DNA of 47,692 nucleotides. It comes from Oscillospiraceae bacterium (GTDB lineage: Bacteria > Bacillota > Clostridia > Oscillospirales > Ruminococcaceae). The notes under the pieces were generated by a model. That model saw nothing but the letters and a program-made list of their open reading frames with translations. It had not been told where the DNA came from and searched no databases. How positions within the stretch are numbered: position 1 is the first letter of the stretch; each line of letters begins with the position of its first letter. The position numbers were made by a program, and so were the translations under genes. Positions 1 through 47,692 of the stretch are shown one piece after another. The stretch covers positions 1 through 47,692 of the forward strand of contig JAZLFU010000016.1 of assembly GCA_045615915.1 (NCBI GenBank), in the 5' to 3' direction.

Positions 1-1441
1 CGTTTTTCCTGCTGCGGTAGTTTTTGCCGAGTATTATGGTTTTCGGCTCGCCTTTCTTTATGTCATCGGGATTTTGAAGGTCGAGTATCTTCCAGCTGTT
101 GTATTTTTCAAGGAACAGCTCCGGCATGGCCTGACGGAAACGGTAAATGCTCTGTTTTACATCTCCGACAAAAAAGCTGTTGTCGCCCTTCGATATGGAT
201 TTGAAAATGGTATCATGGACTTTGTTGGTATCCTGGAATTCGTCAACGAGAACGTAGTCGAAGCGCTCGGAATAGATTTTCGCCGCCTCGGTCGGCACAT
301 AATTTCCTTTTCCGTCGGGTTTCGTGAGCACGCGGAGAGTGAGCTGTTCAAGGTCGGAAAAATCGAGGATATGTTTTTCGCTCTTTTTCTTCGTAAAGGC
401 TTCGTCATACTCCAAAGTGGTTTCAAAAAGGCATTTTATCAGGGGCAGAAGTTTTTCGATATCCTCTTTTATTTCGTCTTCCGTGAAAGAGAAATATTTG
501 ACGAGGTCTTTCTGTATACAATCTTTATACTTTTCCCTTATTCCCTTAACGGTAGCGGAAATTTCGCAGTTTCTTACCGGGGGCATACTCATAAAACTGC
601 CTTTGGCACAGAGAACGGCTTCGCGGGAGGTGTTCCAGTCGCTGCGTTCAAGAACGGAAATGAGATTTTCGAAAATTTCCCTGTCCTTTTCGAGCATTTC
701 GTCATATGCGTCGACACCGGCATCGGAGCAGACATCAGAAAGCCCGTCTATGCTGTGGATACGGCCTTCAAGCATAGTCTTTGCGCCGCTGAATATGATT
801 TTTCCCCAGACGGATTTTTCTGCGGAAAAATTCTTTGTATCGTACATGGGGAGCTTGTCATTGAGCCAGTTTTCATAGTGAGGGAGCGCCCGGAGGAACT
901 TGTGGAATTCCAGTATATAGTTTTCAATTCTGCCGTCGTCTTTTTCCGAGGAAATGTTTTCGGAAAGGGCGAGGAAATCGGCGTCCTTCGATTTATAGCG
1001 GTTTTCTATGACTTCGGAAAGCGCCTCCGAAGAAATGAGGGCGGATTCTTCGTCGTCGCAGATCCTCGAGTTTGGCTGGATACCGAGGAGACTGAAATTT
1101 TCCTGTATAACTTCAAGACAGAACGAGTGTATCGTGCTTATATGAGCACGCTCCATAAGAAGCTGTTGGCGGCGGATAAACTCGTTTCCGGGGTTCTCGG
1201 CGGAAAGCTCCGAAAGGGCGTTCGATATTCTCGTTTTCATCTCTGCGGCGGCGCTGTTCGTAAAAGTAACTACGAGGAGCCTGTCCGCCGCCACCGGGTT
1301 TACGCTGTCTGTGAGTATTCTTATAACCCTTTCGACGAGTACGGAGGTCTTTCCGCTTCCGGCAGCTGCGGAAACGAGGATATCTCCGCCGCGGTCTTCA
1401 ATAGCCGCAAGCTGTTCCGGGTTCCAGTTTCTTTTAGCCAT
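1..1441 (-). CDS. addA: ATP-dependent helicase/nuclease subunit A (AddA), N-terminal ~480 aa; the gene runs off the left edge
   Basis: The reverse strand from the ATG at 1441 reads MAKRNWNPEQLAAIEDRGGDILVSAAAGSGKTSVLVERVIRILTD, with a UvrD-type Walker A (GSGKT). A G-rich SD lies upstream, and the gene sits 14 nt downstream of addB. It is absent from the ORF track because it has no stop in the window. The + ORF 74..1504 is its antisense shadow. Confidence 0.85.
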   Translation of the reverse strand, partial: MAKRNWNPEQLAAIEDRGGDILVSAAAGSGKTSVLVERVIRILTDSVNPVAADRLLVVTFTNSAAAEMKTRISNALSELSAENPGNEFIRRQQLLMERAHISTIHSFCLEVIQENFSLLGIQPNSRICDDEESALISSEALSEVIENRYKSKDADFLALSENISSEKDDGRIENYILEFHKFLRALPHYENWLNDKLPMYDTKNFSAEKSVWGKIIFSGAKTMLEGRIHSIDGLSDVCSDAGVDAYDEMLEKDREIFENLISVLERSDWNTSREAVLCAKGSFMSMPPVRNCEISATVKGIREKYKDCIQKDLVKYFSFTEDEIKEDIEKLLPLIKCLFETTLEYDEAFTKKKSEKHILDFSDLEQLTLRVLTKPDGKGNYVPTEAAKIYSERFDYVLVDEFQDTNKVHDTIFKSISKGDNSFFVGDVKQSIYRFRQAMPELFLEKYNSWKILDLQNPDDIKKGEPKTIILGKNYRSRKN

Positions 1442-1455
1442 AGTTTTCGCCCCCT

Positions 1456-4400
1456 TTATATTTTATCAAAAAAGTCCGGTTTGAATATCGTTTCGTGCTC
1501 ATAGGAAGGCTCGCTTTCGTCCCGGCGGCAATCCCGGTTGTAGAAGCACCTGTCGCAGGCGGTTTTCTGACCGCTCTTATAGGGCATGGCGGCAATTTTC
1601 CCGCCGGAGAGTGAGACAGCCATTTCTTTGAGCATACCGTCTATATGATTTTTCATACTGCCGAATTCATCGGAAAGAAGAAACGGCGAATATTTTTCCT
1701 GCAAACGCCATTTTGACTTTATGTACTTGCCGGTCATAAGCTTATCCATAGCTTCGAGTACCTCGTTGTCATCGAGGAGGAAGCCCTGATATCTGAAAGT
1801 CTCATCTTTTTTCTTTTTGGAGCCTGACGCAAGCTCGTCCCTGCCGAGAACGCCGGTTTTTCCGTTTACCGGCATATAAAGAGCGCCGGCGGGAACGGAG
1901 CCGGAGAAAGCGTTTCTGCCGTTTTGCTCAACGGTAAAGAGGTAGAGAGGTACCTGTATTCCGAGGCCGTAAAAAACGTCGGAATAGGATGAGCTTATAT
2001 TGCTTCCGGTCTTGTAGTCGATAACACGGGCATAGCGCTTTCCGCCTTTTTCAAGAACGTCGAGCCTGTCTATTTTTCCGGTTACCTTTATCTCTTTTTC
2101 GTCTTCGGTTTTAAGAGTATAGGCGGGTATATCTCCGCTGTCATCAAGGGAAATTTCAAAGGCGGAGGGAACAAATTCGGATTGAACGAATTCTTCGCCT
2201 ATTCTCCGGAGAACGGTAAAGAGAAGCCTTTCTATCTTTCCGAGAAGATATATAAAGCGTTCCGTCTTTCCGTTTGAGGTGTTGAAAACGGTGTTTGTGT
2301 AGTCGGAAAACACTCTTTCGATTTCTCCCCGGAGTTCGCTGTCGGAAAGGGAGGCAATTCCCGTTCCTTTATATTTCGCCACGAGTTCTTTGAGCACGAA
2401 GTGAACGAGATTTCCGGTGGAAATATAGTCAAGGTCGGCTTTTTGAAGCTCGCGCAGATAAAGTCCGGAATAGAGAAAATATTTAAACGGACAGCTTTTG
2501 TAGTTCACTATGCTCGTGGGAGAAAATCTGAAATTCTTTCCGAATATCTTTTCGGCGGTATCGGGAGAGAGGGAGTGCAGCGAGGATCTCGTAAGCCTTC
2601 CAAGCTGTTTTACCCGTTCGCTCCATACCGGATTTTCTGAGAAATAGCTTCGGAGAGCTTCTGATTCCGGCGTTGACGTTCCGTAAAAGCCCGAAAGCCT
2701 TTCAAACGCGAGTTCTTCGCTTTGGAGCCAGAAGCTTTCCGGAAGACCGACGGTGCTCATTTCAAAAGCCGGAGTGGTACAGCGCAGGATCTCCGGTACG
2801 AAAGAGGAGGGTGAACAGCTGTCAAAGGAAAGATCAAGTTCGGGGAAGCTTACGAAAAGGTGCTTTTCCGGAGAGGTGAGTGCGGTATACGCGTACATTC
2901 TTTCGGATAATATATCGTCGTCTTCGTCATCATAGAGCTTTACGTCAAGCCCGAACATTTCTTTGCGTTCGCTTTCTGTAAAAAGTCCGCCGGTTTTGCA
3001 TTTCGCCGGGAAAGCTCCTTCGCAAACGCCTATGACGAAAACAGCCTTCGGAGCCGACGGGCGTATGCGGTCGGCGGTACCGATGGAAACGCAGTCGAGA
3101 GTTTGGGGAAGCGTTCCGATTTTCGCTTCCGAAAGGGCAAGCTCAAAGAGCCTTGGGAGCAGGGCGTCTTCAAAGCTCATATCGCTTAAAGAAAGGCTGA
3201 ATTTATCGAGGAGGGATACAAAAAAGCTCCAATATGAGTCAAGGCTTTCCGCGGAGGAATTGTCTTCTGCTTCCGAATATTTTTCATAGAGAGCTTTAAG
3301 TCCATCGGTTACGCTGCATTCGGTAACGTAATCGTAGAGAGCGGAGGAAAATTCCGCGCCGTTTGCAAAAGCTATTCTGTTTTTCAGCTTTTCAAGAGGA
3401 ACGGCGATAAGCTCTCGAACTCTGTTTATTCTTTCAAGAGCGGCGGTATCGGGCTTTGAATTTTCCGAAAAGCCGCTCGGATTTCCGGTGAATTCCGAAA
3501 GGAAGGCTCTTCCGCGAACATTCCATACGAAACAGTAGTTTTCGAATTCCGCGATTTCCTCATTGGAAAGCGGAAGTATTCCGGTTTTGAGCGCTCTTAT
3601 TATATCCGAAGGATCGAAATTGCTCCGGCAGGCGGAAAGACTTGCGGAAATGAACGCTGAAAAAGGGTGTGAGGAAAGGTCTGCGGCGGTATCCATATAG
3701 AGCGGGATACCGACTTTTTCAAAGGCACTCGGAATGGCGTGGATATACGGCGCAAGATCCCTTGTAATAACGGCAATATCTCTCCAGCGAAGTTTTTCGT
3801 TTTTAACAAGCTCGATTATTTTACAGGCGATAAAATTGGCTTCGTCATAGGGATCCTTTGCGGAAATTACGGAAACCTCGCCGCAGTTTTCGTGAGCGGG
3901 AGTGTTTTCATGCTGTAAAAAACAGTTTTCAACGTCGATTATCCCGCCGGGACGTCCATCGTTTTTCAAAGCGGCAAAAACCGGTTTGCAAACGCTTACC
4001 GAAAGCTCTTTCGCGATTTTTTCAAGCCGTCCGGCGGTGCGTTTCGTCTTTGAAAAAAGTCCGTTCGTTCCTTCTTTGTCATAGATATCCGGACAGCAAA
4101 GGCTTACCGTAACGGATTTTGCCTGTCCTATGATTGCCCGGAGCATTTTATATTCGCTTCCGGTAAATCCGGTGAAGTTGTCTATATAGACGGCCTTTTC
4201 CGAAAAGAAATCGTTTTCGGAAAGGATATCACAGGCGCGGCTTATATCGGTAAGCGGGTCGAGGTAGCTTTTTGAAAGAATTGCGTCATAAAGCGAAAAT
4301 ACTGTTGCGAGGTCGCCCGCTTTATCCGAAAGAACAGAGCTTTCGGCGTTTTCGGAAATCTTTATAAGTTCGGCGGAGGTTATTCCGGCGTTTTTCAGCT

Positions 4401-4764
4401 CCGAATCCGTTTCGACGAGCTTCTTTATGAACGGAGCGCCGTATACGTTCTTTTTGTAGTATTTGAGTTCCCCGCTTTGATAGAGGGCGGCGCTCATCAA
4501 AAGGAGCTTCGCGGTATCATCGGTATATTCTCCGGCAAGTCCTCCGAAAGCGCGGAATATGCTGTTGCAAAGGCGTGAAAAGCTCAAAACCTCAACTTTT
4601 TGCGCCGCTTCGGTTCCGAGGCTTTCGTTCAGAAGCTTTTCGCTTTCAAAAGAAAACTGTTCCGGAACTATGAGATAGGAAAATTCCGATGAGCTTTCCT
4701 TTATCTCTGAGTAAAGGCAATCGCGCCTTGCTTTTTCGTTTGTTCCTATAATGAATTTCAGCAA
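1456..4764 (-). CDS. addB: ATP-dependent helicase/deoxyribonuclease subunit B (AddB/RexB)
   Basis: The 1102-aa ORF has AddB-like length and layout, with C-terminal cysteines (SCPFKYF ... ACDRCFYNRDC) typical of the AddB Fe-S nuclease domain. It lies immediately upstream of addA. Confidence 0.85.
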   Translation of the reverse strand: MLKFIIGTNEKARRDCLYSEIKESSSEFSYLIVPEQFSFESEKLLNESLGTEAAQKVEVLSFSRLCNSIFRAFGGLAGEYTDDTAKLLLMSAALYQSGELKYYKKNVYGAPFIKKLVETDSELKNAGITSAELIKISENAESSVLSDKAGDLATVFSLYDAILSKSYLDPLTDISRACDILSENDFFSEKAVYIDNFTGFTGSEYKMLRAIIGQAKSVTVSLCCPDIYDKEGTNGLFSKTKRTAGRLEKIAKELSVSVCKPVFAALKNDGRPGGIIDVENCFLQHENTPAHENCGEVSVISAKDPYDEANFIACKIIELVKNEKLRWRDIAVITRDLAPYIHAIPSAFEKVGIPLYMDTAADLSSHPFSAFISASLSACRSNFDPSDIIRALKTGILPLSNEEIAEFENYCFVWNVRGRAFLSEFTGNPSGFSENSKPDTAALERINRVRELIAVPLEKLKNRIAFANGAEFSSALYDYVTECSVTDGLKALYEKYSEAEDNSSAESLDSYWSFFVSLLDKFSLSLSDMSFEDALLPRLFELALSEAKIGTLPQTLDCVSIGTADRIRPSAPKAVFVIGVCEGAFPAKCKTGGLFTESERKEMFGLDVKLYDDEDDDILSERMYAYTALTSPEKHLFVSFPELDLSFDSCSPSSFVPEILRCTTPAFEMSTVGLPESFWLQSEELAFERLSGFYGTSTPESEALRSYFSENPVWSERVKQLGRLTRSSLHSLSPDTAEKIFGKNFRFSPTSIVNYKSCPFKYFLYSGLYLRELQKADLDYISTGNLVHFVLKELVAKYKGTGIASLSDSELRGEIERVFSDYTNTVFNTSNGKTERFIYLLGKIERLLFTVLRRIGEEFVQSEFVPSAFEISLDDSGDIPAYTLKTEDEKEIKVTGKIDRLDVLEKGGKRYARVIDYKTGSNISSSYSDVFYGLGIQVPLYLFTVEQNGRNAFSGSVPAGALYMPVNGKTGVLGRDELASGSKKKKDETFRYQGFLLDDNEVLEAMDKLMTGKYIKSKWRLQEKYSPFLLSDEFGSMKNHIDGMLKEMAVSLSGGKIAAMPYKSGQKTACDRCFYNRDCRRDESEPSYEHETIFKPDFFDKI

Positions 4765-4852
4765 AATTCCGCGCCTCCCGAAAAATTATAAATATATAAT
4801 AACATATCTCGTTTAAAAAGTTAACTGTTTTGATTGACGAAAATGGGAGGAC

Positions 4853-5164
4853 ATGATAAAATTATACGCGAAAAGGCGGTGTTTTGGATTGGTATTTGAT
4901 AAAAATATCGTTGCGTATTATTTGCTTATGAATTTCGCCGCGTTTATCGCTTTTTTTGCCGATAAAAAATTCGCCGTGGAAAAGCGGAAAAGAATACCGG
5001 AGGATATACTCATAGGTTTATCGTTTATCGGCGGAGCGGCGGGTGGTTTTCTCTCGATGATGATTTTTCGCCATAAAACGAGAAAGCTCAAATTCAGATT
5101 GCTTTTGCCGCTTTTTATATTTCTGCATATTGCCTTTTGGCTTTGTTTCGGAGGGAAAATATGA
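4853..5164 (+). CDS. DUF1294 family membrane protein
   Basis: The 103-aa product contains DKKFAVEKRKRIPEDIL...GGAAGGFLSMMIFRHKTRKLKF, matching the DUF1294 signature (DK..A....RIPE ... GG..G ... HKT.K..F). Its stop overlaps the next start (ATGA). Confidence 0.7.
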   Translation: MIKLYAKRRCFGLVFDKNIVAYYLLMNFAAFIAFFADKKFAVEKRKRIPEDILIGLSFIGGAAGGFLSMMIFRHKTRKLKFRLLLPLFIFLHIAFWLCFGGKI

Positions 5165-5985
5165 GCCTGTTTGTTTGCCCGATATGCAAAAGCACCCTTT
5201 CCGATGACGGAAAAAGGCTCTTTTGCGAAAAAGGTCATAGCTTTGATAAGGCCTCGGAAGGATATACCCATCTTCTTCCGGCGAATAAGATGAATTCCAA
5301 AATTCCCGGCGACAGCAGGGAAATGGCGGCTTCGCGTTCGGCGTTTCTGAATAAGGGTTACTATGAACCGCTTCTCAAAAAGCTATGCGAGGTAACGGAG
5401 GAGCTTTTCACAGAAAAAGAACCGAAGCTTCTTGACTGCGGCTGCGGAGAGGGCTACTATACGGCGGGAATATACAAATACCTTGAAAGCAAAGGGAAAA
5501 AGCCGGGAATGGCAGGCTTTGATATAAGCCGCCCTTCGGTAAAAAGAGCCGCGAAACGGAGCAGTGATATAGAGTTTGCCGTAGCTTCGGTTTTCGATAT
5601 TCCGGCGGAGTGCTCAAAATTCGATTTGCTCCTCAATATATTCAGTCCGCTTTCTGCAGGAGAATATCACAGGGTGCTCAAAAGCGGAGGATATTATATA
5701 TACGTTGTTCCGGCGGCAAAACACCTTTGGGAGCTCAAAGCGGCAATATACGATAACCCTTACGAAAATTCCGAAGAGGATATAGAGTACGAGGGCTTTG
5801 AGCACGAGAAAACGGAGCGGGTGCGCTATAAATTTACGCTTGATAACAAAGAGGATATAGCCGCTTTGTTTCAGATGACACCGTACTATTGGAAGACTTC
5901 GGCAAAGGGCTCGGAAAAGCTCTCGAAGCTTGAAAGCCTTGAAACACAGGCGGCGTTCGATATACATATCTACAAAAAATTATAA
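5161..5985 (+). CDS. rlmA: 23S rRNA (guanine-N1)-methyltransferase RlmA-like SAM-dependent methyltransferase
   Basis: It has an N-terminal Zn-finger (CPICKSTL...FCEKGHSFD), a SAM motif (LLDCGCGEGYY), and RlmA-like length. The start was set at the ATG at 5161, which follows GGAGGG. Confidence 0.65.
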   Translation: MSLFVCPICKSTLSDDGKRLFCEKGHSFDKASEGYTHLLPANKMNSKIPGDSREMAASRSAFLNKGYYEPLLKKLCEVTEELFTEKEPKLLDCGCGEGYYTAGIYKYLESKGKKPGMAGFDISRPSVKRAAKRSSDIEFAVASVFDIPAECSKFDLLLNIFSPLSAGEYHRVLKSGGYYIYVVPAAKHLWELKAAIYDNPYENSEEDIEYEGFEHEKTERVRYKFTLDNKEDIAALFQMTPYYWKTSAKGSEKLSKLESLETQAAFDIHIYKKL

Positions 5986-6001
5986 CTCGGAGGTACTGAA
6001 A

Positions 6002-6262
6002 ATGAATTTTGAATACCGTACATGCGGAACCTGTTCAAAGAAAATAACATTTGATATGGACGAAAACGGAACTGTAACGAATATCGTCTTTACCGGCGGC
6101 TGTTCCGGAAATCTTAAAGCCATTCCGAAGATACTTGAAGGCTGGAAGGCGGACGATATCATAGATAAGCTTCTCGGGAACGACTGTGCCGGAAGAGGTA
6201 CTTCCTGCGCCGACCAGCTCGCGAAAGCGCTTATTGAAGCAAAGGAAAAACTCGGAAAATAA
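6002..6262 (+). CDS. TIGR03905-type TSCPD domain protein (function unknown)
   Basis: The 86-aa product carries CGTCS...FTGGCSGNLKAI...GTSCADQLAKAL, a TSCPD-like motif. The start at 6002 follows GGAGG. Confidence 0.6.
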   Translation: MNFEYRTCGTCSKKITFDMDENGTVTNIVFTGGCSGNLKAIPKILEGWKADDIIDKLLGNDCAGRGTSCADQLAKALIEAKEKLGK

Positions 6263-6267
6263 TATAC

Positions 6268-6306
6268 AAAAAAGGCGGTGCTCAAATGAGCATCGCCCTT
6301 CGTTTT
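6268..6306. terminator. Bidirectional intrinsic terminator between convergent genes
   Basis: A 10-bp stem (6274-6283 / 6288-6297, one G-U pair) has an A-run on the left, giving a U-tract for the minus-strand decarboxylase transcript. The T-tract on the right is weaker. Confidence 0.55.
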
Positions 6307-6331
6307 GTATTCAAAATCAATTTTTGACCGA

Positions 6332-7771
6332 TCATTTATCGGAAAGCCTGTGAGCCGTTTTGTCAAGAAGATCTATTGTGTTAAGGACGTCTTCGGTAGT
6401 GGTGTTGCCGTTAATGAGGCAAAGCCTTATTACGCGTTTCCCTTTCAGAACACTGGTGACTACATACGCGTATCCGTTGTCGTCTATTTCCTTACAGATT
6501 TCAAGTGTAAGCGCGTCGATTTCTTCCGGAGTGTATCCTTCCGGAACATAGCGGAAAGTAATTGCTCCGCACATGGGTTTTGAAGTGATTTCCCAGCCTT
6601 TTCGGGATAAAAGTTCCTTTTCGGCCTTTTGAGCGTTGAAAAACGCATAATCGACTATATCGGCGAGCTTATCCGTACCAAGAGCCTGAAGTGTAAACCA
6701 GAGTTTTAACGATCTGTGCGGGCGCGTCATTTCGGGGCCCAAATCCCAGGGATCGAAATTTTCTTTGTTTCTTATATCTTCAAGATATTCGGGGTGTTCG
6801 CTGAATGAATTTATAAGATTGTTTTTGTCTTTTGCAATCACGCTGCTGCAGCTGTAAGTCTGAAGTGCCCATTTATGAGTATCCCAGGAAAATGAATCGG
6901 ACTTTTCGATTCCTTTCGAAAGATTGCGATAAATATCTGAAACGAGTGAAGAACCGCCGTATGCGCCATCAACATGGAACCACATATTGTATTTTTGACA
7001 AATATCGCCTATTTCATCGAGAGGATCAATGGAGCCGGTATTTGTGGTTCCCAGTGTTCCGACTACGACAAAAGGTTTTTTACCATCCGCAATATCTTTT
7101 TCGATGTGTTCATTAAGGAGATCCATGCGCATTTTGAAATTGTCATCGGTAGGTATTTTTATTATCTGGTCATCACGAAAGCCTATCATTCGAAGACCTT
7201 TTGCAACGGAGCTATGAGATTGATCGGAAAGATAAGCGACACCTATCGGATACTCAAGACCGGAAAGCTTATTATTTCTTGCGGCGATAAGAGCGGTCAT
7301 ATTTGCCATAGAGCCACCGGAAACAAAAATTCCTCCGCAGGTTTCTTCGGGATAGGAAGCAAAAGCGCCCATCCATTTGATTATTTTTTGTTCTATCATA
7401 CATGCGGTAGGAGAAAAATTCCAACCGCCACCATGAGGGTTATATATATCCGAAAGGATAGAACCTACAAGCGAATACGGAGATATGGCGGAGGATACAA
7501 AAGAGAAAAAGCGCGGGTGCTGACGAAGAACAGAGCGTTGATATACATCACGGACCATTTCATTTGTAACTTCTTTTATATTGCGTCCGTTTCTCGGGAT
7601 AGGCATTTCCGCGATTCGTTTCAGGGTTTCATCATCTGGTTTGTTGTTTATTTTCATATCGCGGATATGAGAGTTAAGGGTTATATAGTCGGCAAGTCTG
7701 TCGGCAATTTCTTCGATTTGATCATGACTTACCTTTTCCATTTCAATATCGAAATCTTTTTTATTAAACAT
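6332..7771 (-). CDS. Group II pyridoxal-phosphate-dependent amino-acid decarboxylase (aromatic-L-amino-acid/tyrosine/glutamate decarboxylase family)
   Basis: The 479-aa product carries HPRFFSF, FVSGGSMANMTAL, HVDGAYGG, and SFSWDTHKW (PLP-lysine motif S-x-x-HK). Substrate cannot be assigned by eye. Confidence 0.85.
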   Translation of the reverse strand: MFNKKDFDIEMEKVSHDQIEEIADRLADYITLNSHIRDMKINNKPDDETLKRIAEMPIPRNGRNIKEVTNEMVRDVYQRSVLRQHPRFFSFVSSAISPYSLVGSILSDIYNPHGGGWNFSPTACMIEQKIIKWMGAFASYPEETCGGIFVSGGSMANMTALIAARNNKLSGLEYPIGVAYLSDQSHSSVAKGLRMIGFRDDQIIKIPTDDNFKMRMDLLNEHIEKDIADGKKPFVVVGTLGTTNTGSIDPLDEIGDICQKYNMWFHVDGAYGGSSLVSDIYRNLSKGIEKSDSFSWDTHKWALQTYSCSSVIAKDKNNLINSFSEHPEYLEDIRNKENFDPWDLGPEMTRPHRSLKLWFTLQALGTDKLADIVDYAFFNAQKAEKELLSRKGWEITSKPMCGAITFRYVPEGYTPEEIDALTLEICKEIDDNGYAYVVTSVLKGKRVIRLCLINGNTTTEDVLNTIDLLDKTAHRLSDK

Positions 7772-7870
7772 TGTAAGCGCGTCCTTTCAAAAATTATTAT
7801 ACACGGATAAATATATTAAAAAAACAATCATATAGAGCATTGCCCTTTACATTATTGTTGTTTTGAATTA

Positions 7871-9232
7871 TTATTTCTTTTCCTTCGCGTGTTTTACCAC
7901 TATGGAGGATAGAACAAAGAGCGCCACAACGTTGGGTATTACCATAAGCTGATTAAAGAGGTCGGTCAGCTCCCAGACAAGCTCATTGGAAAGGCATGAG
8001 CCGAGGAAAATGAATACAAGAGAAATTATGTAGTACGGATATATGGCTTTTTTGCCGAAAAGATAGCCTGTGTTGATCCGCCCGAAGAAGTTCCAGCTTA
8101 TTATGGTCGAAAAAGCGAAGAAGAAAATGCAAATCGAAATGAATGAACTTCCGAGCTTTTCACCGAATACGGAACTGAAAGCAAGCTGCGCCATATTGGT
8201 TTTGCTTATGCTTTCGGCGAATCCACCGGCAAGAGGCCCGTTGCCGGCATAGAGCGTTGTAATGATTACAAGCGCCGTCATAGCAAGAACGACAAAGGTG
8301 TCAATAAAAACGCCTATCATTGCGGTAACACCCTGTTTATGAGGACTTTCAACGTTCGCCATAGCATGCGCATGGGGAGTTGAGCCCATACCTGCTTCGT
8401 TGGAAAAAAGTCCGCGTTTTACTCCCTGACTGACAGCGGTCTTAAGGGCATAGCCAATACTGCCGCCGATTATAGCGTTGGGCATAAATGCATATTTGAA
8501 TATCAAATATATAGCTTCGGGAATATACTGAGCACGAAAAACGAGAACGATAAATCCACCGAGGAGATAAAGCCCTGCCATTATCGGTACAATCTTTTCG
8601 GTAACGGAGGCAATTCTCTTTGTTCCGCCGAAGAACACAAATCCGGAGATAACGGTAACAACTATTCCGATAACCCAGGAGGGAAGCCCAAAAGCGTTAG
8701 TAAATGTTTCACCTATAGAGTTGGATTGTACCATACAGCCCATAAAGCCGAGCGCAAGAGTTATTGCAATGGCAAAGGATGCCGCGAGGAACTTGCCTAA
8801 TTTACCATTGAACGCTTTCCTTATGTAATAAACGGGGCCACCGAAAACCTTGCCTTTATCGTTGATCACTCTCGTTTCCTGGGCGAGTACCGCTTCGGCA
8901 TAGATAGTCGCCATCCCAAAAAAAGCGATAACGAGCATCCAAAAAATAGCTCCGGGACCGCCTATGAGTATCGCTCCGCAGGAACCGACTATGTTGCCTG
9001 TACCGACCTGGGCGGCAACTGCTGTCGTAAGAGCCTGAAATGAGCTCATACCGCCGCCTTTGGTTTTTTTGTTGAACGAAAAACCGCTGAAAAGGTTATG
9101 AAAACCTTCTTTCAAACAACGCACTTGCACAAAATCAGTCTTCACCGTATAGAAAATGCCGATTCCGAGGAGTAAAACCGTAAGTACATAATCGGAAAGG
9201 GTAGCATTGATGGTTTGAACTATTTCTATCAT
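7871..9232 (-). CDS. Alanine/glycine:cation symporter (AGCS) family transporter
   Basis: The 453-aa polytopic membrane protein has SSFQALTTAVAAQVGTGNIVG and GLFSNEAGMGSTPHAHA, motifs typical of sodium:alanine symporters. Confidence 0.85.
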   Translation of the reverse strand: MIEIVQTINATLSDYVLTVLLLGIGIFYTVKTDFVQVRCLKEGFHNLFSGFSFNKKTKGGGMSSFQALTTAVAAQVGTGNIVGSCGAILIGGPGAIFWMLVIAFFGMATIYAEAVLAQETRVINDKGKVFGGPVYYIRKAFNGKLGKFLAASFAIAITLALGFMGCMVQSNSIGETFTNAFGLPSWVIGIVVTVISGFVFFGGTKRIASVTEKIVPIMAGLYLLGGFIVLVFRAQYIPEAIYLIFKYAFMPNAIIGGSIGYALKTAVSQGVKRGLFSNEAGMGSTPHAHAMANVESPHKQGVTAMIGVFIDTFVVLAMTALVIITTLYAGNGPLAGGFAESISKTNMAQLAFSSVFGEKLGSSFISICIFFFAFSTIISWNFFGRINTGYLFGKKAIYPYYIISLVFIFLGSCLSNELVWELTDLFNQLMVIPNVVALFVLSSIVVKHAKEKK

Positions 9233-9273
9233 AAAGAAACACCTCTTGGTAGAATAAAATGTAATTAAACCAA

Positions 9274-9302
9274 ATTTTATATCAAATTGGCTTTTTAGTC
9301 AA
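9274..9302 (-). promoter_or_regulatory. Sigma-A-type promoter for the AGCS transporter gene
   Basis: The minus strand reads TTGACT, a 17-nt spacer, then TAAAAT, about 40 nt upstream of the ATG at 9232. Confidence 0.5.
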
Positions 9303-9410
9303 TACAAAAAGTAATCAAAATAAATTTTTATTCTTTTTCGGGGCATAATAGAAACATATCGCAAAATGTGGTAAAATATAAAGGGAAATAGAGTCGAAAG
9401 AAGTGTTATT

Positions 9411-10382
9411 ATGAAAAAACATCGCATTATTGCGGCGATTTTGGCGCTGTTTATCTGTGTTTCCGTCTGCGGCTGCAAGAAAAATGAAGGCGGATATGAA
9501 ACGGACGAAAAGAGAGTCGTTTCCGGCGAGGGCGAACTCACTCCGAAAGAGGAGATTGAGATAACGCCGGAAACCTCCGAACCGGAAACTCCGGAGGAAG
9601 AGCCGGAGACCATTGATGAGCTTCCGTCGGCGGATAACGAGATCGCGAGCAAGGAAGCTATGAGCACCAAATTTGAGGAGATAAATTCTCTCTCCGCGGA
9701 GCAGGTGCCCTGGGGCCCCGGCACGAATTTCAATTCCGACGGAAAACCCACCGCCTGCGTTATGCTGCAAGATGATTACGGCTGTTATGATGCGGATTTT
9801 GTCCGCTGTGATGAACAGTACAAGGGCAAGGTGTTCCTGACATTTGATGAAGGCTACGAAAATGGGTACACCGGCGCGATACTTGACGTGCTCAAAGAAA
9901 AAGGCGTTTCGGCGGTGTTTTTTGTTACGCTTCCTTATGTTAAAAGTGAGCCGGAACTCGTAAAGCGAATGATAGACGAAGGGCATATAGTCGGAAACCA
10001 TACCGCCCGCCACCCGAATATGACAACCGTAACTCCCGATGAAGCCTATGACGAAGTCGCCGACCTTCATAATTACGTAAAGGAGAATTTCAATTACGGA
10101 ATGTATCTTTTCCGTTTCCCCGAAGGCGCTTTTTCCGAGCAGACCGCCGCGCTCATTCAGAAAATGGGTTACAGAAGCGTATTCTGGAGCTTCGCGTATA
10201 AAGACTGGGACCCCGATAATCAGTATGACGCGGATACCGCCATGAAAAAAGCGACCGGCTCCCTCCATGACGGAGAGATATTCCTGCTCCATGCGGTTTC
10301 AAAGACAAACGCGGAAATACTCGGCGATTTTATTGACTATGTAAGAAACGCCGGATATACCTTCGCAGTATATGAAAAATAG
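9411..10382 (+). CDS. Polysaccharide deacetylase lipoprotein (PdaA-like, NodB domain)
   Basis: It has a signal peptide with a lipobox (FICVSVCGC), an acidic Pro/Glu linker, and NodB motifs (FLTFDEGYENGYT and GHIVGNHTARHPNM). Confidence 0.75.
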   Translation: MKKHRIIAAILALFICVSVCGCKKNEGGYETDEKRVVSGEGELTPKEEIEITPETSEPETPEEEPETIDELPSADNEIASKEAMSTKFEEINSLSAEQVPWGPGTNFNSDGKPTACVMLQDDYGCYDADFVRCDEQYKGKVFLTFDEGYENGYTGAILDVLKEKGVSAVFFVTLPYVKSEPELVKRMIDEGHIVGNHTARHPNMTTVTPDEAYDEVADLHNYVKENFNYGMYLFRFPEGAFSEQTAALIQKMGYRSVFWSFAYKDWDPDNQYDADTAMKKATGSLHDGEIFLLHAVSKTNAEILGDFIDYVRNAGYTFAVYEK

Positions 10383-10545
10383 AATTTTTCAGTTCAATAT
10401 TGATAAAAAGGTGCAGTTTCAGCTTGGAGACCGCACCTTTATTTTGTCAGAAATAGATATTAAAAAACAGGCGGCGATTTGTTTCCGTTGTATAAACTGC
10501 TTGTTTATGATTAAATTCCCATTAAACACTTCCAAAAATAAGTCC

Positions 10546-10574
10546 TTGATTTAATGTGCTTTGTCATATATAAT
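10546..10574 (+). promoter_or_regulatory. Sigma-A-type promoter for the NifU-like/GGGtGRT pair
   Basis: TTGATT (10546-10551), a 17-nt spacer, then TATAAT (10569-10574). Confidence 0.55.
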
Positions 10575-10643
10575 CATTATGGCGTAATTTACAACCCTTT
10601 TTATATTGTTATATTATATTGATATATGAGAGGTGCAGAAAAA

Positions 10644-11336
10644 ATGAACTGTTCTAAAGACGTAGAAAGAATGTGTACGGTAACGAAAGGGCCAAACCAC
10701 GGTCCCGCGCCCATTCCGGAAGAAGGACGCTGGGTAAAATCCTATGATATCAAAGATATTTCCGGTTTTTCCCACGGAATAGGAGCCTGTGCTCCGCAGC
10801 AGGGAGCCTGCAAGCTTTCGCTCAACGTGAAAAACGGAATAATCAAGGAGGCGCTCGTTGAAACCATAGGCTGTACCGGTATGACTCATTCCGCGGCAAT
10901 GGCGGGCGAGATACTTCCGGGAAAAACCATTCTCGAAGCCCTCAATACCGACCTTGTATGCGACGCGATAAACGTTGCCATGCGCGAAATATTCCTCCAG
11001 CTTGTTTACGGAAGAAGCCAGACCGCTTTTTCCGAAGACGGACTTCCCATAGGCGCGGGACTTGAAGACCTCGGAAAGGGACTTCGTAGCTCTGTCGGAA
11101 CTATCTATTCCACCGGTGCGAAAGGTGTTCGCTACCTTGATCTTACCGAAGGCTATATCACTTCCATAGCCCTTGACGATAACAACGAAACTATTGGATA
11201 TAAATTTGTCCGCCTCGGAAAGATGATGGAGGATATCCGCCACGGAATGAAAGCGGACGAAGCTCTTGAAAAAAATACCGGCACGTACGGAAGATACGCC
11301 GATGCGCCGAAATACATAGATCCGCGTGAGGAATAA
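10644..11336 (+). CDS. NifU/IscU N-terminal-like domain protein (putative Fe-S scaffold-like)
   Basis: GACAPQQGACKLSLNVKNGIIKEALVETIGCTGMTHSAAMAGEILPGKTILEAL resembles the IscU fold with three Cys. The start was set at the ATG at 10644, 8 nt after GAGAGGTG. The ORF-track start at 10626 has no SD. Confidence 0.55.
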   Translation: MNCSKDVERMCTVTKGPNHGPAPIPEEGRWVKSYDIKDISGFSHGIGACAPQQGACKLSLNVKNGIIKEALVETIGCTGMTHSAAMAGEILPGKTILEALNTDLVCDAINVAMREIFLQLVYGRSQTAFSEDGLPIGAGLEDLGKGLRSSVGTIYSTGAKGVRYLDLTEGYITSIALDDNNETIGYKFVRLGKMMEDIRHGMKADEALEKNTGTYGRYADAPKYIDPREE

Positions 11337-11353
11337 GGAAGGAGGGAACAGTT

Positions 11354-12352
11354 ATGGCAGAATTTGAAGGAAAAGAAAGAAGAATGCCGAAAATCGAGGC
11401 TTGCCTCAAAGAAAACGGCATGAGTTCTCTTGAAGAGGCAGCGGGGGTTTGCAAAGCCGCCGGAGTTGACGTTGAAGCGCTTGTAAAAGGCGTTCAGCCC
11501 ATCGCATTTGAAAATGCTGTCTGGGCATATACTCTCGGCGCGGCAATAGGCATAAAAAGAAAAGTGAAATCCGCCGCGGAAGCCGCGAAATGCCTCGGAG
11601 AAGGTCTTCAGGCTTTCTGTATTCCCGGCTCCGTCGCGGAACAAAGAAATGTCGGTCTCGGCCACGGAAACCTCGGCGCTATGCTCCTTTCGGAAGAAAC
11701 GAAGTGTTTTGCTTTTCTTGCCGGGCATGAATCCTTTGCCGCGGCGGAAGGCGCTATTGGGATCGCAAGAAACGCCAACAAGGCAAGAAAAGAGCCTCTC
11801 CGTGTTATACTCAACGGACTCGGAAAAGACGCCGCGTATATCATTTCAAGGGTAAACGGCTTTACCTACGTTGAAACCGATTTTGATTTCGAGCACGATA
11901 AATTGAGCATAGTCAGAGAAGTGAAATTCTCCGATGGCGAGAGAGGCGCTATCCGCTGCTACGGCGCGAACGATTCCCGCGAAGGTGTTGCGATAATGCA
12001 GAGCGAAGGTGTTGATATTTCCATAACCGGAAACTCCACCAACCCCACGAGATTCCAGCACCTCGTTGCCGGAACATATAAGAAATGGTGCGTTGAAAAC
12101 GGCAAAAAGTATTTCTCCGTTGCTTCCGGCGGCGGGACGGGAAGAACGCTCCACCCGGATAACGTGGCGGGTGGCCCCGCTTCCTACGGCATGACGGGTT
12201 CCATGGGAAGAATGCATTCCGACGCCCAGTTTGCCGGCTCGTCAAGTGTTCCCGCCCATGTGGAAATGATGGGACTTATCGGCATGGGAAATAACCCCAT
12301 GGTCGGCGCAACTGTCGCCGTATCTGTTGCGGTCTACGAAGCGTGTAAATAA
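11354..12352 (+). CDS. GGGtGRT family protein (function unknown)
   Basis: It contains the family-defining string SGGGTGRTLHPDNVAGGPASYGMTGSMGRMH. A strong SD (GGAGGG) precedes it, and it lies 17 nt after the NifU-like gene. Confidence 0.7.
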   Translation: MAEFEGKERRMPKIEACLKENGMSSLEEAAGVCKAAGVDVEALVKGVQPIAFENAVWAYTLGAAIGIKRKVKSAAEAAKCLGEGLQAFCIPGSVAEQRNVGLGHGNLGAMLLSEETKCFAFLAGHESFAAAEGAIGIARNANKARKEPLRVILNGLGKDAAYIISRVNGFTYVETDFDFEHDKLSIVREVKFSDGERGAIRCYGANDSREGVAIMQSEGVDISITGNSTNPTRFQHLVAGTYKKWCVENGKKYFSVASGGGTGRTLHPDNVAGGPASYGMTGSMGRMHSDAQFAGSSSVPAHVEMMGLIGMGNNPMVGATVAVSVAVYEACK

Positions 12353-12394
12353 GCCACTTTTTTGACTTCGACAAATAAAAAATTGTTCAAAGGA

Positions 12395-12446
12395 ATGAGA
12401 CACGTCATTTTCGCAGAAATTGCGATGACGTGTCTCATCTTTTTTA
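12395..12446 (+). terminator. Intrinsic terminator after the GGGtGRT gene
   Basis: A perfect 14-bp stem atgagacacgtcat (12395-12408) / atgacgtgtctcat (12425-12438) is followed by cTTTTTTATT. Confidence 0.8.
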
Positions 12447-12464
12447 TTATTTGCGGAGGGTTTC

Positions 12465-12587
12465 ATGAACAAAATTTCGATGAACCATAAACTGGACAAA
12501 ACCTTTGCGGAAGGCTTTGAGGAATATATCCTCGATATGAAAGCAAGAAACCTACGACAAGGAACAATAAAAACCAGAGATCCTTGA
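12465..12587 (+). pseudogene. Truncated tyrosine recombinase/integrase (N-terminal core-binding fragment only)
   Basis: The SD-preceded 40-codon ORF MNKISMNHKLDKTFAEGFEEYILDMKARNLRQGTIKTRDP* matches the start of the SAM-like N-terminal domain of phage/ICE integrases (F..F.eyl....arnl...Ti). No catalytic domain follows. Confidence 0.45.
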
Positions 12588-12681
12588 CTTTTCTTTTGAT
12601 GCATTGAATTCTAACTAAGTACTTCACAATAGAAAGCAGCGAGAGGTTTCTGGGCGCAATCATTCACCCAACATGAATCCA

Positions 12682-13695
12682 TTACTTAGCTTTCTTTTTA
12701 GTACCAAGCAAGTAACCACCACCAAGGCCTAGTAAAATACAAATTATACTGGAAATAATCAGCACATTACCATCTCCAAAGATTGAGGCTGTATTGTTAT
12801 TCGCTTCAACTACCTCTTCGGAAATTATTTCTCCGCAATAATCACAAGTGTTTTTAACAATATAGGCAGGAATCTTTGTTTCAGTTATATGGTCGTGCTC
12901 ACCAGTTACATTGCATTTAAGAACATCACAGTATTGACAGTGTCCATTATCTTTCCACATGTGCTCACCAGTTACATCGCATTTAAGAACATCACAGTAT
13001 TGACAGTGTCCATTATCTTTCCACATGTGTTCGCCGGTTTCATCACACAAGAATTTTTCACAATACTCGCAATGTCCGTTGACATCCCATGTATGTTCAC
13101 CTGTCACATCACATTTAAATACACCGCAATACTTACAATATCCATCATCTCCCCATGTATGTTCGTTTGTGTCACATATAAACGCACCACACAGTTCGCA
13201 ATAGCCATCATTGCCCCAATAATGCTCATCGCATGTATAGTAAACTTTGATTATATCAAACTCAGAATATTTGGTGCCTCCATCAAAAGAAAATTCGCTG
13301 CTGTTAATATCATCGACATGAACCCATGTTCCCTTATTAACAGAGGTATTCTCTCTCTTGGTTCCTACTGTGACCCCTGCTTGTTCCCAATAAAAGCCAA
13401 AGTCACTAACGCGTGCCTCAATTCGCGTAATAGTGGCTTTTCTACCCTCTTTGACCCAAATTTTCACATAGTGATGTTCGTTTCCTCCGTAAACGGCTGT
13501 GTATGAAGGAACACATGCCTCAAGTAGAAAATTCTCCGTTTCAACAGTTGAAACTCTATAACCTCTTAAATCAAAATTAAATGTAAACGTTTCGTACAGC
13601 TCATCTGTTTTCGGATCTCTTTCAACCGCAAAAGCCGGAACCCAAAGAGACATTGCCATGATAAACACAAGAAGTAAACAGAATATTCTTTTCAT
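12682..13695 (-). CDS. Secreted, C-terminally membrane-anchored Cys/His-rich repeat protein (uncharacterized)
   Basis: The 337-aa product has a signal peptide (MKRIFCLLLVFIMAMSLWVPAFA), a ~130-aa N-terminal domain, and six tandem ~22-aa repeats with consensus C-D-x-T-G-E-H-x-W-x-x-N-G-H-C-x-Y-C-x-x-x-x. A C-terminal TM helix plus KKKAK follows. A TTGACA-type promoter lies upstream on the minus strand. Confidence 0.7.
   Translation of the reverse strand: MKRIFCLLLVFIMAMSLWVPAFAVERDPKTDELYETFTFNFDLRGYRVSTVETENFLLEACVPSYTAVYGGNEHHYVKIWVKEGRKATITRIEARVSDFGFYWEQAGVTVGTKRENTSVNKGTWVHVDDINSSEFSFDGGTKYSEFDIIKVYYTCDEHYWGNDGYCELCGAFICDTNEHTWGDDGYCKYCGVFKCDVTGEHTWDVNGHCEYCEKFLCDETGEHMWKDNGHCQYCDVLKCDVTGEHMWKDNGHCQYCDVLKCNVTGEHDHITETKIPAYIVKNTCDYCGEIISEEVVEANNNTASIFGDGNVLIISSIICILLGLGGGYLLGTKKKAK
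12823..13233 (-). repeat. In-frame coding tandem repeat array (six units of 19-31 codons, core 22 codons)
   Basis: The units read CDEHYWGNDGYCELCGAFI / CDTNEHTWGDDGYCKYCGVFK / CDVTGEHTWDVNGHCEYCEKFL / CDETGEHMWKDNGHCQYCDVLK / CDVTGEHMWKDNGHCQYCDVLK / CNVTGEHDH...CDYCGEII. Confidence 0.85.
12895..13026. repeat. Two adjacent 66-bp direct repeats differing at one position
   Basis: 12895-12960 and 12961-13026 are identical except 12912 (t) versus 12978 (c). They encode two identical 22-aa units. Confidence 0.9.
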
Positions 13696-13908
13696 TTTGA
13701 GGTATTCCTTTCATTTTTAGTTGGCTTGTTCTTAAATACATATTTAACCACAACTGTCATTGTAATGTCAAGAAATTTCAACACAGCCTATGATAAATTC
13801 GTATTTGCTATTTATTCATACGAACAAAATCGTATAATGGCTACTATTTTTTTCGATTGTGTAGCAACTTCATTGTAGCATTGGAGCGGAGATAAGTCAA
13901 TAATTAAC

Positions 13909-13937
13909 TTGCGGTAAAATGCATTTTGCAGTATAAT
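13909..13937 (+). promoter_or_regulatory. Sigma-A-type promoter for the small membrane protein gene
   Basis: TTGCGG (13909-13914), a 17-nt spacer, then TATAAT (13932-13937). GGAGG precedes the ATG at 13964. Confidence 0.55.
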
Positions 13938-13963
13938 ATATAAAAATATATGGAGGTGGCAAT

Positions 13964-14284
13964 ATGGAAAAACGTGAAAAAACATTGGGAATAATAAAAA
14001 TCTGTGCTCATACGGTGCCGACGGTGCTCATCGCGCTGGCGGTGCTCACGCTTGTTATCGGAGCGTTCACCTACGGTGGGACATGGGATAAGATATCTGC
14101 GGCGTTCGTCTATCCGTATATGCTGCTCGGAGTTGTTGGCGGCGTTCTCGGAGCGGCGCTCGATATACGGAAAATCATAAAAAAAGAGGGCGTTTTCAAA
14201 AATATTCTTTTGATTCTGCTCTCTGTTTTCCATATCCTTTTTGCCGTATGGCTTTTGATTTTGCATAACGCGTTTTTGGTTTGA
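13964..14284 (+). CDS. Small hypothetical membrane protein (3 predicted TM helices)
   Basis: The 106-aa product has a good SD and promoter and three hydrophobic stretches. No family was recognised. Confidence 0.55.
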   Translation: MEKREKTLGIIKICAHTVPTVLIALAVLTLVIGAFTYGGTWDKISAAFVYPYMLLGVVGGVLGAALDIRKIIKKEGVFKNILLILLSVFHILFAVWLLILHNAFLV

Positions 14285-14299
14285 TTTTTTAAAGATATT

Positions 14300-14493
14300 A
14301 TATATAAAATTCGTATCGCTTTATAAAAAACACGATACAAACTAAATACAATCCTTTACAGATGTATATTCTATCTTCTGATAAAAATACAAGCTCTTTT
14401 CACATACCCAATACCTTGGCTTGAAAATTTGTACAGCAGCAATCGGAGTTATGTATTTTTGGTGCGTGGCTTCGGCTACGCATTTTTTTATTG
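14300..14493 (+). repeat. Non-coding module A: leader-like sequence ending in a UUCG-capped intrinsic terminator (14462-14490), with no CDS downstream
   Basis: It is about 80 percent identical by eye to module B over ~140 nt. The terminator stem is gtgcgtggc-TTCG-gctacgcat followed by TTTTTTTA. Confidence 0.6.
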
Positions 14494-14519
14494 CTTTATT
14501 AAAAAAATTGTGTTAAAAT
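14491..14519 (+). promoter_or_regulatory. Sigma-A-type promoter with extended -10, driving module B and the HTH gene
   Basis: TTGCTT (14491-14496), a 17-nt spacer ending in TGt, then TAAAAT (14514-14519). Confidence 0.55.
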
Positions 14520-14699
14520 AAAAATGCAATACAAACTTAAACTTAATATGCCTCTTAACAGTATGTATTTTTATCTTCTGATAAAAAATACATGCTCTAT
14601 TTTCACATACTGATAAGAGGTATTGTAGAAGTTTGTATTGCAGCAATCGGAGCTATGTATTTTTTGGTGCGTGGCTTCGGCTGCGCACTTTTTTATTTG
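14520..14699 (+). repeat. Non-coding module B: 5' leader of the HTH gene, with a 13-bp AT-rich hairpin (14563-14593) and a UUCG-capped terminator (14667-14694)
   Basis: It is a paralogue of module A. The terminator stem is gtgcgtggc-TTCG-gctgcgcac plus TTTTTTATTT, ending 8 nt before the first plausible start of the HTH CDS. Confidence 0.6.
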
Positions 14700-14702
14700 G
14701 AG

Positions 14703-15086
14703 ATGGCGCTCGGAATGAAGGAAAAAAGACTTTATGAAAGATCACATTGGGTTTTGGATGATGAGTTTTGGTCAAGAGAAAACGAAACGACAAACAAAAC
14801 CAATTTTAAAGCGTATCTTATCTATGATACTATTGCGAAAGTAGCGGATGAAAGCAATGTCCCAAAAGAAAAAATAGCAAACGAAATAGGCATTTCAATG
14901 AATACCGTATACAATATGAAAAAAGGTAAAATAAGCGATAAAGTTTATTACAGCAGCAGGATTTTCTTTAATGACAAATATGGGCTTAAAAGGCTCGGTG
15001 CTCTTTGCCGGGACGATGAAGCGACAGTAATATGGGTAGACCCCTACGGAGAAATACATACTGACAGAAGCGTTGCTACTTTATAA
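14703..15086 (+). CDS. Hypothetical helix-turn-helix protein
   Basis: KEKIANEIGISMNTVYNMKKGK is a classic HTH segment. The start is uncertain (ATG at 14703 or 14715). The ORF-track start at 14592 would read through the repeat and its terminator. Confidence 0.5.
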   Translation: MALGMKEKRLYERSHWVLDDEFWSRENETTNKTNFKAYLIYDTIAKVADESNVPKEKIANEIGISMNTVYNMKKGKISDKVYYSSRIFFNDKYGLKRLGALCRDDEATVIWVDPYGEIHTDRSVATL

Positions 15087-15118
15087 GTAAATTTTTCTTA
15101 AAAGTTGAATTTTACCTC

Positions 15119-15147
15119 TTGACTTTATGAGTTTAAAGTGTTATGCT
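15119..15147 (+). promoter_or_regulatory. Sigma-A-type promoter of the first SBP leader
   Basis: TTGACT (15119-15124), a 17-nt spacer, then TATGCT (15142-15147). Confidence 0.55.
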
Positions 15148-15186
15148 TTTAAATGTTAAAACTGCTAAAGGAAAGGAGCGCTGAAT

Positions 15187-15309
15187 ATGAACGGAATTTC
15201 TGTTTATAATATGCGATATGGTGAGAAGACAGTTTGCATTTTTACAAACTATCGCCGTTTGTATTATTTCGGAAAAACTGAAAGAGATTTTGCGCTTTTG
15301 CGTGCTTGA
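15187..15309 (+). CDS. Candidate leader peptide (40 aa) upstream of SBP gene 1
   Basis: GGAG lies 8 nt upstream of the ATG. The product is MNGISVYNMRYGEKTVCIFTNYRRLYYFGKTERDFALLRA, with 5 Tyr and 3 Phe, clustered as NYRRLYYF. It is below the ORF-track length cutoff. Confidence 0.3.
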   Translation: MNGISVYNMRYGEKTVCIFTNYRRLYYFGKTERDFALLRA

Positions 15310-15336
15310 ACGGTTTCGATAAAAAGAAATTGAAGG

Positions 15337-15378
15337 GCGTTTTTGCAAAAGCTCTTTGCAGAGGCGCTTTTTATTTTT
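15337..15378 (+). terminator. Intrinsic terminator inside the leader of SBP gene 1
   Basis: A 13-bp stem (15337-15349 / 15355-15367, three G-U pairs) with a 5-nt loop is followed by TTTTTATTTTT. It ends ~22 nt before the ATG at 15401. Confidence 0.6.
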
Positions 15379-15400
15379 AAAAATTCTGGAGGAAAAAACA

Positions 15401-16351
15401 ATGAAAAAAATTATCAGTTTAGTTTTGGTTTTCGCATTTATCTTTGCTTTTGCCGGATGCTCCAATGCTCCCGCCGCAAAAGACAGCTTCAAAGTCGGTA
15501 TCTGCCAGCTCGTACAGCACGAAGCTCTTGATGCCGCAACCGAAGGCTTTAAATCCGCTCTTACCGAAAAGTTCGGTGATAAAGTCGAATTTATCGAGCA
15601 GAACGCTTCCGGCGATTCCGCGACCTGCATCACCATTTGCAACCAGTTCGTTTCCGAAGGCGTTGATCTTATGATGGCTAACGCGACTCCCGCTCTCCAG
15701 GCTGCCGCCGCCGCGAGCAACACCATTCCGATAGTCGGAACTTCCATTACCGACTATGCTACTGCTCTTGAAATAACCGATTGGACCGGCAAGACCGGAA
15801 GCAATATCACCGGTACCGCCGACCTTGCTCCTCTTGATGAACAGGCGCAGATGCTCAAAGATATTTTCCCGGATGCAAAGAAAGTCGGTATTCTCTTTTG
15901 CTCCGCGGAGCCTAACTCCCTTTACCAGGCAAATGTTATCGGTGAGATCCTTACCGGTATGGGACTTGAAGTAACAAACTTCACCTTTGCGGACAGCAAT
16001 GACGTTGCTTCCGTTGCCGCAAATGCCTGCGCCGAATGTGATGTTCTCTATACTCCTACCGATAACGTAGTCGCAACCTGCAGCGAGACCATTCACAATA
16101 TCGCTCTTCCCGCAGGTGTTCCGATAGTCGCCGGTGAAGCGGGACAGAGCTGCGGCGCCGTAACTCTTTCCATAGATTACTTCGATATCGGTTATATCGC
16201 CGGTGAAATGGCAGCCGAGATCCTTACCGAGGGCAAAAACCCCGGCGATATGGATATCGGATTTGCTCCGAAGGTAACTAAAATGTTCAATCCCGCAGTT
16301 TGCGAGGCCCTTGGCATTGCCGTTCCCGAAGATTACGTTGCAATAGGCTGA
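15401..16351 (+). CDS. ABC transporter substrate-binding lipoprotein (PF04392-type; KEGG 'putative tryptophan/tyrosine transport system' class), paralogue 1
   Basis: It has a lipobox (FAFAGCS), then KVGICQLVQHEALDAA...NASGDSATC...ANATPALQAA, typical of this SBP family. The start was set at the ATG at 15401, which follows GGAGG. Confidence 0.8.
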   Translation: MKKIISLVLVFAFIFAFAGCSNAPAAKDSFKVGICQLVQHEALDAATEGFKSALTEKFGDKVEFIEQNASGDSATCITICNQFVSEGVDLMMANATPALQAAAAASNTIPIVGTSITDYATALEITDWTGKTGSNITGTADLAPLDEQAQMLKDIFPDAKKVGILFCSAEPNSLYQANVIGEILTGMGLEVTNFTFADSNDVASVAANACAECDVLYTPTDNVVATCSETIHNIALPAGVPIVAGEAGQSCGAVTLSIDYFDIGYIAGEMAAEILTEGKNPGDMDIGFAPKVTKMFNPAVCEALGIAVPEDYVAIG

Positions 16352-16442
16352 AAATAAAACAGCAAAAGGCTCAATTAAGGTAAAAGCTTCGTTTATTTGT
16401 TTTGCCGTTTTCGGAAAATGTTTGAAAAATTGCGAATTGCTA

Positions 16443-16471
16443 TTGACTTTTACGGTTTAAGATGATATATT
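16443..16471 (+). promoter_or_regulatory. Sigma-A-type promoter of the second SBP leader
   Basis: TTGACT (16443-16448), a 17-nt spacer, then TATATT (16466-16471). Confidence 0.55.
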
Positions 16472-16509
16472 TTTACTATCAAAATTGGTGAAAGGAAGTA
16501 CAAACCGCA

Positions 16510-16647
16510 ATGGCAAAAGCATTTTCCGATAAAATGGCAAGATACTTTAGCTTTACCGCTTGCTTTTTTGCAGGCTTCTTTTGCTATGCGTTTAAATTCT
16601 TTTTCTTTAGAAACAGAAAAAATATTGTGCTTCCGATGCTTGGCTGA
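16510..16647 (+). CDS. Candidate Phe-rich leader peptide (45 aa) upstream of SBP gene 2
   Basis: AAAGGAAG lies 11 nt upstream. The product is MAKAFSDKMARYFSFTACFFAGFFCYAFKFFFFRNRKNIVLPMLG, with 12 Phe codons of 45, including FFFF at 16597-16608. Confidence 0.35.
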   Translation: MAKAFSDKMARYFSFTACFFAGFFCYAFKFFFFRNRKNIVLPMLG

Positions 16648-16687
16648 TTTTGTATAATAAAAAACAAAATGTAAACCGTGAAAACAG

Positions 16688-16726
16688 CAGCTTCGCAAAG
16701 CACAAAATGCGAAGCTGTTTTATTTT
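16688..16726 (+). terminator. Intrinsic terminator inside the leader of SBP gene 2
   Basis: A perfect 10-bp stem cagcttcgca (16688-16697) / tgcgaagctg (16708-16717) is followed by TTTTATTTT. It ends 24 nt before the ATG at 16750. Confidence 0.7.
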
Positions 16727-16749
16727 GCAGCTTTAAAGGAGATCAAAAA

Positions 16750-17715
16750 ATGAAAAAGCTTATCTGTGCCATTCTTTTGGCAGCACTCGTACTTTCTCTT
16801 GCGGCCTGCGGAGAAGCCCCTGCGAATAACACTTCTGATGATACCTATATCGTAGGTATCTGCCAGCTTGTTCAGCACGAAGCCCTCGATGCGGCAACCA
16901 AGGGATTTAAAGACGTTCTTACCGAAAAGCTCGGCGATAAAGTAAAATTTATCGACCAGAACGCTTCCGGTGATTCCGCGACCTGCATTACCATATGCAA
17001 CCAGTTTGTCGCGGAAGGCGTTGACCTTATGCTTGCGAACGCAACTCCGGCTCTCCAGGCGGCGGTTGCTTCAACCGACAGTATTCCGATAGTCGGAACC
17101 TCCATCACCGACTACGCGACTGCTCTAGAAATTCAGGATTGGTCAGGAAAGACCGGCAAAAATATAACTGGTGCCGCCGATCTTGCGCCTCTTGATAAAC
17201 AGGCTGCGATGATAAAGGAGCTTTTCCCGGAAACAAAGAATGTAGGAATAATTTATTGCTCCGCCGAGCCTAACTCCGTATATCAGGCAGACGTAGTCGA
17301 AGGTTACCTCAGTGATATGGGGATAAACGTAAAACGTTACACCTTCGCCGATACCAACGATGTAGCTTCTGTTGTTTCCACGGCCTGCGTGGAAAGCGAT
17401 GCGCTTTATATCCCTACGGATAACACTGCGGCGACCTGCGGTGAAACCATCAATAATGTTGCGCTTCCCGCAGGTGTTCCGATCATTACCGGTGATGCCG
17501 GTACCTGCAAAGGCTGCGGCGTTGCAACTCTTTCTATAAGCTACTATGACCTCGGAAGAATTTCCGGCGAAATGGCGGCTGAAATCCTTATGGAAGGCAA
17601 AAATCCCGGAGATATGGAGATACAGTTTGCTCCCGAAGCAGTTCCGCAGTACAACGCCGTAAATTGCGCCGCCCTCGGAATCACTCCTCCGGAAAATTAC
17701 GCAGTTCTTGAATAA
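16750..17715 (+). CDS. ABC transporter substrate-binding lipoprotein, paralogue 2
   Basis: It has a lipobox (LSLAACG). It is roughly 70 percent identical by eye to paralogue 1 over the mature region. The start follows AAAGGAG. Confidence 0.8.
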   Translation: MKKLICAILLAALVLSLAACGEAPANNTSDDTYIVGICQLVQHEALDAATKGFKDVLTEKLGDKVKFIDQNASGDSATCITICNQFVAEGVDLMLANATPALQAAVASTDSIPIVGTSITDYATALEIQDWSGKTGKNITGAADLAPLDKQAAMIKELFPETKNVGIIYCSAEPNSVYQADVVEGYLSDMGINVKRYTFADTNDVASVVSTACVESDALYIPTDNTAATCGETINNVALPAGVPIITGDAGTCKGCGVATLSISYYDLGRISGEMAAEILMEGKNPGDMEIQFAPEAVPQYNAVNCAALGITPPENYAVLE

Positions 17716-17773
17716 CGGATAAAAGGAATACTTTTGGCATTTCTCAATATAAACATTTGGGGGTCATTTCTTA

Positions 17774-18715
17774 ATGGATTTTTTGGCAGCATTCGGCGGG
17801 CTTGATATCATGACACTTTTTAAGGCCTGTCCGGGTTATATAGCGCAGGGTGCAATTTGGGGCATTATGGCGCTCGGACTTTATATCTCTTACAGCATAT
17901 TGAATTTCTCCGATCTTACAGTCGATGGTTCCTTTGCAACCGGTGCTGCGGTGGCGGTAATGCTTATACTTGCAGGCTGGCCCGCGTGGGCGGCTATGAT
18001 AATAGCTACCGTTGCCGGTATGATAGCGGGACTTATAACGGGTATTCTCCATGCGGCTCTCGGTATTGCGCCGATACTTGCCGGAATACTTACCCAGATA
18101 GCCCTCTATTCGATAAACCTTCATATTCTCGGCAATAAACCGAACCAGGCGGTAAGCGTTGATAAATATGATCTGATACTTTCCCTCCGTACTGTCAATT
18201 CCGCAATATTTGTGGCTCTTGCCTTTGCCGCCGCTCTTATAGCGCTGTTCTACTGGTTCTTCGGAACGGAAATAGGCTCCGCAATAAGAGCAACGGGATG
18301 TAACGAAAGAATGGCAAAGGCCCAGGGAATAAACACCAATCTTATTAAGATCTTTGCCCTTGCGATCTCCAACGGAATAGTTGCTTTTGCCGGTGGACTT
18401 CTTGCCCAGTACCAGGGTTTTGCCGATGCTCAAATGGGACGCGGCGCCATAGTAATAGGCCTTGCTTCCATAATAATCGGCGAAGTTCTTGCGGAGGTCA
18501 TTTTCCATAAACGTATGCATTTTGCGGTGTGCCTTACCTCTGCGGTGGTCGGCGGAATTATATATTACGTTGTAATGGGAATTGTTCTTTGGCTCAAGCT
18601 TCCTACAAACGATATGAAACTCTTTACGGCAATAATCGTTGCGGTATTCCTTGCCGCGCCTCAACTCAAAGGCAAACTGAAAATAGGCCAAAAGAAAAAA
18701 CAGGTTGAGGATTAA
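17774..18715 (+). CDS. ABC transporter permease (branched-chain/BPD_transp_2-like, partner of PF04392 SBPs)
   Basis: The 313-aa polytopic membrane protein follows the SBP genes and precedes the ATPase. Confidence 0.75.
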   Translation: MDFLAAFGGLDIMTLFKACPGYIAQGAIWGIMALGLYISYSILNFSDLTVDGSFATGAAVAVMLILAGWPAWAAMIIATVAGMIAGLITGILHAALGIAPILAGILTQIALYSINLHILGNKPNQAVSVDKYDLILSLRTVNSAIFVALAFAAALIALFYWFFGTEIGSAIRATGCNERMAKAQGINTNLIKIFALAISNGIVAFAGGLLAQYQGFADAQMGRGAIVIGLASIIIGEVLAEVIFHKRMHFAVCLTSAVVGGIIYYVVMGIVLWLKLPTNDMKLFTAIIVAVFLAAPQLKGKLKIGQKKKQVED

Positions 18716-18729
18716 GGGAGGTAACGGTT

Positions 18730-19533
18730 ATGGCAATGCTTGATATAAACGGAATTTATAAAACTTTTAATCCCGGCTCGATAAACGAAAAACGCGCTCT
18801 CAACGGCGTTGAGCTTCATCTCAATCCCGGTGATTTTGTAACCATAATCGGAGGCAACGGAGCAGGTAAATCCACTATGCTCAACGCCGTTGCCGGAGTT
18901 TGGCCCGTTGACGAAGGAAGTATCCTTATTGACGGAGTTGACGTTACCAATCTTCCCGAATATAAACGCGCGAAGTTCCTCGGAAGAGTTTTCCAGGATC
19001 CTATGACAGGAACCGCGGCGAATATGCAGATCGAAGAAAACCTTGCTCTTGCCGCAAGAAGAGGAAAACCGCGCGGACTTAAATGGGAGGTTACAAAAGA
19101 GGAAAAAGAGAATTTTCACGAGCTTCTCAAATCCCTCGACCTCGGTTTGGAAGACAGACTTTCCGCAAAAGTCGGACTTCTTTCCGGTGGCCAGCGTCAG
19201 GCGATAACCCTTCTTATGGCGACTCTCGTTAAACCGAAGCTCCTTCTCCTTGATGAACATACTGCGGCTCTTGACCCCAAAACCGCGTCGAAGGTTCTCG
19301 ACCTTACGGATAAAATAATCAGTGAGAACAATTTAACGGCGCTTATGGTAACTCATAACATGAACGACGCCATAAAACACGGCAACCGCCTTGTTATGAT
19401 GAATGACGGAAAGATCATTTATGACGTTTCCGGTGAGGAAAAGAAAAATCTTACCGTTGACGATCTTCTTAAAAAGTTTACCGAAGTTTCCGGCGAGGTT
19501 TACGCCGATGACAGAAGTATGCTCGCAAAATAA
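18730..19533 (+). CDS. ABC transporter ATP-binding protein
   Basis: It has Walker A (GGNGAGKST), the signature LSGGQRQ, and Walker B (LLLLDEHTAALD). A strong SD precedes it. Confidence 0.85.
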   Translation: MAMLDINGIYKTFNPGSINEKRALNGVELHLNPGDFVTIIGGNGAGKSTMLNAVAGVWPVDEGSILIDGVDVTNLPEYKRAKFLGRVFQDPMTGTAANMQIEENLALAARRGKPRGLKWEVTKEEKENFHELLKSLDLGLEDRLSAKVGLLSGGQRQAITLLMATLVKPKLLLLDEHTAALDPKTASKVLDLTDKIISENNLTALMVTHNMNDAIKHGNRLVMMNDGKIIYDVSGEEKKNLTVDDLLKKFTEVSGEVYADDRSMLAK

Positions 19534-19570
19534 TTTGTTTTCTCCTTAACTCTTTACATTATTATAAAAA

Positions 19571-19604
19571 TGCGCAGATGAATTTTTTCACCTGCGTATT
19601 TTTT
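19571..19604 (+). terminator. Intrinsic terminator after the ABC operon
   Basis: The stem tgcgcagatg / cacctgcgta (one mismatch, one G-U pair) has an 8-nt loop and is followed by TTTTTT. Confidence 0.55.
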
Positions 19605-19686
19605 ATACAAAAAATTTAAAACCGGCGTTTTTTTGCTCCGTTTTGGCAGAAAATAATATAAGTATCTGAATAACGGAGGCTTTGAA

Positions 19687-20826
19687 TTGAGAAATTTTGA
19701 AATGAAAACGAAGGTCTTTTACGGAGAAAACGCCCTTGACCGTATTCTCGAAGAAAAAAGCAGATGCGCATTTGTGATAGCCGATCCCTTTGCCGTAAAA
19801 AGCGGCCTTATAAACCGGGTTACCGAAAGGCTCGACCAAAAGGGAATACGCTATAAAATTTTTGATGACGTAGTTCCGGATCCGCCTATGGATAAAGTTA
19901 TCGAGGGCGTAAAAATGGCGCTTGAAATACATTCGGACTGTCTGATGGCGGTGGGGGGCGGCTCTGCGATGGATTATACGAAGGCTGTTCGTATGTTCGC
20001 AAGGAGAACGGATCCTACCTTCGATCCTAAATTTGTGGCAATTCCCACAACGAGCGGAACGGGAAGTGAGGTTACGGAGGTAGCGGTAATAACCGACACG
20101 AATAAAAACACAAAAAATCCAATATGTTCAAAGGAGCTTATTGCCGATGAAGCGATACTCGATGCGGAGCTTGTGAAAACGGTTCCGCAGAATATAACCG
20201 CGGATACGGGTATGGATATTATGACTCACGCGCTGGAAGCCTTTGTAAGTACGGGCCACAGCGATTTTACCGATGCCCTTGCGGAAAGAGCAATAAAGCT
20301 CTGTTTTCGCTATCTTTTGCGCTCCTACGAAAGCAAGGACGATACAAAGGCGAAAGAAAAAATACACGTTGCTTCCTGTATGGCGGGAATCGCTTTTAAT
20401 TCCGCGGGGCTTGGGCTTAATCACGGAATGGCACACCAGCTCGGAGCAAGGTTCCATATTCCCCATGGAAGGGCAAACTCAATACTTCTCCCCTATATAA
20501 TAGATTACAACAGCGGAGCGGCGGCATCCGGCAACAGCGAAAATTCCTGTGTGGGAAGATACTGCGAAATTGCCGCGGGCCTTGGAATAACCGGAGCGGA
20601 CGAGACCACAACTCTTCATTCGCTTATGAATTATTTCAAAATGCTCGCGAAGGAAATGAATATGCCCGGCTCTGTTGAAGAAATAGGCAATATCCAAAAG
20701 GAGGAGTATTTTTCCGCGATAGACGAAATGGCGGAAGCGGCGCTTTATGACGCCACAACGCAGACAAATCCGAGAACTCCGGAAAAAGAGGAAATAGTCG
20801 AACTATTTAAAAGAATTTGGAACTGA
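19687..20826 (+). CDS. Iron-containing (group III) alcohol dehydrogenase
   Basis: AVGGGSAMDYTKA, the TTSGTGSEVT motif, and the metal-binding His region (HGMAHQLG...HIPHGRAN) are present. The TTG start lies 7-8 nt after GGAGG. Confidence 0.8.
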   Translation: MRNFEMKTKVFYGENALDRILEEKSRCAFVIADPFAVKSGLINRVTERLDQKGIRYKIFDDVVPDPPMDKVIEGVKMALEIHSDCLMAVGGGSAMDYTKAVRMFARRTDPTFDPKFVAIPTTSGTGSEVTEVAVITDTNKNTKNPICSKELIADEAILDAELVKTVPQNITADTGMDIMTHALEAFVSTGHSDFTDALAERAIKLCFRYLLRSYESKDDTKAKEKIHVASCMAGIAFNSAGLGLNHGMAHQLGARFHIPHGRANSILLPYIIDYNSGAAASGNSENSCVGRYCEIAAGLGITGADETTTLHSLMNYFKMLAKEMNMPGSVEEIGNIQKEEYFSAIDEMAEAALYDATTQTNPRTPEKEEIVELFKRIWN

Positions 20827-20830
20827 ATAT

Positions 20831-20871
20831 AAAAAATGAGCACGGAAATTTCCCGTGCTCATTTATGTTTT
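20831..20871. terminator. Bidirectional intrinsic terminator (adh convergent with mrdA)
   Basis: The 10-bp stem atgagcacgg / ccgtgctcat is flanked by an A-run and a T-rich tract. It is nearly identical to the element at 41062-41101. Confidence 0.7.
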
Positions 20872-20877
20872 GCTTTT

Positions 20878-22872
20878 TTATTCGTTTTCAGCGGAATTTC
20901 CGTTAAAATAGTATGAGATGATTTCTTTCGCGACCGGAGCGGCTGTATAACCCTGCCAGCCTTTTTCGATTATTACGGCAATGGCTATTTCCGGGTTTTC
21001 GGCGGGAGCGAAACAGATAAACGTACTGTTTACCGTTGCGGTACTTGTTTGAGGAGTACCGGTTTTTGAAGCGACCTTCATATCAAAGCCGTTCCAGACG
21101 AAACCGGATGAATCGATAGAGGATTGGAGCATTCCGGAAAGAACGGTATTATAGGTGTAATCCGTCATATTCATATCCGAAAGGACTTCGACCGGCGTTT
21201 CGTAGAGGACTTCGCTGAAATCAAAGGCGTTGATACTCTTTACAAAATGGGCGTTTACCCTTACGCCGCGGTTGGCTATGGTGGAAACGTAATTCGCCAT
21301 CTGAACGGGAGAAAACAGGCTATAACTCTGTCCAATAGAGGTTTGCAAAACGTCTCCCTTTTGCCAGTTTATTCCGTTATCGGCGGCATAGTCGGGATTT
21401 GATACCTGGCCTATTCTTTCTTTCAGTTCAATTCCGGTAGGCTCTCCGAGTCCGTAATAATAGGCGTATTGCCTTATATTGTCTATTCCAAGCCTTCTGC
21501 CTACTTCATAGAAAAAGATATTGCAGGAATAACCGAGGGCGCGAATTACGTTTAACGAGCCGTGGTGCCCCAAACAGGTCGGTTGGTAGTCGGAATAGTA
21601 GGTGTATACGTGTTCGCATTTTACGGTGGCCTTTGCGTCTATTACTCCAAGCTGGAGCGCCGCCGTCGCAATAACCGGTTTAAAGGTCGAGCCTATGGCG
21701 TAAAGTCCTTCGCAGGAACGGTTGAAAAGGGGATTGTAATCCCGTTCGAGGATATCGGAATAATCTTCATAGTAGGTGGAAATATCATAGGAAGGGTAGT
21801 TTGCTGCGGCGAGTATCTCTCCGGTACCGACTTTCATTACAACGCAGGTTCCGCCTTCGGATTCCTTACCTTTTCCTTCCTGGGCGGTGGCGCGGAGATT
21901 GAGTATCTGTTTTTCGAGGGCTTCCTGGGCAACCCGCTGGAGGTCCATATCCATTGTGAGAACGACTGTGCCGCCGGGAACGGCAGGATCGATTATTTCC
22001 TCGCTTACGATTTCGCCGTTGTTGTCATAGTTTACTTTTACTGTTCCGTCGTGGCCTTTGAGAACGGATTCAAAAGCCGACTCTATTCCGCTTTTGCCGA
22101 TGGTATCGTTTATACCGTATATACTGTGGTCGAGGTTTTCATATTCTTCCTCATAGATCCTTCCGGTAATTCCGACGATATGGGGCGCAATGTCTCCATT
22201 AGGATATTCGCGGACGTAGCTTTCGATTATATCTACACCATGGAAGGAGTGGCCGCGTTCACTTATGATATTTATAGTATCTCTCGATACGTCTTTTGCA
22301 AAGGTATACGTGGTGTTGTAGTTATAGCCGTCCCGCTCCATCTGGTAGCGAACGCCGGCGATTTTTCGGAAATCCGTATCATTATACTTTTCAAGGTCAT
22401 ATCGTTCTTTAAGGCGGAATATTATGTCTTCCGCGGAGGCGAATTCCGCAACGCCGAGAGTTTTGCGAAGACGGGATTGAGCCGTTTCGGAACCGGTGTA
22501 TCTCCAGGGAGCGCTTTCGGAAATCGGGAGTGTATCTATCCATTCCTCGTTCGTATCTTCGAGCACGTCAATGAGCTTCATTATAACGGAATTTTCGCTT
22601 CCGGTGATAATTCCGTTTTTGTCTATGACCACGTTGTAGCAGACGCGGTTTGTTGCGAAGGAACGGCCGTAGCGGTCAACGATATCGCCCCTTGCGGCTT
22701 CGATGGTTTTCGTAACGGAATATCCCTGGGAAAGGTAGGACTGGTAGCTTTCGCCTTCGACTATTTGTATAGTCATAAGTCTTATCATTATCGCAAAGAC
22801 CGCGATCAGTATAAAGCCGACCAGAATAAAATGGCGATATTCCTTTGCGTTTTTATTTTGTTCGTTTGCCAA
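20878..22872 (-). CDS. mrdA: Penicillin-binding protein 2 (peptidoglycan D,D-transpeptidase)
   Basis: The 664-aa product has an N-terminal TM helix, the transpeptidase motif GSTFKP, and KTGT. It is the last gene of the mreBCD cluster. Confidence 0.85.
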   Translation of the reverse strand: MANEQNKNAKEYRHFILVGFILIAVFAIMIRLMTIQIVEGESYQSYLSQGYSVTKTIEAARGDIVDRYGRSFATNRVCYNVVIDKNGIITGSENSVIMKLIDVLEDTNEEWIDTLPISESAPWRYTGSETAQSRLRKTLGVAEFASAEDIIFRLKERYDLEKYNDTDFRKIAGVRYQMERDGYNYNTTYTFAKDVSRDTINIISERGHSFHGVDIIESYVREYPNGDIAPHIVGITGRIYEEEYENLDHSIYGINDTIGKSGIESAFESVLKGHDGTVKVNYDNNGEIVSEEIIDPAVPGGTVVLTMDMDLQRVAQEALEKQILNLRATAQEGKGKESEGGTCVVMKVGTGEILAAANYPSYDISTYYEDYSDILERDYNPLFNRSCEGLYAIGSTFKPVIATAALQLGVIDAKATVKCEHVYTYYSDYQPTCLGHHGSLNVIRALGYSCNIFFYEVGRRLGIDNIRQYAYYYGLGEPTGIELKERIGQVSNPDYAADNGINWQKGDVLQTSIGQSYSLFSPVQMANYVSTIANRGVRVNAHFVKSINAFDFSEVLYETPVEVLSDMNMTDYTYNTVLSGMLQSSIDSSGFVWNGFDMKVASKTGTPQTSTATVNSTFICFAPAENPEIAIAVIIEKGWQGYTAAPVAKEIISYYFNGNSAENE

Positions 22873-22913
22873 AGCGAAAGCTCACCGCCTTTCTTCGTGA
22901 AATTTTGCCTGAA

Positions 22914-23438
22914 TTATTTATTCACCGTATCTATTTCCAGCTTATCGTGGAGCCAGCGGAAAATATAATAGTAGGGGAGAGAAAAAATCGAGCTCAACAA
23001 AACAGGGGGGACGATTACGGTATAGAAAAAGCCGGGCAATCCCTCGTACTGATACAGAACGTAGGAAAAGAAAAAATCGGAAAACGCGGTAAGAAAAAGT
23101 CCGCCGAAGCAAAGGAGCATTGCGTTCATCGTATCGCGCCGGAGGATATAAATCGTGATAAGCCCTATAATCGTGCAGAACACGAGATAAAAAAGCGCAT
23201 TGAAGCCGAAAATCGTTTCGGCGGCGGTATCACAGAAAATGCCCGCAAAAAAGCCGAAAAGCCCGCCGATAAATTCGCCTTCGAAAATAGCAATACAAAT
23301 ACAGGCAGGCAAGACGAGGTTCGGCTTTATTCCGTAAAAATCAAGAACTCCGGGAGTGCTCTGAATAATAAAAGAGAAGAAGATGATGATGGAATAAAGC
23401 GTATATTTAAGCAATTTTATTCTGAAATATCTTGTCAT
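22914..23438 (-). CDS. mreD: Rod shape-determining protein MreD
   Basis: The 174-aa polytopic membrane protein has a start that overlaps the mreC stop (ATGA). Confidence 0.75.
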   Translation of the reverse strand: MTRYFRIKLLKYTLYSIIIFFSFIIQSTPGVLDFYGIKPNLVLPACICIAIFEGEFIGGLFGFFAGIFCDTAAETIFGFNALFYLVFCTIIGLITIYILRRDTMNAMLLCFGGLFLTAFSDFFFSYVLYQYEGLPGFFYTVIVPPVLLSSIFSLPYYYIFRWLHDKLEIDTVNK

Positions 23439-24304
23439 TCAAGGCCATCTCCCTCTTCAGGATTTTCAGATTGACCTTTGAAGGATTTGAGCACGATTAC
23501 GTCCGTTACGTTGGAAATATCAGCGAAGGGAACTATTTCGGCGCTCAAAGAAAGTCCGTTGCCATCAAGCTCGATATTCTTTACCGTTCCGACCCGGAGG
23601 TCTTTCGGGTAAACTCCGCCTATTCCGGAGGTAACTACGATATCTCCAACCGCGATACCGCTGTTTTTGGGGAGGTAGTTAAGGCGGCAAAGTCCGTCGG
23701 AGGCAAGGGAAATATCTCCGGTTATTATTCCGCTGTCTCGGGTTGAGATACTGTAAACGCCGACTTCAATGGATATATCGAGTACCGTTCTTATGTGGGA
23801 ATATGTGGCGCCTACTTCCCAGACTATTCCGATAAGTCCGTCGGAGGTTATGATGGGGTCGGAAATTTTTATTCCGTCTATGCTCCCTTTATCTATTGTG
23901 AATGAGGCAAAACGGCTTGACGCATCGCGGCCTATGACTGTTGCAGGCTCGAATTCATAGTCCGGGTTCGTTTCTTTAAGTTCGAGGAATTTACGGAGTT
24001 GGTCATTTTCACGCTTCATTTTTTCGTAATCAACGAGCTTATCTTCAAGCTCCCGAACTCTCTCGTTAAGGTCTTTATTTTTGAGATATACTTCCTCTGT
24101 CCGAACAAATCTGTCAAGGAAATCATCAACGGAATTTGTTACCGAGGAGCTGAAATCAAGGAACGGCTGTGAAATAACGGAGGCAGCCTGGGATAAAAAT
24201 ACGTCGGTATTTCCGGAAGCGGCGGCGTGTATCATAATTGAGATTACAAGAATTGCAACAGCGGCAAGGACAAAGAAATGCCAGCTTTTGAAAAACTTCT
24301 GCAT
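23435..24304 (-). CDS. mreC: Rod shape-determining protein MreC
   Basis: It has an N-terminal TM helix, a coiled-coil (NKDLNERVRELEDKLVDYEKMKRENDQLRKF), and a beta-rich C-terminus. The start was set at the ATG at 24304, 8 nt after AGGAG. Confidence 0.8.
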   Translation of the reverse strand: MQKFFKSWHFFVLAAVAILVISIMIHAAASGNTDVFLSQAASVISQPFLDFSSSVTNSVDDFLDRFVRTEEVYLKNKDLNERVRELEDKLVDYEKMKRENDQLRKFLELKETNPDYEFEPATVIGRDASSRFASFTIDKGSIDGIKISDPIITSDGLIGIVWEVGATYSHIRTVLDISIEVGVYSISTRDSGIITGDISLASDGLCRLNYLPKNSGIAVGDIVVTSGIGGVYPKDLRVGTVKNIELDGNGLSLSAEIVPFADISNVTDVIVLKSFKGQSENPEEGDGLE

Positions 24305-24402
24305 ATAAACCGCTCCTTTCCGAAAATACTTTATTGTCAAAAAAAGCGCTCCGCCTGCTGCTATTGTTCAGAGCGGAGCGAAATAACCGTGGAACTGGGG
24401 GA

Positions 24403-25425
24403 TTATCCGAGGCGGCGTTCGCTGTCGGATACTACTTCTTTAAGAAGGTCGATATTGTCAAGAACTTTACCGGAGCCTATTGCAACACAGTCAAGTGCGT
24501 TTTCCGCAACGAAAACGGGCATACCGGTTTCTTTGGAAATAAGCTTGTCAATGTTATGGAGAAGGCTTCCGCCGCCGGTAAGAGTTATACCGTGGTCGAT
24601 GATATCTGCGGAAAGCTCCGGCGGAGTGCGTTCAAGGGTGGCCTTTATTGCATCCATAATGGAGGTGAGCGGGTCGGAAAGCGCATCGCGTATTTCCTCG
24701 CTCGTTATGAACATATTTTTAGGAAGTCCGTCGACGAGGTTGCGACCCTTTATCTCCATTTCAAGCTCTTCTTCAAACGGGAAAGCGGAGCCTATGGTCA
24801 TCTTTATGGCTTCGGCGGTGCGTTCACCGATAAGAAGGTTATACTTTTTCTTTATGTAGGAAATTATCGCTATATCGAATGCGTCTCCGCCGACACGAAC
24901 GGATTTGGAAGCAACTATACCGCCGAGGGATATAACGGCGACCTCGCTCGTTCCGCCGCCGATATCGACTACCATATTACCGCAGGCATCGGCAACGGGA
25001 AGCCCCGCTCCGATAGCCGCCGCCATAGGTTCCTCGATAATTGAAACGTGGCGTGCGCCGGCTTTTTCGGCGGCTTCCTTAACGGCACGTCTTTCAACTT
25101 CGGTTACGCCGGAAGGAATGCAGATAACAACTCTCGGACGGGCAAAAAGGGAGTTGTTGAAAACTTTTTTGATGAATATCTGGAGCATGCTCGCTGCGAT
25201 ATCAAAGTCGGCGATAACGCCGTCTTTAAGAGGTCTTACCGCAACGATAGAGCCGGGAGTACGTCCGATTACTTCCTTTGCTTCGGTACCGACGTAACGG
25301 ACTGTATCAGTTCTCGTATCAACGGCAACAACGGAAGGCTCGCGCATTATAATGCCCTTGCCCTTTGAAAAAATAAGCGTATTTGCGGTACCGAGGTCGA
25401 TACCTATATCCTGGTTGAAAAACAT
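24403..25425 (-). CDS. mreB: Rod shape-determining actin-like protein MreB
   Basis: [29 protein letters not shown], and [19 protein letters not shown] are canonical MreB motifs. Confidence 0.9.
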
Positions 25426-25564
25426 AAAATCATAGCTCCTTTTTTAGGTGATAATAAAAATTAAAGATACTTCGTTAATATTATAAAATTATTATAATCA
25501 TAAAAACCGCGGTACGCAACAAGCAAATGTTAAAAAAGTGTAAAAAATATCGAAAAAATTGCAA

Positions 25565-25975
25565 TTATGTATCAATTCCGGCGTCGGAAAGCATATCGGC
25601 GATAGTCGTAGTGTCAACAACGCTGTCAACGGCGTCTTTAATGCGCTTATAAAGTCCGTAGGTGATACAGCCTCCGGAATGTTCACAGCCTATTTCACAG
25701 CATTCAACCGGCGCAAGGCTTCCTTCGGCGGCGCGGAGAACTTCTCCGGCAGTTATTTCGGAAGCGGGCTTCATAAGAACGTATCCGCCCTGTGCTCCGC
25801 GAACGCTTTTAACAAGCCCGGCTTTGGTAAACTGCATTATTATCTGTTCAAGATATTTGTCGCTTATATCCTGGCGGCGGGATATTTCCTTTATGGGAAC
25901 GGGCTTTCCGCGGCTCTCTTTGGCAATATCAAGGATAAGCCTTAAGCCGTAGCGTCCCTTTGTTGAAATCATCAT
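25565..25975 (-). CDS. Rrf2 family transcriptional regulator (IscR/CymR-like)
   Basis: MISTKGRYGLRLILDIA...ISDKYLEQIIMQFTKAGLVKSVRGAQGGY, plus a Cys cluster ECCEIGCEHSGGC. Confidence 0.8.
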   Translation of the reverse strand: MMISTKGRYGLRLILDIAKESRGKPVPIKEISRRQDISDKYLEQIIMQFTKAGLVKSVRGAQGGYVLMKPASEITAGEVLRAAEGSLAPVECCEIGCEHSGGCITYGLYKRIKDAVDSVVDTTTIADMLSDAGIDT

Positions 25976-26043
25976 AATTTTATTATCTGCCCTTATAATA
26001 TAATATATATTCAGTATAGCATGATATCGGAGCTATGGCAATA

Positions 26044-26529
26044 TCAAATATCAATTTTATTTTTCATGAGGATACATACCGCGTGAGCACCGATCCCCAC
26101 TCCGCCGATACCAAGCCCCTCTTCAGTAGTCGCCTTGACGTTTACGACAGAAATATCCGTTCCTAAAATACCGGCGATATTCTTCCTCATATCGTCAATA
26201 TATGGCTTTAGCATCGGCTTTTCGGCTATTATAGTGCAGTCAATATTCGAAAGGGAATAGCCGGTGCTCAAAAGCTCGTTCCAAACGTCTTTGAGAAGCA
26301 AAAGACTGTCTGCGCCTTCGTATTCCAGATCGCTGTCCGGGAAGCGCCTTCCTATATCCGGAAGAGCCGCCGCGCCGAGAAGGGCATCCGTTACCGCATG
26401 GGCGAGGACGTCCGCGTCGGAATGGCCCAAAAGCCCGTATTCAAAAGGAACGGTAACTCCGCCGAGGACGAGCTTTCTGTTTTCGGCGAATTTATGTACG
26501 TCATAGCCATGACCTATACGGAGCGTCAT
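26044..26529 (-). CDS. ispF: 2-C-methyl-D-erythritol 2,4-cyclodiphosphate synthase
   Basis: RIGHGYDVHKF...LLGHSDADVLAHA...PDIG..FPD are IspF signatures. Confidence 0.9.
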   Translation of the reverse strand: MTLRIGHGYDVHKFAENRKLVLGGVTVPFEYGLLGHSDADVLAHAVTDALLGAAALPDIGRRFPDSDLEYEGADSLLLLKDVWNELLSTGYSLSNIDCTIIAEKPMLKPYIDDMRKNIAGILGTDISVVNVKATTEEGLGIGGVGIGAHAVCILMKNKIDI

Positions 26530-27251
26530 TTGTTTTTTCTCCTTTCAAAAAGAGCGTTTGCAATAATTACGTCTTCGGGTGAGGTTATTTTTATGTTCGT
26601 TTTGTTTCCCGGAGTGAGAAAAACTTTTCTTGCGTCGTTTTCAAAGATGCGGCTGTCGTCTGTCCAGTCGGAAAGCTCCCGGAAGGCGCGTTCCATTGCC
26701 GGAAGATAGATATTTACATCAAAAATCTGGGGAGTCTGTACCGCAAAAAGTTTTTCTCTTGCGGGAGTGTATTCAACGAAGCCGTTTTTCTTTCCGTATT
26801 TTATGGTATCGGTAACGGGTACGGCAAGAACGGCTCCTCCGCAGTGGAAAGCGTCGTTCGCGCATCGGGTTATATCTTCGGGGCGAACAAGAGGCCTCGC
26901 GCCGTCATGTATCGCGACGAAATCGCATTTTTCCGATACGCAGCGAACTCCGTTCCTTACGGATTCGGCTCTTGTTGCGCCGCCGGGAACAATTTTCGAA
27001 AGCTTTGTGATTTTGTATTTTTCACAGATTTCGGCGGCAAATTCAACGGAGCTTTGCTTTGTAACGACGATTATTTCCGAAACGGTTTCGCAGTTCTCAA
27101 AAGCAAGGAGGCTATGGGCAAGAACGGGAATGCCGCCGATTTCCATAAACTGCTTGTCGTTTCCGCCCATTCTTTCAGAATTTCCGGCGGCTACGATCAC
27201 TGCGCTTAAAAACGGATTTGAAAAAAAGCTCGATTCGATATATTCCTCCAT
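26526..27251 (-). CDS. ispD: 2-C-methyl-D-erythritol 4-phosphate cytidylyltransferase
   Basis: AVIVAAGNSERMG, VAIHDGARPLV, and TDTIK are present. Its stop overlaps the ispF start. The start was set at the ATG at 27251, which follows AAAGGAAG. Confidence 0.85.
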   Translation of the reverse strand: MEEYIESSFFSNPFLSAVIVAAGNSERMGGNDKQFMEIGGIPVLAHSLLAFENCETVSEIIVVTKQSSVEFAAEICEKYKITKLSKIVPGGATRAESVRNGVRCVSEKCDFVAIHDGARPLVRPEDITRCANDAFHCGGAVLAVPVTDTIKYGKKNGFVEYTPAREKLFAVQTPQIFDVNIYLPAMERAFRELSDWTDDSRIFENDARKVFLTPGNKTNIKITSPEDVIIANALFERRKNK

Positions 27252-27325
27252 TGCTGTCTTCCTTTGTTTTTTATTTCTATATGATAAATATATCACTTTT
27301 TACGGAAATTGCAAAGGAAAATTGT

Positions 27326-27354
27326 TTGACAATATATTTTTAATTTATTATAAT
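27326..27354 (+). promoter_or_regulatory. Consensus sigma-A promoter for tmk
   Basis: TTGACA (27326-27331), a 17-nt spacer, then TATAAT (27349-27354). Confidence 0.65.
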
Positions 27355-27386
27355 TATGTCGGTATTTCGTAAGGAGGCGTATAGTT

Positions 27387-28016
27387 TTGGAAAAGAAGCA
27401 AGGACTTTTTATCGTCATTGAAGGAGTTGACGGCTCCGGAAAAAGCACCCAGGCAAATCTTCTTGCAAAGTATCTGCGTTCTCTCGGAAGAAATGTCCAC
27501 CATACAATGGAGCCTACCGAAAGCGGGCTCGGAGGAATGGTGCGCGACGGTCTCGGAGGTGAACACTCGAGGACTTCCGAAGAGCTTGCGGCAATGTTCC
27601 TTGCGGACAGAGTTGCCCATAATGTAAGTCCGAAAAGCGGAATAAAACAGTTCCTCGAAAACGGAACTGACGTCGTTTGCGACCGCTACTATTATTCCTC
27701 CCTTGCGTATCAGGGAGTTGACGGGCCTTTCGATTGGGTAGCGGATATGAATTTAAAAAGCCCCGTCATAGAAAAACCCGACCTTTGCATTTTCATAGAC
27801 CTGGATCCGGAAAAATGCAGCGAGCGTATACATTCCGGAAGAAGCCATTTTGAGATATTCGAAGAAAACGAAGCCATGATCGCTGAAACCCGCCGCCGTT
27901 ACGGAAAGGTTTTCGAGTTTTTGAAAGATAAAGAAAATATCGTAATTATAGATGGCGCAAGAACCGTTGATGAGGTTTTTGCCGATATAAAAAAGGAAAT
28001 AGAAAAACTGCTGTAA
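27387..28016 (+). CDS. tmk: dTMP (thymidylate) kinase
   Basis: LFIVIEGVDGSGKSTQ (P-loop) and DRYYYSSLAYQG are present. The TTG start lies 9 nt after GGAGG. Confidence 0.85.
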   Translation: MEKKQGLFIVIEGVDGSGKSTQANLLAKYLRSLGRNVHHTMEPTESGLGGMVRDGLGGEHSRTSEELAAMFLADRVAHNVSPKSGIKQFLENGTDVVCDRYYYSSLAYQGVDGPFDWVADMNLKSPVIEKPDLCIFIDLDPEKCSERIHSGRSHFEIFEENEAMIAETRRRYGKVFEFLKDKENIVIIDGARTVDEVFADIKKEIEKLL

Positions 28017-28027
28017 GATAAAAATAA

Positions 28028-28060
28028 GCTGCCCGGCGTTTTGACCGGGCAGCATTTTTT
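28028..28060. terminator. Bidirectional intrinsic terminator (tmk convergent with the HTH-SOR gene)
   Basis: A perfect 9-bp GC-rich stem gctgcccgg / ccgggcagc has an 8-nt loop and is followed by TTTTTT. Confidence 0.75.
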
Positions 28061-28643
28061 ATATCTTCTTTTTGAAAAATCCGTGGCGGTTGCAGTAAAC
28101 ACAGATATATTTTACGCGGCTAATTTTAAAACGCGCTTCGCAGCTTCCTTCGGGATATAGCTTTACGAGCTGTATTCCGCAATCGGAAATCGCCGCAATA
28201 AACGAAATATGGTGTTCACGGCTCATTTCGTGCTCGACGGTAACGTAATATTCTCCGTCAGAAATCTCAACGTTTATTCTGTGCTCAAAATCCGGGGCTT
28301 CGCTTTCAAGAGGCGGAAGGGTTATTCCGTGGCAGCTTACGAGAACTTCTCCCGCGGAAGCAATAACGTTTCCGCAAACGGGACAGACGTAAAATTCGGA
28401 GTGGAGCATATTGAAAGAGCGGTTTGTGTTGGTAATATCGCTTCCGGAAAGAAGCTCTATTACGGAAATGCCGAGGGCTTTCGCGAGAGGCTCCAAAAGG
28501 GAAATATCCGGGTATCCCTTAGAGGTTTCCCATTTGGATATTGCTTTGTCGCTTACCGAAAGCCTTTCCGCAAGTTCGCTTTGAGTCATTTTATGTTCTT
28601 CACGAAGACGCTTTATCATAGCGCCGGTAACATATTGGTCCAT
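28059..28643 (-). CDS. XRE-family HTH protein fused to a desulfoferrodoxin/superoxide-reductase-like domain
   Basis: The N-terminus reads IKRLREEHKMTQSELAERLSVSDKAISKWETSKGYPDISLLEPLAKALG (HTH_3). A desulforedoxin-like CPVCGNV...SCHG follows, then SOR centre-II-like ligands EHRINV, VEHEMSREHHISFI and YCNRHG. Confidence 0.6.
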   Translation of the reverse strand: MDQYVTGAMIKRLREEHKMTQSELAERLSVSDKAISKWETSKGYPDISLLEPLAKALGISVIELLSGSDITNTNRSFNMLHSEFYVCPVCGNVIASAGEVLVSCHGITLPPLESEAPDFEHRINVEISDGEYYVTVEHEMSREHHISFIAAISDCGIQLVKLYPEGSCEARFKISRVKYICVYCNRHGFFKKKI

Positions 28644-28712
28644 TATAAAACCTCCTTTACGGCTCTATAATAACACGGTTTTGCGATAATATCCACCTAC
28701 GGAAAGTAGAAA

Positions 28713-29951
28713 TCAGAATTTCGAGATATCTGCATTTACGGTATGGACAATAGGGCGCCATTCGGCTTTTGAAAAAATTGAGGCAATAGCAATGGGAATA
28801 TATGTAGCCATAAATATCGGAAATGTAAAAATGTAAATGAATTTTTTCAAAGCCGATGCGCGGATGTTTTTCCATTCGGTTATTGCGGTTATCGCTCCCG
28901 CCAGGAACAGCAGAAGATACGAGCTTAATGCGCCGGCAGCAGCCGATATAATGATTGGCATAAGAGATGCTCCGGAAATTATCCTGTAAACAGTATCCGC
29001 GAGATTTATTATGATGCCGCCTATTGATAAAACGGCCGCCGGAAGTATCGACATTGTTACATCATAGCAGGAAAAATCTCCGTGGAATATTCCGGTTATG
29101 AGCTTCTTTCCGTAATTGCGGAAAACTTGAATATAGCCTTTTGTCCAACGAATACGCTGATGCCAGGATTGAATAAAGGAAGTCGGCTGTTCATCATAAA
29201 AAACGGCAGTGGGGCAATAGGCGATTTTTTCACCGTTCACTATGCTGTAAACGGTAAATTCGATATCTTCGGTCAAAAGATGAAATTTCCAGGAACCCAT
29301 TTCGTCAAGGATGCGGCGGCTGAAAAAGAAACCGGTTCCGGAAACTCCGGCGCTTGAACCGATTATAGATCTTGCGCCGTTGAGATATTGAGCTTCGCGC
29401 AAAAACCAAAGTCCGTAACCGGCGGAGATCCAGTTGCTCCCGAAATTCTTCGAGTTGCGGTAGCTTGTTATTATATCGTTTCCGGCGGAAAAAGTCTTGT
29501 TCATTTCGGATATGTAGTTCTTATCGAGAACGTTATCGGCGTCGAAAACAAAATAACCGTCGAAGTAATTTTTCGGGTAATTGAATTTTATGTGTTCAAT
29601 AAGTGATTCAAGTGCATAGCCCTTTCCTATGTGTTCGGTATCGTTCCTTTCATAAACAGTTGCGCCGGAATTTCTTGCGGAAAGGGCGGTGCTATCCGTA
29701 CAGTTATCAGCCATTACAAAAATGTTGATAAGGCTTGCGTCGTAGGTTTGCAGTTTTATGCTTTTGATAAGATCGGGTATGATTTTTTCCTCGTTCCGTG
29801 CGCAGATAAGAACGGCAAAACGGTGTTTTTTCTCTTCATCATGCACTTTGAATTTGCCGGAAAGTACGATTGGGATATAGATGATCTGATATAAATAACA
29901 GAGTGAAAAAATTATTCCTATGATGGAGTTTATCAGGGTTATTGTGTTCAT
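28713..29951 (-). CDS. Membrane-embedded processive family-2 glycosyltransferase (polysaccharide synthase-like)
   Basis: It has an N-terminal TM helix, FAVLICARNEE, FVFDADNVL (DxD), TEDIEF (TED), QRIRWTKG (QxxRW), and C-terminal TM helices. The start was set at the ATG at 29951, 7 nt after GGAG. Confidence 0.75.
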   Translation of the reverse strand: MNTITLINSIIGIIFSLCYLYQIIYIPIVLSGKFKVHDEEKKHRFAVLICARNEEKIIPDLIKSIKLQTYDASLINIFVMADNCTDSTALSARNSGATVYERNDTEHIGKGYALESLIEHIKFNYPKNYFDGYFVFDADNVLDKNYISEMNKTFSAGNDIITSYRNSKNFGSNWISAGYGLWFLREAQYLNGARSIIGSSAGVSGTGFFFSRRILDEMGSWKFHLLTEDIEFTVYSIVNGEKIAYCPTAVFYDEQPTSFIQSWHQRIRWTKGYIQVFRNYGKKLITGIFHGDFSCYDVTMSILPAAVLSIGGIIINLADTVYRIISGASLMPIIISAAAGALSSYLLLFLAGAITAITEWKNIRASALKKFIYIFTFPIFMATYIPIAIASIFSKAEWRPIVHTVNADISKF

Positions 29952-30065
29952 ACAAGGGCTCCGTTTTAGCAGATATTTGTTTTTTCGACAAAAAACTTTT
30001 GTTATCATGGTATACGAAAAAACTTTAAAATTCAACTGGAAATTTTTTTAAGATTTTATTAAATT

Positions 30066-30914
30066 TCAGCTGAAACGGAAATATTTTTCAACCCTTGCGA
30101 GTGTTTCTTCGGTGAAAGAAAAAAGTCCGGTGGAGGTGTCTTTGAGCACGTCGCAGGTAACGTGGCTCGAAGAGACCGTTCCTGTGCTCAAAATTTCATT
30201 TACTGCGGAAATATATTCTTCGCGTTCAAGGGCGCTTATATCGGTTTTTGCGGCGTTATAAAGAACGGAGAAGAGATTGCCGCTTTCGGGCAGAAAACGG
30301 CGGAGCCTTCTTCGAAGAAATTCCGCGATCATTCGTGAAAGTGTGTCGCAGCGTTCCGCTTCGGTAAATTCGGGATATGTTACTATATCCGTGAATTTCT
30401 TGCCGTTAATGGACTGAACTCCGGCGGAAAGATTTATATAGCGTTTTCCGTCGGAATAAAAAAGACTTTTCGGCAGAACATAATCAAAGCCGCCGGATTT
30501 CGATATCAGCGTTTCGGCGCTTTCGCGATTCCAAACAAAATAGCCGTCTATATTGATATTAAGTTCTTTTTCAAGGGCACCGGTGAACACTTTTTCGGAG
30601 GTCATTGAAAAAAGTTCTCCGGCGGAAAGAGAAATTCCGGAATAACTCATTTCGGTTTTCCCGGAAAAGCTGAAAACCGGAATACGCCCGTGCTCAACGT
30701 CGAGCGCAATAAGAGAAAACGGCCCGTAGTTTTTTTCGTCTTCAAAGATGAAGAGAAAAACGGCGGGATCCGCGGATATATAGCTTTGTTCTTCGGTTTC
30801 GGAGGCGGTCGTTTCGGGCGAGGATTTCGAATAGCGGTATACAAAAACAGCCGTAATCGAAAACAGTATTAAAAATCCCGCGCCGAGGGCAAGTGAAAAA
30901 ATACGCATTTTCAT
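30066..30914 (-). CDS. Membrane-anchored hypothetical protein, possibly a divergent LytR-CpsA-Psr (LCP)-like domain
   Basis: It has one N-terminal TM helix. INIDGYFVWNRESAETLISKSGGFDYVLP resembles the LCP core (i.iD.yv.vnf.gf..lvd.lGG). The similarity is weak. Confidence 0.35.
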   Translation of the reverse strand: MKMRIFSLALGAGFLILFSITAVFVYRYSKSSPETTASETEEQSYISADPAVFLFIFEDEKNYGPFSLIALDVEHGRIPVFSFSGKTEMSYSGISLSAGELFSMTSEKVFTGALEKELNINIDGYFVWNRESAETLISKSGGFDYVLPKSLFYSDGKRYINLSAGVQSINGKKFTDIVTYPEFTEAERCDTLSRMIAEFLRRRLRRFLPESGNLFSVLYNAAKTDISALEREEYISAVNEILSTGTVSSSHVTCDVLKDTSTGLFSFTEETLARVEKYFRFS

Positions 30915-30971
30915 AAAATAATATCGCCTCCGTGTTTATTATTTTCACGAAGGCGATTTTATATTCAGTTT

Positions 30972-31232
30972 TTATTTCCTGTTTCTTATAAGCTCATATT
31001 TTTGTTTTGTGGCTTCTCCGCCGCGGATATGCCTTTCGAGCTTGTTTTTTTCGAGAATATTTTTGACTTCTTTATAGAGCGGCGGACTTATTTTAACAAG
31101 TCTTTCGGAAACGTCTTTATGTATCGTGCTTTTGCTTACTCCGAGCGCTTTTGCCGCGGAGCGTACCGTTGCACCGTTTTCGATTATGTATCTTGCCGCA
31201 AGAACTGCCCTTTCCTCCGGAAGCCCTTTCAA
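30972..31232 (-). CDS. spoIIID: Stage III sporulation transcriptional regulator SpoIIID
   Basis: LKGLPEERAVLAARYIIENGATVRSAAKALGVSKSTIHKDVSERL...RHIRGGEATKQKYE aligns residue-for-residue with my recollection of B. subtilis SpoIIID. The TTG start at 31232 lies 10 nt after GGAGG. The ORF-track start at 31253 contains the SD itself. Confidence 0.85.
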   Translation of the reverse strand: MKGLPEERAVLAARYIIENGATVRSAAKALGVSKSTIHKDVSERLVKISPPLYKEVKNILEKNKLERHIRGGEATKQKYELIRNRK

Positions 31233-31362
31233 AAGAACAAAACCTCCTTTCAAAAAAAGTTTAGTATGAAGGATATGAAAGAAAAGGACAAAATATTCAT
31301 CGTTGACTAAACCGCCGTTTTTGCTTATAATTTTAGTTGTAACAGAAAGCGAGGATGATAAA

Positions 31363-31911
31363 ATGCTTTATAACAAAACCGTCATATTGAAAGACGGGCG
31401 CGAATGTATTTTGAGGAACGTAGACGGGAACGACGCGGAGAAAGTCTGGCGCGTTTTTAACGAAGTCCATGCCGAAAGCGAAAATATGCTCACTTATCCC
31501 GAAGAAAACAGTTTCGACGTTGAAGGGGAAAGAAAATTTCTTGAAGGCTGTACCGAGAGCGAAAACGCGGTTGAAATCGGCGCTTTCGTTGATGGGGAGC
31601 TTGCCGGAACGGCGGGAATAGAGCCGATCGGAACAAAAATCAAGGTAAAGCATCGCGCCGATTTCGGTATAGGCATGCTCGAAAAATACAGCGGTTTGGG
31701 AATAGGAAAAGCGGCTGCGGAAGCTTCTATAGAATGCGCAAAAAGAGCGGGTTATCTCCAAATGGAGCTTGAAGTTGTGAGCACCAACGAAGCGGCGATA
31801 GCGCTCTATAAAAAGTGCGAATTTACCGAATACGGAAGAAACCCGAGAGGATTCAGAAAGAAAAACGGCGAATGGCAGGAACTCGTGCTCATGCGCCTTG
31901 AACTTGAGTGA
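31363..31911 (+). CDS. GNAT family N-acetyltransferase
   Basis: The acetyl-CoA motif region reads GMLEKYSGLGIGKAAAEASIECAKRAGYLQMELEVVSTNEAAIALYKKCEF. The start follows GAGGA. Confidence 0.75.
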   Translation: MLYNKTVILKDGRECILRNVDGNDAEKVWRVFNEVHAESENMLTYPEENSFDVEGERKFLEGCTESENAVEIGAFVDGELAGTAGIEPIGTKIKVKHRADFGIGMLEKYSGLGIGKAAAEASIECAKRAGYLQMELEVVSTNEAAIALYKKCEFTEYGRNPRGFRKKNGEWQELVLMRLELE

Positions 31912-31920
31912 GGCAGAACA

Positions 31921-32235
31921 ATGAAAAAGGTAAAAATAACGGTAATAAGAAAAGCGGACTATAAAGATTTGCAGGAAAAATATGAAAACCCTATTGAGCA
32001 CACCTGCGGTCTGAGCGAGGGTATGATTTTTATCGCAAACGGCCGGGAAAGACCGGAGGGCTTCTGCGAAAGCGCATGGGAAAGCGTTTCACCTTTCGTT
32101 ATGACTCTTGCACACGGCGGAGAGGATTTTTATGACGGCTGGATGAAAAACAAAAAGTCGGCGATGATATCCTGCAACGACGGCTTCCGCCCGGTAAGTT
32201 TTCTCATAGAAGCTCTCTCCGAGGACGCGGATTGA
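31921..32235 (+). CDS. TIGR04076 family protein (function unknown)
   Basis: The ~100-aa product has a conserved Cys pattern (HTCGL...PEGFCESAW...ISCNDG), as I recall for TIGR04076. Confidence 0.5.
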   Translation: MKKVKITVIRKADYKDLQEKYENPIEHTCGLSEGMIFIANGRERPEGFCESAWESVSPFVMTLAHGGEDFYDGWMKNKKSAMISCNDGFRPVSFLIEALSEDAD

Positions 32236-32332
32236 TATCCGGACAGAGATGAGCATTCCCGGACAGGACTGTTCTTTTGTTTTCCGCTAAAATAGATACT
32301 GCGAAGAAAACGGAAAAAGGAGCGCTTAAAAT

Positions 32333-33226
32333 ATGGAGTGGCTTGGCTGTCTTAAAAATGCGATAAAATTCATTGAAGACAATCTCGAAAACGATATTGA
32401 TGTTGCGGCGGTGGCAAAAGAGGTATACGTTTCTCCCTTCTATCTTCAAAAGGGGTTCCGTATAGTAACGGGCTATTCCATAGGCGAATATATACGTTAC
32501 AGAAGGCTTTACAAGGCGGCGCTTGATATTGCGGACAGCGGAGAAAAAATAATCGACATTGCTCTGCGTTACGGCTACGATACTCCGGAGGGCTTTACGA
32601 AGGCTTTCGGCAGGTTCCACGGAAATACGCCTGCAGCCATAAAGAAAAACCGCGCTCTTATAAAACCGTTTCTTCCGCTTGATATCAAAATTGAAATAAC
32701 GGGAGGAAACAAAATGGATTACGTTATAAGCCCTATGTGGGGAATGAAGCTTATAGGTTTTGAACGGGAGTTTTCTTATGAAACCGCCTATGATGAAATA
32801 CCGAAATTCTGGGACGAGATATGTGAAAAATACTGTAACCACAGTATCTATGCCGGACTTCCGCCGAGAAACGCCGAAGAGCAGGCGATAATCGATAACT
32901 GCATCGGTGAATACGGAGTCTGTATTGACGATATCGGCGGCGGGAAATTCCGTTATCTTGTGGCGGGAAGATATACCGGCGGAGAAGTTCCGGAGGGCAT
33001 GAGCCTTGTGGAGCTTCCGGCGGGCGATTGGCTTAAAGTTAAATGCAAAGGCCCGGTTCCGGAAACCTTGCAGGCAGTCAATACGGAGCTTTTTAAAGAG
33101 TGGCTTCCGGGGAACAGCGAATATGAAATTGCCGGAGGATACAATATCGAATGGTATTCCTGCGACGGTGAAAAGGCCGATTCGGATTATGAGAGCGGTA
33201 TCTGGGTACCTATAAAAAGAAAATGA
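32333..33226 (+). CDS. AraC family transcriptional regulator with GyrI-like effector-binding domain
   Basis: The N-terminal AraC HTH reads VAAVAKEVYVSPFYLQKGFRIVTGYSIGEYIRYRRL...YGYDTPEGFTKAF. The C-terminal ~170 aa are GyrI-like. Confidence 0.8.
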   Translation: MEWLGCLKNAIKFIEDNLENDIDVAAVAKEVYVSPFYLQKGFRIVTGYSIGEYIRYRRLYKAALDIADSGEKIIDIALRYGYDTPEGFTKAFGRFHGNTPAAIKKNRALIKPFLPLDIKIEITGGNKMDYVISPMWGMKLIGFEREFSYETAYDEIPKFWDEICEKYCNHSIYAGLPPRNAEEQAIIDNCIGEYGVCIDDIGGGKFRYLVAGRYTGGEVPEGMSLVELPAGDWLKVKCKGPVPETLQAVNTELFKEWLPGNSEYEIAGGYNIEWYSCDGEKADSDYESGIWVPIKRK

Positions 33227-33230
33227 TAAC

Positions 33231-33263
33231 AAAAAAAGAGGTCGGAAAATCCGGCCTCTTTTC
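33231..33263. terminator. Bidirectional intrinsic terminator (araC-like convergent with cysK)
   Basis: A 9-bp stem agaggtcgg / ccggcctct (one G-U pair) is flanked by an A-run on the left and TTTT on the right. Confidence 0.65.
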
Positions 33264-33274
33264 ATATATTCGTT

Positions 33275-34201
33275 TTATTCGTAATATCCACAGGAGAGAT
33301 AACGGTTGCCGGTATCGGGCAGGATAACGGCGATATTTTTTCCGGAATTTTCCGGGCGCTTCGCAAGCTTTACCGCTGCGGCAATCGCACCGCCGGAGGA
33401 TATTCCGGCAAGATAGCCTTCCTTTGCCGCGAGGAGCCTTCCGTATTCGTAGGCTTCCTCATCGGTGATATCGAGGGTTTCGTCAATAAGAGAGATATCG
33501 ACGTTTCCGGGAAGATAGTTCGGCCCTATGCCCTGTATCTTGTGTTTTCCGACTTTATTTTGAGTGAGAAGCGGCGAAGAGGCAGGCTCATAAGCCACTA
33601 CTTTGACCTTCGGGAGCTTTTCTTTGAGATATCTTGCGCAGCCGGTTATGGTGCCGCCGGTACCGACTCCGGCAACGAAAACATCTATTCTACCGTCGAG
33701 CTGTTCAAACATTTCCGGCGCGGTGGAAAGATAGTGGGCGAGGGGATTGTCGGGATTTTCAAACTGGGAGGGCATAAAGCTGTTCGGGCATTTTTTAAGG
33801 AGTTTTTCGGCGACTTTTATGCTTCCGACCATACCTTCATCGCCGGGGGTGAGCACAAGCTCCGCTCCGAGAGCTTTGAGCACAAGCCTTCTTTCCATGC
33901 TCATGCTGTCCGGCATAACTATAATACAGCGGTATCCGCGGGTTGCCGCAACCGCCGCAAGACCTATTCCGGTATTTCCGCTCGTAGGCTCAATTATGAC
34001 GGAGCCGGGTTTTAATAAATGCTTTTTCTCCGCTTCGTCAAGCATGGTGAGGGCGGCTCTGTCCTTTATGCTTCCGCCGGGATTCATACCCTCGAGTTTG
34101 GCAAAGATACGGGCGGAAATGCCTTCGGATTTTTCTATTTTACAGAGTTCAAGCATAGGAGTTTTTCCTATAAGCTCGCTGAAACTTTTCGCTACGTTCA
34201 T
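33275..34201 (-). CDS. cysK: Cysteine synthase A (O-acetylserine sulfhydrylase)
   Basis: NPGGSIKDRAAL (PLP lysine), TSGNTGIGLA, and GVGTGGTITG are present. Confidence 0.9.
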   Translation of the reverse strand: MNVAKSFSELIGKTPMLELCKIEKSEGISARIFAKLEGMNPGGSIKDRAALTMLDEAEKKHLLKPGSVIIEPTSGNTGIGLAAVAATRGYRCIIVMPDSMSMERRLVLKALGAELVLTPGDEGMVGSIKVAEKLLKKCPNSFMPSQFENPDNPLAHYLSTAPEMFEQLDGRIDVFVAGVGTGGTITGCARYLKEKLPKVKVVAYEPASSPLLTQNKVGKHKIQGIGPNYLPGNVDISLIDETLDITDEEAYEYGRLLAAKEGYLAGISSGGAIAAAVKLAKRPENSGKNIAVILPDTGNRYLSCGYYE

Positions 34202-34271
34202 AATATTACCTCCCGGAGAAAAGTATCTACGGTGATATTATAATCATTTGCCGGAAATATTGCAATAGAAA

Positions 34272-34300
34272 TTGACAAAACAATAAATTTATATTATATT
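34272..34300 (+). promoter_or_regulatory. Sigma-A-type promoter for the PsuG-like gene
   Basis: TTGACA (34272-34277), a 17-nt spacer, then TATATT (34295-34300). Confidence 0.6.
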
Positions 34301-34342
34301 ATATAAGTAATAGTTTGCTCACGAATGGAGGAAACCTTGTCT

Positions 34343-36310
34343 ATGAAAAAGAATTTTTATTTTGAAATAGCGCCGGAGGTACAGAATGCCATCCGGGGCG
34401 GAATGCCCGTTGTTGCACTTGAATCCGCAACGGCCTGTTGCGGAATGCCCTATCCGCAAAGCGCCCAGGTCTTGAGAAAAGCCGAGGAGGTCGTTCGCGG
34501 CGAGGGCGCAGTCCCAGCAACGATAGCGGTTCTCGGCGGAAAAATAAAGGTGGGACTTACCGCCGAAGAAATCGAGTGTCTTGCAAAGAAAGGAAAACCC
34601 GCGGCAAGAGCTTCGAAAAAAGATATTCCTATTCTTATCGCGAAAGAGGAGGACGGAGCCGCCACTGTTTCCGCCGCCGCAATGATAGCGGAAATGGCGG
34701 GAATAAAGGTTTTGGCTTCCGGAATCGTAGGAGGAGTTCTCCGCGGCGAAGAAAACAAGGCTGACGTTTCCGCGGATATCGAAGCGGTTTCCGAAAACGA
34801 TATCGCGGTAGTCTGCGCCGGAATCGAATCCGTTTACGATATAGACCTTACCCTCGAATATCTCGAAACGAAGGGTGTTCCGGTGGTCGGCTTCGGAACA
34901 AAAGAGCTTCCGGCTTTCTATTGCAGAGAGAGCGGTTTCGGTGTTGACTATGAAATCGACGAGCCGGAGGAACTTGCCGCAGCGATAAAAGCGAAACACG
35001 ACCTCGGAATAAAGAGCGGAATCCTTGTTGCGAATCCTGTTCCGAGAGAACACGCAATGAATAAAAATCAGGCGGATATGGTTATTGAACGCGCGGTAAA
35101 AGCGGCTTCCGATAACGGCATAAAAGGAAAAGAGCTTCCCACCTTCCTTATGGCGCTTATTAAGGAAATGACCGGCGGAATGAGCCTCGATACGACTGTT
35201 GAGGCAATTCTGAACAACGCGAGAATCGCCGCAAAGACAGCATACAGCCTTGCCGCTCTCGGAAGCGATGAAGAGGACGAATGTGATGAGCTTCTCCGCG
35301 CGGAAATTGCCGATGATACCGCCGAAAGCATAGGCAGAGAGATAAACGCTTTCAGAAACGAAGTCGAAAATATAATAAATCAGAGAATGGCCGCGATGCC
35401 TATAAATCCGTATATGAACCCGTATATGAATCCCTATCAGCAGCAGCCTAATCCATATCAGCCCAATCCCTACCAGCAGGCTCCGTTCCAGAATCCCTAC
35501 CAGCCGGCGCCGCAGCAGCAGCCTCCGTTCCAGCCGGCGCCTCAACCTGCTCCTATGCCCTACGTAAATCCGTATAAACCGGTACGTCAGGAGCCGGAAC
35601 CTGTTGAGGAACCCGAAATTCCCGTTTACGATCCGAACAAATACAAAGTTCCCGATGATCAATGGGTAAATCCTTTCGCTCCGAAGCACGATAATGAGCC
35701 GGAAAAGGCCGCCGAGCCCGAAGAAAAGATAGAAGAAACTTCCGCCGGCGGCGATTCGCCCGTAATAGCGAATACCGCTCCGGAAGTTATGCAGATGGTC
35801 GAGGATTCCGTTGAGGAAACAAAAGAGGAAGAAGTTCCTGCTGAAGAGACCGAGGAGGAGGCTCCCGCTGAAGAGGAAACCGCTACCGAAGTTCCGGAAG
35901 AAACCGAAGAAGCTCCGGCAGAGGAAACTCCGGTTGAGGAAGCTCTCGCAGAGGCCGAAGAAAACGCCGGGGAGGATGAAAATACTCTTACCGAGTACGT
36001 TCCTCCGGTTCACGAAAAGAAAAAGCGCAAACCCGACAATATGGAAAAACCCGAAATGGACGGAGAGGGAATGACCTCTTACGATCCGGAGTTTTACCGC
36101 AAGAGGGCGGAGGAGCGTAAACAGCGTCTTGCGGAAGCGGCGGGAGAGAGCAAACACGTCGAGGAAGCCAAAGCCGCCGAGCCGGAATATATTGACTGCA
36201 AAGGTCCGCTTGAATTTACCGGCGAACACCCATGGGCATGGAAATGCACAAGATGCGGTCAGGTGTTCCAAAAGCACGAGATCCCGCATAAATGCGTAAA
36301 GACCGAATAA
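34343..36310 (+). CDS. PsuG/IndA-like (pseudouridine-5'-phosphate glycosidase family) domain fused to a long low-complexity Pro/Gln/Glu-rich C-terminal region
   Basis: Residues 1-~310 match the IndA fold motifs (VVALES, GMPYPQ, GAVPATIAVLGG, VVCAG..S..D, TLEYLETKGVPVVGF, ANPVP). Residues ~318-620 are low complexity (NPYMNPYMNPYQQQPNPYQ..., EETEEEAPAEEE...). The C-terminus has a Cys/His cluster. The start was set at the ATG at 34343. Confidence 0.75.
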   Translation: MKKNFYFEIAPEVQNAIRGGMPVVALESATACCGMPYPQSAQVLRKAEEVVRGEGAVPATIAVLGGKIKVGLTAEEIECLAKKGKPAARASKKDIPILIAKEEDGAATVSAAAMIAEMAGIKVLASGIVGGVLRGEENKADVSADIEAVSENDIAVVCAGIESVYDIDLTLEYLETKGVPVVGFGTKELPAFYCRESGFGVDYEIDEPEELAAAIKAKHDLGIKSGILVANPVPREHAMNKNQADMVIERAVKAASDNGIKGKELPTFLMALIKEMTGGMSLDTTVEAILNNARIAAKTAYSLAALGSDEEDECDELLRAEIADDTAESIGREINAFRNEVENIINQRMAAMPINPYMNPYMNPYQQQPNPYQPNPYQQAPFQNPYQPAPQQQPPFQPAPQPAPMPYVNPYKPVRQEPEPVEEPEIPVYDPNKYKVPDDQWVNPFAPKHDNEPEKAAEPEEKIEETSAGGDSPVIANTAPEVMQMVEDSVEETKEEEVPAEETEEEAPAEEETATEVPEETEEAPAEETPVEEALAEAEENAGEDENTLTEYVPPVHEKKKRKPDNMEKPEMDGEGMTSYDPEFYRKRAEERKQRLAEAAGESKHVEEAKAAEPEYIDCKGPLEFTGEHPWAWKCTRCGQVFQKHEIPHKCVKTE

Positions 36311-36392
36311 ATTTAATAATGAACTGAACGGGCGGAGCATTTCCGTCCGTTTGGATTTAGTTAGAATAAATTTAAAAAAGGAGGAGAGCTTT

Positions 36393-36950
36393 TTGGATGA
36401 AACTTTTACTGCCGGAATACGTCCGGGCGGACTTACGGCGGGAAGAGAGATAAGGATCCTTATCTGCCATATTCTTTCGGAAGTAAACGAGGCTATGAGC
36501 TTTGATGAGATGACGGAAGTGTTCCTTTCCGATGGGACTGCGAATTATTTTGAGTTTGCGGATGCGCTTTCGGAGCTGAATGAGAGCGGCTGTGTTGTAT
36601 CGTTCAAATCCGATGCGGGAATAAGCGAATATTCCGTAACGAAAAAAGGAAGAGAAGCCGCAAAAACTCTCCTTGCCGATTTGCCGGCGGCGGTGGAGGA
36701 ACGCTCCGTTACCGCGGCAAAAAGCGTTATTCAAAAAAGAAGACTTGAAAAGGAAAATCTCGTTTCCATAACGAAAACCGAGGATGGATATAAAATCCAT
36801 ATGCGCGTTACGGATATAGGTACCGACCTTATGGAGCTTTCGCTTTTCATGCCCACGAGGGAGCAGGCAAACGCCGTGAAAAAGCGTTTTCTTGAAGATC
36901 CCGCAAAAACCTATTCCGAAGTGCTTTCCGCCCTTGCCGGAAAATTCTGA
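36393..36950 (+). CDS. DUF4364 family protein
   Basis: The ~185-aa product has Clostridia-typical family features as I recall them. The TTG start at 36393 lies 6 nt after GGAGGAG. Confidence 0.5.
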   Translation: MDETFTAGIRPGGLTAGREIRILICHILSEVNEAMSFDEMTEVFLSDGTANYFEFADALSELNESGCVVSFKSDAGISEYSVTKKGREAAKTLLADLPAAVEERSVTAAKSVIQKRRLEKENLVSITKTEDGYKIHMRVTDIGTDLMELSLFMPTREQANAVKKRFLEDPAKTYSEVLSALAGKF

Positions 36951-36974
36951 TTTCATAAAAAGGGGTTATATCGA

Positions 36975-38033
36975 ATGAGCAAAAAAACGGTTGCGTTGCT
37001 TTTCGGCGGAGTATCGAGCGAACACGAGGTTTCGTGTATGTCCGTTACATCCGTTGCGGAAAATATAGACAGAGAAAAATATGAAGTCCTCATGCTCGGA
37101 ATAATGAAGAACGGCGAATGGCGTCTTTATTCCGGCGATATCGCGAAAGTGAAAAGCGGCGAATGGAAAAACGATTGCGAAAATCTTAAAAAAGCATATA
37201 TCTGTCCGGATAGAAGCATCCACGGAATTATGGTATATGACGGCAAAGAGTGGAGCGAAAAACGGATAGACGTCGTATTCCCGGTAATGCACGGGAAAAA
37301 CGGCGAAGACGGAACCATGCAGGGACTCCTTGAAATAGCAGGTATCCCATATGTCGGCTGCAAGGTGCTTGCCTCCGCGGATTGCATGGATAAAGACGTT
37401 TGCCATGCGCTTTTACAGAGAGCGGGTGTACCCCAGGTCGAATGGCTCACCTATTTCCGCGGCTGCGACTTTGATGAAGCGGAGACCGCCGTTTCCGAAA
37501 AACTCGGATATCCGGTATTCGTAAAGCCGGCAAACGCGGGTTCCTCCGTGGGAATTACGAAAGTAAAGGCTCCGGAGATGCTCAAAGAGGCAATGGAACT
37601 TGCTTTTGAGCACGACGAGAAAATAATTATCGAAGAAGCCGTAAAAGAGCCGATAGAGGTCGAATGTGCCGTAATCGGGAACAAAAAGCCCTATGCGAGC
37701 GTGCTCGGCGAAGTTGTTCCGGCAGATGAATTTTACAGCTATGACGCAAAATATTATAATGCGGAAAGCAAACTCTATATCCCGGCGCGTCTTTCCGAAA
37801 GCATTACGGAAGAAATAAGAAAGACCGCAGTAAAAGCGTATAAGATACTCGGCTGCAGCGGACTTGCGAGAGTTGATTTCCTCGTTGAGGGCGAAACCGG
37901 AAAAATCGTTCTCAATGAGCCGAATACCCTTCCGGGATTTACCAATATTTCAATGTACCCGAAACTTCTTATGGCTTCCGGAATGACCTACGCCGGAATT
38001 ATTGATAAGGTTTTGGAGCTTGCCGAAGAATAA
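36975..38033 (+). CDS. ddl: D-alanine--D-alanine ligase
   Basis: VALLFGGVSSEHEVS, FPVMHGKNGEDGTMQGLLE, YPVFVKPANAGSSVG, and EPNTLPGFT are present. Confidence 0.9.
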   Translation: MSKKTVALLFGGVSSEHEVSCMSVTSVAENIDREKYEVLMLGIMKNGEWRLYSGDIAKVKSGEWKNDCENLKKAYICPDRSIHGIMVYDGKEWSEKRIDVVFPVMHGKNGEDGTMQGLLEIAGIPYVGCKVLASADCMDKDVCHALLQRAGVPQVEWLTYFRGCDFDEAETAVSEKLGYPVFVKPANAGSSVGITKVKAPEMLKEAMELAFEHDEKIIIEEAVKEPIEVECAVIGNKKPYASVLGEVVPADEFYSYDAKYYNAESKLYIPARLSESITEEIRKTAVKAYKILGCSGLARVDFLVEGETGKIVLNEPNTLPGFTNISMYPKLLMASGMTYAGIIDKVLELAEE

Positions 38034-38053
38034 TCCGCTTGGAGGAAAAACAG

Positions 38054-38875
38054 ATGGATAAAAGGCCGATAGGTGTTTTCGATTCGGGGCTCGGCGGACT
38101 CACTGCCGTAAAAGAATTGCGAAGAATACTTCCGGGCGAAGATATTGTCTATTTCGGAGATACGGGACGGGTTCCCTATGGGAGCAGAAGCCCCGGCGTC
38201 ATTAAAGAATACGCCTCGCAATGCCTGCGCTTTATTGAAAAGCAGGACGTGAAGCTTATAGTTATAGCCTGCGGAACGGTAAGCTCCGTTTTTGACGATG
38301 AGATGCGAAAGGAGTTTTCCGTACCATGTATGGGCGTTTTGAAGCCCACCGTTGAAGCGGCTGTTAAAGCGACAAAGAACGGAAAAATAGGGCTTATCGC
38401 AACGGCCGCTACCGTTTCGAGCCGTTCCTATGAAAAGCTTACGGAAAAGCTCATGCCGGAAGCGGAATTTACCGCAAAGGCGTGCCCGCTTTTTGTTCCG
38501 CTTGTTGAAAACGGATATTTCAAAATGGGGAACGAAGTTACGGAGCTTGTCGCGAAGGATTATCTTTCCGCATTTGACGGGAAAGATATAGATACTCTTA
38601 TTCTCGGCTGTACCCATTATCCGCTTCTCTATGATTTGATAGATTCGCTTACAGAGCAGAGGCTCAATCTCATTGATGCGGGAAAAGAAACCGCTTCGGA
38701 GACAAAACGTTTTCTCACTGAAAAAGATATGCTTTCCGGTTCCGGAAACGGAGATATGAAATTCTTCGTTACGGATAAAATAGAGGGCTTTTCGAAGCTC
38801 GGAAAAGAGTTCCTCGGTGAAGAACTCGAAAAGGTAAACCATGTTGATATAGAAAAACTTGTTAAGGAATATTAA
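38054..38875 (+). CDS. murI: Glutamate racemase
   Basis: IGVFDSGLGGLT, VIACGTVS, and LGCTHYPLL carry the two catalytic Cys motifs. The start follows GGAGG. Confidence 0.9.
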   Translation: MDKRPIGVFDSGLGGLTAVKELRRILPGEDIVYFGDTGRVPYGSRSPGVIKEYASQCLRFIEKQDVKLIVIACGTVSSVFDDEMRKEFSVPCMGVLKPTVEAAVKATKNGKIGLIATAATVSSRSYEKLTEKLMPEAEFTAKACPLFVPLVENGYFKMGNEVTELVAKDYLSAFDGKDIDTLILGCTHYPLLYDLIDSLTEQRLNLIDAGKETASETKRFLTEKDMLSGSGNGDMKFFVTDKIEGFSKLGKEFLGEELEKVNHVDIEKLVKEY

Positions 38876-39307
38876 ATGAAAAAAGACGTTATGATTTATA
38901 TAAAAGGTATTCGGAACATAGACGGAGATAAGGATACCGTTGAGCTTTACACAAAAGGAAGATATTATAAGCGGAGCGGAATGTATTTTCTCTCTTACGA
39001 TGAGATGGAAGAGGACGACATAGAGCCGACGATAAAGACTATTCTTAAAGTTGACGGCACGAAATGCGTTACGATGACAAAGAGCGGAAAACGCAAAAGC
39101 CAGCTTATTATTGAAAACGGTGAACGCCACCAGTGCCATTACGATAACGGATACGATGATTGGATAATGGGAATAGAGGGCAGCAGTATAGAAAACGGTC
39201 TTAAAGATAATGGCGGTATCCTCAATTTCAAATATTCAATGGATATAAATACAATGCTTACAAGTGAGCACGAGATAAACATAGTAGTCAAGGAGAGTGA
39301 AAACTGA
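38876..39307 (+). CDS. DUF1934 domain protein
   Basis: The 143-aa beta-rich protein lies immediately upstream of, and overlaps, argS. This is the usual Firmicute arrangement for DUF1934. Confidence 0.6.
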   Translation: MKKDVMIYIKGIRNIDGDKDTVELYTKGRYYKRSGMYFLSYDEMEEDDIEPTIKTILKVDGTKCVTMTKSGKRKSQLIIENGERHQCHYDNGYDDWIMGIEGSSIENGLKDNGGILNFKYSMDINTMLTSEHEINIVVKESEN

Positions 39308-41046
39308 TGCGTAATTTGATATCAGAAGCAAAGGCACAGTATAGAGAGCTTATTGAAAAGGCGGTAAAAGCCGCAGTTTCTTCCGGCGCTCTCGGAGAGG
39401 GAGAAATTCCGGAATATATTATCGAAATACCGGCTGATACCAAAAACGGAAATCTTGCTTCAAACGTTGCTATGGTTTCGGCAAGGGCTTTTCATAAAGC
39501 GCCGCGCCAGATTGCAGACGCAATAGCCGCAAACCTTGACCTTTCCGGAAGCTACTTCGAAAAAGCGGAGGTAGCCGGTCCCGGATTTCTCAATGTGTTC
39601 TATGCGCCGCATTGGTATGCAGAAACCGTTTCCGCCGCTATCACAGAAAAAGACGATTACGGAAAGAGCGACGAAGGAAAAGGCAAAAAGGTAATGGTGG
39701 AATTCGTTTCCGCGAACCCTACCGGCCCTATGCACATGGGTAACGCAAGAGGCGGCGCTATCGGAGATGGACTTGCCGAAGCTATGAAATGGTGCGGCTA
39801 TGACGTTACAAGGGAGTTTTACGTAAACGATGCCGGAAACCAGATAGAGAAATTCGGGAAATCCCTTGAAGCGAGATATATCCAGCTTTATAAAGGCGAA
39901 GATGCTGTTGAATTCCCGGAGGACGGATACCATGGCGAGGATATAAAAGTCCGCGCGAAAGAGTTTGCCGATATGAACGGCGATAAATACCTTGAAACTT
40001 CTTCCGAGGAGAGAAAACAGGCTCTTGTAAACTACGCACTTCCGGCAAACGTCGAGGGACTTGAACGCGACCTTCATAAATACAGAATAGACTACGACGT
40101 ATGGTTCAGAGAAAGCTCTCTCTATAAAAACGGAACTGTTGATAAAATCGTCAAGATACTCACCGAAAAGGGACTTACCTATGAAAAAGACGGCGCACTC
40201 TGGTACAAAAACGCGGAGGTACTTACCGCAAGACTGAAAGCGGAGGGCAAGACCGATAAACAGATAGAAGACCTTGAACTCAAAGATGACGTTCTTATCC
40301 GCGCGAACGGAAATCCCACCTATTTTGCCGGAGATATCGCATATCACTATAATAAATTCGCTGAGCGCGGATTTGATAAAGTCATAAACGTTTGGGGAGC
40401 GGACCATCACGGCCACGTTGCCCGTCTTAAAGGCGCAATGGATGCCATCGGCGAAGACGGAAATAAACTTGACGTTGTTCTTATGCAGCTTGTTGAGCTT
40501 ATGAGGAACGGAAAGCCGGAGAGAATGAGCAAACGTACCGGGAAAGCCATAACTCTTACTGACCTTCTCGAAGAAGTTCCGATAGACGCCGCCCGTTTCT
40601 TCTTCAATATGCGCGAGCCGAATACCCACCTTATTTTCGATCTCGACCTTGCCGTCGAGCAGTCGAGCCAGAACCCGGTTTATTACGTTCAGTATGCTCA
40701 CGCAAGGATATGCTCCATTCTTCGCGCTCTTGCCGAGGAGGGAATTTCTCCGAAAGAGGATATTTCGGTTTATAACTACACCGAACCGGAGGAGCTTGCC
40801 CTTGTTACCGAGATAGCGCAGTTTCCGGGCGAAATAATTGAATCCGTAAAGGCATACGATCCCGCGAAGATCACGAAATATGCCGTTGATATTGCGACTA
40901 TGTTCCATAAATTCTATAACGCCTGCCGCTGCCGTGTTGATGATGAAAACGTTATGTATGCGAGACTTGCTCTTATCCTCGCCGCAAAGACGACTATTAA
41001 AAACGTACTTACAATGCTTAAAATCGACGTTCCGGAGAGCATGTAA
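39307..41046 (+). CDS. argS: Arginine--tRNA ligase
   Basis: The class I HIGH-type motif reads SANPTGPMHMGNARG, and the MSKRTG (KMSKS-like) motif and a C-terminal anticodon-binding domain are present. Confidence 0.9.
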   Translation: MRNLISEAKAQYRELIEKAVKAAVSSGALGEGEIPEYIIEIPADTKNGNLASNVAMVSARAFHKAPRQIADAIAANLDLSGSYFEKAEVAGPGFLNVFYAPHWYAETVSAAITEKDDYGKSDEGKGKKVMVEFVSANPTGPMHMGNARGGAIGDGLAEAMKWCGYDVTREFYVNDAGNQIEKFGKSLEARYIQLYKGEDAVEFPEDGYHGEDIKVRAKEFADMNGDKYLETSSEERKQALVNYALPANVEGLERDLHKYRIDYDVWFRESSLYKNGTVDKIVKILTEKGLTYEKDGALWYKNAEVLTARLKAEGKTDKQIEDLELKDDVLIRANGNPTYFAGDIAYHYNKFAERGFDKVINVWGADHHGHVARLKGAMDAIGEDGNKLDVVLMQLVELMRNGKPERMSKRTGKAITLTDLLEEVPIDAARFFFNMREPNTHLIFDLDLAVEQSSQNPVYYVQYAHARICSILRALAEEGISPKEDISVYNYTEPEELALVTEIAQFPGEIIESVKAYDPAKITKYAVDIATMFHKFYNACRCRVDDENVMYARLALILAAKTTIKNVLTMLKIDVPESM

Positions 41047-41061
41047 GAATAAAACGGTAAT

Positions 41062-41101
41062 AAAAAATGAGCACGGAAAGTTCCGTGCTCATTTTGTTTT
41101 T
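41062..41101. terminator. Bidirectional intrinsic terminator (argS convergent with the nudix gene)
   Basis: The stem atgagcacgg(aa) / (tt)ccgtgctcat is flanked by an A-run and TTTTGTTTTTTT. Confidence 0.8.
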
Positions 41102-41560
41102 TTACATTCCCCGGCGTTTGATATATTCCATTGCTTTCGCAATAAGATTTTTATCGTTCCGGAAGGTTACCGCATCATAAGCGGCATTTATTTCCCACCA
41201 TTGAAGCTCGCTCACTTCCTCCTCCTGTGGGTGGAGGGTGGATTCATTGAGTGTAAAACCGATAAAATAAATTACCTGTTTTTTTACGTTGGGCTTTGGA
41301 GAATACTCAACGGATTCTCTGAAACCGTCTCTTAAAAATACCCTAAGACCGGTTTCTTCACGGATTTCGCGAAGGGCGGTTTCCATTTCGGTTTCGCCGG
41401 ATTCCATATGTCCCTTCGGAAAAGACCAATGCCCGCCGCAACGATGCTTGAGGAGAAGAAGCTGGGTCTCTCCTTCGTGCTCGCGGTAGATAAGACCGCC
41501 GCAGGATTTTTCGTGTCTCATTGTTTTAATACTCCTATGGGCTAAAGTTATACTAAACAT
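41102..41560 (-). CDS. NUDIX hydrolase
   Basis: The Nudix box is GHWSFPKGHMESGETEMETALREIREETGL. The start is either 41560 or the internal ATG at 41521, and both have SD-like sequences. Confidence 0.8.
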   Translation of the reverse strand: MFSITLAHRSIKTMRHEKSCGGLIYREHEGETQLLLLKHRCGGHWSFPKGHMESGETEMETALREIREETGLRVFLRDGFRESVEYSPKPNVKKQVIYFIGFTLNESTLHPQEEEVSELQWWEINAAYDAVTFRNDKNLIAKAMEYIKRRGM

Positions 41561-41690
41561 ATCATAACACCTTTATTAAGTCTATTCAAGAGCAAATCGC
41601 CGAAAAATGTATAATTTTAGCATATAAATATTTACAATACCATAAAATAATGTTATTTTATATAAAAAGACTTAAAAGGAAGTATCGGAT

Positions 41691-42272
41691 TTGAAAAAAA
41701 TATTTTCACTTTTGCTTGCACTTTTGATGATATTTGCTTTTTCCGCCTGCGGCAAAGAGGAAGTATTTGATATCGGAAAAGTTAAAGACGGAGTTTATAT
41801 AAATGACTATATGGATATAAAGGCAACTTTGCCGGAAGGGTTCGAATTTATGTCCGATGATGAGGCAAAAAAGGCTTTCGGTGTAACGGAGCTTTATTCC
41901 GATGGCAGCGCCTTCGGTTACGGAGCTTTCGCTACAAGTGAAACCGGAGCTTCGCTGAATTTTACTTTTGAAAACACCGCGCTCTCAAGAGAAGAAAAAT
42001 GTACCGCTGAGGGATATTTGAATGAAACTCTTGATTCGATGTTCTCGCTGAGCAGCTATTGTGTTGTGGATTATGAAAAGGGCGTTATGAACTTTGGCGG
42101 AGAGGATATTCACTATATGGATATAGAACTCAGCGTGGATATAGGTACTGATACTGTGGAGATATTCGAGCGCATGGCTGTCAAAGAAAAGGAAGAATGG
42201 ATATGTATAATAAATGCCGCTTCGCAATATGAAGCGGATATCGAAGCTCTGTTTTCCGGAATAGAAATGTAA
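41691..42272 (+). CDS. Hypothetical lipoprotein
   Basis: It has a signal peptide with a lipobox (IFAFSACG). No family was recognised. Confidence 0.55.
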   Translation: MKKIFSLLLALLMIFAFSACGKEEVFDIGKVKDGVYINDYMDIKATLPEGFEFMSDDEAKKAFGVTELYSDGSAFGYGAFATSETGASLNFTFENTALSREEKCTAEGYLNETLDSMFSLSSYCVVDYEKGVMNFGGEDIHYMDIELSVDIGTDTVEIFERMAVKEKEEWICIINAASQYEADIEALFSGIEM

Positions 42273-42280
42273 AAGAAAAA

Positions 42281-42318
42281 AGGAATGTATGAATTTGTTT
42301 TTATACATTCCTTTTTCT
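42281..42318 (+). terminator. Intrinsic terminator after the lipoprotein gene
   Basis: A 10-bp stem aggaatgtat / atacattcct has a 12-nt loop and is followed by TTTTTCTT. Confidence 0.65.
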
Positions 42319-42390
42319 TAATAAAAATTTAAGAAAATAATCACTTTATTTTTAATCCATTAACTGGTAGACTTATTTTGAGGTGAAGAT

Positions 42391-43086
42391 ATGTACTGCA
42401 TAATGATTTGTGATGATGACAGAGATATAAGAAACGCCCTTAAAATATATCTTTCCGGAGAAGGTTATAAAGTACTCGAAGCGGAAAACGGAAGCGAAGC
42501 GCTTGAACTTTTGAAAGAAAACGAGGTTCATCTCGTGCTTATGGATATAATGATGCCGAAAATGGACGGAGTTTCCGCAACGACAAAACTGCGTGAGGAG
42601 TATAATCTTCCCGTAATTATCCTTACGGCGAAAAGCGAAGACACAGATAAAATACTCGGACTTACCGCCGGCGCGGATGATTATATAACGAAGCCGTTCA
42701 ATCCTCTTGAAGTTATCGCCAGAGTAAAGGCTCAGCTTCGCCGTTACGCGTATCTCGGCGGAATGGAGCAGAAAAAAGATTCCACTTATTCTTTCAAGGA
42801 AATAGAACTTGACGATGAGACTAAAAACGTAACCATAAGCGGCGAATCCGTTTACCTTACTCCTACGGAATACGATATACTGAAGCTCTTTCTTGAAAAT
42901 CCCGGCAAGGTGTTTTCCTCAAAGGAGATATATTCTTATATCTGGAATACGGAGCCTCTCGGAGCGGAGGGTACTATTGCCGTACATATCCGCCATTTGA
43001 GAGAGAAGCTTGAAATAGATCCGGCAAATCCGAGATATCTTAAAGTCGTTTGGGGAAAAGGCTATAAACTGGAGGGTAAGCAATGA
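42391..43086 (+). CDS. OmpR/PhoB-family response regulator
   Basis: The receiver domain reads DDDRDIRN...LVLMDIMMPKMDG...LTAKSE, and the winged-helix C-terminus reads LTPTEYDILKLF...YLKVVWGKGYKL. Confidence 0.85.
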   Translation: MYCIMICDDDRDIRNALKIYLSGEGYKVLEAENGSEALELLKENEVHLVLMDIMMPKMDGVSATTKLREEYNLPVIILTAKSEDTDKILGLTAGADDYITKPFNPLEVIARVKAQLRRYAYLGGMEQKKDSTYSFKEIELDDETKNVTISGESVYLTPTEYDILKLFLENPGKVFSSKEIYSYIWNTEPLGAEGTIAVHIRHLREKLEIDPANPRYLKVVWGKGYKLEGKQ

Positions 43087-44945
43087 GGAAACTTCGCGGA
43101 AGTGCCATTACGAAAACTGTGGCGTTTATTCTTGCCTCGATATTTATTATGCTTACGGTCGCGTCTACGGTATGTATAATATGCTGCAAGGATAACGATG
43201 CGTATAATTACGTATCGAGCGATTTTGAACAAACCGGTTTTTGCAAAAGTTACATAAGGAACAGACTCGAATTTGTTGCGGAGTACGTATATTGGGAAGA
43301 CATTTCTGGACTTAAGAACGAAGAATTTCTGTTTCACGAGGCGAATTTCTCATACGTGATAAAAGACGGAAGCGGTAAAACCGTTGTAGATACAAGAAAA
43401 AGCAACAGTAAAACGGTTATAAGCGGCTATACTCTTTTTGAGGTAAATTCAAAGGGAGAACATATTGAGGAGTATACTGCGGACGGATATATAGATATGC
43501 CGATAGTTCCTATGAGCGCTTCATACCCGTATTATTTTATGTATGAGCACCGGGTGGATTTCTTCGGTTGGGCGCTTTGCTCCGGTGTTTTATCGCTTGT
43601 ACTTTTTGTGTTCCTTATGTATTCCGCCGGCGTGGATAAAGACGGAGTTATTGCCATGCGCGGAATAAACAAATTGCCTTTTGATTTGCTGTTTATTATT
43701 GAGCTGATAATATTTGCCTGCGTTACGGATGATTTTTATTATTTGTCGATCAATAATTTTGCCAATATAACAAGGGTTCTGTTTTCCGGAATTTCCGCCT
43801 ATATAGTTGTATTGCTCGGTCTTGCGGTTTGCTTTACCGCGGCGGCGCGTTTCAAGGTAAAGGGCTGGTGGAAAAATACGATTATATATAAACTCGGTTT
43901 GGCTTTGATAAACTTTTTACGTTGGGCGATATTGGCCGTTCCAGACGTCTGGAAGCTTGTGCTTGCGTACTGCGCGTTCACGATACTCAATCTCCTGCTT
44001 TTTGTTCTGATGATAGACGTGATGGAAGGCCTTGCGTTGATAGCGCTTGTTGTGCTCGATACCGTTTGTCTTCTCCTTGTTGTATGGTTCGGCAACCAGT
44101 TAAAGGCGCTGAAAAGAGCGGGTGAGGAATTTTCAAAGGGAAACTACGATTATAAAGTCGATACCACGAAATTTTGGCCGGGGCTTAAACAGTACGGAAA
44201 CGAGCTTAACGGTACGGCGGAGGGTATGACGAAGGCGATAGAGGAAAGATTAAAAAGCGAGCGCTTCAAAACCGAACTTATAACTAACGTAAGCCACGAT
44301 TTAAAAACGCCGCTGACCTCCATTGTTTCGTATGTTGACCTGCTCAAAAAAGAGCAGATAGAAAACGAAAAGGCGGCGGAATATATTGACGTTATCGACC
44401 GCCAGAGCGCAAAACTAAAAAAGCTTACGGAGGACCTTATCGAAGCTTCAAAAGCCTCCTCTGGAGCGATTTCGGTGAATAAGGATAATCTCAACATAGG
44501 CGAATTTATTATGCAGTCCGTCGGCGAGTTTTCCGAAAAGCTTGAATCGGCTGAGATAACTCCGGTCATAGACGTTCCGGAGGACGAGCTTTTGATATTT
44601 ACTGACGGAAGACTGCTTTGGCGGGTTTTCGATAATCTCATACAAAACATAGTGAAGTATGCCCAGCCGGGAACGAGGGCGTATTTCAATATCGAAAAAG
44701 CGGCGCGAAACGTTAGAATAAGTGTAAAAAATATATCGAAAGAGCCACTAAATGTTTCCGCCGAAACACTTATGGAACGGTTCGTAAGGGGAGATTCTTC
44801 AAGAAACAGCGAGGGAAACGGTCTCGGACTTTCGATAGCGAAATCTCTTACGGAGCTTTGCGGCGGAGTTTTCAGTCTTTTCCTCGACGGAGACCTTTAT
44901 AAAGTGGTTCTGACTTTTCCGCTTTCGGAAAACGAAAACGAATAA
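43083..44945 (+). CDS. Sensor histidine kinase with large multi-pass membrane sensor region
   Basis: It has an H-box (ITNVSHDLKTPLTSI) and N/G boxes (NLIQNIVKYA, GNGLGLSIAK). About 340 N-terminal residues carry several TM helices. The gene overlaps the regulator gene. Confidence 0.85.
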   Translation: MRKLRGSAITKTVAFILASIFIMLTVASTVCIICCKDNDAYNYVSSDFEQTGFCKSYIRNRLEFVAEYVYWEDISGLKNEEFLFHEANFSYVIKDGSGKTVVDTRKSNSKTVISGYTLFEVNSKGEHIEEYTADGYIDMPIVPMSASYPYYFMYEHRVDFFGWALCSGVLSLVLFVFLMYSAGVDKDGVIAMRGINKLPFDLLFIIELIIFACVTDDFYYLSINNFANITRVLFSGISAYIVVLLGLAVCFTAAARFKVKGWWKNTIIYKLGLALINFLRWAILAVPDVWKLVLAYCAFTILNLLLFVLMIDVMEGLALIALVVLDTVCLLLVVWFGNQLKALKRAGEEFSKGNYDYKVDTTKFWPGLKQYGNELNGTAEGMTKAIEERLKSERFKTELITNVSHDLKTPLTSIVSYVDLLKKEQIENEKAAEYIDVIDRQSAKLKKLTEDLIEASKASSGAISVNKDNLNIGEFIMQSVGEFSEKLESAEITPVIDVPEDELLIFTDGRLLWRVFDNLIQNIVKYAQPGTRAYFNIEKAARNVRISVKNISKEPLNVSAETLMERFVRGDSSRNSEGNGLGLSIAKSLTELCGGVFSLFLDGDLYKVVLTFPLSENENE

Positions 44946-44947
44946 TG

Positions 44948-44975
44948 AAAAGGAGCGGAAAATTCCGCTCCTTTT
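44948..44975. terminator. Bidirectional intrinsic terminator (kinase gene convergent with trmO)
   Basis: A perfect 11-bp stem aaaaggagcgg / ccgctcctttt has a 6-nt loop. Confidence 0.7.
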
Positions 44976-45658
44976 CAGTTTATTCCTATAACTTTAAGTT
45001 CATTTTCCGATACCGTGAAATGGATATCGAAACCGGCAAAATTCATATTGTAAATCCGATCGGGATCGTTTTGGTATGAGGGCCGGGGATCGTCCGCAAG
45101 GCAGTCGATAACGGCTTCGCGTTTTTCCTTGGGTATAAGCGCAAGGAATTCATCGGGGAACGTTACCGAAAGACAGTGGGAACTCATTTCGTCGGCGTAA
45201 CTCCCGAAGGCTTCCGGGTGGGAATCGCTGTACGGTATATAGGGTTTAATATCGAATATAGGCGTTCCGTTCAAAAGGTCAACGCCGGAAACTATGAGTA
45301 CGTCCCCGTTTCGCTCGTCGTGCTCAATTTTTTCAAGCTTTACGGAGGAAAGCCCGAGCGGATTCGGCCTGAACGGAGAACGGCTTGCGAAAACGCCCAC
45401 TCTCGTGTTTCCGCCGAGACGGGGAGGCCTTACGGTGGGCGACCATTCCTCCCGGTGGGATTTAGAAAAATCGAAGATGAGCCAGAGATGGGAAAAGTCT
45501 TCTATTCCGCGAAGCGCATCCGGATTTCTGTATTGCGGAAGAAAAACGATTTTTCCGGTGAGGGAGGGAACCCTTCCGCTCTGTCTCGGTATCCCGAATT
45601 TTTCATCGAAATCCGTTTCTATATACGCAACAGGTTTTATTACGGTTTCATTTTCCAT
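44975..45658 (-). CDS. trmO: tRNA (N6-threonylcarbamoyladenosine(37)-N6)-methyltransferase TrmO (TsaA/YaeB family)
   Basis: FGIPRQSG, FSHLWLIFDF, RPPRLGGNTRVGVFASRSPFRPNPLGLS, and GTPIFDIKPY are present. Confidence 0.85.
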   Translation of the reverse strand: MENETVIKPVAYIETDFDEKFGIPRQSGRVPSLTGKIVFLPQYRNPDALRGIEDFSHLWLIFDFSKSHREEWSPTVRPPRLGGNTRVGVFASRSPFRPNPLGLSSVKLEKIEHDERNGDVLIVSGVDLLNGTPIFDIKPYIPYSDSHPEAFGSYADEMSSHCLSVTFPDEFLALIPKEKREAVIDCLADDPRPSYQNDPDRIYNMNFAGFDIHFTVSENELKVIGIN

Positions 45659-45676
45659 TATAAAAATTCCTTTTTA

Positions 45677-46522
45677 TCATATTTTGAGTTTTTTGAAAAT
45701 TGCCGGCGCGAAAGCGATACCCGTTACGCCGATAAGAAAGTATCTGATGAAATCAAAAACGTACCCGGAGGGAAAAACGAGCTTCGGAAGAAAATACGCC
45801 GCGGCGATAACGGGTATTCCCGCCACAATTCGCAAAAGTCTGTTTTTACCGTTTCCGGCGTTTTCGAAATTTACAAATCTGTTTTCGATATAAATTCCGG
45901 CGGCAAGACCGAAACTGCATCCCAGACAGGAGATAAGGTCTTTTTTGTCAACTTCCGGAATAAACAGAAAGGGGATATAGATTGCCGCCGTAATAAAGCA
46001 GAATAAATATCTTTTCTCCGGGAAACGTCTGTATAAGGGATAGGTGATAAACGGCGCGGCAAGACCGAGAACGTATCCGCCAATAACGTCAATCGGCCAA
46101 TGGCAGCCGAGATACATTCTTGAAAACGCAACAACAAGCGGAAGAATTGCCGCAAGAACGAAAAGGTTTTTCTTTTTATGCCATAAGGCGAATGACCATA
46201 TCATATTGGTAAAAGCATTTGTATGTCCGCTCGGAAAGGAGTATCCCGTTGCGGTTTCGGCGTGGATGGTGCGTATCCCTTCTATACCGAAGGGGCGCGG
46301 AACTTTGAAAACGCCTTTTATTCCGGTGGAAAAGCCCTGGCCGAAAAGATTTGTCCACATAAGGAAAATTCCGGTATCCTTATCGAAGCACCAGTAAACT
46401 ATAAGCAGTATCCCGACTATAAAAAGGCTTTCCGCAACAGAAGTTACCGCCGTAAAGAGGAAATCAAAAAACGGGTTTGCAATGCTCTGTATCGTGCGGA
46501 GTATTTCTGCCTGAAATTCCAT
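45677..46522 (-). CDS. PAP2 superfamily membrane phosphatase
   Basis: The three PAP2 motifs KGVFKVPRPF, SFPSGHT, and SRMYLGCHWPIDV are present, with extra C-terminal TM helices. Confidence 0.8.
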   Translation of the reverse strand: MEFQAEILRTIQSIANPFFDFLFTAVTSVAESLFIVGILLIVYWCFDKDTGIFLMWTNLFGQGFSTGIKGVFKVPRPFGIEGIRTIHAETATGYSFPSGHTNAFTNMIWSFALWHKKKNLFVLAAILPLVVAFSRMYLGCHWPIDVIGGYVLGLAAPFITYPLYRRFPEKRYLFCFITAAIYIPFLFIPEVDKKDLISCLGCSFGLAAGIYIENRFVNFENAGNGKNRLLRIVAGIPVIAAAYFLPKLVFPSGYVFDFIRYFLIGVTGIAFAPAIFKKLKI

Positions 46523-46595
46523 AATAAAACCACCTCACACAATAAATATATCATATCCGAAGCATAAATAAAAGAATTATGCAACAAAAAAATCA

Positions 46596-46624
46596 TTGAC
46601 GGAAACGTTTTAGTATGTTAACAT
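46596..46624 (+). promoter_or_regulatory. Sigma-A-type promoter for asnA
   Basis: TTGACG (46596-46601), a 17-nt spacer, then TAACAT (46619-46624). Confidence 0.45.
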
Positions 46625-46656
46625 ACGGTTATATTGTTTAAAAAGGAGGGATATTC

Positions 46657-47661
46657 GTGAAAGGCGAAGAAAGAGAGGCAATGTTCGGAAACCTCAATAT
46701 ACTTGAAACCGAAATAGCGATAAAATTCATAAAGGACTGTTTTGAAAGAGAACTTGCCGAAGCGCTTAATTTAACACGAGTTTCCGCTCCGCTTTTTGTT
46801 TTTCCGGAAAGCGGTCTTAACGATAACCTGAACGGAGTCGAAAGACCGGTCAGCTTCGATATCCTTGATATAAAACGCGATGTTGAAGTCGTTCAGTCCC
46901 TTGCGAAGTGGAAGCGAATGGCTCTTAAAAAATACGGTTTTGAATGTGGAAAGGGACTCTATACCGATATGAACGCCATAAGACGCGATGAGACTCTTGA
47001 TGAAATACATTCGATATACGTTGACCAATGGGACTGGGAGAAGGTCATTTCGCCGGAGGAACGCAATATTGCCGTTCTTAAAGATACTGTGGAGAACATT
47101 TATAATGCGCTTCTCAAAACCCAGAATAAGCTTTGCGAAAAGTTCCCCTGCATAGCTCCGTTTCTTCCGAAGGAGATAGGCTTCGTTTCCGCCCAGGAGC
47201 TTGAGGACGAGTTTCCGGAGCTTTCGCCGAAGGAGAGAGAAAACAGAGCCGCGAAGAAATTCGGAGCGGTGTTCCTTATGCAGATAGGCGGACCGTTAAA
47301 GAGCGGAAACCGCCACGACGGAAGAGCGCCGGACTACGATGACTGGACCTTGAACGGGGATATACTCATATGGAACCCGGTGCTCGAAAGAGCATTTGAA
47401 ATTTCTTCCATGGGAATAAGAGTCGATCCGAAAACCCTCGATGCCCAGCTTGAAGTTTCCGGTCTCGAAGCAAGAAAAAAGCTTCCCTTCCATAAAGCGC
47501 TTCTTGCCGGAGAACTTCCCCAGACGATGGGCGGCGGTATCGGTCAGTCGAGGATCTGTATGCTCCTTCTGGGCAAGCGCCATATAGGAGAGGTACAGTC
47601 GTCCGTATGGCCCGAAGATATGATAGCGGAATGTGAAAAAGAGGGAATAAATATCCTTTAA
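46657..47661 (+). CDS. asnA: Aspartate--ammonia ligase (asparagine synthetase A)
   Basis: The 334-aa product has AsnA-like length and motifs (LTRVSAPLFV, SGLNDNLNG.ERPVSF, DEIHSIYVDQWDWE, GGGIGQSRICMLLL). The GTG start lies 6 nt after AAAGGAGGG. Confidence 0.85.
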   Translation: MKGEEREAMFGNLNILETEIAIKFIKDCFERELAEALNLTRVSAPLFVFPESGLNDNLNGVERPVSFDILDIKRDVEVVQSLAKWKRMALKKYGFECGKGLYTDMNAIRRDETLDEIHSIYVDQWDWEKVISPEERNIAVLKDTVENIYNALLKTQNKLCEKFPCIAPFLPKEIGFVSAQELEDEFPELSPKERENRAAKKFGAVFLMQIGGPLKSGNRHDGRAPDYDDWTLNGDILIWNPVLERAFEISSMGIRVDPKTLDAQLEVSGLEARKKLPFHKALLAGELPQTMGGGIGQSRICMLLLGKRHIGEVQSSVWPEDMIAECEKEGINIL

Positions 47662-47692
47662 TAAAAAAGACGGGAGCGGGTAGCAATGGATA

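Follow-up and report, generated by a model that had tools for sequence, protein, structure and literature searches.

Organization of the locus

The window, by which we mean the whole 47,692-nt stretch of Oscillospiraceae DNA that was analysed, carries two paralogous SBP genes on the forward strand, the second of which is followed by genes for a permease and an ABC ATPase (Table 1). Ahead of each SBP gene lies a unit composed of a promoter, a short ORF and an intrinsic terminator. The parts and their order match between the two units, and the leaders can be aligned. A preliminary description of this DNA had proposed that the unit ahead of SBP gene 2 is a Phe-sensing leader-peptide attenuator. 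The elements on which that proposal was built (promoter, SD-preceded ORF of 45 codons with 12 Phe, and terminator with a 10-bp stem and T-run) were all recovered at the positions it gave.

Promoter P2 agrees with the sigma-70 consensus at 10 of 12 positions and is among the two best matches in a scan of 14500-20000. The SD of leader 2, GAAAGGAAG (16490-16498), is spaced 11 nt from the ATG, which is rather long, compared to 8 nt in relatives. The leader peptide, encoded from the ATG at 16510 to the stop codon at 16645-16647, reads MAKAFSDKMARYFSFTACFFAGFFCYAFKFFFFRNRKNIVLPMLG and has no Pfam match; the exact peptides of both window leaders were absent from the protein collection searched. Within the ORF, a small GC hairpin with a U-rich tract behind it might possibly act as an RNA polymerase pause site. 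The terminator consists of CAGCTTCGCA (16688-16697), a 10-nt loop, TGCGAAGCTG (16708-16717) and the T-run TTTTATTTT, with a hairpin energy of -14.7 kcal/mol, or -17.9 kcal/mol counting flanking pairs. A consensus scan missed it for the sole reason that the scan's loop limit was 8 nt. The end of the T-run is separated from the ATG of SBP gene 2 (16750) by 23 nt, and a sigma-70 scan detected no promoter in the stretch from the terminator to the SD of this gene. The database gene call for SBP gene 2 begins wrongly at GTG 16678, within the terminator region. On the minus strand, an 82-aa ORF (16450-16698) was rejected as a gene, since it has no Pfam match and is interrupted by 1-nt indels in the closest relative.

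Table 1. Coordinates of the two SBP units and the downstream transporter genes
Feature	Position	Strand	Description
Promoter P1, sister unit	15119-15147	+	TTGACT-17-TATGCT; overlapped by candidate HisR/TrpR-type operator with perfect half-sites
Leader ORF 1, sister unit	15187-15309	+	40 codons, MNGISVYNMRYGEKTVCIFTNYRRLYYFGKTERDFALLRA, 5 Tyr and 3 Phe
Terminator 1, sister unit	15331-15378	+	19-bp stem, -21.4 kcal/mol, then T-run; directly ahead of SBP gene 1
SBP gene 1	15401-16351	+	Paralogue of SBP gene 2; upstream of leader 2
Promoter P2	16443-16471	+	TTGACT-17-TATATT, extended -10 TG
Region 1	16480-16503	+	5'UTR and SD region; putative anti-antiterminator, SD-sequestering (predicted helices)
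Leader ORF 2 (W2)	16510-16647	+	45 codons, 12 Phe and 2 Tyr; aligns in frame with L072, L075, L082 and leader 1
GC hairpin, then U-rich tract	16558-16575	+	Within leader ORF 2; from sequence and folding
Candidate main regulatory codon cluster	16591-16608	+	F28-K29-F30-F31-F32-F33; from codon counts and alignment to relatives
Region 2	16625-16652	+	Antiterminator 5' strand at 16625-16646; covers final 7 codons and stop; identical in L072
Region 3	16688-16707	+	Terminator 5' arm 16688-16697 and loop 16698-16707; pairs with region 2 in antiterminator
Region 4	16708-16726	+	Terminator 3' arm 16708-16717 and T-run 16718-16726
SBP gene 2 (PF04392 lipoprotein)	16750-17715	+	SD AAAGGAG at 16735-16741
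Permease (BPD_transp_2)	17774-18715	+	Downstream of attenuator 2
ABC ATPase	18730-19533	+	Downstream of attenuator 2

Codon content of the leader ORFs

Phe residues occupy positions 5, 13, 15, 19, 20, 23, 24, 28 and 30-33 of leader ORF 2, with the run F30-F33 at 16597-16608. TTY codons number 12 in the frame of the ORF, versus 5 and 3 in the remaining frames. To quantify the enrichment, we compared the in-frame count of Phe plus Tyr (14) with that of dinucleotide shuffles, which averaged 7.3; none of 5000 shuffles reached 14. For leader 1, the aromatic enrichment is weak (P about 0.07).

This region is 38% T, and no other obvious terminator for SBP gene 1 lies in 16352-16442. Both features would be expected if a T-rich spacer were open in one frame by chance and the hairpin were simply the terminator of SBP gene 1. 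We regard this explanation as exceedingly improbable, given the shuffling result and the presence of a promoter between SBP gene 1 and the hairpin. Moreover, the ORF is kept in frame in relatives, and the same layout recurs in single-SBP loci where the upstream genes carry terminators of their own.

Alternative RNA structures

According to the preliminary description, the segment 16625-16646 can pair with 16688-16705, and a ribosome stalled on the Phe run would leave this segment free, while one at the stop codon would mask it. Folding bore out the pairing. In a transcript ending short of the 3' arm, with a ribosome placed on F33, the predicted antiterminator has an energy of -21.1 kcal/mol, compared to a mean of -11.8 kcal/mol when the upstream part is shuffled (P about 0.01), and it takes up 7 of the 10 terminator-arm nucleotides and 8 of the 10 loop nucleotides. 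The geometry held as well, in that the computed footprint of a ribosome on F33 ends at about 16621, whereas that of a ribosome on the stop codon covers about 16630-16660 and hence region 2.

Region 1 is predicted to form two 10-bp helices, with 16643-16652 and 16625-16634. The duplex between regions 1 and 2 has an energy of -23.1 kcal/mol (P = 0.004 versus shuffles), and strong pairing of the 5'UTR/SD with region 2 is seen in both window leaders and in most relatives of the W and C classes. A ribosome at F28-F33 does not cover region 1 of leader 2. When this ribosome alone was masked, the equilibrium fold kept the pairing of the 5'UTR with region 2, together with the terminator; a stall by itself did not yield the antiterminator at equilibrium. 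Masking at the stop codon gave the terminator. With ribosomes on both F33 and the SD/AUG, the minimum-energy fold is the antiterminator, with zero terminator pairs. Since a stall alone leaves the terminator fold, the switch would depend on kinetics or ribosome loading.

Searches for known regulatory elements

Both window leaders fold more stably than shuffled sequences (z = -2.7 for leader 2, taken whole, and -3.7 for leader 1), and PF04392 transporters (TrpXYZ; S. suis TrpX) are known to be under T-box control (PMC9382623). One might therefore suppose that the attenuator responds to a protein, a tRNA or a ligand, in the manner of a riboswitch, a T-box-like element or the target of an RNA-binding protein, and that the open frame is incidental. 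To look for known elements, we searched Rfam. At gathering thresholds the window as a whole gave no match, a search of 14900-17000 at E up to 10 brought up nothing relevant, and the Rfam leader families had zero matches in 12 related loci. The T-box model (RF00230) matched neither the window nor 14900-17000, although the same search detected T-boxes in L029 and L047 (106 and 103 bits, UGG specifier). Two orthologous loci adjoin a distant PF04392 paralogue that is preceded by a Trp T-box with a UGG specifier. Between leader classes, little sequence is conserved beyond the ORF and the alternative helices, whereas SD, ATG, frame and aromatic codons are all retained. These data make control by a protein, tRNA or ligand very unlikely. 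Full-text literature searches uncovered no description of such a Phe/Tyr leader attenuator, consistent with the preliminary description, according to which none was known for this family or clade.

Related leaders

A short ORF with an SD and ATG, rich in Tyr/Phe codons, precedes the SBP gene in 14 of 65 orthologous genome loci, and similar Tyr/Phe leader ORFs are present in several metagenome contigs (for example, AAAYYYYYFF). We assembled a set of 22 leaders from these 14 loci, from L071-L081 (metagenome and genome assemblies) and from the window itself, which contributed two. In all 22, a short ORF with an SD and ATG is enriched in Tyr/Phe codons. An intrinsic terminator lies 13-58 nt past the ORF stop, and the 5' arm and loop of this terminator are captured by a segment further upstream. 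In every leader, TAY codons are more numerous in the frame of the ORF (3-8) than in the other frames (0-3). Comparable aromatic-rich ORFs were seen in three further contigs, L082, L084 and L085; the terminator is present in the latter two, and none was found in L082, where a run of N breaks that stretch. One leader peptide of the family, unnamed, occurs on hundreds of public contigs. BLASTN and nhmmer searches with both window leaders against 70 loci matched the promoter/operator stretch only, and hence we traced leader homology via ORFs and helices.

The closest relative of leader 2 is L072, in which the SBP is 92% identical. Indels between the two measure 3 nt in the one case that falls inside the ORF, and 1, 1 and 2 nt outside it. 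Regions 2 and 3 are identical, and a single change in the 3' arm retains a G-U pair. An in-frame alignment of the W2 peptide with those of L072, L075 and L082 shows synonymous third-position differences and an exchange of Tyr and Phe at the regulatory positions. FKFFFF of W2 aligns with YY-YRYY in L075 and with YY-FRFR in L082, a switch from Tyr to Phe codons. Substitution of Phe for Tyr at at least six aligned positions in one lineage looks directional.

In group A, an 11-bp antiterminator is 97% paired, compared to 27-48% for slid registers, and its pairing score was reached by 1 of 500 shuffles. At two of its pairs both bases have changed (GTCGT:ACGAC versus GAAGT:ACTTC). The group A leaders also have the classical 1:2 pairing, in which conserved FAxAY codons pair with region 2. 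Their peptides are 18 residues long and highly charged (MFFRFAAAYRYYRYFKGK), with runs such as YYYYYFF. The ortholog alignment that the preliminary description had suggested as a check came out in its favour, with ORF, frame and aromatic codons kept and compensatory changes in the group A antiterminator helix.

Some of these features could also be explained by an independent gene for a small, perhaps membrane, protein with its own terminator, SBP gene 2 being expressed by leaky read-through with no sensing involved. The W2 peptide has a hydrophobic stretch of ~22 residues (YFSFTACFFAGFFCYAFKFFFF) with basic residues on both sides, and the motif AC(Y/F)FAG(Y/F)FC is conserved among relatives at the peptide level with synonymous changes. 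However, the short charged peptides of group A do not resemble a membrane peptide, the W2 peptide belongs to no Pfam family, and no promoter occupies the 23 nt between the terminator and the SBP gene 2 start region. Nor would a plain terminator need a loop that is complementary, with covariation, to the end of the ORF. We consider a small-protein gene improbable.

A somewhat less remote alternative, though still an unlikely one, is a generic translation-coupled attenuator, which would report overall translation or ribosome loading rather than charging of Phe-tRNA, its aromatic codons being inherited from a Tyr-sensing ancestor or reflecting neutral Tyr-to-Phe drift. This would fit the strong 5'UTR/SD pairing with region 2, the need for an occupied SD/AUG before the antiterminator becomes the minimum-energy fold, and the scatter of Phe codons along the entire ORF, not confined to one run. 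The frame-specific Tyr/Phe enrichment in 22 of 22 leaders and the runs of aromatic codons in group A argue against it, as do the classical layout of group A, with regulatory codons within region 1, and the apparent directionality of the Tyr-to-Phe switches.

Proposed mechanism

The proposal of a leader-peptide attenuator held up in all analyses possible at the sequence and comparative level. We conclude that 16443-16749 is probably a ribosome-mediated transcription attenuator gating SBP gene 2, the permease and the ATPase. Tyrosine-rich versions are found in related gut Clostridia, and so the sensor is very probably real; very probably, too, it switches uptake on in response to a shortage of charged aromatic tRNAs. 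Overall, the leader family is Tyr-rich or mixed Tyr/Phe, and the Phe-rich version, which occurs only in W2 and L072, is derived. The presumed Phe specificity therefore rests on one lineage.

We infer the following course of events. Transcription would begin at P2, and a ribosome would translate the 45-codon leader. With Phe-tRNA (and Tyr-tRNA) plentiful, this ribosome would traverse region 2 to the stop codon, masking it while polymerase makes regions 3 and 4, such that the terminator hairpin folds and transcription stops near 16726. Under a shortage of charged tRNA-Phe, the leading ribosome would stall on Phe codons, chiefly F28-F33, leaving region 2 free to pair with the terminator 5' arm and loop, and polymerase would read through. 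Without translation, the 5'UTR/SD would pair with region 2 and the terminator would form. Because the 5'UTR competes for region 2, later ribosomes probably have to sit on the SD/start as well for antitermination to occur.

The sister unit and its candidate operator

In leader 1, the terminator is the minimum-energy fold under every masked state. A candidate operator, GACTTTATGAGTTTAAAGTG (15121-15140), overlaps P1; it has perfect half-sites and is the only such site in the window. The consensus published for HisR is a 20-bp palindrome, cacTTTA-N6-TAAAgtg (PMC9413887), and orthologous promoters, P1 included, match it. The spacer of P2 contains a degenerate copy, GACTTTT-N6-TAAGATG, with 3 mismatches to this consensus. 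If the factor is HisR itself, the operator hints at an amino acid other than Phe/Tyr, namely His. A tblastn search with an E. coli TrpR query found no TrpR-family gene in the window. We considered a 164-aa HTH-like protein encoded upstream (14592-15086) as the regulator and rejected it, as it is conserved only in L071.

Transporter ligand

In PF04392 binding proteins of solved structure, the bound ligand is Tyr, Phe or Trp (PMC6816091). The residues equivalent to Glu263 and Tyr279 of CD0873 are E/Y in nearly all orthologues, including SBP1, and D/Y in the SBP2 lineage. We rejected these pocket residues as a predictor of ligand, since the paralogues behind Trp T-boxes are E/Y as well. Among the best 60 homologues there were no independent Asp-type SBPs. 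Two Asp-type SBPs are present in the genome set (L042 and L061), neither with a leader. In L071, an Asp-type SBP lies behind leader 1. This gene is an SBP1/SBP2 chimera, with a switch at about nt 360, that arose either by recombination or in assembly, and we set it aside as a counter-example to a link between Asp and the Phe leader.

Comparison with known systems

The closest functional parallels are the E. coli pheL-pheA and pheM-pheST leaders (Rfam Phe_leader), in which a short ORF with a Phe run likewise precedes mutually exclusive antiterminator and terminator helices. In both cases a stall on Phe codons would free the antiterminator strand. Leader 2 has no sequence or covariance-model similarity to Phe_leader. 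Its ORF has 45 codons with Phe spread along them, compared to about 15 codons in the pheL/pheM type; its host is Clostridia-type rather than a gamma-proteobacterium; its target is an uptake SBP and ABC transporter rather than a biosynthetic or aaRS gene; and its predicted anti-antiterminator is the 5'UTR/SD instead of the regulatory-codon segment.

The usual account of how Firmicutes sense the supply of amino acids is the T-box. The T-box is not exclusive in this phylum, in which leader-peptide attenuators have been predicted or shown for His in the B. cereus group and Peptostreptococcaceae and for a Leu-rich ilv-leu leader in S. aureus (PMC2965389, PMC9413887, PMC5794164). These share the phylum-level setting and mechanism class with leader 2 but target biosynthesis or aaRS genes, and no Tyr/Phe leader or PF04392 target is reported there. 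The T-box-controlled PF04392 transporters belong to the same transporter family and apply the same tRNA-charging logic to uptake (PMC9382623). In that case the sensor is a tRNA-binding RNA, whereas in leader 2, which lacks T-box features, it is proposed to be a translated ORF. The C. glutamicum aroR-aroF leader, as relayed in PMC11802643, contains Phe-Tyr-Phe and is reported to respond to Phe, not Tyr (Neshat et al. 2014). Among the described leaders we found, no other combines Phe with Tyr codons to control aromatic amino acids. It differs in being actinobacterial, with a DAHP synthase target and three regulatory codons, and no homology is implied.

The P1 unit and the W- and C-class relatives examined resemble the dual control of E. 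coli trp, with a putative TrpR-family-type operator over the promoter followed by a predicted leader-peptide attenuator, and the 1:2, 2:3 and 3:4 pairings of group A follow the trp scheme. Unlike in trp, the operator consensus is that of HisR and not TrpR, the codons are Tyr/Phe and not Trp, and the P2 operator is degenerate.

Implications

One scenario, which we put forward tentatively and hold to be possible rather than probable, would join these observations. The SBP gene may have been duplicated, with each copy retaining its own attenuator tuned to a different aromatic amino acid. Leader 1 would be of the ancestral Tyr type, and leader 2 would have been reprogrammed to Phe via A-to-T changes at at least six Tyr codons. 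In the same lineage, the pocket Glu, whose counterpart in CD0873 touches the hydroxyl of tyrosine, would have changed to Asp, such that sensor codons and transporter specificity co-evolved. The repressor would be a TrpR-family protein answering to aromatics, not histidine. If this co-evolution and such a repressor are real, the dual control known from the trp operon would have a counterpart in Clostridia, applied to uptake.

The leaders described here appear to form a leader-peptide family that is uncatalogued and lacks an Rfam model; it lies ahead of an ABC uptake system of the aromatic amino-acid type in Oscillospiraceae of gut and rumen. The putative attenuator is obscured by automatic annotation, as the call for SBP gene 2 runs across the terminator. 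From the regulatory side, the leader codons hint at what this little-characterised clade of transporters takes up, and the natural Tyr-to-Phe codon swap between close relatives provides a ready test of how attenuator specificity evolves. If the proposal is correct, tyrosine would join the amino acids for which sensing by a leader peptide is known.

Two attenuator-like units precede the tandem binding-protein genes

The two PF04392 binding-protein genes of the window, SBP1 and SBP2, lie in tandem (66% identical) and are followed by a BPD_transp_2 permease and then an ABC ATPase. The preliminary description had claimed, ahead of SBP2, a promoter, an SD-preceded 45-codon ORF with 12 Phe codons, a terminator and an antiterminator, and each of these elements is present. 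The Phe codons of this leader (leader 2) are F5, 13, 15, 19, 20, 23, 24, 28 and 30-33, and TTY triplets number 12 in frame versus 5 and 3 in the other two frames. Its 14 in-frame Phe and Tyr codons were matched by none of 5000 dinucleotide-preserving shuffles. Terminator 2 escaped a consensus scan because the loop limit of that scan was only 8 nt.

Features of the SBP1-SBP2 region
Feature	Position	Strand	Details
Promoter P1	15119-15147	+	
HisR-type operator match	15121-15140		GACTTTATGAGTTTAAAGTG; overlaps P1; perfect half-sites; by consensus match
Leader 1 ORF	15187-15309	+	40 codons, SD-preceded, MNGISVYNMRYGEKTVCIFTNYRRLYYFGKTERDFALLRA; contains YRRLYYF; 5 Tyr, 3 Phe
Terminator 1	15331-15373	+	19-bp; just 5' of SBP1 SD
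SBP1	15401-16351	+	PF04392
Promoter P2	16443-16471	+	TTGACT-17-TATATT; in the top two for sigma-70 match across 14500-20000
Degenerate operator copy at P2	16445-16464		
Leader 2 ORF	16510-16647	+	45 codons; preceded by GAAAGGAAG at 16490-16498
Terminator 2	16688-16726	+	CAGCTTCGCA, 10-nt loop, TGCGAAGCTG, then TTTTATTTT
SBP2	16750-17715	+	PF04392

A paralogous unit of the same layout (15119-15400) lies upstream of SBP1, and its leader (leader 1) can be aligned with leader 2. Both are more stably folded than shuffled sequences (z = -3.7 for leader 1 and -2.7 for leader 2). No terminator was found in the interval between SBP1 and P2; hence, transcripts from P1 probably meet attenuator 2 as well. 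A near-identical copy of the leader 1 unit is carried by a metagenome contig, L071, where it precedes a single, chimeric SBP gene (494-1450): the first ~360 nt share about 98% identity with SBP1, and what follows is SBP2-like. This chimera reflects either recombinational deletion within a tandem pair or an assembly artefact.

Two other readings of the neighborhood, a minus-strand ORF in the leader 2 region and a 164-aa protein upstream, were dismissed. A 337-aa ORF on the minus strand (12682-13695) resembles a signal sequence at its N-terminus, has a membrane anchor at its C-terminus, and contains Cys-rich repeats in tandem (variants of CDVTGEHMWKDNGHCQYCDVLK).

Aromatic-rich leaders in related genomes

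Scanning a single genome for each species yielded 70 loci with SBPs 50-66% identical and a permease and ATPase behind each; upstream DNA was readable in 65. At 14 of these 65, mostly from Oscillospiraceae MAGs, the SBP gene is preceded by a short ORF with SD and ATG, packed with aromatic codons (e.g. MASVRFAAAYYYYYFFRTGNRSLCCNKT, MFFRFAAAYRYYRYFKGK, MAVRFAYAYGYYYYFSNR and MNQQAFAFAYFYYYYFTKK), an intrinsic terminator, and an upstream segment that captures the terminator 5' arm and loop. In every leader, TAY codons are more frequent in frame (3-8) than out of frame (0-3).

Tandem SBP genes arranged unlike those of the window occur in L073 (1-1440), L076 (2880-4440), L084 (970-2500) and L081 (1900-3500). 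In the first three, copy 1 has only an operator-bearing promoter and copy 2 a leader-peptide attenuator, an order reversed in L081; one leader peptide from these genomes is MKNMKVFANEYFMFRCARFMSAYSRYKNS.

Complementarity between the loop and an upstream segment is needless for a plain terminator. In one class of leaders (group A), the segment GTCGTTTGTGC is paired to GCACAGACGAC, a stretch comprising the terminator 5' arm, the loop and the first base of the 3' arm. In an alignment of six distinct sequences, pairing holds in 97% of cells, two pairs have changed on both sides (GTCGT:ACGAC to GAAGT:ACTTC), and the score was matched by 1 of 500 shuffles; slid registers give only 27-48% pairing. 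When the leaders are folded at full length, the GTCGTTTGTGC segment is paired with the conserved FAxAY codons. As modelled, group A pairing is the classical 1:2 / 2:3 / 3:4 scheme, and the trp-type model fits directly. One 30-residue group A peptide falls in an unnamed cluster of 28 variants, with up to 475 contigs per member among the members listed; RFASAY-YYYF is invariant in all 15 of the variants that were compared, the single varying position in the stretch being S or F.

The Phe-rich state of leader 2

The closest relative, L072, has an SBP 92% identical to SBP2 and a leader ORF kept to the same stop codon. Indels between the two are of 3 nt inside the ORF (one) and of 1, 1 and 2 nt outside it. 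Region 2 (16625-16652) and region 3 (terminator 5' arm and loop, 16688-16707) are identical, and the lone 3'-arm change preserves a G-U pair. L075 (73%) and L082 (72%) have ORFs of 40 and 41 codons with an SD spacing of 8 nt, and their peptides align in frame with leader 2: ...ACFFAGFFCYAFKFFFFRNRKNIVLP... in the window corresponds to ...ARYFAGFFCHAYY-YRYYRF... in L075 and ...ACYFAGYFCHAYY-FRFRSNNLIALP... in L082. Conserved residues show third-position differences (e.g. GCA/GCG/GCT, GGC/GGA). The ORF, frame and aromatic codons are retained in these relatives, with Tyr for Phe in L075 and L082. At the regulatory positions, leader 2 and L072 have Phe where the relatives have Tyr, each time through a single A-to-T change. 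Judging from these alignments, the Phe-rich state, seen only in the window and L072, is derived.

Predicted folding and the role of ribosome loading

With the transcript cut before the 3' arm and a ribosome on F33, pairing of 16625-16646 with the terminator 2 5' arm and loop gave -21.1 kcal/mol, compared to a mean of -11.8 for shuffled upstream sequence (P about 0.01); the terminator hairpin alone gave -14.7 kcal/mol. Region 2 can alternatively pair with the 5'UTR and SD (16480-16489 with 16643-16652, and 16494-16503 with 16625-16634). Similar duplexes (P = 0.004-0.27) are found in leader 1 and in most relatives of the window's class (W) and of the C class, and the duplex sequences of the two window paralogues are unlike.

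It had been proposed that a ribosome stalled on the Phe run frees the antiterminator and one at the stop codon lets the terminator form. The second part was borne out by the folds of leader 2. The first calls for a qualification: with the Phe run alone masked, the equilibrium fold retains the 5'UTR:region 2 pairing and the terminator. When SD/AUG is occupied as well, the minimum-energy fold is the antiterminator, with zero terminator pairs. Antitermination would therefore require both a stalled lead ribosome and ongoing ribosome loading. Leader 1 keeps the terminator as its minimum-energy fold whatever the state, and a switch in that leader would thus have to be kinetic. Leader 2 is a real feature and, in our estimation, quite probably a leader-peptide attenuator; we are less confident that it is strictly specific for Phe.

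A putative operator in the promoter

HisR, a TrpR-family regulator, has the operator consensus cacTTTA-N6-TAAAgtg (PMC9413887). The window has no such site other than the match at P1, and many orthologous loci carry a HisR-type motif in the spacer of the promoter. Most Lachnospiraceae-type orthologues have the operator without the attenuator, group A has the attenuator without the operator, and the W and C classes combine the two. The P1 site may constitute a second layer of control, exerted by either HisR or an aromatic-responsive paralogue.

Substrate of the binding proteins

Solved PF04392 proteins bind Tyr (CD0873), Phe (VC_1101) or Trp (SP1069) (PMC6816091). The positions of CD0873 Glu263/Tyr279 are E/Y in nearly all orthologues and D/Y in SBP2, L072 and the chimeric L071. 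At the Glu263 position, SBP2 has Asp249 (17494-17496, motif TGDAG) versus AGEAG in SBP1; L072 and L071 share the Asp, and nearly all of ~130 other homologues checked share the Glu, the two exceptions (L042 and L061) being without a leader. Asp in the SBP2 lineage co-occurs with the Phe-rich leader, although this represents one evolutionary event only. Paralogues associated with Trp T-boxes likewise have E/Y. The ligand can therefore not be predicted from this pair of residues, and we rejected the Glu263-position residue as an unreliable marker of specificity.

Relation to known attenuators

An Rfam search found no matching family in the window or in 12 related loci. As a positive control, the same tool detected T-boxes with a UGG (Trp) specifier in L029 (6908-7153, 106 bits) and L047 (6862-7117, 103 bits), each ahead of a distantly related PF04392 paralogue (about 30% identity) directly downstream of the orthologous transporter operon. 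By its sequence, leader 2 would qualify as a leader-peptide attenuator, and it fits no curated family. We propose by analogy that it may act in the same way as the E. coli systems pheL/pheA and pheM/pheST; the Tyr/Phe mix of the leader family recalls aroR-aroF of C. glutamicum. Leader peptides have been reported in Firmicutes for His and Leu (PMC2965389, PMC9413887, PMC5794164). A full-text literature search found no Tyr/Phe-codon leader peptide in Firmicutes and none upstream of this PF04392 transporter, in agreement with the earlier claim of no prior description.

The public SBP2 gene call (345 aa, P0001) begins at GTG 16678 and reads through the terminator (16678-16749). A lipoprotein signal (MKKLICAILLAALVLSLAAC) and SD indicate that the true start is ATG 16750. 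Gene calls of this kind conceal the attenuator.

Follow-up and report, generated by a model that had tools for sequence, protein, structure and literature searches.

A long-tailed PsuG paralogue with a dismantled active site in a lineage of gut Oscillospiraceae

The gene and its neighbours

The window, meaning the whole stretch of 47,692 nucleotides that was analysed (contig JAZLFU010000016.1, Oscillospiraceae bacterium), carries a long psuG-like gene on its forward strand. The open reading frame spans 34325-36310 (+) and encodes 661 amino acids when an upstream in-frame ATG at 34325 is included. The ATG at 34343 is the likely start, since a GGAGG ribosome-binding site (34327..34331, +) is located 11 nt 5' of it and the start methionine of the orthologues corresponds to it. 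An earlier reading of the same DNA, made from the letters alone (the sequence-only reading), had chosen this start as well. The coding sequence of this long-tailed PsuG paralogue is therefore placed at 34343..36310 (+), with 655 amino acids and a stop codon. Residue numbers given here for the protein are counted from the ATG at 34325 and correspond to the E. coli numbering plus 2.

A promoter-like TTGACA-17-TATATT element (34272..34300, +; 11 of 12 matches) precedes the gene, and a terminator-like hairpin of 14 pairs with a weak T-run (36324..36354, +) follows it. Both are consensus matches only, and promoter-like sites were about as frequent as in shuffled sequence (4 observed vs 3.2 expected). 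An antisense reading frame of 673 amino acids (34319-36340) was rejected as a gene; it is open because the sense gene contains no TTA, CTA, or TCA codons, and the sense-synonymous differences coincide with its first codon positions. Scans for structured RNA returned no Rfam match near the gene and no tRNA. NCBIfam gave nothing for the whole protein, and neither did PADLOC or PHROGs.

The gene lies between a divergent cysK-like gene of the PALP type (33275..34201, -), whose synteny is kept in the genus, and a DUF4364 gene (36393..36950, +) that encodes 185 amino acids from a TTG at 36393 with GGAGG 8 nt upstream. The latter is followed by ddl (36975-38033), murI (38039-38875), DUF1934 (38876-39307), and argS (39307-41046). 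The sequence-only reading had named these neighbours correctly as far as murI, and the complete order from cysK to argS recurs, up to the contig ends, in all 24 related loci. A functional link between the psuG-like gene and DUF4364, ddl, or murI is unsupported. Of 30 other genera of the family, 27 have DUF4364 as a single copy, and in none of the seven loci examined from these genera does it adjoin ddl, cysK, or psuG. In the window, the terminator-like hairpin separates it from the gene studied here. A literature search on DUF4364 found no paper.

A PsuG domain with substituted catalytic residues

The C-glycosidase mechanism of PsuG is a rare one, and the enzyme is well understood. Residues 18-307 of the protein (34376..35245, +) match PF04227 (Indigoidine_A / PsuG) with an E-value of 4.6e-103, and the match covers positions 1-290 of the 291 in the model, so that the domain is full-length. 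Its score is 348 bits, as compared to 437-454 bits for the intact long and short copies of the genus. The phmmer alignment of residues 13-307 with E. coli YeiN (4gij) is ungapped (E 7.1e-84) and bears out the earlier assignment of about 310 N-terminal residues to this family.

The residues that define the chemistry are changed. Glu168 (34826..34828, +) occupies the position of the Schiff-base lysine, Lys166 in E. coli and Lys185 in Arabidopsis PUMY (AtPUMY); the K166A entry 4gim differs from 4gij at precisely this column. Arg95 (34607..34609, +) aligns with E. coli Lys93 and AtPUMY Lys112, which bind phosphate. The sequence-only reading had located both substitutions at the right codons and had called both lysines catalytic. 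The iminium role of Lys166 stands (PMC10761123, PMC7722734, as far as the available parts of these papers go), whereas the equivalent of Lys93 is described in the available part of the PUMY paper as a phosphate-binding residue and not a catalytic one (PMC10761123). The two motif changes that it reported were likewise confirmed by alignment. ATACCG replaces TIISHG at residues 35-40 (34427..34444, +) and includes the uracil-side positions AtPUMY Thr52 and Ile53, now Ala and Thr. SGIVGGVLRG replaces TGGIGGVHRG (34718..34747, +), with Thr130 changed to Ser, Gly132 to Ile, and His137 to Leu (E. coli numbering). In the lid helix, PTFLM is found in place of TPFLL (35138..35152, +), so that AtPUMY Thr289 becomes Pro and Leu293 becomes Met. 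At the lid threonine and the uracil side, the protein thus has Pro272, Ser132, Met276, and Thr291 where AtPUMY has Thr289, Thr149, Leu293, and Asn308.

Altogether 10 of the 19 ligand- or metal-proximal residues of AtPUMY differ, including four of the seven whose mutants showed no detectable activity. In the accessible portion of the mutagenesis study, activity could not be detected for Ala or Gly mutants at four of the changed sites (K185A, K112A, T289A, and L293G), even with the enzyme at 100-fold concentration, and T149A and N308A retained under 1% of the efficiency; an Arg at Lys112 was not among the mutants reported there (PMC10761123). The residues of the present protein at Lys185, Lys112, Thr289, and Leu293 are E, R, P, and M.

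Other parts of the site are retained. The DVSAD metal and phosphate loop (34763..34777, +) keeps Asp145, Ser147, and Asp149 (E. coli numbering), and the proton donor is present as E33 (Glu31, whose conservation had been noted before), the metal ligand Asp145 as D147, and Ser147 as S149. Glu181, which corresponds to the adjacent-subunit Glu198 of AtPUMY, is invariant even in degenerate long forms. Given these residues, the neighbour-subunit Glu, and an Arg at Lys93 that preserves the charge, a site for a phosphate ligand could survive. Cleavage of pseudouridine 5'-phosphate would almost certainly be lost, in view of Lys166 to Glu, Lys93 to Arg, the lid Thr to Pro, and the change of half of the ligand contacts.

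Among 149 representatives of the family clustered at 50% identity, the Lys166 column holds K in 143 and E in none, and the Lys93 column holds K in 139 and R in 6. On these counts, the substitutions are not chance drift. Identical substitutions are seen in three more metagenome proteins, whose domains are 96-97% identical to that of the window protein.

The long tail and its Cys/His end

The domain is followed by an amphipathic, helix-like segment (residues 325-362; 35297..35410, +) with 63-87% identity to the orthologues with an intact site, which may form a helix or coiled coil, judging from its residue pattern. The next part (35411..35977, +) is of low complexity and disorder-like by a crude charge-hydropathy measure. 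It consists of a Pro/Gln/Tyr-rich part and an acidic Glu/Ala/Pro part, interspersed with the conserved islands PYVNPYKPV, VPDDQWVNPFAPK, and GGD..VIA..EVM.MVE. Short tandem repeats of 12 and 15 nt occur in its DNA, and in-frame 9-nt insertions are found behind 35896 in other samples.

A conserved C-terminal module (residues 552-621; 35978..36187, +), 81-93% identical to the intact-site orthologues, combines a pair of T-x-Y-x-P motifs with a basic, helix-like stretch, YRKRAEERKQR. The protein terminates in a Cys/His-rich end (residues 622-661; 36188..36307, +), in which D624-L629, W639-C641, R643-Q646, H651, and H655 are invariant in an alignment of 25 sequences. Its pattern, D-C-K-G-P-L ... 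K-C-x-R-C-G-Q ... H-E-x-P-H-K, marks the long-tailed architecture; it was present in all 121 family members checked and does not vary between lineages that have only 40-50% identity in the enzyme domain. The end is probably a small metal-binding knuckle, an assignment suggested by its cysteines and histidines.

Database searches placed the tail in no described family. Against Pfam, it gave sub-threshold matches only, among them rubredoxin-like and zinc-ribbon models at residues 622-661 (21.4 vs 26.5 bits). Sequence and profile searches against the PDB yielded nothing significant, and the ESM Atlas yielded no usable match. A search for the tail module as a stand-alone protein returned just 8 short fragments, all from contigs shorter than 1.8 kb. 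The tail was not found in 400 genomes of the order (178 genera), nor in a class-level draw in which 398 other genomes were scored. The class-level profile also spanned the enzyme domain (its alignment included two full-length proteins), and the 37 genomes that matched had the enzyme domain only, in reading frames of about 300-380 amino acids.

The sequence-only reading had regarded the tail as an appendix. No other part of the protein is as conserved, and the tail is probably the reason why the gene has been kept. The 655-codon frame, which includes the tail, is intact in all four sequences known from the lineage with Glu at Lys166.

Distribution in the genus and the psuK-psuG operon

Of 36 genomes that belong to one Oscillospiraceae genus, 35 yielded the long-tailed paralogue, which was not found outside this genus among the genomes sampled. 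The gene described here, at the genus position between cysK and DUF4364-ddl-murI, is a positional orthologue of it. Canonical residues are combined with the tail in 116 of the 121 full-length members.

At another locus, the genus keeps a canonical psuK-psuG operon, in which a wHTH-PsuK gene (PDB 7vkp, E 2.6e-67) adjoins a short PsuG. Of the 35 other genomes of the genus, 24 yielded PsuK. The search did not find it in the window genome (G000), which is 63% complete, nor in G050 (97% complete), G006 (96%), G047 (82%), or G049; given the incompleteness of the window genome, the absence of psuK-psuG rests partly on the relatives G050, G006, and G047. The earlier statement that the gene lacks a psuK partner therefore holds for the genome as sampled. 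The argument drawn from its neighbours is weak, since intact-site orthologues occupy the same locus without psuK and the operon of the genus lies elsewhere. The telling point is that the operon was not found in the window genome or its nearest relatives.

In each of the 23 genomes that have both PsuK and a long form, all 19 ligand sites are identical. Among the 12 genomes without a detected PsuK, 7 have lost Lys166, as against none of these 23, a contrast that is not a statistic because the seven degenerate genomes represent at most two events. Five genomes in which PsuK was not found retain Lys166, so operon loss does not force loss of the site.

Lys166 is also missing elsewhere in the genus. 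A second clade (G008/G011/G012/G024/G044/G045) has a 2-residue deletion at Lys166 together with Ser147 to Pro and keeps Lys93, and the protein P0207 has Lys166 to Ala and a deleted metal loop. Both share with the window protein the tail end and the loss of the Schiff-base lysine, and the genomes of the clade likewise gave no PsuK; they differ from it in their lesions and in tails that are much more diverged. On both the neighbour-gene and the tail tree, parsimony requires two changes at Lys166. AU tests did not reject a single Lys166-lacking clade with the neighbour genes (p 0.12), the domain (p 0.57 and 0.31), or the tail (p 0.20 and 0.43). Since these tests reject nothing, the independence of the losses rests on the different lesions and on residues 252-263, where derived residues are common to the window protein and G050 and are not shared by the other clade.

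Rates and selection

Branch rates for six neighbour genes are similar in the window lineage (0.130) and its sister G050 (0.118). In the enzyme domain, the window lineage changed at about three times the rate of its sister (0.316 vs 0.103), and in the C-terminal module it changed more slowly (0.034 vs 0.064). Changes in the window protein affected 10 of 18 ligand-proximal sites, compared to 41 of 176 other invariant sites (odds ratio 4.1, p 0.0085), an enrichment that fits adaptive remodelling as well as relaxation.

Present constraint was assessed from a sister strain in public sequencing runs. Among the best-supported 40 of 198 differences, the domain has 14 synonymous and 4 non-synonymous changes, and residues 545-661 have 16 synonymous and 0 non-synonymous ones, 10 of the 16 lying in 622-661. 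The dN/dS of the Cys/His end (622-661) is 0.016-0.034. In the second Lys166-lacking clade, the dN/dS of the domain is 0.13 (six genomes), as compared to 0.07 in intact genomes. A metagenome scan for a close DNA relative gave a best identity of 54%. The domain and the tail end are now under purifying selection in the window lineage. Loss of essential residues and purifying selection thus occur together in one protein, as is characteristic of a pseudoenzyme whose lack of activity is predicted from its residues.

Proposed function and alternative explanations

On balance, we consider the protein to be probably a pseudoenzyme retained for a non-catalytic role that depends on the tail. The paralogue would stem from a duplicated PsuG that acquired a tail of about 350 residues, mostly disordered, with conserved short islands and an invariant Cys/His module at its end. 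Most species of the genus have an intact enzyme core, which works beside the separate psuK-psuG salvage operon. In the window lineage, where the operon was not found, the active site has been dismantled. The PsuG fold, a trimer in solved homologues, could serve as an oligomeric hub that presents three flexible tails, and the conserved C-terminal module may bind a putative conserved cellular partner, either a protein or a nucleic acid. The sequence-only reading had likewise proposed a binding or scaffold module that no longer cleaves the substrate, a view that the residue losses and purifying selection favour.

The possibility that the protein is still a pseudouridine-5'-phosphate glycosidase, acting through other residues or a mechanism other than the Lys166 iminium, is already disfavoured and seems very improbable. 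A full-length domain of 348 bits against PF04227 and the retained Glu31 and metal site would agree with it, but the available part of the PUMY study reports no detectable activity for K185A, K112A, T289A, and L293G (PMC10761123), and a lysine iminium is required by the mechanism as described in the accessible part of a second paper (PMC7722734). In addition, the alignment shows no evident compensating lysine nearby, and PsuK was not found. Decay of a gene left without function after loss of the pseudouridine pathway might explain the roughly threefold acceleration of the enzyme domain on the window branch and the failure to find the operon. This reading, also disfavoured already, is hardly credible in the face of a 655-codon frame intact in four independent sequences and of the predominance of synonymous changes (14:4 and 16:0 among the best-supported 40 of 198 differences). 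The C-terminal module is moreover slower than in the sister lineage, and the domain of the older Lys166-lacking clade has a dN/dS of 0.13 across six genomes.

Alternatively, a remodelled pocket (Glu168, Arg95, Leu139, Ser132, and Pro272) might bind or convert another phosphorylated ligand, which would make the protein a sensor or an enzyme with new chemistry. Asp147, Ser149, Asp151, Glu33, and Glu181 are kept, as is the charge at Lys93, now Arg; the substitutions cluster in the pocket (odds ratio 4.1), and purifying selection succeeded the fast burst on the window branch. The pocket residues are the same in the four sequences known from the lineage, but this agreement says little, as the four are 96-97% identical. 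The other long forms that lack Lys166 carry different and more destructive lesions, which indicates that the protein family is retained without a common pocket, and E occurs at the Lys166 column in 0 of 149 family representatives. We therefore regard the new-ligand pocket as doubtful. A combined form, in which the long-tailed PsuG is primarily a structural or regulatory trimeric hub, with three disordered tails that bear motifs and end in a metal knuckle, and its pocket is a metabolite sensor, rebuilt after operon loss (Glu168, Arg95, Leu139, Pro272) for another phosphorylated ligand, is a tentative idea that we hold to be unlikely. A specific version of the tail role, in which the tail anchors the PsuG core to RNA, to ribosomes, or to the machinery of RNA decay and this tether has outlived the enzyme role, is rather improbable. 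The ancestral PsuG substrate comes from RNA turnover, in keeping with such a tether, and the basic helix-like stretch followed by a Cys/His knuckle, together with the weak, sub-threshold rubredoxin-like and zinc-ribbon resemblances, would be compatible with contact to RNA. Against it, no significant similarity to an RNA-binding domain or a solved structure was found, and Rfam has no RNA family nearby.

The genus offers a clean natural series for the study of the transition from enzyme to pseudoenzyme. Its paralogue joins a PsuG enzyme to a long conserved tail, and a single genus contains the full series: an intact site with the operon, an intact site without it, and a dismantled site in two or three lineages, with a tail end that is nearly invariant throughout. 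The series also points to a non-catalytic function, so far undescribed, in gut Oscillospiraceae that are uncultured. Automatic annotation as a pseudouridine-5'-phosphate glycosidase is probably wrong for the window lineage. A literature search for a pseudoenzyme form of PsuG found no paper, and the long-tailed PsuG paralogue is not a described family.

Comparison with known systems

E. coli YeiN/PsuG (PDB 4GIJ) belongs to the same fold family, and its Glu31, Asp145, Ser147, and Asp149 are kept. The window protein differs from it in Lys166 to Glu, Lys93 to Arg, Thr130 to Ser, Gly132 to Ile, His137 to Leu, and the altered TIISHG motif, in the 350-residue tail, which YeiN lacks, and in having no adjacent psuK. 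PsuG-PsuK fusions and AlnA/IndA-type enzymes also have PF04227 in common with the protein (AlnA, E 5.5e-40), and some are likewise 600-800 amino acids long. The long PF04227 representatives of 600-800 amino acids are presumably kinase fusions, whereas the extra length of the window protein is no kinase and no known domain.

Arabidopsis PUMY (8K05-8K07; PMC10761123) aligns with residues 12-312 without a gap (E 5.4e-65). According to the available part of its description, PUMY forms a trimer in which the neighbouring subunit contributes a Glu to the active site (PMC10761123), and this Glu is conserved in the window protein. The two proteins differ at 10 of 19 ligand- or metal-proximal residues, including four of seven positions where mutation abolished activity.

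Other counterparts are the intact-site orthologues of the genus (such as P0008, P0099, G047, and G050), which have the same locus and the same architecture. Unlike the window protein, they keep all 19 ligand sites (one change in G050), and they mostly coexist with the psuK-psuG operon. In the enzyme domain, the window protein is 61-66% identical to them, while they are 75-90% identical among themselves; in the C-terminal module and the Cys/His end, its identity to them is 81-93% and 89-97%, respectively.

Gene model and active site

The open reading frame of the long-tailed PsuG paralogue occupies 34325–36310 on the forward strand and encodes 661 aa from its first ATG. The start at 34343 (655 aa) proposed in the sequence-only reading is likely correct, because a GGAGG (34327–34331) lies 11 nt 5' of this ATG and the matching Met is the first residue in all aligned orthologues. 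Residues are numbered here from 34325, which equals E. coli YeiN + 2 and Arabidopsis PUMY − 17. Residues 18–307 match Pfam PF04227 (E 4.6e-103), and a phmmer search of solved structures aligned residues 13–307 to YeiN (PDB 4gij) with zero gaps (E 7.1e-84). By sequence, the domain belongs to the PsuG fold family.

In the YeiN alignment, Glu31 is retained as E33, Lys93 is replaced by Arg (R95, codon 34607–34609), and Lys166 is replaced by Glu (E168, codon 34826–34828). The motifs TIISHG and TGGIGGVHRG have become ATACCG and SGIVGGVLRG. All of these changes had previously been read by eye; the ungapped alignment confirms them, with every coordinate correct, the register right, and no Lys at either position. 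The Glu column is also exactly where 4gim (the K166A mutant) departs from 4gij. An exhaustive HMMER search with the domain gave 149 cluster representatives, of which 143 have Lys and none has Glu in the Lys166 column; in the Lys93 column, 139 have Lys and six have Arg. Five tail-less representatives (P0212, P0230, P0240, P0250, and P0268) have V, Q, D, Q, and N, respectively, in the Lys166 column, and their first motifs are altered too. Four are 300–307 aa long and P0230 has 415 aa; these may represent other non-canonical or inactive branches of PF04227.

Orthologues and loss of Lys166 in the genus

Full-length relatives number 641 proteins. The best 120 are 647–686 aa long, 58–92% identical to the query over 98–100% of its length, and all carry the tail. 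Canonical active-site residues are found in 116 of the 121 sequences (these 120 plus the query), and the substitutions described above are confined to the window protein and its relative P0002. Another relative, P0033, has a single conservative change, and P0003 and P0004 keep both lysines, with changes outside the 19 ligand or metal sites. The order cysK (divergent), long PsuG, DUF4364, ddl, murI, DUF1934, and argS was found, to the contig ends, in 24 loci from Oscillospiraceae MAGs of the guts of ruminants and other herbivores. By this shared locus, the window gene is the positional orthologue of a catalytically intact, long-tailed PsuG. Neighbour proteins are 70–89% identical to those of the window, and the long PsuG only 54–63%. 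Two MAGs contain two long-form copies or fragments with near-equal scores (G022, contigs C3 and C28; G010, contigs C75 and C109), which probably reflect strain mixture or split assembly and not true duplication. In the G008 locus L072 (1152–3229), the long form lies in two frames, a 565-aa piece and a second piece matching residues 479–659; the break falls within the low-complexity tail and could stem from a genuine frameshift or from misassembly of repeats.

PF04227 was detected in all 36 genomes of the genus in the collection and the long form in 35 of them, G048 having the short PsuG copy only. Most genomes carry a second, short PsuG of approximately 310 aa with canonical residues. It lies directly 3' of a 360-aa gene whose product joins a winged-helix domain to a PfkB kinase (HTH_24 + PfkB); the top match of this product among solved structures is E. 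coli pseudouridine kinase (7vkp, E 2.6e-67). This canonical psuK-psuG operon spans 4888–6924 (+) in locus L057 and recurs at the equivalent position in 23 further genomes of the genus; the winged-helix-fused PsuK may control its own operon. PsuK was found in 24 of the 35 other genomes but not in G006, G008, G011, G012, G024, G044, G045, G047, G049, G050, or G051 (82–99% complete). The lack of a PsuK partner noted at the locus extends to the window's own genome, in which neither PsuK nor a short PsuG was found (63% complete). Short PsuG was likewise not found in the other genomes in which the PsuK search was negative, nor in G005.

The state of the long form differs among these groups. All 19 ligand sites are identical in the 23 PsuK-holding genomes with a long form, and also in G006, G047, and G049. 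G050 has one ligand-site change, the G051 fragment has three with both lysines kept, and the window has 11 relative to the long-form consensus. G008, G011, G012, G024, G044, and G045 have 8–9 changes plus a two-residue deletion that removes Lys166. Among the 12 genomes in which PsuK was not found, seven have therefore lost Lys166, versus none of the 23 that hold PsuK and have a long form; because the seven represent at most two events, this contrast is descriptive and not statistical. P0126 and the G051 fragment (L089) form a third, more distant long-tailed type that keeps both lysines and, in place of the uracil-recognising Thr (AtPUMY Thr149), carries Leu or Ile. A relative of this type, P0207, from an unplaced metagenome contig, has Lys166 replaced by Ala and lacks the metal loop; its tail shares special motifs with P0126, which keeps both lysines.

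In the domain tree, one branch (SH-aLRT 94) sets all long forms apart, with the short PsuG of the genus as their sister group, and the window protein and P0002 group with G050, P0003, and P0004 (SH-aLRT 99). Loss of Lys166 requires two changes on the tree of six neighbour genes and two on the tail tree, and AU tests did not reject a single Lys166-lost clade (p 0.12 for neighbour genes, 0.57/0.31 for the domain, and 0.20/0.43 for the tail). The case for independent losses therefore comes from the lesions themselves, a Lys166 substitution with Lys93 changed in the window versus a Lys166 deletion, an unaltered Lys93, and a Ser147-to-Pro change in the other clade, and from a derived block at 252–263 that the window shares with G050 and for which the other clade has the ancestral state. 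Two to three Lys166-loss events are likely.

The C-terminal tail

An acidic linker directly follows the domain, and residues 325–362 form a conserved amphipathic helix-like segment. The middle of the tail consists of a Pro/Gln/Tyr-rich stretch, short conserved islands, and a Glu/Ala/Pro-rich acidic stretch. Residues 552–621, a conserved module that contains a basic stretch and two T-x-Y-x-P motifs, precede a Cys/His-rich end (residues 622–661). D624–L629, W639–C641, R643–Q646, H651, and H655 are invariant in 25/25 aligned sequences, including lineages in which the enzyme domain is only 40–50% identical to that of the window. Five sequences have Arg in place of C657, the last Cys, and one has Tyr in place of His635, so three Cys and one His are the likely metal-ligand set. 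Identity of the window to active-site-intact orthologues is 61–66% in the domain, 81–93% in the module, and 89–97% in the end.

The whole tail falls on the disordered side of a crude charge-hydropathy measure, and its DNA contains short 12- and 15-nt tandem repeats. Contigs from other samples carry in-frame insertions of 9 nt behind 35896 (three variants) and 6 nt behind 35518, in acidic and Pro-rich parts, so strains differ in tail length. Pfam yielded no more than sub-threshold matches of rubredoxin-like and zinc-ribbon type, and the PDB, ESM Atlas, PADLOC, and PHROGs yielded none. Searches turned up no stand-alone copy of the module apart from eight fragments, nor any copy beyond the genus among 400 genomes of the order and 398 of the class.

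Surrounding sequence

The gene is flanked by a promoter-like site (34272–34300) and a terminator-like hairpin (36324–36354). The DUF4364 gene follows at 36393–36950 (+), with its own GGAGG and a TTG start at 36393. Of 30 other genera of the family, 27 carry DUF4364 as a single copy, and in the seven loci examined there, it did not adjoin ddl, cysK, or psuG; the synteny is therefore genus-specific and offers no functional lead. DUF4364 is a widespread unknown of the Oscillospiraceae, single-copy in all 20 high-quality genomes searched, with a weak winged-helix resemblance; searches found no solved relative and no paper mentioning it.

An antisense frame (34319–36340, −; 673 aa) is stop-free and in codon register across the whole gene, and fully open in 22 of 35 orthologues. 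It was rejected as a protein gene because sense-synonymous differences hit its first codon positions. TTA, CTA, and TCA account for none of the 655 sense codons versus 1.0% in 31 window genes, and codon usage together with amino-acid composition probably accounts for the frame. Six other ORFs of 193–500 aa have no Pfam match (E 1e-5): 2–1504, 9315–10292, 10626–11336 (directly 5' of a GGGtGRT-family gene, 11354–12352), 12682–13695, 30066–30914, and 41691–42272. Upstream, a PBP2-MreC-MreB cluster (20878–25425) and a SpoIIID gene (30972–31253) suggest a rod-shaped, spore-forming organism.

Rates, selection, and possible role

With ten outgroup genomes as reference, the estimated branch lengths for the window and its sister G050 are 0.130 and 0.118 in the six neighbour genes, 0.316 and 0.103 in the enzyme domain, and 0.034 and 0.064 in the C-terminal module; acceleration on the window branch is restricted to the enzyme domain. 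Contigs approximately 95% identical to the gene occur in four public runs. Their non-synonymous domain differences (I23V, M41I, P92S, and I301V) are exactly those of P0002, so they represent a sister strain with the same active-site substitutions. Among the 40 best-supported of 198 differences between the two strains, the domain has 14 synonymous and four non-synonymous and the module 16 and none. In the other Lys166-lacking clade (five genomes, ten pairs), dN/dS is 0.13 in the domain and 0.034 in the Cys/His end, versus 0.07 and 0.016 in intact genomes (14 genomes, 91 pairs).

Plain gene decay, for which the accelerated domain might speak, is unlikely; by these ratios, the degenerate domains are under constraint and not decaying. 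Persistence of PsuG activity is also unlikely. E33 is retained, but the mechanism is described as needing an iminium between Lys166 and open-chain ribose (PMC7722734), and filing the protein as a pseudouridine-5'-phosphate glycosidase appears unwarranted because the defining catalytic features fail. The main rival is a repurposed ligand-binding pocket. The 27 intact long forms share 194 invariant domain positions; the window protein departs from them at 51, namely at 10 of the 18 ligand-proximal positions and at 41 of the remaining 176 (odds ratio 4.1 and p 0.0085 by Fisher test). The strongest conservation lies in the module and the Cys/His end. The best-supported reading is that the enzymatic half was lost after psuK-psuG and the protein was retained for a role of the tail. 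The ancestor would have been a genus-specific bifunctional protein with an enzyme core and a tail; in the window lineage, the psuK-psuG salvage operon would have been lost first and the enzymatic half then. The protein would have been kept for a tail-dependent role, with the PsuG fold probably serving as a trimeric hub. A literature search found no paper on a pseudoenzyme form of pseudouridine glycosidase.

Comparison with PUMY

PUMY residues within approximately 5 Å of the substrate or metal have been tabulated with mutants (PMC10761123). In that table, activity was undetectable for E50A, K112A, D164A, S166A, K185A, T289A, and L293G, and the efficiency of T149A/V and N308A was below 1%. The window protein differs from PUMY at ten of 19 ligand or metal positions: T52 to A, I53 to T, K112 to R, R116 to K, T149 to S, H156 to L, K185 to E, T289 to P, L293 to M, and N308 to T. 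E50, T131, S133, D164, S166, D168, E198, and F215 are kept, E198 being the residue donated by the neighbouring subunit (PMC10761123). The window protein thus largely shares the metal/phosphate half of the site with PUMY, and its ribose-C1'/uracil half and lid have been rebuilt.
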